In this document: positions 1 to 64,000 of the stretch, piece after piece
Layout of the letters: the number at the start of each line of letters is the position of its first letter
Numbering within the stretch: position 1 is the first letter of the stretch
Assembly (NCBI GenBank): GCA_038087875.1
Contig: CM075977.1
Location: 80,910,001-80,974,000, forward strand
DNA: 64,000 nucleotides
Origin: Malacoraja senta
Taxonomy: Eukaryota
Direction: 5' to 3'
Program-made: the position numbers and the translations under genes
Notes under the pieces: model-generated
Told to the model about the DNA's origin: nothing
The model's database searches: none
Seen by the model: the letters and a program-made list of their open reading frames with translations, nothing else

Positions 1-387
1 GGTTTAAATACAGCCATTCATAATCAATAACCGCAGTTATACCTGTCGTGGTCCACAGAAAGTGTATTATGTATGCTTTAATTATATTTATTACATCAGC
101 ATATTTTTAGACGCAGTTAATTTCTTAAAAACTGTATAAGACAAGTACTTTTTCACAGGATACCATCACCTATTATTTGTGTCAAATGTGAAACTCCTGC
201 CAGCATATATAGTGTAAGGACTATAAGCTCAAATTTAGTGCAAGACTTTTTCACATTACTACTGGCTGGCCTTACTACTTTGATAACTGGAAGAGACTTT
301 GGTGCCTTTGTCAAGTTAGGTTTGCTGAATACTTTGCATATAAAATGAACTCATTGTGAGGACAACTTGATTAAACTTTCTTTTAAG

Positions 388-748
388 CAGGGCTGCCAAC
401 ATTGGGTGAGAGTTGGGAGTGAGAAATTGCGAGAGACCAAGCCGGAGGGAGCATAGCGACCGAGGGGGGGGGGGGTTAGGTTGTGGGAGGTGGGTGTCCC
501 CCCTCCCATTGGTACGGAGCTTTTGCATTTTTAAGCTTGAAATTGTGCAATCTGGAGCGAGTCTTTTAACTACCACTTGAATGTAATATTTATGCTTTAA
601 ATTGGATTAGCTATGAATAAGGTGAGGCTAAATTACATTCCTAATTACATTCCACAGTAGAGCCAGCCTCTGATCAACAGGTGCAGCACATGAATTATCT
701 TAGTATATTCATGTATGGAAATCAGATTATAATCAAACACTTGGCCCA
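388..748. mobile_element. Possible non-autonomous DNA transposon fragment (CAGGGCTGCCAAC start)
   Basis: hAT-like CAGGG terminus followed by a G-rich internal segment resembling 2330-2460. No second terminus or TSD found. Confidence 0.25.
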
Positions 749-762
749 TGTTGACCAACCTG

Positions 763-996
763 GGTCTCACTGCACACCTGGTACTACTCCTGACCCTGAA
801 TCCAGTTGCATACCTTCTCTCATTCCTGACCCTGAATCCAGCCTTACACCTGGCCCCCTATTCTACCCTGATCATAGCTGCTTACCTGCATATGTTCCCA
901 GTGCTGAACACTCCCATTGTCCCAGCTTTGACTGCACACCTAGTACTATTCCAGATCATGACTCTGGATGCACACTTGGCCTTGCTCCTAGCCCCT
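763..996. repeat. Old degenerate tandem repeat, ~18/36-bp period
   Basis: Recurring ...gcacacct / cctgaccctgaatccag units at 36-nt spacing. Confidence 0.55.
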
Positions 997-2499
997 CTGC
1001 ATTGACAATATATCTGGCCCACACACAAAGCCCCATATCTGATTCCCTGGACTTAAACTATTACGTACAAGTCCACAGGTGCTTATTTAATGCGGTAATC
1101 TTTTATGGGGCACTTCACAGACCAAATTTTGTATAACAAAACTTGCTACATCCATTGGCTTCCTTGTTATCTAACATGCTAGTTACTTTGTCAAAGAAGT
1201 CATCAATTGGTTGAACACAATTTCTCATCCATAAAATTATACTCACTCAGCTGTATACGTATTCTGTTACCATTTCCTTCATTTCGCTAACAAACTGTCC
1301 TGGTCATTTTCACCCCCAATATTTTCAGTATTTTGCTGTCTTCCTCTCAGCTGGGACTTTTCTGAAATGCAAAGTCCAATAACTATATATTTAAGCAATA
1401 TTATTCCATTAAATGTGATCTTGAGAGTACATAATATTTTCTGTGGTATTCATAACACAACAATGATAAAAGGATCTTTGTTTTGATAGCACCTACCAAC
1501 ATGCATACATTATTATATTACAGTTAATATGTACCGAGGGCAAATTTTTGTTCCAATGCTCCCCATTCCCAATTACTGTTGGAGTGATTGAAATCTAAAT
1601 GAAGTTTAAATGGCATCAGAAAAATAAAACCTCCAGAAGGGATGATATTCATTACGAGGTTGGTTGGAGTCAGTATCATCACAATTACTATATTAAACTT
1701 TGAAACTTCCGATGTCCTGGTTCAAGCTAAAACTAAAGACAAATAATAACCTCCTCACACATTCCCCTGCAAGTATCTCTGTCACTCCTTTAAAATATGC
1801 CCTTTCTTTGATCAAGCTCGTAAACTTTGCATCTGAATCAGTTTCCATCTGATTACACCCCTTGAGGATGTTTATCTACGTGTTCAATTATAAAACAATG
1901 AGATTGGGGACATTTCTATTCAAGCTGTCAGAGGAATTTGGGGGGGGGGGTTAGAAATAGTCAGTGAGGTAAACAAACATAATAGTTGAGTGGCAAATGA
2001 CAATTGTGCTACCTTCCCAATATTTAACTGAAGGCAATAATGGGTTATCGGGGCTGTATGTTGTGACAGACAGCCTGACACCTTGCATGTCATTTTAATA
2101 TTATACTTATCCCATCCCCCTGGATATTCCGTCCGGATCAATAAATTAAGGTTTTGTCAACTAAATATAAATCAGGCTAATTAAAAATCTATAACATTAC
2201 CAACTCCGAAACACGAAGCACTGAGCATTGGAATCCAGACATCACGGACAACTGGCCTCAGTTCCCCGCTCACATCTGGCAGTGCTCTCTGTCTGAACCA
2301 GAGGCCACGGAGTGTTTTTGAAAGTGGGGAGGCTGAGCGATCACTGGCCTTGGGGGTACCTTGCGAGGGAGTGGAGCAACTGAGTGGGGGGAGGGTGTAG
2401 GGACATTTGGAAATTTGATGTATTAAAATCATGTTTTAGTGCATTGTAGAAGTATGACCAATGTTTTTTGTTTGAAGTATTTTTAAGAGGTAACCTTTT

Positions 2500-2730
2500 A
2501 AGGGGTAACTTTTTCCACTCAAAGGGTGGTGGGTGTATGGAACAAGCTTCCAGTGGATGTAGTATTGGTAGGGACTATCCCAACATTTAAGAAACAGTTA
2601 GACTGATACATGGATAGGACAGGTTTGGAGGGATATGAACCAAAAGCAGGTAGTGTAGCTGGGATATATTGGCGGGTGTGGGCAATTTGCGCCGAAGGGC
2701 CTGTTTTCACACTGTATCACTCTGTGACTA
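2500..2730 (+). mobile_element. CR1 LINE 3' fragment
   Basis: RGNFFTxRVVGVWNKLP-like RT C-terminus followed by the ggccgaagggcctgttt 3'UTR. Confidence 0.75.
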
Positions 2731-2798
2731 CATTATACCTCCACCATGCATGAATGCTTCAAAATCAAGTAGTCGAGTTTTATTGCCCTATACTCAAG

Positions 2799-3093
2799 CA
2801 TAGACGCATAGAAAATATGTGCAGTAATAGGCCATTCGGCCCTTCGAGCCAGCACTGCCATTCAATATGATCATGGCTGTTCATCTAAAATCAGTACCTG
2901 TCCAGTTTTTCCCCATATCCCTTGATTTCGCTAGCCCCAAGAGCTAATTATAACTCTCTCTTGAAAACAACCAGTGAATTGGCCTCCACTGCCTTCTGTG
3001 GCAGAGAATTCCACAGATTCACAACTCTCTGCGTGAAGAAAGTTTGTCCTCATCTCAGTCCTAACTGGCCTACCCTTTATTCTTAAACTGTGA
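2799..3093 (-). mobile_element. CR1 LINE 3' fragment, 5'-truncated
   Basis: catagaaaata-gtgcag...ggccattcggcccttcgagcc tail, shared with 10505-10831, 23862-25215 and 41521-41646. Confidence 0.85.
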
Positions 3094-3546
3094 GGAACTT
3101 AACAATCTGTTATAACAATTCAGTCTAATTGAAGGAATAGCTGTCACTGCAGAACTAAGGGAGTTTTAACTTTTGCATTGAGGTTTTGAATTACTGATGA
3201 AGCATATGTTGGCTGTCAGTCCCTTGGCAATGGTTTTATCCTGTTGCAGTTATCAAAAAGGAAGAAACTGTTTTAATTGGTTATTTATAGGCTATAACAA
3301 CTACTATGGATGTATTGGTCCTCTGCATCTGCTTGAGATCATGTGGACAACAGGTCAGCCTAAGGTTAGTTCTCATTGGGTTTGGCAATCTTTATTGTAT
3401 TTGTTTACCATCCCCATAGTGAAATCGTTCTCACTACCATTGTCACTACCAAGCAGAGAATTTGTCAAGAGCTTTTCCCTTATTAATTTATTGGTCTGAT
3501 ATTTGGACCCAACCCAAATGATCACTTAACAGCACTTAACACTTAA

Positions 3547-4118
3547 CAGTCTTTCCAGGTGAGGCAGAGGTTCACTTGCACCTCCTCCAACATCATCTAC
3601 TGTATCTGCTGTTCCAGGTGTCAACTCCTGTACATCGGCGAGACCAATCGCAGGCTCGGAGATTGTTTCGCTGAACACCTCCGCTCAGTCCGCCTTAACC
3701 AACCTGATCTCCCGAGCACTTTAAAGCTCAGCACTTTAACTCCCCCTCCCATTCCCAATCTGACCTTTCTGTCCTGGGCCTCCTCCATTGTCAGAGTGAG
3801 GACCAGCACAAATTGGAGGAACAGCACCTCATATTTCGCTTGGGCAGCTTACACCCCAGCAGTATGAACATTGACTTCTCTAACTTCAAATAGCCCTTGT
3901 TTTCCATCTCTCTCCATCCCCTCCCCCTTCCCAGTTCTCCCACCAGCCTTACTGTCTCTGAATACATTCTATCTCTGCCCCGCCCACAGTCTGAAGAAGG
4001 GTCTCGACCCAAAACGTCACCCATTCCTTCTCTCCAGAGATGCTGCCTGTCCCGCTGAGTTACTCCAGAATTTTGTGTCTACCTTCGATTTAAACCAGCA
4101 TCTGCAGTTCTTTCCTAT
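3547..4118 (+). mobile_element. Penelope-like element (GIY-YIG endonuclease C-terminus plus terminal repeat), 11-bp TSD
   Basis: NIIYCICCSRCQLLYIGETNRRLGDCFAEH GIY-YIG motif. TSD acttaacagca at 3524-3534 and 4119-4129. Confidence 0.88.
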
Positions 4119-4207
4119 ACTTAACAGCAATGTTCTCCTGAATGAACAGGCCACTGGATCCCACAGTAACAATCTTGTCTCTGAACATGGTGCAAAATAT
4201 ATGAAAG

Positions 4208-4300
4208 ATAGACACAAAATGCTGGAGTAACTCAGCAGGACAGGCAGCATCTCTGGAGAGAAGGAATGGGTGACGTTTCGGGTCGAGACCCTTCTTCAGA
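4208..4300 (-). mobile_element. Penelope terminal-repeat fragment, inverted relative to 3991-4082
   Basis: Near-perfect reverse complement of 3991-4082. Confidence 0.85.
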
Positions 4301-4653
4301 TGCAAAATATATATGCTTTGGTTTCAGTGTTTGTCAACAAGCTAGAAAATAATAATCCCCATGTTAATATAAATTAGAATTAGAAATGCTACAAACGCTC
4401 AGCAGGCCAGGCAGCATCGGATAAGAGAACTAGAGTTAATGGAACTAGGAAAGGAGGAATATAAATTGGTATTAAATTATAGGGAAAGTGGTGGAGGGAT
4501 AGTTAGATCAATAGTAAGGCCATTGTTGCACTTGGGGTAAACTGTAAATAAGGTAATCTGGTCCATTTAGTTAGGAGGAAAGAATATAGTCCTTTACTCA
4601 TAAAAGCTATGAAATTAGGTATATAGAAGGCGTGAACACAGAAAATGAATATT

Positions 4654-6745
4654 TAGCAATGTTACAAAATTTTGAGATTTTAAAAATAAAGTCTGTAATT
4701 TATCCCATCAGATAAAGCATAAAAAGAAGTTTAATTTGACACCTTATTCACTTTCATATCTTCAGTATTAAAAATGTTATGGCCATTTTCATACTCGGAA
4801 ATTAGCATCTTGTTCCCTATTGCTTTTCCATTGACTTAACACAAAAGCTGTGATCGAGGACAGTCAAAAGCCCATAACTTTCTTAAAAATTAAGAGAACT
4901 GAAAGACATTTTCAGTTATTATAGATTGAAGCATTCTGAAACAAATATGAAACAATCTTACTTAGATTAGGTATGTTACAAAACTTACCTTCAGTCGCGC
5001 TGTAATTCTGCCACTGGCCGTGTGCGCAATTTTGGCGCCTTTAAGGGGGGGCGGGGTTAAAACGCGGGTTTCTCCTCCCTTGTCCTGGTTAATATTTTGT
5101 TGGAGTACAAGCCTTGGCTGACAAATCGTTCCTAGTGGCGTTTTGTGAATTTTTTATTTTTATTAAATCGTCAATGTCAGCGCTAGAGTAATTTTAAAAG
5201 CAGCTCCTGAAGCGTCAACGCCGATAACGGGGATGGATTTCACACACGGGACAGGTAAACGAAAGTGGTTTCTTTAAATGTATAAAAGTGCTTCTTAAGA
5301 AGCCTTTAATTCACAATTTTTCATGCGACACGGTGATTTTATTCCCCGAATTAACGGCAGTATTTTTCATGCCAATACGGGGTTAAATTCACCGCAAATG
5401 AACGTTCCAAAAGATCGCGTTCCAGAAATCCTCACTCACAAGATGATTTAAATGCCCATTAATTTACAGGTATTAAACATTCAATTCCTTCCATTTGGCC
5501 TGTAAATTCATGAAAATTTGATTTAAAAATTATGTTATATTGTGAATTATTGTGTGAATGTTATTTGGACACTTAGGCTATTTAAAAATGTGAATCTATT
5601 CTTAAGAAATTAATAGATGTTTAGATCTAGTAATTGAATTTTGTAATTAGCTACAATTAGGTAACTAACTAATTATATGCTTTACTTTCATGTCTTCGAA
5701 GTAAGATTGTTTCATATTTGTTTCAGAATGCTTCAATCTATAATAACTGAAAATTTCTTTCAGTTATCATAATTTTTAAGAAAGTTATGGGCTTTTAACT
5801 GTCCTCGATTACAGCTTTTGTGTTAAGTCAATGGAAAAGCAATAGGGAACTAGATGCTAATTTCTGAGTATGAAAATGGCCATAACTTCTTTAATACTGA
5901 AGATATGAAAGTGAATTAAGTGTCAAATTAAACTTCTTTTTATGCTTTATCTGATGGGATAAATTGCAGACTTTATTTTTTAAATCTCAAAATTTTGTAA
6001 CATTGCTACTTAGATGACATGAAATTAAAGCATATAATTAGTTAGTTACCTAATTGTAGCTAATTACAAAATTCAATTACTAGATCTAAACATCTATCAA
6101 TTTCTTAAGAATAGATTAACATTTTTTAATAGCCTAAGTGTCCAAATAACATTCACACAAGAATTCACAATATAACATAATTTTTTAATCTCATTGTCAT
6201 GGATTTATAGGCCAAATGGAAGAAATTTAATGTTTAACACCTGTAAATTAATGGGCATTTATATCATCTTGCGAATGGGGATTGCTGGAACGCGATTATT
6301 TGGAACGTTGATTTGCGGTGAATTTAACCCCGTATCGGCATGAAAATTATTGCCGTTAGTTCGAGGAAAAGAATCACCGTTTCGCATGTAAAATTGTGAA
6401 TTAAAGGCCTCTTAAGGAGAACGTTTATACATAAAAAATAAACTACTTTCGTTTACCTGTCCCGTGTGTGAAATCTGTTCCCGTTGTCGGCGTTGACGGC
6501 TTCAGAAGCTGATTTTAAAATGACTCCAGCGCTGAAATTGTCGGGAGATTTTTAAAACAAAATACTCAAAACGCCCCTCGGAACGATTCTTCCGCAAAAG
6601 CTGGTACTCCAACGAAATATAATACAGGACAAGGTAGGAGAAACCCGCGTTTTAACCCCGCCCCCCCCTCAAAGGCGCCAAAATCGCGCACACGGCCAGT
6701 GGCAGAATTGCAGTGCCGCTGAAGGTAAGTATTGTAACATACCTA
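4654..6745. mobile_element. Non-autonomous DNA transposon, outer copy (4654-4967 plus 6016-6745, ~1044 bp), TAG...CTA ends, 7-bp TSD
   Basis: Imperfect TIRs TAGCAATGTTACAA / TTGTAACATACCTA. TSD gaatatt at 4647-4653 and 6746-6752. Confidence 0.9.
4968..6008. mobile_element. Second copy of the same DNA transposon (1041 bp), inserted in opposite orientation into the first, 7-bp TSD
   Basis: TAGGTATGTTACAAAA ... TTTTGTAACATTGCTA. TSD cttagat at 4961-4967 and 6009-6015. Reverse-complement homology to the outer copy over its whole length. Confidence 0.92.
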
Positions 6746-6819
6746 GAATATTAAATTGTAACATGCAGGATTAAAGAACTATAGATCAAGCAACATTTGT
6801 GGGAAGAGAAACCAGGTTC

Positions 6820-7230
6820 AATGTGATCCCACCACCAGTCACGTCTTCTGAATCCCACCCCTTTCCACTTTCCGTATTAATCACCTTTCGCAAAACACTT
6901 AAGCTCAGTACACCGAGGCCTATGGGATCTCCCAGTCGACAACCATTTCAACTCCCCTTCCCATACTGACCAATCTGTCCTGGTCCTCCTCCGCTGCCAG
7001 AGTGAGGCCTCACGCAAATTGGACAAAATAACACCTCATATTTTGCTTGGGAAACTTAAAACCCAGCGGTATGAACGTTTAATTCTCTAATTGTAAGCAA
7101 CTTCTACCTTATACCCCTCCCCTTCACCCTCTCCCCTTGCCTCCTTCCTCCACCTTATCCAGTTACACAGCTCTCTGCATTGTATCCTTCTTGAGATCAC
7201 ACTTTCTCTAGCCAACAATGGGCCTACCAG
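6820..7230 (+). mobile_element. Degenerate Penelope-like fragment
   Basis: Similar to 3700-3900 (catttcaactcccc...tctgtcctgg...cacctcatattttgcttggg). Confidence 0.65.
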
Positions 7231-7484
7231 GGCACCACCCTATCTGGGACACATGATAATAAAACTCTCTTGACTCTTGACTTGGACTTAAGCAAAAAAG
7301 GGTTCTTGGGGGGAAAAAAAGCTACCTTAAATTTAGTTGCTTTTGGTTGATACCTATGGTAGGTTGAAGACTATTCCATGCTTTATTTGTGCGGGGGAAC
7401 TCCATGGAGCAGCCAGCATCTCTGGTTGGAAGAAATTGGGTGACGTTTCGGGTAGAAACCCTTCTTTACATTTCCTCTTGTTTT

Positions 7485-7780
7485 AGCGTTTTTAGTTTAA
7501 TTTAAAGATACAGCGTGGAAACAGGCCCTTCAGCCCACCGAGTCCATGCCGACCACCGATCACCCGTACTCTAGTTCTATCCCACACATCAGCGACGTAA
7601 GTCAAGAGTGTTTTATTCTCTCACGTCCCAGTTAAAACAATGAAATCCTTACTTGCAGCAGCACAATAGAATATGTAAACATAGTACTCTGTAAACAATG
7701 TTATAAACGAGAAAACAAAACTCCATACAGACAGCACCCATATTCAGGATCAATTCCGGGTCTCTGGCAATTTTAGGCAG
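7485..7780 (-). mobile_element. tRNA-derived V-SINE (HE1-like) fragments, interrupted by a LINE-tail fragment at ~7600-7715
   Basis: Reverse complement of the SINE at 34676-34959 (tttagttta tail, aaacaggccct, ctccatacagacagcacc). Confidence 0.6.
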
Positions 7781-7930
7781 CAATAGCCTGGAACTGAGTT
7801 AAAACATACAGTAGCTGTAAAGGGGGACATAGCGTCACTTAGAGATTTAAGACTGAAAATGGATAGTTTCTTTTTTTTAGTAACCAAAGTTATCAACGTA
7901 TAATTTTTTGTGTGTTGGAAAATAAAATAT

Positions 7931-8158
7931 AGCGGCACAGCTGGTGGACTTGCTGCCTCACACGCCAGAGATCTGTGTTCGATCCTGTTCTCGGGCACTG
8001 TCTGTGTTGAATTTGCACATTCTCCCTGCAAGCATGTGGGTTTCCTCCCACATCCCAAAGATGCATTGGCTTTGTAGGTTAACTTGTCTCTGTAAAATTG
8101 CCCCTAATGTGCAGGGAGTGGGTGAGGAAAGTGGGATAACAGAACCAATGTGAACGGG
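7931..8158 (+). mobile_element. tRNA-derived V-SINE (HE1-like)
   Basis: A-box-like start, B-box-like gttcgatcc, then V-domain-like gaatttgcacattctccc...gtgggtttcctcccacatcccaaaga. Confidence 0.75.
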
Positions 8159-8793
8159 TAGACAAAAATGCTGGAGAAACTCAGCAGGTGAGGCAGCATC
8201 TATGGAGCAAAGGAAATAGGCAACGTTTCGGATCGAGATCCTTCTTCAGACTGACGTGAGGGTGCGAGGGGAGAGGGGAGGGGGGAAGAAGAAAGGAAGA
8301 GGCGGAGACAGTGGGCTAAGGGAGAGCTGGGAAGCGGAGGAGAAAGTAGGAACTACCTGAAATTGGAGGTCACTGTTCATACCGCTGGGGTGTAAACTGC
8401 CCAATAGGCGACGTTTCGGGTCGAGACCCTTCTTCAGACTGATGTCGGGAGGGGTGGGGGGCAGGAAAAAGAAAGGAAGAGGCGGAGACAGTAGGCTGTG
8501 GGAGAGCTGGGAATGGGAGGGGAAGGAGGGAGAAAGCAAGGACTACCTGAAATTGGAGAAGCCAATGTTTATACCGCTGGGGTGTAAACTACCCAAGCAA
8601 AATATGAGGTGATGTTCCTCCAATTTGCGGTGGGCCTCACTCTGGCCATGGAGGAGGCCCAGGACAGAAAGGTCGGATTCGGAATGGGACGGGGAGTCGA
8701 AGTGCTGAGCCACCGGGAGATCAGGTTGGTTATTGCGAATTGAGTGGAGGTGTTGTGCGAAGCAATCGCCAAGCCTGCGCTTGGTCTCACCGA
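8159..8793 (-). mobile_element. Penelope-like element with tandemly duplicated terminal repeat (pLTR)
   Basis: GETKRRLGDCFAQHL..NQPDLPVAQHF..HLIFCLGSLHPSG GIY-YIG C-terminus. 8216-8404 repeats 8405-8594. Confidence 0.88.
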
Positions 8794-10504
8794 GGTTGAT
8801 CATACGCTGAATAACCATATTTTTGTTTGGAAGTGGAAAGAGATAATAGAAATTGCATTCATTGCAATGTGTAAAAAGAGATGAGATACTGTATTATAAT
8901 TTTGCTGCATGTCATTGTGGTATATATCATGTCTTAATTGGTGAATATGTTTAGTTTGTGACTTTATTTGAAGCAGAAATAATATGTGAATGCTTCATTG
9001 ACCATAATTCTGACTGGTAACTACCAACTTCGTCCGAGCACATTATCGCACATGTCATGCACGCCGTCTTAAATGACCACCTAAACTGTCATTTGGCAAC
9101 CTAAAAAGCTGCCGAGGTTGCCCGGCTGGCAACAGGGGAAAAAAGTTAAGCGAGAGCCCTGTCCTGTCACGAAATGTCACCCATCCATTTTCTCCATCTG
9201 CAGTTCTTTGTTTCTACATTATGCATTGCATTTGTTGTGTGTGGCTGATAATGAAAACCATTGGAATCCAAGCAGATTAAGTGGATCCAAGCAGATTATC
9301 TGCAGCATAAATTATTGAGCTGGAGTCCAGGATTCAGATTAAGGAGAATAATTCTGAATTATTTTCAGCCACCCTGACAATTGAAGTCTTATCGCTTTAC
9401 TTATTTGGTAAATCTTATTTGTAATCTTTCCAAGGTTCACACGTCCTTCCTAGAATGTGGTGCCCACAATAGAACATAGTACTGGTTTAAGGCCTACTTG
9501 GTGATTGTAAAGGTTAACATAACTTCCTTGTTTATTTTAAATTCAAATGGTGAGGAAGTTAAGATTTTTTTGAGAAAACTAGAGGGTATCTGAAATTATA
9601 CATCCATTACTTATTTTCGAGGACTTTGAGCTCTTAGACTGAATTGTTATAACAGATTGTTAAGTTCCTCCTCACCTTTCTCCATCAATTTGAAGAGTCC
9701 CGACCCGAAACGCATCTGTCCATTTCTTTTCACACATGTTGCCTGTATTGCTGAATTCCTCTAGCATTTTGTTTCTTGCTCATGATCCCTACATCTACAG
9801 TCTCTAGTGTCTTCAGTTCATTACATTTGTTCTGCATGGCTATTATGCCTCAGCTGATTCAAAACCAAATCAATAAGGCAGAGTAAGGCATTTCTATTGT
9901 ATGCTGAATGGTAGGCGAATACTAAAGTTTGTGATTCAAGCAGATAATGCAAATATAATTTATTTTCCTTGGGCATCATAAAAGAGTGTCTCTGGTTATG
10001 AGGCATATAAATCTCCTTTATATTTTACATATGCCAGCAATTTCCTTTTATGTTTGCTTAAGGTGGGAAAATTGGAATCTTGAAATGTTACTCCAAGAAT
10101 ACCAGAAGTTTCCACTCACTGTGTATACCAGAAGTTCTCATTACAATTTACCTGTTTGATGGAGAATGCTTTGTTCTTCTGCTGATATATAATATGTATT
10201 TTACTGGTGCAAAGGAAGTTCAGCAATACAAAAACTGAAATATGTAGATCTCTGTTTGTATTCCTCCTCCCCATCACAGCAAGGAGATCACATTTCCCCA
10301 TAAATATTTTATATATTTTTAAACTTCCGGAAGGAAATAGCTGCTCTTTCAATGTAAATACATTGTGTATCCAATATCTTCTCAGCTCTGAATTTGCAGT
10401 GTCTTTTCGTGCACCCATTCCCATACAAATTTTTCAGAATAGTTTGCAGGTGGAATCAAGCATTACTTGTCTGCACAGGATTCATTATCATGTGTTAGAA
10501 AATT

Positions 10505-10831
10505 AGAAAATAGGTGCAGGAGTAGGCCATTTGGCCCTTCGAGCCAGCACCGCCATTCAATATGATCATGGCTGATCATCCAAAATCAGTACCCCGTTCC
10601 TGCTTTTTCCCTATATACGTTGATTCCTTTAGCCCTAAAGCTAAATCTAACTCTCTCTTGAAAACATCCAGTGAATTGGCCTCCACTGCCTTCTGTGGCA
10701 GAGAATTCCACAGATTTACAACACTCTGAGTGAAAAGGTTTTTCCTCATCTCAGTTCTAAATGGCCTACCCCTTATTCTTAAACTGTGATCCCTGGTTCT
10801 GGATTCCCCCAACATCAGTAACATTTTTCCT
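10505..10831 (-). mobile_element. CR1 LINE 3' fragment
   Basis: ORF 10576..10824 (GESRTRDHSLRIRGRPFRTEMRKNLFTQSVVNLWNSLP) plus CR1 tail. Confidence 0.88.
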
Positions 10832-11430
10832 GTCTTGGTAATCTGACTTTCTCATTGTGGATATACATAAAGATTGTTGGATAGCGTTCTATATATTTTG
10901 TTGTTTATGTGGTATAGTAGACATCAATCATATTTAGTTTGTATTTCTTGTATATAGATCAGATCCACCCATTTTTAAGGGCTTTTACAAAATTTTCTTT
11001 TTGATGTCTTTTTCGATACTGGACCTCTTTTAATAAGCCGCAAGTTCATCTCCAAGGTGATCTCTTTCAATATTTATTAAGATTTATATTTATTTAGCTA
11101 ACCTGTTAAAACAATTAAGTTTAACACTCATTTCATTGAAAAATGTTGGAAGGAAAATATTTAGCAAACCCTTCATTAAATGTGCTGGATGAGTTTGTCC
11201 AATGTCTTAATTGCACATTCAATGTTGCTTGCATCACTATTAATGGCAACAAGGAGCTTTTTTGTTTAAATTTATTCAAGCTTGAAGCATTGGTCTTACT
11301 ATGCAGATTCTCAAAAATAATAGTGAAAATAGTTTTATCAAATTCTAAACTTACTTTGTCTGACTGTTGTCCTGTGTGTATGCCTGTAGGAAGAGAGGAG
11401 CTTCTTGCAGGCATATAATATAAAAGGACT

Positions 11431-11590
11431 GTAAGTGCTGGAGTAATTCAGAAGGTCAGGCAGCATTTCTAGAGAAAATGGATGTGACTTTTCGGGTTGG
11501 GAGCCTTCTTCAGTGCTGACCCGAAACTTCATCTCCATAACTTTGTATCCTTTTGCATAAACCAATATCTGCAGTTCCTTGGTTCTACAG
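11431..11590. mobile_element. Short fold-back relic of two oppositely oriented Penelope terminal-repeat fragments
   Basis: tgctggagtaattcag...tttcgggtt..ccttcttcag followed by gacccgaaac...atctgcagttcctt. A similar relic lies at ~26505-26660. Confidence 0.55.
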
Positions 11591-14473
11591 GCAAATAATA
11601 TATTTTATGATGCGATTGAGACTAGGAATATTTATGTTTTCAAAAATATAGTTTACGTTGAATGAGCCAATCTGAAATGGCTGTTAAATTTATAGCCAGA
11701 AAATAACTTTAAATTAATAACTTTAAATCAGCTCACGGAATGGAAGATTTGAACTTTTAAGGTTGATATCAATTATTTTATGTGTTTGATATATTCCAAA
11801 TTCCAGAACATTCTGAGCAAAGAAGTTCATGAAAATCTGACTTCATTGTTAATGTACAGTAAACATTCTCATCTATATAAGTAAAAGTCTCATCTTGACC
11901 ACTTCCTGTCTGCGCTGTATATTGATTTTAGAAAAAACGCTACCCTATATCGCTATGATTTTTGGCCATCTTACTTACAGTCCTTCTCCACTGAGGCAGC
12001 CCCGAGGATTTTTCCAATCGATGAAAAATAAAAAAGTTATGAGTGTTTAAAAAATCGTGAGATCACCATGAGACAGGTCCACTCGCCTGTCACAGTCACC
12101 ATTATGAAGGTAACGCTCCTTCCGGGGGGATGGCAGAACTATAAAACCTCGGATGCCTGGACATGAGTCAGTCACTCTGGAAGATCGCAAAGGGGAGGCC
12201 ACAACTGTGATTCTTAGCTGTGAATCAACTGAACTATGAGTCTGCAATGTACTTGAGTATGTCTTGAGTATAAGAGCAGGGAGGTTCTACTGCAGTTGTA
12301 CAGGGTCTTGGTGAGACCACACCTGGAGTATTGCGTACAGTTTTGGTCTCCTAATCTGAGGAAAGACATTCTTGCCATAGAGGGAGTAATTGGAGGGGCA
12401 AGAGGTGGGGGTGTTGCATTGCTTGTCAAGGAAGATATTACAACAGTGCTTTGGCAGGATAGATTAGAGGGCTCGTCTAGGGAGGCTATTTGGTGGAGCT
12501 GAAAAATGGGAAAGGTGTAGCAACACTTATAGGGGTGTATTATAGACCGCCAAATGGGGAGCGAGAATTGGAAGAGCAAATATGTAAGGAGATAGCAGAT
12601 ATTAGTAGTAAGCACAAGGTAGTGATTGTGGGAGATTTCAATTTTCCACACATAGACTGGGAAACACATTCTGTAAAAGGGCTGGATGGTTTGGAGTTTG
12701 TAAAATGTGTGCAGGATGTTTTTTTGCAGCAATACATAGAGGTACCTACCAGAGAAGGGGCAGTGCTGGACCTCCTGTTAGGAAATGAGACAGGGCAGGT
12801 GGCAGAGGTAAACGTTGGGGAGCACTTCGGGTCCAGTGATCACAATACCATTAGTTTCAATATAATTATGGAGAGGGTCAGAACTGGACCTAGGGTTGAG
12901 ATTTTTGATTGGAGAAAGGCTAACTTTGAGGAGATGCGAAAGGGTTTAAAAGGAGTGAATTGGGACATGTTGTTTTATGGGAAGGATATAGAAGAGAAAT
13001 GGAGGACATTTAAGGGTGAAATTTTAAGAGTACAGAATCTTTATGTCCCTGTTCGGTTGAAAGGAAATAGTAAAAATTGGAAAGAGCCATGGTTTTCAAG
13101 AGAAATTGGACGGTTCAGAAAAAGAGAGAGATCTACAATAATTATAGGCAGCATGGAGTAAATGAGGTGCTTGAGGAGTATAAAGAATGTAAAAAGAATA
13201 TTAAGAAAGAAATTAGAAAAGCTAAAAGAAGATATGAGGTTGCTTTGGCAAGGTAAGGTGAAAGTAAATCCAATGGGTTTCTACAGCTATATTAATAGCA
13301 AAAGGATAACAAGGAATAAAATTGGTCCATTAGAGAGTCAGAGTGGACAGCTATCTGCAGAGCCAAAAGAGATGGGGGAGATATTGAACAATTTCTTTTC
13401 TTCGGTATTCACCAAGGAGAAGGATATGGAATTATGTGAGGTAAGGGAAACAAGCAGAGTAGCAATGGAAACTATGAGATTCAAAGAAGAGGTGCGGACA
13501 CTTTTGAAAAATATGATAACGGATAAATCTCCAGGTCCTGACAGGATATTCCCGAGGACATTGCGGGAAGTTAGTGTAGAAATAGCAGGGGCTATGACAG
13601 AAATATTTCAAATGTCATTAGAAACGGGAATAGTGCCGGAGGATTGGCGTACTGCGCATGTTGTTCCGTTGTTTAAAAAGGGTTCTAAGAGTAAACCTAG
13701 CAATTATAGACCTGTTAGTTTGACGTCAGTTGTGGGCAAATTAATGGAAAGGATACTTAGAGATAATATATATAAGCATCTGGATAAGCGGGGTCTGATT
13801 AGGAACAGTCAACATGGATTTGTGCCTGGAAGGTCATGTTTGACTAATCTTCTAGAATTTTTCGAAGAGGTTACTAGGGAAATTGATGAGGGTAAAGCAG
13901 TGGATGTTGTCTATATGGACTTCAGTAAGGCCTTTGACAAGGTTCCTCATGGAAGGTTGGTTAAGAAGATTAAATTGTTGGGTATTAATGGTGGAGTAGC
14001 AAGATGGATTCAACAATGGCTGAATGGGAGATGCCAGAGAGTAATGGTAGATGGCTGTTTGTCAGGTTGGAGGCTGGTGACTAGTGGGGTGTCTCAGGGG
14101 TCTGTGTTGGGTCCACTGTTGTTTGTCATGTACATCAATGATCTGGATGATGGTGTGGAAAATTGGATTAGTAAGTATGCAGATGATACTGTAAAGGAGC
14201 TAAGTCTGACTCACTTGTAGCTTTACCTAACGTTTAATAATAAGACAGGTTAAACACTTTCCAGCACTGACTGCACCCAGTCTATCATCATGCTGGAACC
14301 AAGGGAGGAGCACACGGGAGATAGAGTTCTTATACTTGATAACTAAGGCGTGGTTAGTGGTACTGAGGTAGCTATATTATTGGTTGCATGCATAAACCAT
14401 CTACATCCTTCCCCTTACAATCAAATGCACATGGAGGCAATCAGGATAGTGCAATTACAATAAACGTGCAAAT

Positions 14474-16151
14474 TTAGACAAAGTCGCCGTAACGAACAGG
14501 CGGCTTAACAATGCGACCCGAACGCGTACGTACAGCACCTTCCCCCCTCCCATCAGAAAGAAGAGAAGCCGTAGCGGAGGCAGGCAGGAAAGGCAAGGGA
14601 GGGGAGATGCAGCCAGAGCGGGAGCGGGAGAGATAGGCGGGGAAGGACGTGCAGGAGGGGACAGTGGCCGGCCAAGACCACGAGGCAGCGAAACAGGAGA
14701 CCGCAATAAGCGAGGGGAATGGGGCATGCACGGAGCAGCAGGGTGATCAGCGGCAGCAGGTGGAAACGACAACGGAGGAGCATAAGGAGTCGCAGGAGGA
14801 GGCTTTGGCTCGTTGACGGCCAACAGGTGCTGACGGCTGCGTCGGTAGGTAGTCCCCTCGTAATCCACCAGGTACGATCTTGGAGAGTCGTCCACGCCAG
14901 TCACCGTCGCGAGGCGGGAATAGCTGGTGGCGGTCCGCATCCGAACGACCTGTCCGGGTAGCAGAGGCAGCAGAGGGCGGCAGGACCTGTCGTGGGAACG
15001 CTGTTGAACATCATGTTTATGATCGATCCGTCTCTGGACGGTGGCAGGATCGAACACTTTGGGTATCAGGGACTGCTGGGCGCGATGGGCATGGGTTGTC
15101 TTGTCACTCTGGACATCAGACGTTGGGCAGGGGAACCCATAAGCGGGTCCCGCGAAACGTTACGTATGTTTAGTAAGTCCAGGTAAATATCGCTGTTAGA
15201 CAGGCGGGACTGCTCCAACAGGCCCTTAGCACTCCGCACGGCCCGTTCGGCCAGGCCGTTACTCTGAGGGTACTCCGGGCTGCTGGTGTAGTGATGGAAG
15301 TTCCACCTTGCAGCGAAAGCTTTGAACTCGGCACTTGTGAATTGCGGACCATTGCCGGTCTGTAAGCGGACAGGGACGCCGTGGTCGGAGAAATGCTGCC
15401 GCATCTTTGCGATGACCCTCCCGGAGGTGGCGGACGGAAGGTGGTCAATGTCGAACCAATTGGAGAATGAGTTCACCAGGACGAGAAAGAGCTTACCCCG
15501 CCATTCGAATATGTCAGCAGCCAGCGATGTCCAAGCCATGGCAGGCGCCGGCTGCTGCAGAAGAGGTTGACGCTGCTGGTGTGGGGTAAGGTTGTTGCAG
15601 GAGGCACAGGAGGACACCCGGTTCCTGATGTAGTTGGCCATGCCAGGCCAGTAGAACTGTCCTTGGGCATGAGAAACAGTGGCCTCGACTCCCGGATGAC
15701 CACTGTAGGCTGCGTTGTAGTATAGATCGTATAGAGAGGCTGGGACCACAACTTTGTGGCCTTGACGATAACCCCATCCTGGATCACCAGCTCGTCGCGG
15801 ACCAGGAAGAACGGTTGTGCGCCCGATGGCAAATTGGTACGTTTGACGGGCCACCCGCGCTTGATGATGGCAGCCAGCTGCTGCAGTGCGGGGTCCGCGG
15901 CGGTGTGCTCGATCAGGCTCTGTAGCTGCTTGGTTGGAACAAAGTTGACATTAAGTACGAGTAGGTTTTCCTGCTCGTAAGGGTGGCGGTCACAGGATGC
16001 CCATGGGGCGCGAGAAAGTGTGTCAGCAACATGCATCTCCGTTCCCTTCTTGTATGTGATTTCAAAATCAAAACGCTGGAGTTGCAGCATCATGCGTTGT
16101 AATCTGGCAGGGGCAACATGTATAGGTTTGTTAAGAATGGTTACCAAGGGC
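14474..16151 (-). pseudogene. Gypsy RNase H end plus integrase, frameshifted
   Basis: ARLQRMMLQLQRFDFEITYKKG, GHPG..CxxC zinc finger, AADIF / QTGNGPQF (D to G) / SNGLAER, and C-terminal TRSGRIVKPP. Confidence 0.9.
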
Positions 16152-16985
16152 AGAGTCCCCCTAGTCCTCACATTTCACCCCACCAGCCGTCACATACAAC
16201 AAGTGATCCTCCGTCAGTTTCGCCATCTCCAACGTGACCCCACCACTCGCCACATCTTCCCATCTCCCCCCATGTCTGCCTTCCGCAAAGACCGCTCCCT
16301 CCGTAACTCCCTTGTCAATTCTTCCCTTCCCTCCCATACCACCCCCTCCCCTGGTACTTTCCCTTGCAACCGCAAGAGATGCAACACTTGTCCCTTCACC
16401 TCCCCCCTCGACTCCATTCAAGGACCCAAGCAGTCGTTCCAGGGGCGACAGAGGTTCACCTGCATCTCCTCCAACCTCATCTATTGCATCCGCTGCTCTA
16501 GATGCCAGCTGATCTACATCGGTGAGACCAAACGGAGGCTTGGCGATCGTTTTGCCGAACACCTCCGGTCGGTGGCTCAGCACTTCAACTCCCCCTCCCA
16601 TTCCGTATCTGACCTCTCTGTCCTGGGTCTCCTCCATGGCCACAGCGAGCAACACCGTAAATTGGAGGAAATGCACCTCATATTCCGCTTGGGCAGTCTA
16701 CATCCTGGGGGCTTGAACATTGAATTCTCCCAATTCTGCTAGCCCTTGCTGTCCCCTCCCCTTCATCAGCCCTCTGGTTGTCTCCTCCCCTCCCCCAGCC
16801 CTCGGGCTCCTCCTCCACCTTTTTCCTTTTTTCCTTTCTTCTCCCCACCCCCTATCAGTCTGAAGAAGGGTTTCGGCCCGAAACGTTGCCTATTTCCTTC
16901 GCTCCATAGATGCTGCTGCACCCGCTGAGTTTCTCCAGCATTTTTGTGTACCTTCGATTTTCCAGCATCTGCAGTTCCTTCTTTT
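16145..16985 (+). mobile_element. Neptune-type Penelope-like element inserted into Gypsy pol
   Basis: RVPLVLTFHP..PCNRKRCNTCPF (Cys linker)..NLIYCIRCSRCQLIYIGETKRRLGDRFAEH GIY-YIG, followed by the terminal repeat. Confidence 0.92.
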
Positions 16986-17988
16986 ACGACTCGACTGTGA
17001 ATCTACAGCCAAAGAGAAAGTCTTTGAATTTGGAACAAGCAAGCACCACAGCCAGGAGCTCCTTCTCGATCTGCGCATATCGTTGCTCCGTGTCGGTCAT
17101 GGTCCGAGAGGCATACGAGACCGGTAGCAGGGAACCGTCGCCGTAAAGCTGCAGGCAAGCAGCACCCAGTCCAAAACGAGAGGCATCACAGGTGACAACA
17201 ATGGGATGGCGTAGGTCGAAGAATTTGAGTGTTGGGGTGCTGATCAGCTTAGACTTCAGACATTCGAAAGCCTGCTGGTGTTGTGGGAACCAGGACCAGG
17301 CGATGCCTTTCTTAGTTAGTTGTCTCAGGGATGAGCTCAGCTCACTGAGATTCGGTACAAACTTCCCGAGGTAGTTGACCATGCCCAGGAATCGTTGTAG
17401 ACCAAGCACGTCAGTGCCCCTTTGTCCGAACAACGGGTCAACGACATCAGCCAACCTGCATGCATGCATAGCGTCCGTCAGGGTAAGATCCGGCCTCCTC
17501 AGTAGCTCGGATCGCAGTTTCTGATCCAGCATACCTGTCACTAAAATGTCCCTGGTTAGCTGGTCAGTCATGTTTTCAAAACGGCACCGCTGCGCGAGAT
17601 AGCGCAGATCCGCAATAAAGCATTCAACAGGTTCGTCGGGCTGTTGCTTTCTTGTGAAAAACTTCGCACACTCTAAAATACGGTTAGAGGGCAAGTCGCA
17701 AATTTCGGCAAATTTTCGCAATAGACACACTGGGTCGTTAGCAGACTCCGCAGGTACCTGAACCAGGTCGTTCCCATCCCGGACCTCGGGATCATAGGCA
17801 AAGGCTCGCGCTCTCCTCATGGCATCTGGACCCACAAGGTTCAGTAGGAGAGAAGCTTTAACAATATCAGGATCGTTGCGATGCACGATATTGATGTAAT
17901 GAGTGAAGTCCATTTCAAAAGTCGCCCAGCGTTCAGCTATGTCAGCATCAAAGACCAGGGGCGAGGGCTTGCGGCACGAGGATGCCAT
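16984..17988 (-). CDS. Gypsy Gag N-terminal part fused in frame to RT-connection/RNase H
   Basis: MASSCRKP..FFTRKQQPDEPVECFIADLRYLAQRCRF (gag) joined directly to TDVLGLQRFLGMVNY..VTCDASRFGLGA..YASRTMTDTEQRYAQIEKELLAVV (RNase H). Truncated by the Penelope insertion. Confidence 0.85.
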   Translation of the reverse strand: MASSCRKPSPLVFDADIAERWATFEMDFTHYINIVHRNDPDIVKASLLLNLVGPDAMRRARAFAYDPEVRDGNDLVQVPAESANDPVCLLRKFAEICDLPSNRILECAKFFTRKQQPDEPVECFIADLRYLAQRCRFENMTDQLTRDILVTGMLDQKLRSELLRRPDLTLTDAMHACRLADVVDPLFGQRGTDVLGLQRFLGMVNYLGKFVPNLSELSSSLRQLTKKGIAWSWFPQHQQAFECLKSKLISTPTLKFFDLRHPIVVTCDASRFGLGAACLQLYGDGSLLPVSYASRTMTDTEQRYAQIEKELLAVVLACSKFKDFLFGCRFTVES

Positions 17989-19633
17989 AGCAAAATCACA
18001 AAACTCCGATAAAGCAACACTTGTGAAGAAAAAAAAACACGATATACAGGAGGCACGCGTTTAACTTGCTAACACCATGTAAAGGAGCTAAGTCTGACTC
18101 ACTTGTAGCTTTACTTAACGTTTAATAATAAGACAGGTTAAGCACTTTCCAGCACTGACTGCACCCAGTCTATCATCATGCTGGAACCAAGGGAGGAGCA
18201 CATGGGAGATAGAGTTCTTATACTTGATAACTAAGGCGTGGTTAGTGGTACTGAGGTAGCTATATTATTGGTTGCATGCATAAACCATCTACAGATACTA
18301 AGATAGGTGGTGTGGTGGATAATGAAGTAGATTTTCAAAGTCTACAGAGAGATTTAGGCCATTTGGAAGAGTGGGCTGAAAGATGGCAGATGGAGTTTAA
18401 TGCTGATAAATGTGAGGTACTACATCTTGGCAGGACAAATCAAAATAGGACGTACATGGTAAATGGTAGAGAATTGAGGAATGCAGTTGAACAGAGGGAT
18501 CTAGGAATAACTGTACATAGTTCCCTGAAGGTGGAATCTCATGTAGATAGGGTGGTAAAGAAAGCTTTTGGTGTGCTGGCCTTTATAAATCAGAGCATTG
18601 AATATAGAAGTTGGGATGTAATGTTAAAATTGTACAAGGCATTGGTGAGGCCAATTCTGGAGTATGGAGTACAATTTTGGTCGCCTAATTATAGGAAGGA
18701 TGTCAACAAAATAGAGAGAGTACAGAGGAGATTTACTAGAATGTTGCCTGGGTTTCAGCAACTAAGTTACAGAGAAAGGTTGAACAAGTTAGGTCTTTAT
18801 TCTTTGGAGCGCAGAAGGTTAAGAGGGGACTTGATAGAGGACTTTAAAATTATGAGTGGGTTAGACAGAGTTGACGTGGATAAGCTTTTTTGATTGAGAG
18901 TAGGGAAGATTCAAACAAGGGGACATGACTTGAGAATTAAGGGACAGAAGTTTAGGGGTAACATTAGGGGGAACTTCTTAACTCGGAGAGTGGTAGCTGT
19001 GTGGAATGAGCTTCCAGTGGAAGTGGTGGAGGCAGGTTCGATTTTATCCTTTAAAAATAGATTGGATGGGTATATGGACGGGAAAGGAATGGAGGGTTAT
19101 GATCTGAGTGCAGGTAGATGGGACTAGGGCGAAGTATTTTATTTTATTTTTTTAAATGTTCGGCACGGACTTGAAGGGCCGAGATGGCCTGTTTCCGTGC
19201 TGTAATGGTTATATGGTTTATATGGTACACGTTGGAATTCAGAAGACTGAGGGGGGATCTTATAGAAACTTACAAAATTCTTGGGGCGTTGGACAGGCTA
19301 GATGCAGGAATATTATTCCCGATGTTGGGGAAGTCCAGAACTAGGGGTCACAGTTTAAGGATAAGAGGGAAGACTTTTAGGACCGAGATGAGGAAATCAT
19401 TTTTTACACAGAGAGTGGTGAATCTGTGGAATTCTCTGCCACAGAAGGTAGTTGAGGCCAGTTCATTGGCTATATTGAAGAGGGAGTTAGATGTGGCCCT
19501 TGTGGCTAAAGGGATCAGGGGGTATGGAGAGAAGGCAGGGATGGGATACTGAGTTGGATGATCAGCCATGATCATATCAAATGGCGGTGCAGGCTCGAAG
19601 GGCCGAATGGCCTACTCCAGCACCTATTTTCTA

Positions 19634-20184
19634 CCGCTCCCTCCGTAACTCCCTTGTCAATTCTTCCCTTCCCTCCCATACCACCCCCTCCCCTGGTACT
19701 TTCCCTTGCAACCGCAAGAGATGCAACACTTGTCCCTTCACCTCCCCCCTCTACTCCATTCAAGGACCCAAGCAGTCGTTCCAGGTGCGACAGAGGTTCA
19801 CCTGCATCTCCTCCAACCTCATCTATTGCATTCGCTGCTCTAGATGCCAGCTGATCTACATCGGTGAGACCAAGCAGAGGCTTGGCGATCGTTTCGCCGA
19901 ACACCCGGTCCGGCTTGAACATTGAATTCTCCCAATTCTGCTAGCCCTTGCTGTCCCCTCCCCTTCATCAGCCATCTGGTTGTCTCCTCCCCTCCCCCAG
20001 CCCTCGGGCTCCTCCTCCGCCTTTTTCCTTTTTTCCTTTCTTCTCCCCACCCCCTATCAGTCTGAAGAAGGGTTTCGGCCCGAAACGTTACCTATTTCCT
20101 TCCATAGATGCTGTTGCACCCGCTGAGTTTCTCCAGCATTTTTGTGTACCTTCGATTTTCCAGCATCTGCAGTTCCTTCTTTAA
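19634..20184 (+). mobile_element. Neptune-type Penelope-like element, internally deleted, inserted in the CR1-A tail, 13-bp TSD
   Basis: Almost identical to 16292-16985. TSD cacctattttcta at 19621-19633 and 20185-20197. Confidence 0.92.
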
Positions 20185-20242
20185 CACCTATTTTCTATGT
20201 TTCTCTGTTTCTATACTTGCAATAAATGATTTGTTAGCCCTT

Positions 20243-20703
20243 AATGAAAACGCAATGAGCTGTTTGGCCTGCCCTGTGCTTGAAACTGTAATGGAAATGG
20301 AAATGAAATAAAAATGCTATGAGCTGTTTGGCCTGCCCTGTGCTTGAAACTGGAATGGAAATGGAAATTAATTGAAAATGCAATGAGTTGTTTGTCCTGC
20401 CCTCTGCTTGAAACTGCAATGGAAATGGAAATGAAATGAAAATGCAATGAGCTGTTTGGCCTGCCCTGTGCTTGAAATTGCAATGGAAATGGAAATGAAA
20501 TGAAAATGCAATGAGCTGTTTGGCCTGCCCTGTGCTCGAAACTGCAATGGAAATGGAATGAAAATGAAATGAGTTGTTTGGCCTGCCCTGTGCTTGAAAT
20601 CGAAATGGAAATGGAAATGGAAATGAAATTAGTTGTTTGGCCTGCCCTGTGCTTGAAATTGAAATGGAAATGAAATGGAATGAGTTGTTTGGCCTGCCTG
20701 AAA
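20243..20703. repeat. ~58-bp minisatellite (~8 units) inside the Helitron
   Basis: atgagctgtttggcctgccctgtgcttgaaactgcaatggaaatggaaatgaaatgaaaatgca repeated. Confidence 0.92.
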
Positions 20704-21141
20704 CCACTAATTTCGGCCCACAAGGCCCCTATTAGCAGAGAAACCAGTCCCTTTCGCCCAAAATGCCTGTATTAGCCCAGGAGGAGCATTTTGGCCCAAA
20801 ATGCCCGTGCCAGGCCAGGAAAAGTCCAGAAAAAGTGCCTTTCACTGAGATTTCACTTTTTTTTTAAGAGCCCCTTCAGCCCATCATGCCTGTACTAGCC
20901 CAGGAGTAGTCCCTTCGGCCCATCAGTAATATTCCCCCTGCAAGTATTAAACCTCACCCCAGTATTTTTCTCTCTCCCTTCATGGGCTCCCTGTGAGATC
21001 CAGGCCAGGATAGACTTTCTTCCTTCATTGCTGTGATCTGCAGAAAAAGATTAAAAATGTCTAAAATTGATTCTCCACCCTCTCTCCCTTCTCTCTCACA
21101 GAGTCTCTCACCTGTTTTGGGCAGAATTTCTGGCAGTTTCG

Positions 21142-21515
21142 GAGCTGCCAGCCCACCAGCCCTGAGTGACTGAGCTGCCAGCGCACCAGGCCTGAGTGAC
21201 TGAGCTGCCAGCCCACCAGCCCTGAGTGACTGAGCTGCCAGCCCACCAGGCCTGAGTGACTGAGCTGCCAGCCCACCAGCCCTGAGTGACTGAGCTGCCA
21301 GGCCACCAGGCCTGAGTGACTGAGCTGCCAGCCCACCAGGCCTGAGTGACTGAGCTGCCAGCCCACCAAGCCTGAGTGACTGAGCTGCCAGCCCACCAGG
21401 CCTGAGTGACTGAGCTGCCAGCCCACCAGGCCTGAGTGACAGTGCTGCCAGCCCACCAGACCTAAGTGACTAAGCTGCCAGCCCACCAGGCCTGAGTGAC
21501 TGAGCTGCCAGGCCA
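21142..21515. repeat. 30-bp minisatellite (~12 units) inside the Helitron
   Basis: gagctgccagcccaccaggcctgagtgact repeated. Confidence 0.95.
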
Positions 21516-22909
21516 AGAATCCATTTGGCCCACAATGTCCATACTAGCTCTCTGGAAACCAGTCCATGCACCCCACAACACCCATACTAGCGCTCCAGAA
21601 AGCCCCCCCCCCCCCGGCCACCAATATTGGAATTGGTGGAGAGGTGGAATATTGTGTTGGGGGACCAGCCCTCCCGTGTGAACATGGGACCCAACGGGTC
21701 CCACTTAGTCTAGTTTTCATTATGATCATGGTCCTTGACTATTCTGTCTTATGAAAATTTGAAAATGAATGACTAAAGAGAAAACAGCAACGAGAAACAA
21801 AAATTACTGTTTGAGGGCTGGAAATTGTCTAGCCTGTGGCAATTGGTGTGAAAATTTAGTTGTTACATAGGTTGTTTTTCCTTAATTGGCGAAACATGGA
21901 AAATCTCAAAACTCAATTTGTTTTTACTTGCCTCAAATATATTTCCATGTTTAACCTCAAATGTTTCAGCATAATTCTGACTCCAGTTTAATATCTTTTC
22001 TGAGTTATCCCTCCTCTATGTCACTATTCTTCAAAGAGATTATAATCTGAGCCACAAATTGAAATGCAATAAATGAAAGTACGTGAGTGAGATCTATTTC
22101 CAGTGGAAACCTGCTGGGTAGATCCTTATGAGGAATCAATTTGAAGAAACAAACTGCAAACAACAACAAAACCTATTTCCCATTTTTAGTCTATTTAAAG
22201 GTTCACAATATATACAAATTGCATTTTCTCCATAAGAATTTAAAAAAATGCTGATTTCTGGTCAGTAACACACTCTTGTAGCTAATGTGTTATGTGACTG
22301 ATGTAAAAAATATATATTTAGAGAAATTTCACATGATGAAATTTGGCCCATCATATATGCACTAACCTCAGATTTATTTCACTTATCTGATTTTATCTGG
22401 TACTCTTTTGCTTAGTTTCAAATACTGCAAATGAAATACACATGGTTCGTGTAGTTTATATAGGTTGTGAGGCTATATTTAATTTTCTCTTTAGTCGTTC
22501 ACTTTGACATTTATAAAATAACTTTTCTCATTTAAAAAATTCAGAATAAAACTGATTATGGGATAACTAAGTAATGCATTTTGAAATATGGGTATTAATC
22601 ATAAAGAGGCTTGAACAAATAATCTAGGAATCCAGACTATTGATTCAGAGACATGAGATCAAATCACATCATACTAGCTAGGGAGTTTGTCCAGTTAATT
22701 AAGTAATCTGTGATTAAATTAGAAATAAAAGCTGGTCTTTATGGTGGTTCATCAATGTCTTGCCACTAAGGGGTATGAAATAAAATTGCCCTGCATGCAT
22801 TCACAGCCCAGTTGATCTTGTAAATTCTCTCAGGAGCATTAGACCAAGAATTTAAATTGGAAGAGCTGTGGAACAGATTAGTCAAGCCAATCAACAAAGT
22901 TGTTCCTTA

Positions 22910-23362
22910 AGGGCCTGTCCCACTTACGCGACCTTGGCTTGCAAATTACGCGACCTCGTGGTCGCTTGAGGCGTACGGGCACTGTATGGCCGGTCCCACT
23001 TAGAGGCGCGGAGTTGTGCGGGGCAGGTCCCGACATCGCGCGGGGCTCCAAAATTCTTGCAGTGGCCGAAATCTTTGCTTGCCAACGGCCTGTCGGCACG
23101 CAGGCGAATTGCGGTCGTACGCCGCGTCTTGACGGCGTACGCCTAACGCGTGGCGTTGCGCGATGACGTCACCGCCCGGTGTGGCGTTGCATGATAACGT
23201 CACCGCCCGACGCCGTGTGATGCCTAAGTTCAGTCGGCCCGCCTCCTGCCCAGCTGATTGGTAAGCATGACGTAAATGACGTCACGCGCGAACTTCGCGT
23301 GAACTCCGCTTCCGTTTGGTCGCGCCAAACGCACGCAATCGCATTCAAGTGGGACAGGCCCT
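22910..23362. mobile_element. PIF/Harbinger-type MITE, CpG-rich
   Basis: TIR AGGGCCTGTCCCACTT / AAGTGGGACAGGCCCT. TTA TSD at 22907-09 and 23363-65. Confidence 0.88.
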
Positions 23363-23861
23363 TTACAGTTCATATCCTCCATCACAGTCTCTGGTTTGGT
23401 TTTGCCACATTAGTGGGTGATCCACAAGAGATTTTGTCTCAATTGTCTGCAAGTGTTGATGTAGGGGCCTGGTTGCTTTCAACATTGATTATGGAGCCCA
23501 AAAACCTCATGGCATCAAATAAAACATTAAAGAAACCCTCTGAAAATTAGCACATTCATTATCAGCTGATGAATCGTCACCCCTCGGTATTGAACCACAC
23601 ATAGGAGTGTTCTGTAGATCTCCAAGCTATCCAAGTGGGAGAGAGCAGATTTTTGACAAGTGTGAAGACAACAGGATGGTAATGAGGATGGGCTTCAATA
23701 TTGAATATGAACTAGTATTCAGTTGGTGAAAAATGTATAGGTGTCACAGAATCCTTTAGTGTTTTCAGGAAAACATTTTTTGCCAGTATGAAGCAAGCTT
23801 AACTAGAAGAGGTGAAATTCTCAGGCATGCATTTCAATAATGCAAATAGACATAGCATCAA

Positions 23862-25215
23862 TGACAATAGACAATAGGTGCAGGGGTAGGCCATTCGGCC
23901 CTTCAAGCCAGCACCGCCATTCAATGTGATCATGGCTGATCATCCCAAATCAGTACCCCATTCCTTCCTTCTCCCCATATTTCCTGACTCCGCTATTTTT
24001 AAGAGCCCTATCTAGCTCTCTCTTGAAAGCATCCAGAGAACCCGCCTCCACCGCCCTCTGAGGCAAAGAATTCCACAGACTCACCACTCTCTGTGAGAAA
24101 AAGTGTTTCCTCGTCTCCGTTCTATATGGCTTACTCCTTATTCTTAAACTGTGGCCCCTGGTTCTGGACTCCCCCAACATCGGGAACATGTTTCCTGCCT
24201 GTAGCGTGTCCAAAGCTTAAACAATCTTATATGTTTCAATGAGATCCCCTCTCATCCTTCTAAACTCCAGAGTGTACAAGGCCAGCTGCTCCATTCTCTC
24301 AGCATATGACAGTCCCGCCATCGCGGGAATTAACCTTGTAAACCTACGCTGCACTCCCTCAATAGCAAGAATGTCCTTCCTCAAATTAGGGGACCAAAAC
24401 TGTACACAATACTCCAGGTGTTGTCTCACTAGGGCTCTGTACAACTGCAGAAGGACCTCTTTGCTCCTATATTCGATTTCTCTTGTTATAAAGGCCAACA
24501 TGCCATTCGCTTTCTTCACTACCTGCTGTACCTGCATGCTTACTTTCATAGACTGATGTACAAGGACCCCCCGATCCCGTTGTACTTCCCTTTTTCCCAA
24601 CTTGACGCCATTTAGATAGTAATCTGCCTTCCTGTTTTTGCTACCAAAGTGGATAACCTCACATTTATCCGCATTAAACTTCATCTGCCATGCATCTGCC
24701 CACTCCCCCAACCTGTCCAAGTCACCCTGCACTCTCATAGCATCCTCCTCACAGTTCATACTGCCACCCAGCTTTGTGTCATCTGCAAATTTGCTAATGT
24801 TACTTTGAATCCCTTCATCCAAATCATTGATGTATATTGTAAATAGCTGCGGTCCCAGCAACGAGCCTTGCGGTACCCCACTCTTTGATTCCTCTCTGCC
24901 AACCACTTCTCTATCCATGTCAGCACTCTACCCCCAATTATCAAATGCTTTCTGAAAGTCCAGGTATACTACATCCACTGGCTCTCCCTTGTCCATTGTC
25001 CTAGTTACATCTTCAAAAAATTCCAGAAGATTAGTCAAGCATGATTTCCCCTTCGTAAATCCATGCTGACTCGGACCGATCCTGTTACTGCTATCCAAAT
25101 GTTCGGCTATCTCATCTTTTATAATTGACTCCAGCATCTTCCCCACCACCGATGTCAGGCGAACAGGTCTATAATTCCCTGTTTTCTCTCTCCCGCCTTT
25201 CTTAAAAAGTGGGAG
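23862..25215 (-). mobile_element. CR1 LINE RT region plus 3' end, with small internal deletions
   Basis: [53 protein letters not shown]. (caataga)n tail. Confidence 0.93.
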
Positions 25216-25589
25216 AGAGAATGGATGAGCTATTTTGTGACAATCATCATAATTCAGAAAAGGGGCAGAGGTAAAATACAAATAAATGTTTTACTAGACC
25301 GATAAGTGGTTTTGCAAAAATGGACAGCAAACGGACACCTAAGATAAATCAGTCATAGAGCATTGACGAAGAAGATGATTCAAGTGGTCAGAGTAAAGGT
25401 AAAAGGGTAGGCTTTGCAAACTCAAGCCCCCCAGATCACAAGGTCCATAGAGAGTAAGGCATGTGGGACACCAAGACCTTAGTGCAATGAAAGCCCAATA
25501 AGGTGTTGGAATTAAATTAAGAAGGGAAACTAGAAAACCAGAGAGAGATTATGAAAAAATACAGACAAATTAAATCAATATCCAAAGAT

Positions 25590-26160
25590 ATTTTACAAAG
25601 AGAGTAAGAGGATAACTAAGGATTAAATAAGGCCTATTTGACTGACATGAAGGTGGTTGATGCGAATAATAAATTAAATGAATATCTTGTAGCTGTTTTC
25701 ACAAAGGAGAAGGATGACATTGGTATTGTAGTTGTGGAGGATAAAAGTGCAATATTGAGTTGGATAACAATATAAAAGAAAGTATTAAGGGATTTTTTAA
25801 AGTGAGATATTTAAAAGTGTTTAACTCACCAAGCCTAGACAAAATGTAACCCAAGCCATAAAAAGTGAGGGAGAAAATTACAGCTCTGACACTTTTTCAG
25901 TCATGGAAATGAGTGGCACTAGGGGAATGGATGGCTGCTAATGGTGTGCACACTTTTAAAAAGGAGGGGGAAAAAACCTGAATAAATGCAGTGAGATTAG
26001 TTCAGCATTATTCATGGGTAAATTATTTAAATCGATTTTAAGGGGCAGTATAAATTTTGACATAGAAAGGTACTGATTAATCCGGGGCAGCGAGCATTGA
26101 TTTGTGAAGGGTTGCTTGTGTTTAAACAGCTCAATTGCTTTTTGTGAGAAAAGTCAGCAA
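25590..26160 (+). mobile_element. Old degenerate CR1 RT fragment
   Basis: Recognisable remnants gttttcacaaagga, ttttaaaaaggagg and gcattgatttgtgaaggg, collinear with CR1-B 13280-13870. Confidence 0.6.
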
Positions 26161-27876
26161 CGGTAATGTCTTTGAATGGTCATTGTATTGCATTCTTGTG
26201 GGATGAATGTTACTTGCCACATATCAATTCTGGGGCGAATTGAATTGACGGTGATGGTAACGATCTCAGCAATATTCTGAGAAGGATCGTCTATTTGACA
26301 CTTGCTGAACATGGTTGAAAATGTTTTAGCCTTTTTTGTCCCTTGCTGTTCCATGGTTCCACCCAATCTAATTTCAACTAATCAATTTTCTGAGCTAAGA
26401 ACTTCCCCTCTATAGTGTTTATTCTATGTTTTGAAATCACACAAGCTTTCTATTTTGCCTATCCTTCAAGAAAAATGCTTGTCAACATCCTTTGAAAAAA
26501 ACAAAGTGCTGAAGGAACTCAGCAGGTCAGGCATCATCTCTGGCAGCATATCTGGATTTCTTATTTTTCCCAGTTCTGATTAAAGATCTTCGATCTAAAA
26601 CATTATCTCTTTTTTTACCACAGATGCTGCTTGACCTAATTTTGCAGCACTTTCTGTTAATAGCTCTTGATCCATTGTTCAATTTTATAAACTTATTAAG
26701 CCTTTATTTTGTTCCCTTGATACTCTATGTAGAACAATAACAACTTCTGTACCAGCGCATTCAATAAGCATACTGTGTTGCTAAGGAGGTTTTTGATAAA
26801 TTATTGATTTATCAAATTATACTGACATTTTGATATTATGAGATCGCATCTTGATGTACAAAACTTCCAAATTTCCACTCTGGTGCTGGTACTAATTTAT
26901 GTATTTCGTTTTGATGTTTTCAGATGTTTTGAAAGTTATATTCTGAAATTGACTACGTTTTTAGCATGAAAAATTAGTTATTAAGACTGGAAAGGTTGCA
27001 CTATTGTGCTGGTGAGATGTCAACATGGAATATCGTCACAGGCACAGTCTCTGCCAGGGAGAATTGTGCGCTCATCAATTATATTGGCTAATAGATGGCA
27101 GACCAGAAGGTAGGGTAATGAGTAGAGTTGGCCTTCTGTCATCCAGTTACAGTTGGAGTGAGGTAATGAAAAAACCACCACGTTGATTTGTAATTTTAGT
27201 CATGCTGTGCTTTGTGAAAAATAACATATAGCTTAGTTTTATATTTTATCTGACCTAAATATACCAGTTGTTGAACTATAATCTAATTAGCAGTCTACCA
27301 TAATCAGCAAGTTAATTGTGATTCATTCTTAGAATTGTAAAATTAAAAGTTAGACGATTGTGTTGATTATTACAGCTTCCAGCTATTTCAATTCTGTGAG
27401 TGAAATCATGGATGAAATTTATCGCATATGTTATTAAGAAAGGTTGGTGGAAAGTCTTTCCCTTTTCCAGTTGAGCAATTGTTTACCATCCTTGCCTATA
27501 AGCCTTTGTAAATCAGTTTGAAGTAACTAAATAGAAAGGTGTTGAGTATTGAATTAAAGTCTGCTTCAGTAATAGCTGTTCTGATCTGGGTTTGTCAGTA
27601 TAATTACATATATGCTAAATAATTAAACAGAGAAGTTTGAAATGCAAGGTGTCTAGACATGTCTGGTGTTGGTGTCCTGTGTGACCTTAAATCTGAGGGT
27701 TTGTCAGAGAGTAGAGGATGTCTGGTACCATAGGTAATTCAAGATGACCATGAAATTATGAGATAGGAATGCATTTGTAAAATGACGTTTTTATCTGGCA
27801 AGATTGTAATATCTGCACATACTCTATTAAATAGGATAATATGAATATATTTTCATGTTAGATGAAATGTGAATGA

Positions 27877-28030
27877 AAAGACTTGCATTTATAAAACACT
27901 TTCATGGCTTCAGATTGTTTTAGTCCGTGAGATACTTCTGAAATATACTCACTTTTGTAACATAGGACAGTCAGCAGTTGGTATTACATAGCAAGATCCC
28001 AAGGTGACCATTGTGGTTAATACCGTTACT
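27877..28030 (-). mobile_element. Degenerate Deu-domain SINE (SacSINE1-like) relic
   Basis: gacttgcatttata..cactttca..ttgtaacatagga..cagcag...agcaagatccca, collinear with 39420-39690 and with the recalled DeuSINE consensus. Confidence 0.5.
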
Positions 28031-28442
28031 ATTGTTGAACATTTATTAACCCATTGCTCAACAGATGGTGGATCAGATCAAAGATCTGCAATCCTACCAC
28101 GTCAATTGTATATAGTGTTGGACTACTCTAGTCAGCTAAACAGCTAATGTGATAAGGGATCTCAAAGATATCCCATCCTAAGAGATGGCAGGGCCCAGTA
28201 TGCGAACGCTAATTACAAGGCTGTAGCATTTACAACCATGTTCAGCCAGAAGTGCCTAATGGATAATCCATCCAGGCTTCCTCCTGCTACAGGCCATCTC
28301 CTGGTAATGAACTCATTCCATTTTTACAGACATGAAGTAAATTCTGTCCATAAAAATCACTTGATATGGTAATCCTTGACACAGTATTGTATTGGATGGC
28401 ATCAAAAGCACATCAGATGAATCAGAAATAATTATAAAAAAT

Positions 28443-28484
28443 AGAGAGAGAGAGAAAGAGATAGAGAGAGAGAGAGAGCGAGAG
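28443..28484. repeat. (GA)n microsatellite, imperfect
   Basis: Direct inspection. Confidence 0.9.
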
Positions 28485-29689
28485 TCACTTGCAGCTGCTC
28501 AGTTGAATTATTTACACATCACCAATATAACTTAAAAGATTTTTTTTTTTACATCAATACCATTACAGTATGTAATATTTCTTAGATTATTCCAAAGAAG
28601 CAATTTTACAATCTCTTTGCCCAAACATGCTGATTTTTTTTATTTAGAAAGTTAATGTTTTGCTGAGCAAAAGACAAATCTACTGACAGAATCTGTGGAA
28701 GGAAATGTTTTGAGTCTGGACCCTTCTTCAGACTGATGGAATAATGGGGAGAAAGCTGGTTGAAAAACAGGATAGGAAGTGCTGGGGTAAAGAGTTGGCA
28801 AGAGTTTTCAGAACTTTGTCTACATTAAGGTAGATGCTGATCCTCATCTTGTTTGAAAATCTTTAAAATCTGTTAAAAGATTTCAGTTAATAATGAAATT
28901 TGCACACTGAATTCCCAAATGAGCCTGAGATCCATTTCACTCCTGTGGTCTCATTTGGTAAAAAACTCATAGATTTCCTGCTTGCAGTTCAGTGGCATAG
29001 CACCTGCTTTGTCAGCAAGAGATTCTGGCAATCTGATGGGCAACCACAAGTGGCAGCAGTTATGATGGTAACTGTTCTTCAGCAGAATGTACATTCCTGC
29101 TTGTGATTGGTGAAGCTAGTTGTATACCAAGTTTAGCGCACATTTGTCAAAATGCAAATAGCATGATTACATTTGCTATGAGCAAATACATTTCTTTTAA
29201 ACTCTTTCTACAAAAATGTTTGGGTGTGGACAATATTGGAGAAGCATACTGATGCTTGGTGCATCTGTTGAAAGTTCAGCTGTTTATCCTGTTCAGGTAT
29301 TGTAATGTTATACTACTGTCACATTGTCTTTGTTAATAATATTATACTCATATCATTGTTTATCGAACAAGTATTCACAGTAGCGATATATGTACATAAC
29401 ATTTCTGAGGCCATCTAGGCAAATTAGTTTCTATAAGATGCTGATAATTGAATGAGTTTATTATATTCTCAATTTAATTAGGGTAGGCTATAATACTGCT
29501 AACAGATTCTGCTAGAATAGGTTAAGATGAACAATTTCATCCCAATCTGATTTACCTGATCAATTAGAATAAATATGAAAATTTACCACATTTCTTACAT
29601 AATTGCAGATTATAAATTATAACACTAAAATAAGAGGAAATTATTTATATTTCTTCTAGTCCTTGAACAATGTATTTCCCAGAAGCATT

Positions 29690-29775
29690 AGTCTGAATAA
29701 GGGTCTTAACCCGAAACGTCACCCATTCCTTCTCTCCAGAGATGCTGCCTGAGTTACTCCAGCTTTTTGTATCTA
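29690..29775 (+). mobile_element. Penelope terminal-repeat fragment
   Basis: Matches 3990-4080. Flanked by cccagaagca on both sides (probable TSD). Confidence 0.8.
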
Positions 29776-30855
29776 TCCCAGAAGCAACAACGCAACTGAA
29801 AAGAAGAAACGCGAGCTGCCAGTAGTGACTATCCTCACAAAGATCTTTACGCCAGTCCAGTTAAATCCTGTGGCTGAAATCTTTATGTTTTTTTACCCTT
29901 GTTTTAAATTAAGGGTAAATTTACACAAGATTCTGCCTCATATCATTAAATAGTCCTTTAATATTGGAATTCCACTCACTTCATTTATACCGTGTGGATT
30001 ATAGAATTTTACTATTTGATTTATTTGTAGATTATGGATATCACAGGCAAGATAATGCTGTTTGTTCTTAAGAAGGTGGAGTGTTTTTTGATTTTCAGAA
30101 AAGTTTACAAGTTCTCTTCAAAGGGCAGTTAAGAATCAACTAAGAATTTGTTAAGAATTCCCATCTGATTAACCTTTTTGCGCACAGTCCTTTTAAGATG
30201 TTTGGTGCATCAAGAAATCAATTTTGGTAAAGATTCCAAATGATCATGGTCTTTTCAGATTATGCCTACTATTAAGCATAATTAAGACATAAATCTAAAT
30301 TTTACACAGACTTTGTTTGAAGTTAAATAGTTTCATCTGAATATGTGTCTCTTTTGTTGATCTTTGCAGCTCAGTTGCAGTTATCCATAGTTTATTCTGC
30401 AAAACGATTGTTAAGATTTATTTTATTTTATTGTTGGTTGAAAATCCTTCAGAATGATATACAATTTGGGCTTTTTTTCATCTGATCTCACATAACAGCC
30501 ACTTTAAAAAAATGTGCATCTTAAATTCAATTTTTAAATATCAAAGTGAAACTGGAAGAAAATAGATGTATTGATCATTATTTATGAAAACTGAGATATT
30601 AGTTTGTTCAACCAATGTTTTCAATTTAGTAAATTACATTGTTTCGTTAGAAATCCACTTTGATCCCCCTGGTGAAGTATGGAGGGTGCAGGTAGATGTG
30701 CTCGTAGATAGAACTTGGCAAATTACTATTAATTCACTCAGGGTCAGATAGCACTTTGCCCAAGACAATTTGAAAGCCAATTACCTGGTCACTTAGATCC
30801 TTTATTTTCATTAAATTTGATTAGATATTTCATTCAGTTGGTAATAATACTGAAG

Positions 30856-31069
30856 GAACATCGGGAACATGTTTCCTGCCTCTAGCGTGTCCAAAGCCTT
30901 AACAATCTTATATGTTTCAATGAGATTCCCTCTCATCCTTCTAAACTCCAGAGTGTACAAGCCCAGCTGCTCCATTCCCTCAGCATATGACAGTCCCGCC
31001 ATCCCGGGAATTAACCTTGTAAACCTACGCTGCACTCCCTCAATAGCAAGAATGTCCTTCCTCAAATTC
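30856..31069 (-). mobile_element. CR1 RT fragment
   Basis: Near-identical to 24178-24387. Confidence 0.88.
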
Positions 31070-32005
31070 CCCAAACACGGCCTTGTGGGTGGAATGAAAA
31101 TGAGCGGAATGAAAATGAGCCTTACACTGCCTTGTCACATAGACAGCAGCCAATAACACAATTAGATTTTCATAAAATCCAGACAGTTTGAGTATCTTAT
31201 ACTTGACTGTCTAGCCAATACATCAGGCCTCTGGAGCTGTATAGGTTTGCTTTGTCATTGCTTGGTAAGAAAACCCAAATGAAAATTATTAATGCCCCCT
31301 GAGGCTAATCCCATGTCAATATTGCTGTGTACAGGAGCACTCAGATAATGATTTGCTTAATAGATGAATATTTAACATGACTACTTCCACCACCTCCATG
31401 ATTTTGAGATAAAAATAATCACCCATAATGAATATTCAGATCAATTTGGATAAGATGAATATTGTAAGATAATTTTAAGACATTCTAAGTTATGCCATTC
31501 TTTAAAATTAATAATTTACAGAGTAGAGCATAGTCATATAGCTCTAGAGCATGGTTACAGACTCTAAGAGCCAGGTCATCCTTGCCAACCAAGTTTCTAA
31601 CCAAGTTAGTCCCACTTGCCTGTGCCTAACCAACATCCCTTCAAACCTTTTCTATCCATGTGCTTATCCAAATGTCTTTTAAAGACTGTAATTGTACTTG
31701 CATTTGCTACTTAATCTGACAGCTCATTCCATATACGTATTATCCTCTGTGTGAACAGCTTGCCCATCAGGTCTCTTTTGAACCTTGTCCTTCTCGCCTT
31801 ACATCTGATCTCTAGGTTTAGACTCTCCTACCAAGGGTAAAGACTGTGGCTATTTACCTGATCAATCCTCCTCATGATTTTATAAATATCTATAAGGTCA
31901 CTTTTCAGCATGCTGTATTGCAGGGTAAAAAGACCCAGCCTATCCAGCATCTCCTTACAACTCACCCTCCATCTTTGTATCCTTTTCAGTTTTGTGACAT
32001 CCTTA

Positions 32006-32536
32006 AGGGCCTGTCCAACCTGGGCAACCTAATCCGTGAGTTCTGGCGAGTTTGCCCTCGACTCAGACTCGCAGCATGGTCGACACGAGGTCATAGGAGG
32101 TCTTCGTAACTCTCCTTCATGCTCGAGAGTGGTCTCCGCGTACTCGAGGCCTCAGCTAGGTCGCGGCGTTTTTTTCAACATGTTAAAAAATGCCCGCGAG
32201 TAAAAAAAGGTCGCCATGGAAAAAATTGATACTTTTTTTACTCGTAGGTTTAGTCGTAGTAGGTCGTCATGTTAGTCGTAGGTAATCGAGGGTAGTCAAA
32301 GGTAATCGAAGGTAGTCTAAGGTAGTCGTAGATAGTCTTCATCGTAGTCGAAGGAGGTCGTCTTCACTCTCCACTATTCGGTGTCCAATTTTCCCGAAGT
32401 TAGTCGTAGCTAGTCGAAGCTGGTCTTCAACATAGTCGAAGGAGGTGTTCTACATAGTCGAAGAAGGTCTTCAACATGTCATTTTTTCAAACTCTTCTAA
32501 ACTTGCCAATTAGGTCGCCCAAGTGGGACAGCCCCT
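32006..32536. mobile_element. PIF/Harbinger-type MITE
   Basis: AGGGCCTGTCCAAC / GTGGGACAGCCCCT ends. TTA TSD at 32003-05 and 32537-39. Internal gtagtcg repeats. Confidence 0.85.
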
Positions 32537-32760
32537 TTATGTAGCAGGATGATTAGAACTGTACACAGCACTCCAAATGTGGCTTTACCACCATCTTGTA
32601 CAAGTGTAACAATGTACCAACTCCTGTACTTAATATCCTGAACAACAAAGGCAAGCATGCCAAACACCACCCTATCTACTTTTGTCGCCACTTTAAAGGA
32701 ATTACATACTTGCACACTAGGTCTTTCAGTTCTACTACATTCCCAAGGCTCTTCCATTTA

Positions 32761-33364
32761 AGGCTCTGTCTTACCTGTTTGCGGTCATCGGCGGTGAAGC
32801 GCGGCGTCGCCGGTAGCGAGGACCGCGCGGCAACGGCGAGAGCGTCGAGCCTATCCACCGGAGCGCCGCACGGATGCTGCGCGGGGGCCGAGTTAATTCA
32901 AACACGGCGGGTCCCACGTGCTTGCGGTAAGTAAATAAAAGGGCGGGCCGACTGCGATGACGTCGGCCCGCCGCACGTGACTCACCAGCGGCGGCTGTGG
33001 CAGTGGAGGTTTGACGCACGGCGCTCGAGCCATACTGGCGGCGGCCCGTGCGAGCGGCCGTGCCTCACTGGCGGCGGCACGTGCCTCACTGGCGGAGGCT
33101 GTGGCAGTGGAGGTTTGACGCACGGCGCTCGAGCCATACTGGCGGCGGCCCGTGCGAGCGGCCATGCCGCACTCCTGCATCACTGGTGGAGGTTGTGCGG
33201 TGAGTATTTAGTTTTGGACATTGTCGATTTTATTTTAGCACCGCGCGGTGTTGGGAACACCGCCGCACGGCCCGGGAATTGTACTTTCTCACGAGTGCGC
33301 GGTCTATGGCGGCAGATTCTTCTCGTTTCGCCGCCATAGACCGCAGACTCGTGAGACAGGCCTT
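32761..33364. mobile_element. PIF/Harbinger-type MITE, GC-rich, with an internal ~85-bp direct repeat
   Basis: AGGCTCTGTCTTAC / GTGAGACAGGCCTT ends. TTA TSD at 32758-60 and 33365-67. Confidence 0.75.
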
Positions 33365-33658
33365 TTACTGTTAGTTGTGCCTGGTTTGTTTTACCCACAT
33401 GCAATATCTCTTGATCTCTGGATTAAATTATATTTGCCATTCTTTGTTCATTGGCCCTGTTGCTCAAGATCCTATTGCATCTTAAATAACCTCCTTCACT
33501 GTCCACTATACCACCTATTTTAGTGTCATCCACAAACTTCCTAAACAACTTTCTAGTCAACATAAGTAATGAACAGCAGAGGACCCAGCACCAATCCCTG
33601 TGGCACACTACTTGTTACCAGACTCCGGTCTGAAAAACAACCCTCTACCATCACCCTC

Positions 33659-33796
33659 TTCTTCTTATTGCGTATGGCATGCACAGCCTAAAGTTGTAGG
33701 ACAACTTGTTCTATTTGATCTTATTTGATTGTGCACGCCGGGTTGATTGCATTTGTCGAAACAGGGTGGACTACGTGAAGGTTGCAATCTTCCACC
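33659..33796 (-). mobile_element. Short retroposon insertion with (AAG)n tail
   Basis: (ctt)n at the left end. Flanked by ccatcaccctct / ccatcaccgtct, a 12-bp TSD with one mismatch. Confidence 0.55.
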
Positions 33797-34675
33797 CCAT
33801 CACCGTCTGATTCCTGCCATCAAGCCAATTTTGTATACAGTTGGCTACCTCAATCACCCGGGTTCCCAAGATGGCAAGTTATATCATCAAAACCCACATG
33901 AGCCAGGCCACACACAGGCTGCTACCATCAGGAAGAGGGTACAAGGGCCTGAAAACTGTTACTCCAGTTTCAAGAGCAACTTTGTTTTTTGCTTCATCGT
34001 GGTCTAGTGTATTTAGAAAAACTGACAATTTATTGTATATTTATTTTTGGTATTGCTTTTAATGTGTCTATAAAGCTGCAGCAAGTAAGAATTTAATTGT
34101 TCCAGTTCATATCCTGTGCATATGACAAACACTTCTGAGTCCTATAACTTGTTTCATTTTTTGGAGTCTTTGCTTTCCTTGAAGTCATATTGGAAACTTA
34201 CCTTATCTATACTAACAGGTACTCTTTTCATTTGTTCCCAAGATATTGAGCAATGTTTTGCCTCTGAAAGGGCACTCATAAATCACCTTATTAAATTATT
34301 CTTTATGCCGTTGTTAGGCCACATGATGGTTCATTAAGTCAGTCACGATGAATGGGAAGAGTCATGTGATATACTATCTGAGTAGAGATTGCAGGTTGTT
34401 TTTACTGAAATACATTAGTGAACCCAGGTTTTATGGTCAATGCCAATCCACAAATCACCAGATTTATTGAATTTTATCTCATATTTTTCTATCCTTGAAC
34501 TCTCTTTATCCAAAATTTCTAGACCCTAATCACTTACCATTTTATTACATACTTCGTAAAACATCATTCTAATCATTAGTTTCCTGTTTTAAAACATGAA
34601 TTAGGAGCGGGAGTAGGTCACTAAGTCCTTTGTATGCTCCACCATTCAATGAGATTCATTGAATCACCATTCAAT

Positions 34676-34959
34676 TGGTGGCGCAGTGGTAGAGTTCTGA
34701 CTTACAGCTCCAGAAACCCGGGTTCGATCCTGGGTGCTGTCTGTACGAAGTTTATACGTTCTCCCTGTGACTGCATGGGTTTCATCCAGGTGCTCCAGTT
34801 TCCTCCCATATTCCAAAGATGAGCAGGTTTGTAGGTTAATTGGCTTCTGTAAATTGTCCCTAGTGTGTAGGATAGAATAGTGTACGGCTGATCGTTGGTC
34901 GATGCAGACTCGGTGGGCCGAAGGGCCTGTTTCTATGCTGTATCTCTAAACTAAACTAA
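34676..34959 (+). mobile_element. tRNA-derived V-SINE (HE1-like), near full length
   Basis: A box tggcgcagtgg, B box ggttcgatcc, V domain, CR1-derived 3' end ggccgaagggcctgtttc, (ctaaa)n tail. Confidence 0.85.
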
Positions 34960-35809
34960 GATCATGGTTGATCAACTCTGAATTCCACTCTACCCAGGAT
35001 AACCCCTTTGATATTAAGTATATATCAACATCTGCCTTAAAAACATTCAAAGTCTCCACAGCTTTTGAGGAAGAGAGTTGCAAAAATTTAGCAGGTCAGG
35101 TAACATCTGTGGGGAGAGAAACAGAGCTAACATTTCATGTTGAAGACTCTTTGTCAGAACTGGGAAGACAACAAGAACTGGTTAAACTGCAGGAAGGACA
35201 GGGGAAGAAGAATGCCTCTGGTAATGTAAAACTAGGGTGACCATGAGGTTAAGCTATAAAATGGAGGCACGAGAAACTGCAGATGCTGAAATCTTGAGCA
35301 AAACACAGAGTGATAGAGCAACTCAGCGGGTGATGTTACCCGATCAGTTGAGTTCCAACAGTACTTTGTATCTGGTCAGTGAGTGAATGGGAGCAGTTCG
35401 AGAGTGAGAACACCGACAAAGTCGAGAGTGTTTAATTGTCATATGTATTGGAAATGTGACAATAAGATTCTTCTAAAAAAACATAGACAAAAGAATGTAG
35501 GAATGCAAAATGCATAGAAGGAAGACATGTCGGCAGGTAAGGACTGCTATGAGGTTTCTAATAATGTAAATTATCAGCTGATAGGTCATCTACTATTGTA
35601 ATCTTTATTTTAACGCATGCCTAAATTACCCAATGATGGACAGGACATGTGCTTGGATTTGAGGCATGTTAAATATCCTTATGTTCTTCAATTCCTTATT
35701 ACAAACCCCTGTTGAAATGAATCCCAAGGATCCTTTGAGATTCCATAATACAGTAATTGCTTTTCTTCTTTGCAATAGGATTTTGCTCAATTTACAACAG
35801 ACCTTAAAT

Positions 35810-36090
35810 ATAGATAAGTTGGAAAGTTAAGTGCACTCTTGGAAAAATGAAGTTTAATCCTGGCAAATGTGAGATGATGCATTTTGGGAAGTCAGTTAAC
35901 GGTAGAACATACACAGTAAATGGACGGACTCCAGACAATGTTGATGAACAGTGGAACCTTTGGGTTGAAGTCTATAGTTCCCTGAATGTGGCTACAGTGG
36001 ATAGGATGGTGAAGAAGGCATACTGCAACTTGCCTACATAGGTCAGGATAAAGAGTGTAAGAGTTGCGACTTTACAAAACATTGGTTAGG
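35810..36090 (+). mobile_element. CR1 RT fragment
   Basis: MKFNPGKCEMMHFG..VDRMVKKAY. Confidence 0.75.
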
Positions 36091-37012
36091 CACCCAACCA
36101 CCAGAGATCTGCTTAGGGAAACAATTAAAACTTAAACCAACCATGACCTGTTGGAACAAAACCCGGGACTTCTAGATTGATTTTATTTTGGACCCAAACC
36201 CAACAGGAAAGGAAAATAAGATGAGTAGTGCAGTTGCATTGCTATTAGACCTCTGCCACGCAGTACCAAAGATTGGTACCAGCTACCCTTTCCTCGAGTG
36301 CTGGATGTGTGAAGTTTGCATTATATCTCCACTGTATGAGTTTCCTCTCGAATCTCAAAGATGTTCGGGATGGTATCATAAAACATGTTAGTGTTTCATT
36401 TCACCCAATGATTATGTTATTTCTATGTGAGAAAATTTGACTTGCCAAATTGTATTTAATGTAATTAAATACCATAGTTACGTAATTTAAGCATAACAAT
36501 ATCTGACTGAAACTGTAGGAAATTGGTAAAACTGCATGTAAGAAAAGTAAATAAATGACGAACAAAGCCATACTTCACCAAGGTAGCATCCACGATCCTG
36601 ATGGTGACAGGCATCACTGTGGCCTATGCATCCTTTATGATTACTGCAGCTTTTAAGCGAAAGGGAACAAAAGCATTGCAACTTGCCATTGTCACCTACT
36701 TTAGCATCATGTGAATATAAAACCTGAAACAATGATTTCAGTAGCTGCTTACAGATACCAGTAGAAATTTCTCATTCAGGAAAGATGTCTTCACAATCCT
36801 CATTCTGATTATATACAAGCAGAACTGTTCAGAGTGAAGGCTTTGTTGACGAAAGAGGAAATGCTGCTTATTCCCTTGTGTGACTGGCCTGCAGATTTAA
36901 ATGTGACTTTTGAGAACTGAACAACTATTTCTTAAGCATTCAAATTTCTTCAGTGACATGCCAAGGAAACACATTTAAAAATATGTAGAAGAGCTTCAAG
37001 TGCTTATTGTAA

Positions 37013-38650
37013 CAGTGTTCTCCATAATGTTTGGGACAAAGACCCATCATTTATTTATTTGCCTCTGAACTCCACAATTTGAGATTTGTAATTGACAAAA
37101 TCACTCGTGGTTAAAGTGCACATTGTCAGATTTTATTAAAGGCCATTTTTATACATTTTGGTTTCACCATGTAGAAATTACAGCTGTGTTTATGCATAGT
37201 CCCCCCATTTCAGGGCACCATAATGTTTGGGACACATGGCTTCACAGGCGTTTGTAGTTGCTCAGGTGTGTGTAATTGCCTCCTTAATGCAGGAATAAGA
37301 CAACTCTCAGCACCTAGTCTTTCCTCCAGTCTTTCCATCACCTTTGGAAACGTTTATTGCTGTTTATCAACATGAGGACCAAAGTTGTGCCAATGAAAGT
37401 CAAAGAAACCATTATGAGACTGAGAAACAAGAATAAAACTGTTAGAGACATCAGGCAAACCTTAGGCTTACCAAAATTAACTGTTTGGAACATCATTTAG
37501 AAGAAAGAAAGCACTGGTGAGCTTACAAATCGCAAAAGGACGGGCAGGCCAAGGAAGACCTCTCTCTTCTGACAGAAGAATTCTCTCTATAATAAAGAAA
37601 AATCCCCAAACACCTGTCCAACAGATCAGAAACACTCTTCAGGAGTCTGGTGTGGATTTGTCAATGACCACTGTCCGTAGAAGACTTCATGAACAGAAAT
37701 ACAGAGGCTACACTGCAAGATGCAAACCACTGGTTAGTTGCAAAAATAGGATGGGCAGGTTACAGTTTGCCAAGAAGTGCTTAAAAGAGCAACCACAGTT
37801 CTGGAAAAAAGTCTTGTGGACAGATGAGAAGAAGATTAACTTATATCAGAGTGATGGCAAGAGGAAAGTATAGAGGTGAGAAAGAACTGTCCAAGATCCA
37901 AAGCATACCACCTCATCTGTGAAACACGGTGGTGGGGGTGTTATGGCCTGGGCATGTATGGCTGCTGAAGGTACTGGGGGATAAGATTAGGACCAGAATT
38001 ACAGTAGCATAATGAATTCTGAAGTGTATAGACACATCCTATCTGCTCAAGTTCAAACAAATGCCTCAAAACTCATTGGCTGGCAGTTCACTCTACAACA
38101 AGACAATGATCCCAAACATACTGCTAAAGCAACAAAGGAGTTTATAAAAGCTAAAAAATGGTCAATTCTTGAGTGGCCAAGTCAATCACTTTATTTGAAC
38201 CCAATTGAGCATGCCTTTTATATGCTGAAGAGAAAACTGAAGGGGACTAGCCCCCAAAACCTGCATAAGCTAAAGATGGCTGCAATACAGGCCTGGCAGA
38301 GCATCACCAGAGAAGACACCCAGCAACTGGTGATGTCCATGAATCGCAGACTTCAAGCTGTCGTTGAATGCAAAGGATATGCAACAAAATACTAAACATG
38401 ACTATTTTCATTTACATGACATTGCGGTGTCCCAAACACTATGGTTCCCTGAAATGGGGGGACTATGTATAAACACTGCTGTGGTTTCTACATGATGAAA
38501 CCAAAATGTATAAAAATGGCCTTTATTAAAATTCGACAATGTGCACTTTAACCACATGTGATTTTTTTTCTATTACAAATCTCAAATTGTGGAGTACAGT
38601 GGCAAATAAATAAATGATGGGTCTTTATCCCAACATTATGGAGGGCACTG
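37013..38650 (+). mobile_element. Tc1-like DNA transposon (IR/DR type), full length, inactivated transposase 37372-38395
   Basis: ~215-bp TIRs starting CAGTG with internal cataatgtttgggaca direct repeats, TA at the right flank. VLWTDE, QQDNDPKHT and SxxLNPIE motifs. Contains stops and frameshifts. Confidence 0.95.
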
Positions 38651-39228
38651 TATGTGTGTGTTTGTGTATATATTTCAATTCCAAATAAAGGAATCCTACT
38701 GCAGTATAAATTGACAAAAATATATGTGAAGATAATATCTATTACAAGATGATATTTTAAAAGCCAGATTAGTAAGGCAAGAAACACAAATCCTCTCTTG
38801 ATCTGTTGGGTGTTGTCCCATCCATTTGTTAGACATAGCACACTCATACTGTTTGTTCCAGTTTCCCTTGCGGTAAACTGGCTGAAGAATTCAAATTGAA
38901 GTGTCTCGTTCTCTTCCTGTTTATTTAACTTCAGTAAACAATTGGCAAGAAAGCTTTTGACAAACAAAAGTAGCAAGGCTAAGAATGGTTATGTTTCCAC
39001 GTGCAACATCCTGCTACAGCGTATATTTTCTACCAGTGATTTCATTTGATTCATGGTTATCATTCTGCTGTCTGCCAGAGTGTTTAAGTCTAGCACCTGG
39101 GTACTTGTGATATCTGCAGTGCATCAACACTGTTTCGTTTCTCTCTGCCTACCATTGAAGTCACTTCACTTCAAGAAACATGGTCAAGTGCAGCTGGCTC
39201 TACATTGTAAAATTCCATGGTACACAAA

Positions 39229-39311
39229 AAAAAATGCTGGAGAAACTCAGCGGGTGCAGCAGCATCTATGGAGCGAAGGAAATAGGTAACGTTTCGGGCC
39301 GAAACCCTTCT
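39229..39311 (-). mobile_element. Penelope terminal-repeat fragment
   Basis: Reverse complement of 16864-16950. Flanked by tgtaaaattccatg repeats (probable TSD). Confidence 0.8.
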
Positions 39312-39419
39312 ACTTTGTAAAATTCCATGTTTTATCATGCAGAATGATGAAATGGATGTCACCACTGTCAAGGTTATGCAATCAAATGGCTGGATTTGGG
39401 GAAAAGGTAAAAGGAACAA

Positions 39420-39690
39420 CAAAGACTTGCATTTATTTACATGCATCTTTCAAAATCAAAACCCTTAAGTGTTTTACAGCTAATGAAATACATGACAATT
39501 TAGCCAACCAGATTGTGAACAGCATGCTGCAACAAACAGCAATGTGATAATGATCAAATAACTGTGATCTTTATTCATGTGATTATTGACCAGAACTCTG
39601 AGAGAAATCATCGGGTCTTAAAAATAGGGATTTTTTGCATCCTCCTGAAACAGAAAATTGGACGATGGTTTGATATTTCAACAGAAATGT
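39420..39690 (-). mobile_element. Degenerate Deu-domain SINE (SacSINE1-like)
   Basis: ttgcatttat...ttttacagctaatgaa...acaaacagcaatgtgataatgatca...gggattttttgcatcc..ggtttgatatttca, collinear with the recalled SacSINE1/AmnSINE1 consensus. Confidence 0.6.
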
Positions 39691-39958
39691 TGAAAGAGAT
39701 GTTTTTCTTTGGAGAAGAGGTGCAACAACAAAAAGTTTATATGAATGTTCAGTTTTGCATTAGAGTAATTTCTTAAAATTTGTTACTATTTAACTGCTTC
39801 GAAACTAGCCAGACTCAAGATTTTTAAAAACAGGTCCTCAAACCATTGTCACAGCAAAGGAAATGTTGAGGGTAGTTGGTAATTAGATTCATCTCATCAG
39901 TGTTGTATAATGGAACTGAACACTTTAAGCAAGTTACATTGTTCTTTTGTCATTTCAG

Positions 39959-40113
39959 CTGAACAAGAATTTGTCAAGATAATCATCATAGTTGCAGTAA
40001 TGACCGTGATGGTGGTTGTAATCATTTGCCTGCTGAACCACTACAAGCTTTTAACACGGTCTTTCATAAATCGACAGAGTCAAGCTAGACGTCAAGAGGA
40101 AACACTGCATCCT
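39959..40113 (+). CDS. LDLRAD4: LDLRAD4 internal coding exon (transmembrane helix), 155 nt, phase 1 to phase 0
   Basis: Polypyrimidine tract plus acceptor ttttgtcatttcAG (39957-58) and donor GTAAGT (40114). Translates (x)[51 protein letters not shown], matching the recalled LDLRAD4/PMEPA1 TM exon (ELEFAQIIIIVVVVTVMVVVIVCLLNHYK..RSFINR). Confidence 0.95.
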
Positions 40114-41520
40114 GTAAGTTTAATTTAGTACCCTTCTTATGAAAATGGAAACTATTTTTGCAAAATATAATACAGGAATAGTTTAAAGCACCAAACAAAG
40201 AAACCTTCAAATGTATCCTGATCTTTGTTTTTATTAACTACTTTATTCACTGATGTTGAATTGGTTTATTAAGTTAATGAATGCCCACAAGCTTGGCTTA
40301 ATTCTCAGGAAGCTTAAGTGTGCTAGGTATATGGATTTTTAAAAATGTTTCATTTTTGCTAAATATTCATCCATTTTGCTTAGTTGGAAGTGGTAGTGTT
40401 TAATAGCCTGATTGGTGTTGGGGGGAAAAAGCTGCTCCTGAACCTGGACATTATAGTTTTCAAGCTCCTACACCTTCTTCCCGATGGCAGGAGTGAAATG
40501 AGAGTGTAGGCAGGGTGATGTGGGACAGCAACTTAGATGGTAGGGAGCTCAGTACCCATGATGGACATTGTGTTAAATCTGTAACTTTTATAAGTGAAAT
40601 GTGGAAACTTCTGGAGACAGGAACTTCATAACTGCATATCCAAATTTATAAAGCTGCTGGACCATCTTCAGGGTCCTCTTGGTAACATACATCACAAAAA
40701 TTATAGGATGCACTAGGTTAGGAAATTGTTTGATTTGAGTAATTTGAATTAACTTTTAACTGAATTGACTAGGTGTAATTTAACATTCTTTGAATATGTG
40801 GTACAGGCTTGGGCAGGTGATGAAAAATCGGTTGCACAAGGAATTAATCATATGGGGCTGATTATAGAAATATAGTAATATAAGAAATATAGTCAACTCG
40901 TGATTATCCACAGGCTGATCTATCGATTTTAGGGTTAACCATTTGAGGAAGAAAGCAGCTCACACTTCCAGGTATTTGGCTGGCAGGAACCTGCAGTTCA
41001 GTGATTACTTCCTCAGGTTGCACCTGACTAACTGGGCATTTTCAGCTGGTTGGAGTTGTCAGGAACACAATTGAGTTTGAGTTTAGTTTACTGTCACGTG
41101 TACCGAGGTACAGTGAAAAGCTTTTGTTGCTTGCTAACCAGTCAGCAGAAAGACGATACATGATTACAACCAAGCCATCCACAGTGTAGATACACTATAA
41201 AAGGAATAACGTGAATAACGTTTAATGCAAGATAAAACAAGTAAAATCCGTTCAAAGGTAGTCAGAGGGTCTCCAATGAGGTAGATAGTAGTTCAGCTAC
41301 TCTCTAGTTGTTGGACTTGGGGTAGCTGTTTGTACCATGGCTCTATACTTGCTCTAAGTCTCAAATTTCACATGGAATAAGAAGTTCTTGTTACCCTCGG
41401 GATGTGTTAATGACTTCAGAATATCCACAAACCTTGGATTGGATAGAGAAAAAAGATGGTCACTTACCCTTGCTAAAGCAGTGGCAACATCAGATGTGCT
41501 CTTGAAGACTGTTGAGGTTA

Positions 41521-41646
41521 CATAGATACATAGAAAATAGGTGCAGGAGTAGGCCATTCGGCCCTTCGAGCCTGCACCGCCATTCAATGTAGTCATGGCT
41601 GATCATCCAACTCGGTATCCCGTACCTGCCTTCTCTCCATACCCCT
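41521..41646 (-). mobile_element. CR1 3' tail fragment
   Basis: catagatacatagaaaataggtgcaggagtaggccattcggccc. Confidence 0.85.
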
Positions 41647-41771
41647 GTGTTAATGCCTTCTCTCCATACCCCTGTGTTAACAGGTTGTTGGGTGCAGAGC
41701 AGTTGTTCCATTGGTGAAGCATGGTGGGTGCTAGCAGTAATTCTGTTGGTTTGGCAAGGCTCAAGACTCAG

Positions 41772-41794
41772 TGTGTGTGTGTGTGTGTGTGTGT
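41772..41794. repeat. (GT)n microsatellite
   Basis: Direct inspection. Confidence 0.9.
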
Positions 41795-42425
41795 AAAAAG
41801 AGGCCAGAACCTCAAGGCAGAGCTGGCAGATATGTAGCCTGCTTTGGTCTTCAAGTGGATTTGTGACATGGTCAGGTTACCAAAGACTTGCTTTGTGCAG
41901 TGGATGCAGGGGGTGGTTGTACTCAAAACAGTCATCTTGATTGGGCTGGCTACTGAGGTGTTTTACACTATTTATTTTGTTTTGCATTATCACTGAAGTT
42001 ACTCCCATTATCCTGGATACAGAAAGTGAAATTCATAAATTGCCTTTCATTCCTCCGTAATTCTATGTAATCTAAAACTTAACCCGAATTCTACCCTGGG
42101 GCTGGATGCACAAGAAACTGCAGATGCGGGAATCAGGAGCAAATGAAGGAGAGCTGCTGGAGGAACTCAGTAGGTCAGGCAGCATCTGTGGAAGAAAATG
42201 GACAGTGGACCTTATTGTGGCCCAATCATTTTTTTATCATTACTATTCATGCAGTGAACATTCATTTCTAAGCTTTTCAGGGTGAGTTTGAATAAATATC
42301 CTGGCTGTCTCCTTTTATCATTATAAAGATATAATTTCTAAACTGTTGCCACATTCTAAAAAAGAAGTTAGTATGGATTCTGTAAAACAAAAAAATCATT
42401 AATTAGCATTTACAATACATATATA

Positions 42426-44614
42426 CTAGACTAAGTGGGACCCGTTGGGTCCCATGTTCACACTGGAGGGCTGGTCCCCCAATGCAATAATCCACTTCTC
42501 CACCAATTCCAATATTGGTGGCCGGGGGGGGGGGGGGGCTTTCTGGAGCGCTAGTTTGGGTGTTGTGGGCTGAAGGGACTGATTTCCAGAGGGCTAGTAT
42601 GGACATTGTGGGCTGAATGGATTCTTGGGCTGGCAGCTCAGTCACTCAAGCCTGGTGTGCTGACAGCTCACTCACTCACGGCTGGTGGGCTGGCAGTTGA
42701 CTCGTGGCTATTCCTTGAAATACCATTTCAAGTAGGGTGCCAGGCCACCAAATTCAAATGCAGTCTCATATCAAGCAGGGTGCAAGGCCATCAAATTCAA
42801 ATGCACTCATACCATTTCAAGCAGGGTGCAAGGCCACCAAATTCAAATGCAGTCTCATACCATTTCAAGCAAGGTGCAAGGCCACCAAATTCAAATGCAC
42901 TCATACCATTTAAAGCAGGGTGCTAGGCCACCAAATTCAAATGCAGTCTCATATCAAGCAGGGGACAAGGCCACCAAATTCAAATGCAGTCTCATACCAT
43001 TTCAAGCAGGCTGCAAGGCCACCAAATTCAAATGCAGTCTCATACCATTTCAAGCAGGCTGCAAGGCCACCAAATTCAAATGCATTCATACCATTTCAAG
43101 CAGGCTGCAAGGCCACCAAATTCAAATGCAGTCTCATACAATTTCAAGCAGGGTGCTAGGCCACAAAATTCAAATGCACTCATACCATTTCAAGCAGGTT
43201 GCAAGGCCACCAAATTCAAATGCATTCATACCATTTCAAGCAGGCTGCAAGGCCACCAAATTCAAATGCAGTCTCATACAATTTCAAGCAGGGTGCTAGG
43301 CCACAAAATTCAAATGCAATCTCATACCATTTCAAGCAGGGTGCAAGGCCACCAAATTCAAATGCAGTCTCATACCATTTCAAGCAGGGTGCAAGTCCAC
43401 CAAATTCAAATGCAGTCTCATACCATTTCAAGCAGGGTGCAAGGCCACCAAATTCAAATGCAATCTCATACCATTTCAAGCAGGGTGCAAGGCCACCAAA
43501 TTCAAATGCAGTCTCATACCATTTCAAGTAGGATGCAAGGCCGCCAAATTCAAATGCAGTCTCATACCATTTCAAGCAGGGTGCAAGGCTGCCAAATTCA
43601 AATGCAGTTTCATACCATTTCAAGCAGGGTGCAAGGCCGCCAAATTCAAATGCAGTCTCATACCATTTCAAGCAGGCTGCAAGGCCACCAAATTCAAATG
43701 CATTCATACCATTTCAAGCAGGCTGCAAGGCCACCAAATTCAAATGCAGTCTCATACAATTTCAAGCAGGGTGCTAGGCCACAAAATTCAAATGCACTCA
43801 TACCATTTCAAGCAGGTTGCAAGGCCACCAAATTCAAATGCATTCATACCATTTCAAGCAGGCTGCAAGGCCACCAAATTCAAATGCAGTCTCATACAAT
43901 TTCAAGCAGGGTGCTAGGCCACAAAATTCAAATGCAATCTCATACCATTTCAAGCAGGGTGCAAGGCCACCAAATTCAAATGCAGTCTCATACCATTTCA
44001 AGCAGGGTGCAAGTCCACCAAATTCAAATGCAGTCTCATACCATTTCAAGCAGGGTGCAAGGCCACCAAATTCAAATGCAATCTCATACCATTTCAAGCA
44101 GGGTGCAAGGCCACCAAATTCAAATGCAGTCTCATACCATTTCAAGTAGGATGCAAGGCCGCCAAATTCAAATGCAGTCTCATACCATTTCAAGCAGGGT
44201 GCAAGGCTGCCAAATTCAAATGCAGTTTCATACCATTTCAAGCAGGGTGCAAGGCCGCCAAATTCAAATGCAGTCTCATACCATTTCAAGCAGGGTGCAA
44301 GGCCACCAAATTCAAATGCACTCATACCATTTCAAGCAGGGTGCAAGGCCACCAAATTCAAATGCAGTCTCATTCCATTTCAAGCAGGGTGCAAGACCAC
44401 CAAATTCAAATGCAGTCTCATACCATTTCAAGCAGGGTGAAACCACCATAAAACCACATAAAACACCACAAAACCGTATAAAAACCACATAAAAACCACA
44501 CTCACAGTTCAGACATTCAGTGTGTTCAATTGATTCACAGCTGAGACAGAGAGTTGTGACATCTCGTTCCCCCATCTTGCAGAGATTGAGCCATGCCCAC
44601 ACCTCCAGGTTTTA
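42426..44614 (-). mobile_element. Non-autonomous Helitron related to 11872-21713, 5' end missing
   Basis: Same 3' hairpin plus CTAG|T in reverse (42426-42454). 42426-42690 is homologous to 21480-21713 and 44500-44614 to 12141-12245. Confidence 0.82.
42720..44440. repeat. 48-bp minisatellite (46-bp variants, ~36 units) inside the Helitron
   Basis: taccatttcaagcagggtgcaaggccaccaaattcaaatgcagtctca repeated. Confidence 0.97.
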
Positions 44615-45115
44615 CTTGTGTCCCAAGTAACTGACCATAAACAACTCCACATCTGTGCAGTTCTCAAACCTCATTCTCAAACCTCAATCCCCAAAATGCA
44701 CCTTTACTCACTACAATGATCTTGCATCCTACTACAAGAACATTGGCTCGCTTTTTTGAATAAAAGGTTTTCAACAATTTCAAAGAGAAAGTGGAAAATA
44801 TTTAACTGAGATTAAAAGTAAGGAGTATAAAGTATAAAGCCGTATTTTGTTGCCACACCAGGAAACAATTTTGTGAAGTCGTTTTGGTAATGATATTGCT
44901 AACCACATACTGATTAAGAAGTATGTATTGGCATGATACAACATAATTTGTTTTAATGTGTTTATTTAAAAAATGTATGTGCATAGAGATTCTTTCAATC
45001 CTCTTGTAATTTCATTCCCAGTGGTCTCAGATGGCGGCAATCATCCAATGATGCCTTAATTACATTACATTTTAGGTATCTCTTCTAACTGGGATAAGTT
45101 AGAAGAGATACCTAA

Positions 45116-47679
45116 GAGGAGGGGGCGTCTGCCTCATGGTCAACTGTGCGTGGTGCTCAGACGTGGCAGTTCTGTCCAACTCCTGCTCTCCACACCTCGA
45201 ACATCTGGCGGTGAAGTGTTGTTCCTTCTACCTTCCGAGGGAATTCACCTCCATCATCCTGACCGCGGTCTACATCCCACCCCAGGCAGACGTCCGTCTG
45301 GCACTGGGGGAGCTGCACGCCGTGGTCAACAAACACCAGACGTCTTACCCCGAGGCGTTTACCACCATAGCCGGGGACTTCAATAAGGCAAACCTAAAGA
45401 AATCACTCCCTAACTTCCACCAACATGTCTCCTGCTGCACCAGAGGATCAAACACCCTCGACCACTGCTACACCACCATCAAGAATGCCTATCGCTCTAT
45501 CCCTCGCCCTCACTTCGGTAAATCCGACCATACCGCGGTGCTGCTTCTTCCTGCCTACAGGCAGCAATTAAAGAGCGCACCCCCAGAGGTGAGGACAGTA
45601 CAGAGCTGGTCGGGGGAGGCAGAGGAACAACTCCAGGACTATTTGGAGTCTGTAGACTGGGCAATGTTCAAGGACTCGGCAACGGACCTGACTTCATTAC
45701 AGACTTCATTAAGAAGTGTGCGGAGGACTGCATCCCCACCAAAACCTTCCGAGCGTTTCCCAATCAGAAACCTTGGATGAACTTTGAGATCCGCACTCTT
45801 CTGAAGTCCAGACACCGGGCATTCATGTCTGATGATACAGTGGCCTACAAGGAGTCCAGATACGACCTTGGTAAGGCCATCAAAAAGGCCAAAAGGGACT
45901 TCTGCTCCAAACTGAAGAGACTGATGTTCGGCGGCTGTGGCAGGGCCTGAATGCAATCACCTCTTACAAGGCGAAATCAGGAGGCAGCTCGAATGTCGGC
46001 GAAATATCACTCCCTGATGAGCTCAATGCGTTTTACGCACGCTTTGATAGGGAGAACACCGATGTGCCTTGCCAAGCCCCCATTCGCTGTGATGGTATTT
46101 CAGTCTCAGTCACAGAGGCCGACGTCAGGAAATCCTTCAGAGGGGTGAACCCTCGAAAAGCGCCTGGACCTGATGGTATACCTGGTCGCGTTCTAAAAAC
46201 CTGTGCGGACCAACTGGCTGGAGTTTTTACAGACATTTTCAACCTCTCACTTCTGAGGTCTGAGGTCCCCACCTGCTTCAAAAGGGCATCAATTATACCA
46301 GTGCCCAAGAAGAGTAAGGTAACGTGCCTCAATGACTATCGACCTGTGGCACTAACGCCTGTGGTGATGAAGTGCTTTGAGAGGTTGATCATGACGCAGA
46401 TCAACTCCTACCTCGACAAAAACCTGGACCCACTGCAGTTCGCTTACCGCCACAACAGATCAACGGTGGATGCGATCTCGCTGGCCCTCCACTCCGCTCT
46501 GGACCACTTGGACAACAAAAACTCATATGTCAGGCTGTTATTCATCGATTACAGCTCGGCATTTAACACAATCATCCCCTCCAAGCTGGTTACCAAACTC
46601 GCAGAACTGGGTCTCTGCGCATCCCTCTGCAATTGGATCCTCGACTTCCTCACTCTCAGACCACAGTCTGTTCGTATTGGTGGAAATGTGTCAGACTCGA
46701 TAACAATTAGCACGGGAGCACCTCAAGGCTGCGTGCTCAGTCCCCTGCTGTACTCACTCTATACTCATGACTGCGTAGCCGGACATAGTGCGAACTCCAT
46801 CATCAAGTTCGCTGATGACACCACTGTTGTGGGACGTATCACTGATGGTGATGAGTCAGAGTATAGAAGAGAGATCGAGCAACTGTCCATATGGTGCCAG
46901 CACAACAACCTGGCCCTCAACACCAGCAAAACCAAGGAACTGATTGTGGACTTTGGAAGGAGTAGGATGGGGACCCACAGTCCCGTTTATATCAACGGAT
47001 CGATGGTTGAAAGGGTCAAGAGCTTCAAATTCCTGGGCGTGCACATCTCTGAAGATCTTTCCTGGTCCGAGAACAATGATGCCATTATTAAGAAAGCACA
47101 TCAGCGCCTCTACTTCCTGAGAAGATTACGGAGAGTCGGTTTGTCAAGGAGGACTCTCTCTAACTTCTACAGGTGCACAGTAGAGAGCATGCTGACCGGT
47201 TGCATCGTGGCTTGGTTCGGCAACTTGAGTGCCCTGGAGAGGAAAAGACTACAAAAAGTAGTAAACACTGCCCAGTCCATCATCAGCTCTGACCTCCCTT
47301 CCATCGAGGGGATCTACCACAGTCGCTGCCTCAAAAAGGCTGGCAGCATCATCAAGGACCCACACCATCCTGGCCACACACTCATCTCCCTACTACCTTC
47401 AGGTAGAAGGTACAGGAGCCTGAAGACTGCAACAACCAGGTTCAGGAACAGCTACTTCCCCACAGCCATCAGGCTATTAAACCTGGCTCGGACATAACAC
47501 TGAACTTTACTAGCCAATACTGTTATTTGCACTTTATCAGTATATTGACCATTGTGTATATATTTATAGAATGCCTTGTAGTAAATGCCTACTATGTTCT
47601 GTTGTGCTCAAGCAAAGCAAGAATTTCATTGTCCTACCAGGGACACATGACAATAAACTCACTTGACTTGACTTGACTT
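45116..47679 (+). mobile_element. Rex1/Babar-clade LINE, 5'-truncated; endonuclease region disrupted, RT ORF 46064-47497 open
   Basis: AVYIPP, AGDFN, SDH endonuclease motifs. [59 protein letters not shown] motifs. aataaa plus (cttga)n tail. Confidence 0.93.
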
Positions 47680-47895
47680 ATGGCAGAGTAGTTCAAGGTT
47701 GCTTCCTCTTATCTTTTTTTCCCCCCACAGTTTCTCAGTATATGTGCCTTTTATTATCCTACAGATCTCACCCTATTACTTTAAGTCAAGCTGCAATAAT
47801 CATTCCAGCTATTTACTGTGACAGACCTGCCTTTCATCACAGGTTTCAACTTGGAAATTGTACTAGTTCTTTTGCTCTAGCCCCTTTCAAATTTA

Positions 47896-48770
47896 CCGTA
47901 TTTCCCGGTAATGAAGACGCACTTGCGTCGAAGACGCACCCCCATTTTGAGTTGCTAACTTTTAGAAAAAGGCTGGCGGGACAGGATCAAGGGTTTGGTT
48001 TAGTCCAGGGGTCGGTAACCTTCTTTGCAGGGGCCAGGACCCATGTCTGTGAGCGGATGGCGGGCCACATCTATCTCCATAGTTAATAAATGGAGTTAAT
48101 AATACATACTAACTAAATTAGTAATTAGTAATAATACATACTAATAATACATAAAAGTAATAATACATACTAATAATACATAGTTTTCACGTGTTTTTCA
48201 ATTAGTTTTCTGTAATTTCCAAATCGCCTGCGTGCCCCGGGACTAGCTCCAGTTCTCAGATCCCTCATGTCCACGGGACTAACTGTAGTTCCGAGGTCGC
48301 CTGTGAGTCCTGGGACTGGCTGTAGCGCCCAGGTAGCCTGCGAGCCCCAGGACTGACTGTAGTTCCCAGTTCGCCTGCGAGCCCCAGGACTAGCTGCAGG
48401 TCCTATGTCGCCTGCGAGCCCCGGGACTGGCTGTAGCGCCCAGGTCACCTGCGAGCCCCGGGTCTAGCTGCAGTTCCGCAGCCACCCGAGCTACTGAGTG
48501 AGATGCTGGCAATGATCCCCAACCCCCTCCTTCTCAATGCTCCTGCCCTCCCCAAAACTTTACCCCTGGCGGCCCAGCCGTGCTGACCCGGGCCAGACTC
48601 CCCACACGCTGTGGAAGGAACTCTCCCCCCCAGCGGTGCTGTCCTTATACAGCCGCTGTACTGAGGGATAGCCAAGTCTATCTTTCTTGGCTAATAATCT
48701 AACCTTCGGCCTCCAAGACGCAGGTAAATTTTCGGTTAAAAAATAGCGCCTTCATTGCCGGGAAATATGG
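47896..48770. mobile_element. Tc1/mariner-superfamily (Tc2/pogo-like) MITE with an internal ~39-bp minisatellite (48222-48480)
   Basis: TIR CCGTATTTCCCGGTAATGAAGACGC / GCGCCTTCATTGCCGGGAAATATGG. TA TSD at 47894-95 and 48771-72. Confidence 0.85.
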
Positions 48771-49332
48771 TACTTTTCTCGTCTGATCAGTTTTACCCTA
48801 TTACTTCAACAAAGTGTGCTACCAGCTCAGAGCCACTCAGTTAATTCACTTGTTTCTCTCCAGATTATACAGCTGCCAGTTTTCCTTACGCTAAATAATT
48901 TCTGTCACTGGCTAGGTAGATGAGGATCATCCAGGAGCAATTGGATCAACCTAATTACACCATCAATGTTCCCCACTTAACCCAAGAGCAGAAATATGGT
49001 TATAATAATGTCTGACAAGACATTTTGGGAGGCAGTTTGGTCAGGGAGAGTATTATGGCTGAATGAACACCATTCATCTCTTGAATATTCTTGATGCTGA
49101 AATTAGTTAAAAGATGGGAAGTCATATTTAACAATATGTCTCCATATTTTGTAAGTGTAGCGTGTATTGGCTAAAACGCTTCACGTACTTGGCTGTCATT
49201 GCTGCACAGTTGCTATTTATACTGCTGCCTTGAGGTGCAATTATAATCTTGGGGTTCTTGCCCTATATTTTGTTAAATTGTGCAAAAACACATCCAAGAA
49301 GTAAGTTATAGTACATAATGTAGAAAATTATG

Positions 49333-52300
49333 TGTAGATCAGCGACTCATGTTATGAGTCATACTTTGTAGCTACGCCCACTAGTTTAACAGAAAGCTTC
49401 CCTGCCCTTACTCTCTCACTTTTAGAGTAACGTGCTAAGATGAAGTTACCTATGCTGTAACGTTAATACAGTCTTTGGATCTTAATCACGGTGTGTGACT
49501 TAGGTTATTCCAACAGCAGAAGCTCAACGTGGTGTCAGAGTGTACGGACTCACTCCTTGCTTAATAATATTGATTTTATTTTAGTTTGTTATTTTCTCCG
49601 GTATATATTGCTATGGCTTCTGCTCTCAGAAAACCAGAGATCCTGGTGTTTGACGAGGACCTCGCAGAACGGTGGTGCGTGTTTGAAGAGAATTTTTCAA
49701 TTTACATTGAAGCGGCTCACCCTGCTGCTGCTCCCGGTGTTCGAGCATCAATTCTTCTTAATCTGGCAGGCACAGAAGCTGCTCGACGTGCCAGAAGATA
49801 TCATTATGAACCGGCTAGATTTGAGTCGGCTGGTGTCCAGATTGCTCCTGCTGAATCTATCGGAGACCCTGACTGCCTACTATGCAAATTCCGACAGTTA
49901 TGTGAGTTACGTACTAACTTGGTCATGGAGAGGCATTTGTTCTTTTCCAGAAGCCAGAGATAGGGAGAACCTGTGGAGATGTATGTCAGTGCGTTGAAGC
50001 ACATTGCCAATCGGTGCGATTTCCAGGATATATGTGATAGCCTAGTCCGTGACCGTTTGGTCTATGGTGTCCGCAATGATAAATTACGTGACGAGTTACT
50101 GTGAGATGCTGAGCTTACGCTGGAGACTGCTGAAAACCACTGTTGCATTGCTGAAATGGCTGACGCTCATACAAAAGTTTTAGGATACTTTGCTGGTCGT
50201 GAAATTAATATTGCCGGTGTGTCTTATCAAATCTCTCGCCGTTCTCCTCAAGTGCCCGACAACTCTATTGTGAGATTAATAGACAATTGCTTTAACTGTG
50301 GGGGTTCACATGCTGCTGTTCGTGACTGTTGCCCTGCGTATGGAAAAATATGTCAATTTGCAACAAAAGAAATAATTTCTTCAGATGCTGTCGTTCACGT
50401 AGCAACAGAGTTCAAACAAGACAATCTGTTAATTCACTTGGCCATGGAAACTTGCTCTCAGAATGCTCTCAACCAGATCTCACGGATTTCCAGGCTGCTG
50501 GAGAAAGTTTTGACCAATGTACATTCCTTGTCTGATTTAATGCATAAACAACTAGACCCCAAGGTCGCTTTGCTCGTTAATGGCAAGTACTTTTATCTGA
50601 AAGTCGATACCGGCGCCAGATGCAATGTGATTTGTCTGGCTGTGTTCAAAAAGTTACGAAAAACAGAGACTGTCACTCCTATGGCAGCCTCCCTTCTCCC
50701 ATTTGCAGGAGGTCCAGTGCACCCTATCGGTCAAGTTGAGTTACGCTGCTGTCTTAACTCACGTGTCCACAACCTGAGTTTCTATGTTGTTCGTGAAGAA
50801 GCGCCGTCTCTACTGGGTGCCAACGCATGTCAAGACATGGGACTTGTCTCTTTCAGCCCTTCTGTTTGTCATCTGACTACAGCCTGTGACTTTAGCCAAC
50901 AAATCCTGACACAATACAAAATTTTGTTTGACGACAACCTGGGCAGGTTGCCTGTTAGGTACACAATTACCATTGACCCTGAGGCAATTCCAGTTGTTCG
51001 TCCAGCTCATAAGATTCCCCATGCCATGCGGGACCGTGTTCAAAGTGAACTCAACAGAATGGTGTCTCTAGGTGTGATTGCTCCCGTCGCTGACCCCTCG
51101 GACTGGGTTTCCACCATGGTTGTGGCAACGAAGAAGAACAAAGACGAAATACGGATTTGTATCAATCCTAAGGACTTAAACACAGCCATTAAACAACCTC
51201 ACTATCCCATGCGCACGGTGGACGAGATTGCAACGCAGATGGCTGAGGCAACGGTATTCACAGTACTAGATGCCAAGAGTTCATTCTGGCAGATTTCGCT
51301 GGAACACAAATCCTCCATGTTAACCACTTTCAGCACACCGTTTGGGTGTTACAGATTTCTTCGCATGCCCTTTGGCATAAGCTCTGCTAGTGAAGTATTT
51401 CAACAAGCTATGGAGCAATTGTTTATAGGTTACCCATGCTCCATTGTAGTGGATGACATCCTCGTTGCGGGACGAACTGTCGAAGAACACGATGCTAATC
51501 TGATGAAGGTCCTGGATCGCGCCACGGCCATCAACCTCAAGCTAAACCCTCAAAAATGCTAATTCAGGGTAAGTGAGGTGAAATACATAGGCCATATGTT
51601 TACTAAAGACGGCCTAAAAACTGATCTGGCGAAAACCAGTGCTATCAACGAGCTCCCAGCACCCACAGACGTGCTTGGTCTGCAGAGATTCCTTGGCATG
51701 GGTAACTACGTGAACAAATTTTATCCGGACTTCAGTGAAATATCAGCGCCGTTGCGCCAGCTTACACACAAAGACACTGCTTGGACCTGGCACGAGCAAC
51801 AGCAGATGGCTTTCGACACTCTTAAGCAGCAGATGTCTTGTGCTCCTACTCTCGCTTACTTTGATCCTAAACGACCGGTCACACTGACTTGTGACGCTTC
51901 ACAACACAGACTAGGCGCGTAGCGGTAGCAGCAATAAGCCTGTTGCCTATGCCTCGCGCACTATGACTGACGCAGAACAATGATATGCCCAAATTGAGAA
52001 AGAGCTGCTGGCGGTTGTTTTCGCCTGCAAGAAATTTAACAACTTTATCTTCGGACAAACGGTCACGATTGAAATTGACCACCAACCTCTGATCAGCATC
52101 TTTAACAAACCGATTCATGCCTCTCCAGGGCGCCTACAGCGGATGCTGCTGCAGCTTCAAAAATATGACATTGTTCTAATCTACAAACGTGGTAAGGATA
52201 TGCACCTGGCTGACACTCTCTCGTGTGCACCCCGGAAGACCTACGAGGGTCCGCCCTCGCCGAATGATGACTTTGTCTTAATGACTGTCTTTTATTCCCT

Positions 52301-53979
52301 CGACCAGCATGGAGGACTTGGTTGCCCACACTGCTGCTGACAGTACTTTACGGTCGCTTGCCTCCGTCATTAAGTGTGGCTGGCCGGACAAACACTACAA
52401 CGTTCCGCTGCCAGTTCGGCCTTTTTTTGCCGTCCGTGATGAGCTATTGCTGCAGGATGGCATTATTGTAAAAGGACACAAGGCTGTGGTCCCTGCTTCG
52501 CTGCACAGCAAGTAATTTAACGCTGTCCACGCAGGGCACCCAGGCGCTGAAGCTACTGTCCTACGGGCGAGAAACATGTTTTACTGGCCTGGCATAGACG
52601 AATACATCACCGAAAATGTGGCGTCCTGTACAGTGTGCAACAGCTTGGCACCTCATCAACAAAAGCAACCACTTCTTTCACATCCGTCTCCTGCACTCCC
52701 GTGGTCTACATTGGCAACTGACATATTTGAGTGGCATGGCAAGCAGTAGTTGGTACTTGTCGATTCGTATTCAGGATGGTTTGACATTGATTTTCTTAGC
52801 AGCCCCATGGTAGTTTCGAAGCTTGCTCGCCATTTTTCAGTACATGGAGGTCCGTACATAGTTATCTGATAACGGCAGTCAATTTACCAGCCAACACTTC
52901 AAGGAATTTGCTGCACGCAGGGGTTTTCGCCACATCACCAGCAGCCCTGAATATCCTCAGTCGAATGGACTAGCTGTCAAGAGTGCCAAACAGCTCATGG
53001 AACGTTTGTACAGAGCTAATTCCGACGTGTTCCTGGATCTACTCAACTTACGCAACATCTCCCACGACCCCATTTTGGGTTCACCTGCTCAACATTTATT
53101 GTCGAGGCAGACCCGAGCCACGGTGCCTGTGGCGGATCAGGCATTGATCCCACAGGTGGTTCCACCATCGGAAGTCCAGTACAGGTTACAACAAAAGCGT
53201 GACATTCAAAAACAGTGGTATGACAAAATAAGTAGGCCACTGCCACCATTAACCAAGGGGCAGGTGGTTCGTTTGCAGACTGACAAAGGCCATGACCGTA
53301 TCTGTGTAATTTCTGGAACTGCTTCTGAGCCATGCTCATATCTGGTCAGTGCCGATGGCGGCACCTACAGGCGTAACAGACAACATATCCTACCTGTGAA
53401 TGAGCCAGCTCCACCTCCGTATTATCCAGACCATACAAGTGTACTTCCGTCCATGTCCAGCGGCATTAATCTGCCTACACCAGCACAACAACCCACTTCT
53501 GCAACGGCTGCTTTGCCAGTGGCGATGCCCCCTCCGCCTGCGCCATAGTCCCGTTCATCATCGGGAATGCTGGTTCAGTCTCCGTCACCTGTGATGCCAC
53601 CGGCTCTGTCCCCGGTGGGGAAAAACGGAGATGGTCTTTATCGCACACGTGCTGGTCGTGTTTGCAAGCCCACCGTGATGTACCCCGGCTATGTTTGACT
53701 TTCCACCAGCTTATTATCAATTGCTGTGCATGCCTTATTTAGTCAATGGTTTTGTACTGGCATTTAATTCTTTAAGAGGGAGGATGTAGATCAGTGACTC
53801 ATGTTATGTCATACTTTGTAGCTACGCCCACTAGTTTAACAGAAAGCCCCCCTGCCCTTACTCTCTCACTTTTAGAGTAACGTGCTAGGATGAAGTTACC
53901 TGTGCTGTAATGTTAATATAGTCTTTGGATCTTAATCACGGTGTGTGACTTAAGTTATTCCAACAGCAGAAGCTCAACA
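49333..53979 (+). mobile_element. Full-length, decayed Ty3/Gypsy LTR retrotransposon (Mag-like), gag-PR-RT-RH-IN
   Basis: LTRs 49333-49529 and 53785-53979. TSD ttatg at 49328-32 and 53980-84. PBS TGGTGTCAGAGTG (tRNA-Leu-like). PPT aagagggagga. Gag ATG at 49613, CFNCGGSH..C knuckle, VDTGA protease, VVDDIL RT, TCDAS RNase H, integrase. Many stops and frameshifts. Confidence 0.96.
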
Positions 53980-55527
53980 TTATGCAAAGATACATGTGGT
54001 TTGGAAAGAAAGAGGCTCATGCAGAGCAAAAGTACCAATTTAGGTTAGATGATCTGAAAGCCTTTTCTTTGCAGCCTGCTCAAAGTAAAGCTGTGTTTCC
54101 CACTGAAGATCTGAACTAAATGTCACACATACCTTCTTGAAAATCTGAATATAAAACCCCCATGAATTCTTTAATGTACATAAGATTGCAGATGCTGGAA
54201 TCTGAAGTAAAAAAGGAGATGAAAACTAATTGGATCAGGTAGGATCTGTGGAAGGAAAACGATAATTGACATTTCTGGTCATAGACCTGTCATCTAGACT
54301 GGAATTAATTCTTATTCTTTAAAAGTCGCACAAGTAAAACATTTTTAAATTGTTTAGATCAATGGATTTCAGACATGAATTGATGATGATTACAATTTAT
54401 AGAGGCTGACGAGAACTTTAGAAAAGGCCGATTGGAGATGTGATAGAAGTAAATCAAGTGCAAGGGATGTCACACTTTTACAATAAATGTGTTTTTAATT
54501 CTTAAATAGTAGAAATAGTTTACTAACCAACAAATCCCATGAGGAAAAGGAGAGTTATTTGGATAATTGCCATTGTTAGTGCTTATAATTTTGTTTCCAT
54601 GCCTTAACCTGACTGTTTTGACTAGACAGTACTGCAGGAGTGTGATTTTGTATATGCTTTTAATTCTGTGTTCATTACAAATCCGTTGGTCTATAATCTA
54701 TTGTAGAGAAGTTCCTAAAATGTGTAATTAAGGACCAGAGTGACTGAGCACTTGGGGAAATTTAACTACAGTTTTGGATGCAGGAATGTTTATAACTGTT
54801 GTTAGTATGGACTTGCAAAAAGCATTTGATAAGGATACATAAAAGGTGCTATTAGTTAATATTTGATGTCATTGGAATGCAAGGTAATTATTTTACTTGG
54901 TTATGGGATTGGTTTGACCATAAAAGTTTGAGAGAAGGTACCATGATTAAGTTCTTGGATCTTATGACCAGATTTTTTAAATAGACACGGATATTCTTTT
55001 CAGTTTGTTTGTTAATGAGATGAAGGTATGGCTGACAAGGCCAGTAGCTATTGCTCATCCCTAATTGGTGGCGGTTATCCACCTACTTAAACCGCTGTAA
55101 TCTATGTTGCAAAGGTACTAAGTGGTGTTAGATTGAGAGTTCCAGGAGTTTTGCCCAGCAAAGATGAAGGAATAGCAATATATTTCTAAGTCAGAAGGGC
55201 TAGAATATAAATGGGAAATAGTGGTGATTACTGTCTTTGTCCTTTTGGATGGTGGAGATAATGAGCAGGAACGTTGCTGCAATGCATCTTGAGGAATGGT
55301 AAATGTTACAGCCATCAAAAAGCAAAAAAAAAAATAAATCCGCAGGTCACACATCATCTGTGGAGGTAAAGTCCAGAGTTAATGTTTTCGGTTGGTGAAC
55401 CTTGATCAGGTGACCAAAAGAGTTAGACAGCTATGTTGTGCCAATTTTGGAGAGCCATAGTGCTTGAGGGTGCAGACGAAAGCCCACTTGAATGGGTTGC
55501 TTTGTCCCTGGATAGTGTGACACTGAC

Positions 55528-56301
55528 CATGGGCGGAAATCCTGGGGTGGGGGGAGAACTGGGGGGCCTGGCGGGACCTGTCCCCCCCCCCCAATGTTTT
55601 GAGAGGTGGGGGACAATCCCCCCCCCATGTTTTGTGACCTAGGCGCTACAGCCAGTCCCAGGTTGGCTCGCCTGCCCCAGGTCTGGCTGTAGCGCCCAGG
55701 TCGGCCCGCTTGCCCCAGGTCTGGCTGTAGTGCCCAGGTCGGCTTGCCTGCCCCACACTCCAAAGACGTGCAGATTTGTAGGTTAAGTGCTTCAGTAAAT
55801 TGTAAATTGTCCCTATAGTGTGTTGGATGGTGCTCGTGTACGGGGTGATTGCTGGTCAGCACGGACACGGTGGGCCAAAGGACTTGTAGTTCCCAGGTTG
55901 GCTCGCCTGCCCCAGGTCTGGCTGTAGTGCCCAGGTCAGCTTGCTTGCCCCAGGTCTGGGTGCAATTTGCAGGTCGCCTGCGTGCCCCGGGAATGGCTGC
56001 AGTTCCCAGGTCGGCTTGCTTGCCCCAGGTCTGGCTGTAGCGCCCAGGTCAGCTCGCTTGCCCCAGGTCTGGCTGTAGTGTCCAGGTCGGCTCACTTGCC
56101 CCAGGTCTGGCTGTAGCGCCCACGTCGCCTGCGTGCCCCGGGACTGGCTGCAGTTCCCAGATCGCGAAAACGAATTGAAAAAAAATACGCCTGCGGGCCG
56201 GATGATTTTGTGTTATGGGCCGTAGGTTGCCGACCCCTGTCCCAGATGTTAGGCCTCACTATGTCCCCCTCCATATTTTAAAAGCGATTTCCGCCCAACT
56301 G
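55528..56301. mobile_element. Putative non-autonomous DNA transposon carrying the ~39-bp minisatellite and a nested V-SINE fragment (55752-55886)
   Basis: 12-bp inverted ends tgggcggaaatc (55530-41) / gatttccgccca (56286-97). No clear TSD. Confidence 0.55.
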
Positions 56302-57665
56302 CTAATGTAACATGTTGATAGTATGATTGTAGATAGTGAAGAGGTAACTCACTTGTGCATTGCCCTGCTCCCATCCTGCTCTTGTTTTTGTTTGTGGTGG
56401 ATCTAATTAAAATTCTGGGTTCTTGTCTGTGGTGATTTAGCAACATTAATGACATTGTGCTTCCTTCAGGAGAAGTAGATACAATCTCTTGTTGGACACA
56501 TGACACGATAATAATCATCCTTCCCTGATCAACTCAGTGATTTGATTTTGATAGTGTAGACCAAAGCTGAAGCAGGGATTCACCTGCACCTCTTCCAGAC
56601 TGGATAATACTATCACAATGTGGTCACCTCTACATTGGAGAAACCCAACAGATGGACGTGGGCTTTGCAGAGCATTTTCTTTCAGTTTGCAGGGTCCTGG
56701 ATATCAGAATCAGAATGCTTTATTGTCATTGCATGTGTCACGTACAATGAGATTACTGTGTCTCTCCATTTACAAGAACTTCAAACATTCACATACTCAT
56801 ACTTTTTACACTCCCTCCCTCCCCAAACCCACTCATGGATTCTACCCTGGCACAATTCCCACCAAACAAACAGATAAGACGAAAAAACAGTTCAATCTAG
56901 GAGAGCTCACAGCCGCAGCGTCCTGGCGCGCAGCCATCTTGTCCACCTTATCCTGCTGCAGTATTACATCCTATATTATTATATTATTTATATTATCATA
57001 TCTATATTATCATATTATCTCCTCATCCAAATCATTAATACTTGTAAATAGCTGGGGCCGTGTGAAGGAGGCCACGTATTGGTAGGGATGGAAGAGTGGT
57101 GGGAATGCTGAGGAGGGGAGAAAATGCATCCAATGATAGAAAGAGTTGAAAGTTACATTGGTTCCATGTCTCGCTCTCTCCAACCAGAAATTTGCAAAAC
57201 AAAATGTGATTTATATCCTTAGCCTTTTCAACATTATAATAGTAGCTATGCCTAAAAATAAATCAGGTTTGAAGAGCTTGGAACATAGTGCAGTCATGCA
57301 TGGCATTATATTAATCAAAGGTAGACAGCCAGATTGACAATTGTGCTGGGAAACTGATTCATTGAACTTGCGCCTAATTAGCTTTACAAGATAAACTGGT
57401 GTAAAAGGCACCATGCTATGCATAGAGTATGCATTTCATTTGTCATGTTAATCTGTTTATTAATTATCTCTGTGCCTGATATTGAGCCAGTTTGATGTTG
57501 TAGTTTGAATGCATTGTTTGCAAACTAAATACAGTATTGATGTTTGGACTTCCACTGCATAACCTAGGAAACTTAAACTGTAAAGGGAGACAACTTTAAA
57601 TTTAAATTTGTATGTTATTTTTTGTGAAATGTTATTCATTTATAGACTACTTATCTTTTCAATAG

Positions 57666-57722
57666 GAAGGGTGTCTATGTCCATCAGATTGCAGCACAGT
57701 ATCGCGTCACGGTGCTTCAGAG
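57666..57722 (+). CDS. LDLRAD4: LDLRAD4 short internal coding exon, 57 nt, phase 0/0 (not in the ORF track)
   Basis: Acceptor ttatcttttcaatAG (57664-65) and donor GTATGG (57723). Translates EGCLCPSDCSTVSRHGASE, matching recalled human EGCLWPSDSAAPRLGASE. The phase joins both flanking exons. Confidence 0.92.
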
Positions 57723-57849
57723 GTATGGACTAATTGAATGTTCTATAATATGAACGTGAGATAAATATTTTGAATGAAATGTGTAAATCACAGGTAAATT
57801 ATAGAATAATGATAAAAAATGCTGGATTCCTAGAGAGTAATATATCAAT

Positions 57850-59945
57850 GCAACACGGAAACAGACCCATTGGCCTACCTTGTTGATGCCAAACAAATTG
57901 GCACACCAGACCCATTTGCCTACATTTGGCCTCATAGCCTTCTAAACCCTTTCTATCCATATAGTTTCCCAAATATATTTTAAAATAATTGCATCCACTT
58001 TAACAGCTTCTTCTGACAGATTACTTTAGATACAGATTACCCTCTGAGTGAAAATGTTGCCCCTGAGGCCCCTTTTGTATCTCTCGCCTCTCAATTTAAG
58101 CCTATGCCCTCTAGTTTTAGAATCCTCTAATCTACAGTGCCCCCCCCCCCCATAATGTTTGGGACAAAGACCCATCATTTATTTATTTGCCTCTGCACTC
58201 TACAATTTGAGATTTGTAATTAAAAAAAAATCACAAGTGGTTAAAGTGCACATTGTCAGATTTTAATAAAGGGTATTTTTATACATTTTGGTTTCACCAT
58301 TTAGAAATTACAGCAGTGTTTATACATAGTCCCCACATTTCAGGGCATCATAATGTTTGGGACATAGCAATGTCATGTAAATGAAAGTAGTTATATTTAG
58401 TATTTTGTTGCATATCCTTTGCATGCAATAACTGCTTGAAGTCTGCGATTCATGGACATCACCAGTTGCTGAGTGTCTTCTCTGGTGATGCTCTGCCAGG
58501 CCTGTATTGCAGCCATCTTTAGCTTATGCTTGTTTTGGGGGCAGCCATCTTCAGCATATAAAAGGCAATTGGGTTCAGATCGGGTGATTGACTTGGCCAC
58601 TCAAGAATTGACCATTTTTTAGCTTTTAAAAACTCCTTTGTTGCTTTAGCAGTATGTTGGGGATCGTTGTCTTGCTGTAGAATGAACTGCCGGCCAATGA
58701 GTTATGAGGCATTTGTTTGAACTTGAGCAGATAGGATGTGTCTATAAACTGCAGAATTCATTATGCTACTACCATCAGCAGTTGTATCAACAATGAAGAT
58801 AAGTGAACCAGTACCTTCAGCAGTACCTTCAGCAGCCATACATGCCCAGGCCATAACACCCCCACCACCGTGTTTCACAGATGAGGTGGTATGCTTTGGA
58901 TCTTGGGCAGTTCCTTCTCTCCTTCATACTTTCCTCTTGCCATCACTCTGATATGTTAATCTTCGTCTCATCTGCCCACAAGACCTTTTTTTTCCAGAAC
59001 TGTGGTTGTTCTTTTAAGTACTTCTTGGCAAACTGTAACCTGGCCATCCTATTTTTGCGGCTAACCAGTGGTTTGCATCTTGCAGTGTAGCCTCTGCATT
59101 TCTGTTCATGAAGTCTTCTGCGGACAGTGGTCATTGACAAATCCACTCCTGAAGAGTGTTTCTGATCTGTCGGACAGGTGTTTGGGGATTTTTCTTTATT
59201 ATAGAGAGAATTCTTCTGTCATTAGCTGTGAAGCTCTCTTTCTTCTTAATGATGTTCCAAACAGTTGATTTTGGTCAGCCTACGGTTTGGCTGATGTCTC
59301 TAACAGTTTTAGTCTTGTTTCTCAGTCTCATAATGGCTTCTTTGACTTTCATTGGCACAACTTTGGTCCTCATGTCGATAACCAGCAATAAAAGTTTCCA
59401 AAGGTGATGGAAAGACTGGAGGAAAGACTTGGGGCTGAGAGCTCTCTAATACCTGCATTAAGGAGGAAATTAAACACACTTGAATAATTACAAACGCCTG
59501 TGAAGCCATGTGTTCCAAACATTATGGTGCCCTGAAATGGTGGGGACTATGTATAAATACAGCTGTAATTTGTACATGGTGCAACCAAAATATATTAAAA
59601 ATACCCTTTAATAAAATCTGACAATGTGCACTTTAACCAGATGTGATTTTTTTTCTTTTACAAATCTCAAATTGTGGAGTACAGAGGCAAATAAATAAAT
59701 GATGGTTTTTTGTCCCAAACATTTTGGAGGGCACTGTATTGTCTCATGATCTTGTACATGTCATTAAGATCACCCTTCAGCCTCCTTTGCTCCAAAGGAA
59801 AAAATCCCAGCCTATCCCACTTCTCTCTATAACTCAAATTTGCAAGTTTGGAGGGGTGGGGGTGACATTCTGGTGAATCTCTTCTGCACTCTTCCAAACT
59901 TCATGACCTCCTTCTTGATGCTAGGTGACCAGAATATCACACAAT
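57850..59945 (-). mobile_element. Old CR1 3' fragment interrupted by Tc1
   Basis: LSYREKWDRLGFFPLEQRRLKGDL (59667..59897) and CR1 3'UTR remnants at 57850-58130. Confidence 0.75.
58135..59736 (-). mobile_element. Tc1-like DNA transposon, same family as 37013-38650, opposite orientation, inactivated
   Basis: TA|CAGTGC...GCACTG|TA. Shares LSMTTVRRRLHEQK and MAAIQAWQSITREDTQQLVMSMNRRLQAV peptides with the first copy. Confidence 0.95.
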
Positions 59946-59999
59946 CAGAAACAAGTCGGAAGCAAAACGAGTTGGAAACAGAAACAGAAATATAATATT

Positions 60000-60590
60000 G
60001 AACATAGAATAATACAGCATAGGAACGGGATCTACGGCCTTCGATGTCTGTGCTAAACATGACACCAAATCAAACTAATCTTCAGTGCCCGTACGTGATC
60101 CATATCACATTGTCCACTGCATATTCATGTGCGTACCTAAAAGCTTCTTAAATACCACTATCGAATATGGTTCCTTCACCACCATCCCACGCCGCGTGTT
60201 TAAGGTACTCACCACACTCCGTGTAAAAATAAATCTTGTCTCACATATCTCGTTTAAACTTCCCTCCTCTGATTTTAAACTTATGCCCACTAGTTTTTGA
60301 TATTTCCACGCTGAGAAATAGGTTGTAACTATGTTACCCTATCTGTGCCTCTTTTAGTCTTATAAACTTCTCTCAGGTCTTTCCTCGCCCTCTGATGTTC
60401 TAGGGAAAAGAATCCAAGTTTATCCAATTTCCCCTTGTGGATAATCCAGGAGGCATTCTAGTAAACCTCTTCTGCACCTTCTCCAAAGCCTTCACATCTT
60501 TCCTGTAATGGGTGACCAGAACTGCACACAGTGCTTCAATGTGACTGAACCAAGTTTTTTAAAGTTGCAACACAACTTCCTGACTCTTAA
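60000..60590 (-). mobile_element. Old CR1 3' fragment
   Basis: FTRSVVSTLN-like remnants, aacctcttctgcac, gaccagaactgcacaca. Confidence 0.65.
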
Positions 60591-60782
60591 ATATTGGAAG
60601 AACTCAGCCGATCAAACAGAATCTGTAGGAAGAGATGCCAGTGAACATTCCAAGTTGAAGACCCGGCATTTCTGTTTTTCGCTGTGATCAAATAACAATG
60701 CAGCTTCATATGAATTAATGACTTCTTAACCTTAACTATGGAGGGTATTTCCCCACCGTTTTATGAATTTCTCCTTATATAA

Positions 60783-60960
60783 AGGGCCTGTCCCACTATA
60801 TGAGTTTACCCAAGAGCTCTCCCGAGTTAAAAAAAAAAATCAAACTCGGGGTGTCAGGGAGAACATACAAACTCCGTACAGACAGCACCCATTGTCAGGA
60901 TCGAACCCAGGTCTCTGGCGCTGTAAGGCAGCAACTCTTCCGCTGCGCCACCGTGCCGCC
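60783..60960. mobile_element. Truncated Harbinger-MITE end (60783-60848) fused to a V-SINE 5' part (minus strand, 60850-60960)
   Basis: agggcctgtcccact TIR, then reverse-complemented SINE A/B boxes (ggatcgaacc, gcgccaccgtgccgcc). Confidence 0.7.
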
Positions 60961-62069
60961 ACAGTGCATATTATCTATGAGGTCATTCAGACTCCCTGAA
61001 CATGGACACCTTTCAAACCTTCACCATTTATAGCATACTCAATGTTTTTTCTCCCAATATGGACAATCCTACATACCATGTCATTTCCCAGTCACAATCT
61101 GTCAGCTTCTTGAAGCTTCTCTGAATCCTCATTACAGCCTACAGACAGCTTAATCTAGTCAGGAAACATGGCACTTATCCCTTCATCCAAATCATTGAGA
61201 TAGGATATTAGCAGATGGGGCCCAACACCTCCTTCCTGCTTTCTTCTAATTACCTTTCCTAATCCAACAATGCCATGTTTATTCCTCCCACCCCTTATTA
61301 CGTGACAGGGTGAAACCCGCTGAGTTTCTCCAGCATTTTTGTCCACCTTCGATTTTTCCAGCATCTGCAGTTCTTTCTTAAACAATGCTAAGTTACTCCA
61401 TCACTTTGTGTTTTATTCAAGGAATAACTGAATATGCTTACTTTATATAAAATAACTACATATTTCTAAACTTCACATACTAGCTTTGAAAATTTAATCT
61501 TTTATGATTTTACCCTTCTCTTTCCATCAATTTTTATTCTGGTACTGTAACTTGCCCTGTACCTCATCTCAATATATTTTAATACTCCAAATTCATTCCT
61601 AAAATTATTTTAACATTAGCCTGAGCTTTACTGCATGACCATTGTGTACTTATGATATTATAATATTGCAGATGTTGATCCAGGGCTAGTCTGTGTTGTG
61701 TGCAACTGCGAGATTCAAATAATACCATGGCTGCAAAACCCAAATTGGTAGGTTTTATTATTAGATGAGATTACCCTTTTCTCTTCCGGCTATGATTTGT
61801 GATTTTGCACAAGCCATATCTCAAAGTTCACATATCCCACATTTAGCGCCACTTCTGTATTGATGCTTTTAAATCCATCTACTATTTTTATAATGATGCT
61901 TTCAACATAACATACAGGTGCTTAATATTCATTCCTATAAAGATGAAATACATTAAACTTGCATTCTTGTAATCATCTTCAAAAATGGTAACTGTAGTTT
62001 AAAAATTAGATATAAAAACTCAATACTTTAGTAAAAACCCTGCATTAAAATGTTTTCTCTTGCTTTCAG

Positions 62070-62606
62070 CTGATGTATTCTCCAAGATCGAGGGACAGAT
62101 TTTCAGCCCCATCTTTCATGCAGAGAGAGCGCTTTAGCCGCTTCCAACCTACGTATCCTTATGCGCAACATGAAATTGATCTTCCTCCCACCATTTCACT
62201 ATCAGATGGAGAGGAGCCTCCTCCATATCAGGGGCTGTGCACACTGCAACTTCGAGATCCAGAACAACAAATGGAACTCAATCGTGAGTCTGTCAGGGCA
62301 CCACCTAACAGAACTATCTTTGATAGTGATTTGATTGACGTCTCTGTGTATAATGGAGGACCACAGCCACCAAGCAGCAATTCTGGCATTAGTGCAACTA
62401 ATTATAGCAGCAATGGAAGGATGGAAGGACCACCGCCCACTTACAGTGAAGTTATGGGTCACTACCCAGGGTCAGCGTTCTTCCATCACCAGCAGAACAT
62501 GCCAACCTCACAGGCCAATAACAGACTCCACTTTCAGCAGAACAATGAGGACAATAGGGCCATCTCATTTCAAGGAAAGGATTCGCATACAGGGAAAATT
62601 GTGTGA
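62070..62606 (+). CDS. LDLRAD4: LDLRAD4 terminal coding exon (two PY motifs and PPNR Smad-interaction motif)
   Basis: Acceptor ttttctcttgctttcAG (62068-69). Translates [16 protein letters not shown]...[44 protein letters not shown]...[17 protein letters not shown]...GKIV*. The RSRDRF-APSF start and FQQNN...KGKD...GxxV end resemble LDLRAD4 rather than PMEPA1. Confidence 0.96.
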
Positions 62607-64000
62607 CTGGCTCTGTGAATGCTTGAACTGAATCAGGTACAGCAATATCAAGCTGTACTCTGGTGGCACAAGGTGCTACTTTGTGGGAATTGGTTGGTAA
62701 AACCAAACATAAAATGTGTTGTTTTCTTTAAGGGAGTGCATGATATGTTAATTCTAACAATTTACCTTCCACTTTGGCAAAACTGCAGTTTCTGGCAACA
62801 GTTTTGTATCTGGACTATTTAATTTTAAAGAGACTTAACAAATGTAATCTATTGCCTTGTAGATTCTTTTGTAGTGACTGAGTTACCCAAGGTGGATGCA
62901 TAAGGCACTTAATTGAAAAGTGTTTTTGGCCAATTTTGTGATATTGTCAAACAACAAACTGAAATCCCTCTTGAGTGCCGACAAAAAGGTGGAAGAAAAA
63001 AACGCAATGTTTAACTAGTTTGTGAAAAATTGAAATGTTGCACTATCTTCTTGTTTGGGGAGGGAAAATGAAAATTGCTTTATGGGGAAAATGTAATCCA
63101 ACTTTTGTCTTTACACCAGTGGAACTGAACAGAATTACCAAGGATGCAGGGAACTAGCATTTTCGGAGGATGGAGTTGTTTCCAAAGTGATTTCTGGTTC
63201 CAGCCTAATGCCTATTCACACATATTATGGAAAATGCAGGGACACAAAATGTTAACTGTAATCGCAATAAATCTAAGGAATACCATAATGATGAAAATGA
63301 TGATCTAGAAGCCTGCCAGGTGGAAGATAGTTTAAAGTTCAATTGTTCCCAGTTTGCAGCTGCTTAGAATGAACAATGATTCATATTTACAACTGCTCAA
63401 AGATTTTTGCATATTTGCACTTGATTAACCCTTACTCTCCCAGTACATTGCAATTAGTTAAAAAGCATTATGTAGAGTATATAAGTTACTCTTGTACTTT
63501 GTAAATTTTTAATATTTGCAAATATGTGTTGGAACTGGCCAGTTGCATTTCTGTAGAGAAAACATAAATGTGTAGATTTAAATTCCAGAGGTGGAACTTA
63601 GAATTTAGATTATTTCTAGTTCAGTCTAAATATGCAGTGACTAAGATCTCTGTTACTTTTATTCATGGATCTACTGATGTTTTTTTTAACTGAAAATATA
63701 AATTAATATCTAGCTATTTCAGCTATTTACTGCCTATTGCTTTTGGAAATTTTCAAATATTTACAGCCCATTTTGATCAAAAATTGAGATTGAGCATGTG
63801 CAAGATACTTAAGCTAAAGCCCTTCTCTGTAAATTTTGAACATACTATTTTCAGTGTGATCATTTCTATACGTGTCAATTAACATCACATGAAATATTGC
63901 CACGGGTGTACAGAAAGCCACTGAGTTTCCAAAAGTGACACAAAAGTACAGCCTGTTGAGTGCATTCCTCAGTCTAAACTGTTAAAATGATTTTATTTCT
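62607..64000 (+). other. LDLRAD4: LDLRAD4 3'UTR / downstream region, TE-free; candidate polyA signal AATAAA at 63266-63271
   Basis: Follows the TGA stop. AT-rich with no recognisable repeats. The true transcript end cannot be determined from sequence. Confidence 0.6.

What the first reader, a model, noticed from the sequence alone, without database searches (positions are those of the whole stretch)
4654..6745. Transposon inserted backwards into its own family member: 7-bp TSDs and two interlocking long inverted repeats
Seen: a ~1.04-kb non-coding element (TAGCAATGTTACAA...TTGTAACATACCTA) contains a second full copy in reverse. Both insertions have exact 7-bp TSDs (gaatatt; cttagat), and the 8th base mismatches for the outer copy. 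The uninterrupted inner copy shows the empty site. Known: canonical hAT elements make 8-bp TSDs, and 7 bp is limited to minor groups (some P elements, minor hAT subgroups such as hATw). Inference: this is a poorly described 7-bp-TSD family. The geometry gives two overlapping stems, 4654-4960 with ~5700-6008 and 4968-~5690 with 6016-6745. These could form ~300-bp and ~720-bp dsRNA or cruciforms in the intron.
Basis: partly seen in the sequence, partly recalled or inferred. Interest (0 to 1): 0.72.

Follow-up and report, generated by a model that had tools for sequence, protein, structure and literature searches.

The report
Skate transposon nested backwards in itself
A 1-kb non-coding cut-and-paste transposon of a very abundant skate family has a second copy of the same family inserted backwards inside it. 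Both insertions duplicated 7 target bases. The structure is real, but it is what chance predicts for so common a family.

Summary
The outer copy is 4654-4960 plus 6016-6745. It holds a reversed full copy at 4968-6008. All four ends carry the same 14-nt terminal inverted repeat. Exact 7-bp duplications flank both insertions.

A single-copy contig from a related species runs from 4646 straight to 6746. That is an orthologous empty site with one copy of the target, so the 7-bp duplication is proven and the insertion post-dates the species split.

The element has no ORF over 49 aa and no RNA-family match. It is highly repeated: summed contig depth is about 10^4-10^5 times that of the flanks in three species. 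Self-nesting is therefore expected by chance.

The CpG-rich core is abundant only in the window's own species.

The two long stems cross. Only one can form at a time, and the energy minimum uses the roughly 660-bp one. No RNA run was available, so intron location, dsRNA and editing remain untested.

The superfamily is unresolved. hAT-like is most likely, but no autonomous partner could be reached with these tools.

The scan had already noted this family on other DNA of the same genome (s1-179777, s1-141636, s1-184421). It had also noted an intact hAT-like transposon with a 7-bp duplication (s1-140432).

The parts
4647..4653 (.). Left copy of the 7-bp target duplication (GAATATT) of the outer element
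   Evidence: The related species' empty site holds one copy only (X3 record 17).
4654..4960 (+). Outer element, left part (element positions 1-307), starting with the terminal inverted repeat at 4654-4667
   Evidence: It is 95% identical to the matching part of the inner copy. Many contigs of other species stop matching exactly at 4654 (table 7).
4961..4967 (.). Left copy of the 7-bp duplication (CTTAGAT) made by the inner insertion; this is outer-element sequence
   Evidence: The inner copy reads CTTCGAA at the same place. Uninterrupted copies in other species read CTTGGAT (loose end at 4954).
4968..6008 (-). Inner element, a full 1041-bp copy in reverse, with terminal repeats at 4968-4981 and 5995-6008
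   Evidence: No ORF over 49 aa. No Rfam or tRNA match.
6009..6015 (.). Right copy of the 7-bp duplication (CTTAGAT) of the inner insertion
6016..6745 (+). Outer element, right part (element positions 315-1044), ending with the terminal repeat at 6732-6745
   Evidence: It is 90% identical to the inner copy's matching part.
6746..6752 (.). Right copy of the 7-bp duplication (GAATATT) of the outer element
6290..6720 (+). CpG-rich core of the outer copy (approximate bounds); the inner copy's counterpart is about 4990-5440
   Evidence: The right parts hold 33 and 27 CpG at 36-38% G+C. At 88% likeness or more, depth over the core is high in the window's own species only (table 2).
6722..6730 (+). 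Perfect 5' splice-site consensus AAG|GTAAGT, 15 nt from the element's right end and pointing outwards; the inner copy has the same motif at 4983-4991 on the minus strand
   Evidence: Read directly from the sequence and conserved in both copies. Use as a splice site is not tested.
5252..5260 (+). Second donor-like motif CAG|GTAAAC on the other side of the CpG-rich core, pointing into the element; the outer copy has it at 6451-6459 on the minus strand
   Evidence: Read directly from the sequence and conserved in both copies. It matches 7 of 9 consensus positions. Function is not tested.
6755..6764 (+). 10-nt copy of the terminal-repeat core (ATTGTAACAT) in the host flank, 2 nt after the duplication
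   Evidence: It is the only occurrence of this 10-mer in the 62 kb outside the element. No difference from the window was listed there for the related species' empty-site contig, though that table was truncated.

Best explanation
This is a non-autonomous cut-and-paste DNA transposon of about 1.04 kb. It has 14-nt terminal inverted repeats (about 19 nt if imperfect positions are allowed) that begin TAG, and it has no coding capacity. It belongs to a family that a transposase supplied in trans has amplified to roughly 10^4-10^5 copies in several skate species.

One copy inserted into single-copy DNA after the window's species split from its relative, duplicating GAATATT. A second copy, from a differently diverged source lineage, then landed in reverse at position 307 of the first and duplicated CTTAGAT.

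The staggered target cut of the mobilising enzyme is 7 nt. The most likely enzyme is a hAT-like transposase. An intact hAT-like element with a 7-bp duplication was noted elsewhere in this genome, but the link to this family is inferred and not shown.

The nesting itself is most simply a chance hit, given the family's abundance. It is the same architecture as maize 'double Ds'.

Because the inner copy is reversed, a transcript through the locus could fold into one of two alternative long hairpins. The roughly 660-bp stem is preferred over the roughly 310-bp stem.
For: **Shown**
- Structure, terminal repeats and exact 7-bp repeats.
- Paralogous empty site.
- Orthologous empty site with exactly 2099 nt absent, in a single-copy contig of a related species (X3 record 17, depth 21.8, 17 mismatches over 537 flank nt, about 3.2%).
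- A contig of the window's own species crosses the left junction 4440-4677 without a mismatch (X1 record 1).
- No ORF over 49 aa. The 42-aa ORF shared by both copies is only 67% identical at protein level, so it is unconstrained.
- Summed word depth is 0.2-1.3 million on the element against 16-30 in the flanks, and 27,000-35,000 contigs were laid per DNA run.
- Loose ends with unrelated flanks at 4654 and 6008 fix the family terminus (table 7).
- The fold uses only the long stem.

**Inferred**
- The two copies differ by 8.5%, more than the roughly 3.2% that could have accumulated since the species split. They therefore came from already diverged source copies.
- hAT-like affinity rests on three leads: the TAG start; 7 of 8 identity of the right end (TAGGTATG) with the Ac end TAGGGATG (PMC3260210); and the unchecked earlier notes s1-140432 and s1-195574.
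- Three other first-reader notes report the same 1.04-kb TAG...CTA element with 7-bp duplications. These are unchecked.
Against: - No autonomous partner was seen, so the superfamily is not established.
- The canonical hAT features are not met: the duplication is 7 bp rather than 8 bp, and the fifth terminal base is not G.
- No repeated subterminal motif was evident.
- The copy-number estimate rests on summed contig depth, which the tool itself says is not a copy number.
- A terminal-repeat-like 10-mer sits 2 nt beyond the outer duplication, and an 8/10 match sits 4 nt beyond the inner one. This hints that targeting may not be random.
- Short-read contigs do not span the nested junctions, so the internal structure rests on the assembly plus its internal logic (exact duplications and diverged copies).
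Confidence: 0.8

Rival explanations
1. The 2.09-kb nested pair formed elsewhere and then transposed to this site as one unit using the outer ends. On this reading the locus records one insertion, and the composite may be a family of its own.
For: Both outer ends are intact and flanked by a clean 7-bp duplication. The related species lacks the whole 2099 nt at once, so the data cannot order the two events at this locus.
Against: No contig with more than single-copy depth was seen bridging the inner junctions, although the listing was truncated. The simplest reading needs no extra step.
Confidence: 0.12
2. Self-nesting is favoured and not due to chance. The transposase is drawn to sequences that resemble its own terminal repeat, so insertions land beside such motifs, including those inside other copies.
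For: - ATTGTAACAT, the core of the right terminal repeat, recurs 2 nt after the outer duplication and nowhere else in 62 kb. That gives roughly p = 0.001-0.002, assessed post hoc.
- The inner copy's matching flank has an 8/10 match 4 nt after its duplication.
- The 25 nt ending in the inner duplication are 76% identical to the inner copy's own end (D7).
- Dada elements show a comparable sub-terminal motif repeated in their targets (PMC3706591).
Against: There are only two insertions, the pattern was noticed after the fact, and the offsets differ (2 against 4 nt). The 5' flanks show no such motif. The flank consensus from other copies has low agreement, 0.37-0.44 (table 7).
Confidence: 0.15
3. 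The family belongs to the P superfamily, or to another group bearing the C/DxxH motif, and not to hAT.
For: A 7-bp duplication is typical of Galileo in the P superfamily (PMC4168063, PMC2775673). P-type elements are reported in this genome by earlier notes. BuT5 is a precedent for a roughly 1-kb non-coding P-mobilised element (PMC3698922).
Against: From my own knowledge, terminal repeats of described P-superfamily elements start with CA, not TAG. The earlier notes on P-type elements in this genome report 8-bp duplications. An intact 7-bp element in this genome was judged hAT-like in fold (s1-140432, unchecked).
Confidence: 0.2
4. An assembly artefact, such as a fold-back or a chimeric join, created the inverted structure.
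For: Short-read contigs do not span the inner junctions.
Against: An artefact would give a perfect inverted duplicate of adjacent sequence. What is seen instead is a complete element bounded by its own terminal repeats, an exact 7-bp duplication and 8.5% divergence.
Confidence: 0.03

Closest known systems
Maize 'double Ds' (one Ds inserted in reverse into another Ds; Ac/Ds, hAT superfamily)
   Same: One non-autonomous copy sits inside another copy of its own family in inverted orientation, with its own target duplication. Four transposon ends lie within about 2 kb. The right end TAGGTATG differs from the Ac end TAGGGATG at one of 8 positions (PMC3260210).
   Different: - The duplication is 7 bp here and 8 bp for Ac/Ds.
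- No AAACGG-type subterminal repeats were seen here.
- The two copies are 8.5% diverged, not identical.
- Chromosome breakage is not tested here. Nested Ds are rare in maize (PMC3260210), whereas this family's abundance predicts many nests.
Galileo, 1360 and BuT5 (P superfamily, Drosophila)
   Same: Galileo makes 7-bp duplications (PMC4168063). BuT5 is a roughly 1-kb non-coding element moved by a P-type enzyme (PMC3698922). Inverted copies of these elements provide long inverted repeats that can recombine (PMC2775673).
   Different: The ends here start TAG and the terminal repeats are short (14-19 nt). No THAP-type partner is known for this family, and the host is a vertebrate.
Dada superfamily
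   Same: 6-7-bp duplications (PMC8869645). A terminal motif is echoed in the target near the insertion (PMC3706591).
   Different: Dada has no terminal inverted repeats and inserts in tRNA, snRNA and 5S genes (PMC3706591). This element has clear terminal repeats, and its targets are unique DNA and another transposon, with no RNA gene present.
Inverted Alu pairs in primate introns (long dsRNA, ADAR substrates)
   Same: Two copies of one repeat family in opposite orientation within about 1 kb give a long imperfect duplex in any transcript that crosses them.
   Different: The stems here are much longer (313 and about 660 bp) and are mutually exclusive. Transcription and editing are untested.

Membership tests
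Non-autonomous TIR (cut-and-paste, DDE-type) DNA transposon | Terminal inverted repeats at both ends | tested here: met
   The 14-nt pattern TAGSWATGTTACAA is exact at all four ends, and 16 of the first 19 nt match between the left and right ends.
Non-autonomous TIR (cut-and-paste, DDE-type) DNA transposon | Target-site duplication of fixed length, absent from the empty site | tested here: met
   Two exact 7-bp repeats are present. An orthologous empty site (X3 record 17) and a paralogous empty site each hold one copy.
Non-autonomous TIR (cut-and-paste, DDE-type) DNA transposon | No transposase gene; many copies | tested here: met
   The longest ORF is 49 aa. Depth is 10^4-10^5 times that of the flanks, and more than 27,000 contigs were laid per DNA run.
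hAT superfamily | 8-bp target-site duplication | tested here: not met
   The duplication is 7 bp in both insertions. Repbase does list hAT families annotated '7-bp TSD' (PMC4455052), so this feature is not absolute.
hAT superfamily | Termini of the form YARNG (recalled from my own knowledge), or a match to a known hAT end over positions 1-11 with at most 1 mismatch (the Repbase rule, PMC4455052) | tested here: inconclusive
   The ends read TAGCA and TAGGT. Positions 1-3 fit and position 5 does not. Against the Ac end (PMC3260210) there are 3 mismatches in 11. No library of other hAT ends was on hand.
hAT superfamily | Autonomous partner encoding a hAT transposase (DDE core with C/DxxH motif and a hAT C-terminal dimerisation domain) | not testable with these tools
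   No transposase of this kind lies in the window. The candidate partner noted earlier (s1-140432) could not be read.
hAT superfamily | Short repeated subterminal transposase-binding motifs | tested here: inconclusive
   No convincing repeated 7-mer was found in the terminal 250 nt. Two copies are too few to judge.
P superfamily | 7-8-bp duplication | tested here: met
   7 bp. Galileo also makes 7 bp (PMC4168063).
P superfamily | THAP-domain transposase in an autonomous partner | not testable with these tools
   No partner was available.
Dada superfamily | No terminal inverted repeats; insertion in multicopy small-RNA genes | tested here: not met
   Clear terminal repeats are present. No tRNA or Rfam family lies at or near either target.
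'Double Ds'-type nested pair | A family member inserted in inverted orientation inside another member, with its own duplication | tested here: met

The most novel reading that the evidence does not exclude
This 1.04-kb subfamily may be more than a passive deletion derivative. In the window's own species it carries a roughly 350-bp CpG-rich, promoter-like core with divergent splice-donor consensus sites, one of them 15 nt from the element's end and pointing outwards. That would make it a portable promoter and first exon spread in tens of thousands of copies. Its mobilising enzyme, a hAT-like clade with a 7-nt stagger, may also choose targets beside sequences that resemble its own terminal repeat. 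Such targeting would make self-nesting, and double-Ds-like rearrangement, systematic and not accidental.
Probability: 0.12. Interest if true: 0.7.

Novelty: new member of a known kind. Interest (0 to 1): 0.3.

Why it matters
The nested pair on its own is an ordinary by-product of a very abundant transposon family. Four points give it some value.

1. **Clean proof of the 7-bp duplication.** Orthologous and paralogous empty sites both confirm it for a family that the scan has met repeatedly and that may depend on an unnamed hAT-like transposase.
2. **Evidence of recent activity.** The family was still moving after two skate species split, and one species amplified a subfamily with a CpG-rich core.
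3. **A natural test case.** The locus holds four transposon ends and two alternative long inverted repeats. It could be used to test double-Ds-type instability or dsRNA and editing in a cartilaginous fish, if the site is transcribed.
4. **A testable lead on target choice.** A terminal-repeat-like motif sits next to the target.

Tried and rejected
- **Other copies in the window:** none. blastn found only the two copies, and the terminal-repeat pattern found only the four ends.
- **RNA families and tRNA:** only sub-threshold chance hits (mir-1789 at 23 bits against 88; RAGATH-35 at 23 against 39) and no tRNA. A structured-RNA or SINE origin is rejected.
- **Coding remnant:** the 42-aa ORF present in both copies is 67% identical at protein level against about 88% at DNA level. 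It is treated as unconstrained.
- **Autonomous partner:** window ORFs of 110 aa or more are retroelement reverse transcriptases and a Tc1-type DDE_3 remnant, with no hAT or P transposase. Word searches of earlier notes for a transposase with TAG/CTA ends found none. I had no way to read the sequence of the intact 7-bp element noted earlier.
- **Public collections:** the termini are absent from metagenome contigs and from prokaryote genome contigs. Twelve viral-contig hits match only the bare 19-25-nt pattern and nothing else of the element, so they are chance matches.
- **RNA evidence:** no run on record as RNA holds the stretch. Run X19 was flagged 'probably DNA'. Expression, splice-site use and A-to-I editing could therefore not be examined.
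- **Host gene or intron:** no notes exist for this window and no host exon was recognised. This is left open.
- **hATw as a 7-bp group:** the only paper found that names hATw gives no duplication length for it.
- **Costly protein searches:** not used, because the element encodes nothing worth searching.

Full report
**1. What is there**

A local blastn of the reversed inner copy against the window finds three things:
- the inner copy itself (6008-4968);
- 4654-4966 at 95.5% identity;
- 5996-6745 at 88.1% identity.

Nothing else in the 64 kb matches. The 14-nt pattern TAGSWATGTTACAA matches exactly at 4654, 4968, 5995-6008 (minus strand) and 6732-6745 (minus strand), and nowhere else without mismatches.

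The outer copy is 4654-4960 plus 6016-6745, flanked by GAATATT at 4647-4653 and 6746-6752. The inner copy is 4968-6008 in reverse, flanked by CTTAGAT at 4961-4967 and 6009-6015. An exact 7-nt repeat at a boundary fixed by homology has a chance of about 6 in 100,000 per insertion.

**2. Is the duplication really 7 bp?**

Three lines of evidence agree.

(a) Global alignment of the outer copy, with one duplication kept, against the reversed inner copy is collinear across the insertion point with no length change. The outer copy reads CTTAGAT and the inner copy reads CTTCGAA. Uninterrupted copies in other species read CTTGGAT at that place (loose end at 4954).

(b) For the outer copy, the base beyond the repeat mismatches on both sides.

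(c) A 700-nt contig of a related species is decisive (run X3, record 17, depth 21.8, which is the single-copy level). It matches 4440-4646 with its positions 164-370 and 6746-7075 with its positions 371-700. Exactly 2092 + 7 bases are missing and one GAATATT remains. Cut-and-paste excision normally leaves a footprint, so this clean site is the ancestral empty site.

A contig of a third species stops matching at 4653 (X6, record 24). That is consistent with an empty site there too, but it is not shown.

For the inner copy, an 8-nt repeat could be read if the element's last A were counted as target. The family terminus argues against this. The outer copy defines the terminus, and so do dozens of contigs with unrelated flanks whose match stops at 4654 or 6008 (table 7).

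**3. What kind of element**

- There is no ORF above 49 aa.
- The one ORF shared by both copies (42 aa) is 67% identical in protein against about 88% in DNA, so it is not under coding constraint.
- There is no Rfam family above threshold and no tRNA.
- It is therefore a non-autonomous terminal-inverted-repeat element.
- It is very abundant. Summed contig word depth is 0.2-1.3 million over the element against 16-30 in the flanks, and 27,000-35,000 contigs were laid in each of three DNA runs from three organisms.
- The tool warns that this is not a copy number. I take it only as an order of magnitude, 10^4-10^5 copies.
- Earlier notes identify the genome as a skate (s1-191409). I did not check this.

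**4. Family structure across species**

Element positions 1 to about 560 and about 920 to 1044 are equally deep in all three species. The CpG-rich core (about 580-916) is deep only in the window's own species. It drops 100- to 1000-fold in the other two at 88% likeness or more (table 2).

The 1.04-kb form with this core is therefore a lineage-specific, recently amplified subfamily. The other species mostly carry relatives that lack this core or have a different one.

The core keeps its CpGs (33 and 27 in about 730 nt at 36-38% G+C), which fits a young age.

It holds a GC box flanked by two divergent splice-donor consensus sites, both conserved in the two copies:
- AAG|GTAAGT at 6722-6730 (4983-4991 on the minus strand in the inner copy), 15 nt from the right end and pointing outwards;
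- CAG|GTAAAC at 5252-5260 (6451-6459 on the minus strand in the outer copy), pointing inwards.

Earlier first-reader notes on other copies saw the same features (s1-179777, s1-141636). Whether this is the promoter and first exon of the autonomous parent, or a captured host fragment, is not known. No RNA data were available to test it.

**5. Timing**

Flanks of the window's species and the related species differ by 17 of 537 nt, about 3.2%. Both insertions are younger than that split. The two copies nevertheless differ by 8.5%: 4.8% in the left 314 nt and 10% in the right 730 nt, with 37 transitions and 51 transversions. Most of this difference must therefore pre-date insertion, meaning the copies came from different source lineages.

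In the partly shown table of variant letters, the outer copy's right part differs from its own species' majority at many places (for example 6127, 6186, 6223, 6297, 6364, 6394, 6479). Several of the inner copy's letters are the majority in its own species but the minority in the relatives (5695, 5698, 5851). This fits an older or minor-lineage outer copy and a younger inner copy. The table was truncated, so I do not quantify this.

**6. Is self-nesting remarkable?**

If about 3 x 10^4 copies of 1 kb fill about 1% of a genome of a few Gb, some hundred or more insertions should have hit an earlier copy by chance, and half of those would be reversed. This is my own arithmetic on a rough copy number. 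The nest therefore needs no special mechanism.

One observation does not fit pure chance. The 10-mer ATTGTAACAT, which is the core of the right terminal repeat (6731-6740), recurs at 6755-6764. That is 2 nt beyond the outer duplication, in host DNA, and the 10-mer occurs nowhere else in the 62 kb outside the element. No difference from the window was listed at that place for the related species' empty-site contig, though the table was truncated. The corresponding flank of the inner copy has an 8/10 match 4 nt beyond its duplication. The repeat search also found the 25 nt ending in the inner duplication to be 76% like the inner copy's own end (D7). With two insertions and a post-hoc test this is a lead only. 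Dada elements show a similar echo of a sub-terminal motif in their targets (PMC3706591).

**7. The 'interlocking' stems**

The left arm of the outer copy pairs with 5702-6008. The stretch 4968-5694 pairs with 6016-6745. In order along the strand these pairings cross, so they cannot both form as ordinary helices.

ViennaRNA on 4654-6745 gives -1140.7 kcal/mol. It has 657 pairs in the long stem and none in the short one. Taken as separate hairpins, the two give -1090.6 and -640.7 kcal/mol. The longest perfect runs are 72 and 53 bp.

A transcript through the locus would thus contain a long imperfect duplex of the kind that ADAR or Dicer enzymes act on. No run on record as RNA holds the stretch, and the one 'RNA?' run laid was flagged as probably DNA. 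From general knowledge, cruciform extrusion in DNA is unlikely with spacers of 320-735 nt. I found no evidence for or against an intronic location.

**8. Which superfamily?**

Groups known to make 7-bp duplications:
- Galileo in the P superfamily (PMC4168063, PMC2775673).
- Dada, with 6-7 bp. It has no terminal repeats and inserts in small-RNA genes (PMC8869645, PMC3706591). That excludes it here.
- Some hAT families in Repbase, whose own paper uses 'hAT ... 7-bp TSD' as an example query (PMC4455052).

The ends begin TAG. The right end TAGGTATG is one change away from the Ac end TAGGGATG (PMC3260210). Over 11 nt, however, there are three mismatches, so the Repbase rule for assigning non-autonomous elements (PMC4455052) is not met against Ac.

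Earlier follow-up notes on this genome describe an intact 4.3-kb transposon with a 7-bp duplication and a 978-aa transposase of hAT-like fold (s1-140432, s1-195574). An active 7-nt-stagger enzyme in the same genome is the natural candidate mobiliser of a family that moved recently. I could not read that element's termini, so the link is inference.

My odds are about 60% for hAT-like, about 20% for P-like, and the rest for other groups.

**9. Comparison with known cases**

The architecture is that of maize double Ds, in which one Ds sits reversed inside another. In maize such nests break chromosomes and are rare (PMC3260210). Here there are four intact ends within 2.1 kb, including two 'reversed-end' pairs. 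If the enzyme is still active, these are a possible substrate for aberrant transposition. This was not tested.

**10. Verdict**

The element is a new member of a known kind: an abundant non-autonomous element of a transposon group with a 7-bp duplication, caught in a chance self-nest.

The scan had already noted the same family on other DNA of this genome (s1-179777, s1-141636, s1-184421).

- the orthologous empty site;
- the cross-species depth profile;
- the mutual exclusivity of the two stems;
- the lead on a terminal-repeat-like target motif.

Noticed in passing
window 6755-6764 (and 4943-4967 compared with 5991-6015): The host flank carries an exact 10-nt copy of the element's terminal-repeat core 2 nt after the duplication, and this 10-mer is unique in the window outside the element. 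The inner insertion site also resembles the inserted end (76% over 25 nt). This may point to target choice beside terminal-repeat-like motifs.
   Followed up: partly
window 4990-5440 and 6290-6720: The element has a CpG-rich, GC-box-bearing core flanked by two divergent splice-donor consensus sites. The core is highly repeated only in the window's own species and 100-1000 times rarer in two related species (table 2).
   Followed up: partly
window 4000-4092 with 4198-4290; also 4217-4301, 4384-4437, 7393-7471: Copies of a short, SINE-like repeat lie just upstream and downstream of the finding. Two of them form a 93-nt inverted pair at 92% complementarity with a 105-nt spacer (I4, D1-D3).
   Followed up: no
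window 6915-7390: The right flank beyond about 6915 is itself highly repeated, with summed depth of 10^4-10^5 in all runs. Only 4440-4637, and to a lesser degree 6816-6914, look close to single-copy (table 2).
   Followed up: no
window 38012-38395 (+): A 127-aa ORF matches the Tc1/mariner-type DDE_3 domain at the Pfam cut-off (E 1.5e-06). It looks like a remnant of another DNA transposon family.
   Followed up: no
window 42984-44492 (+), 46064-47497 (+), 50156-51562 (+), 24217-24918 (-): Three of these long ORFs match reverse transcriptase (RVT_1; E 5e-33, 5e-19, 1e-12), which fits LINE-type retroelements. The 502-aa ORF at 42984 has only sub-threshold, repeat-like matches.
   Followed up: no
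table 5 (joints 4969->5659 and 5513->6195, 'opposite strands', in runs X3 and X6): Contigs of two other species join parts of the element in opposite orientation. This hints that inverted or nested arrangements of this family also exist in those genomes.
   Followed up: no
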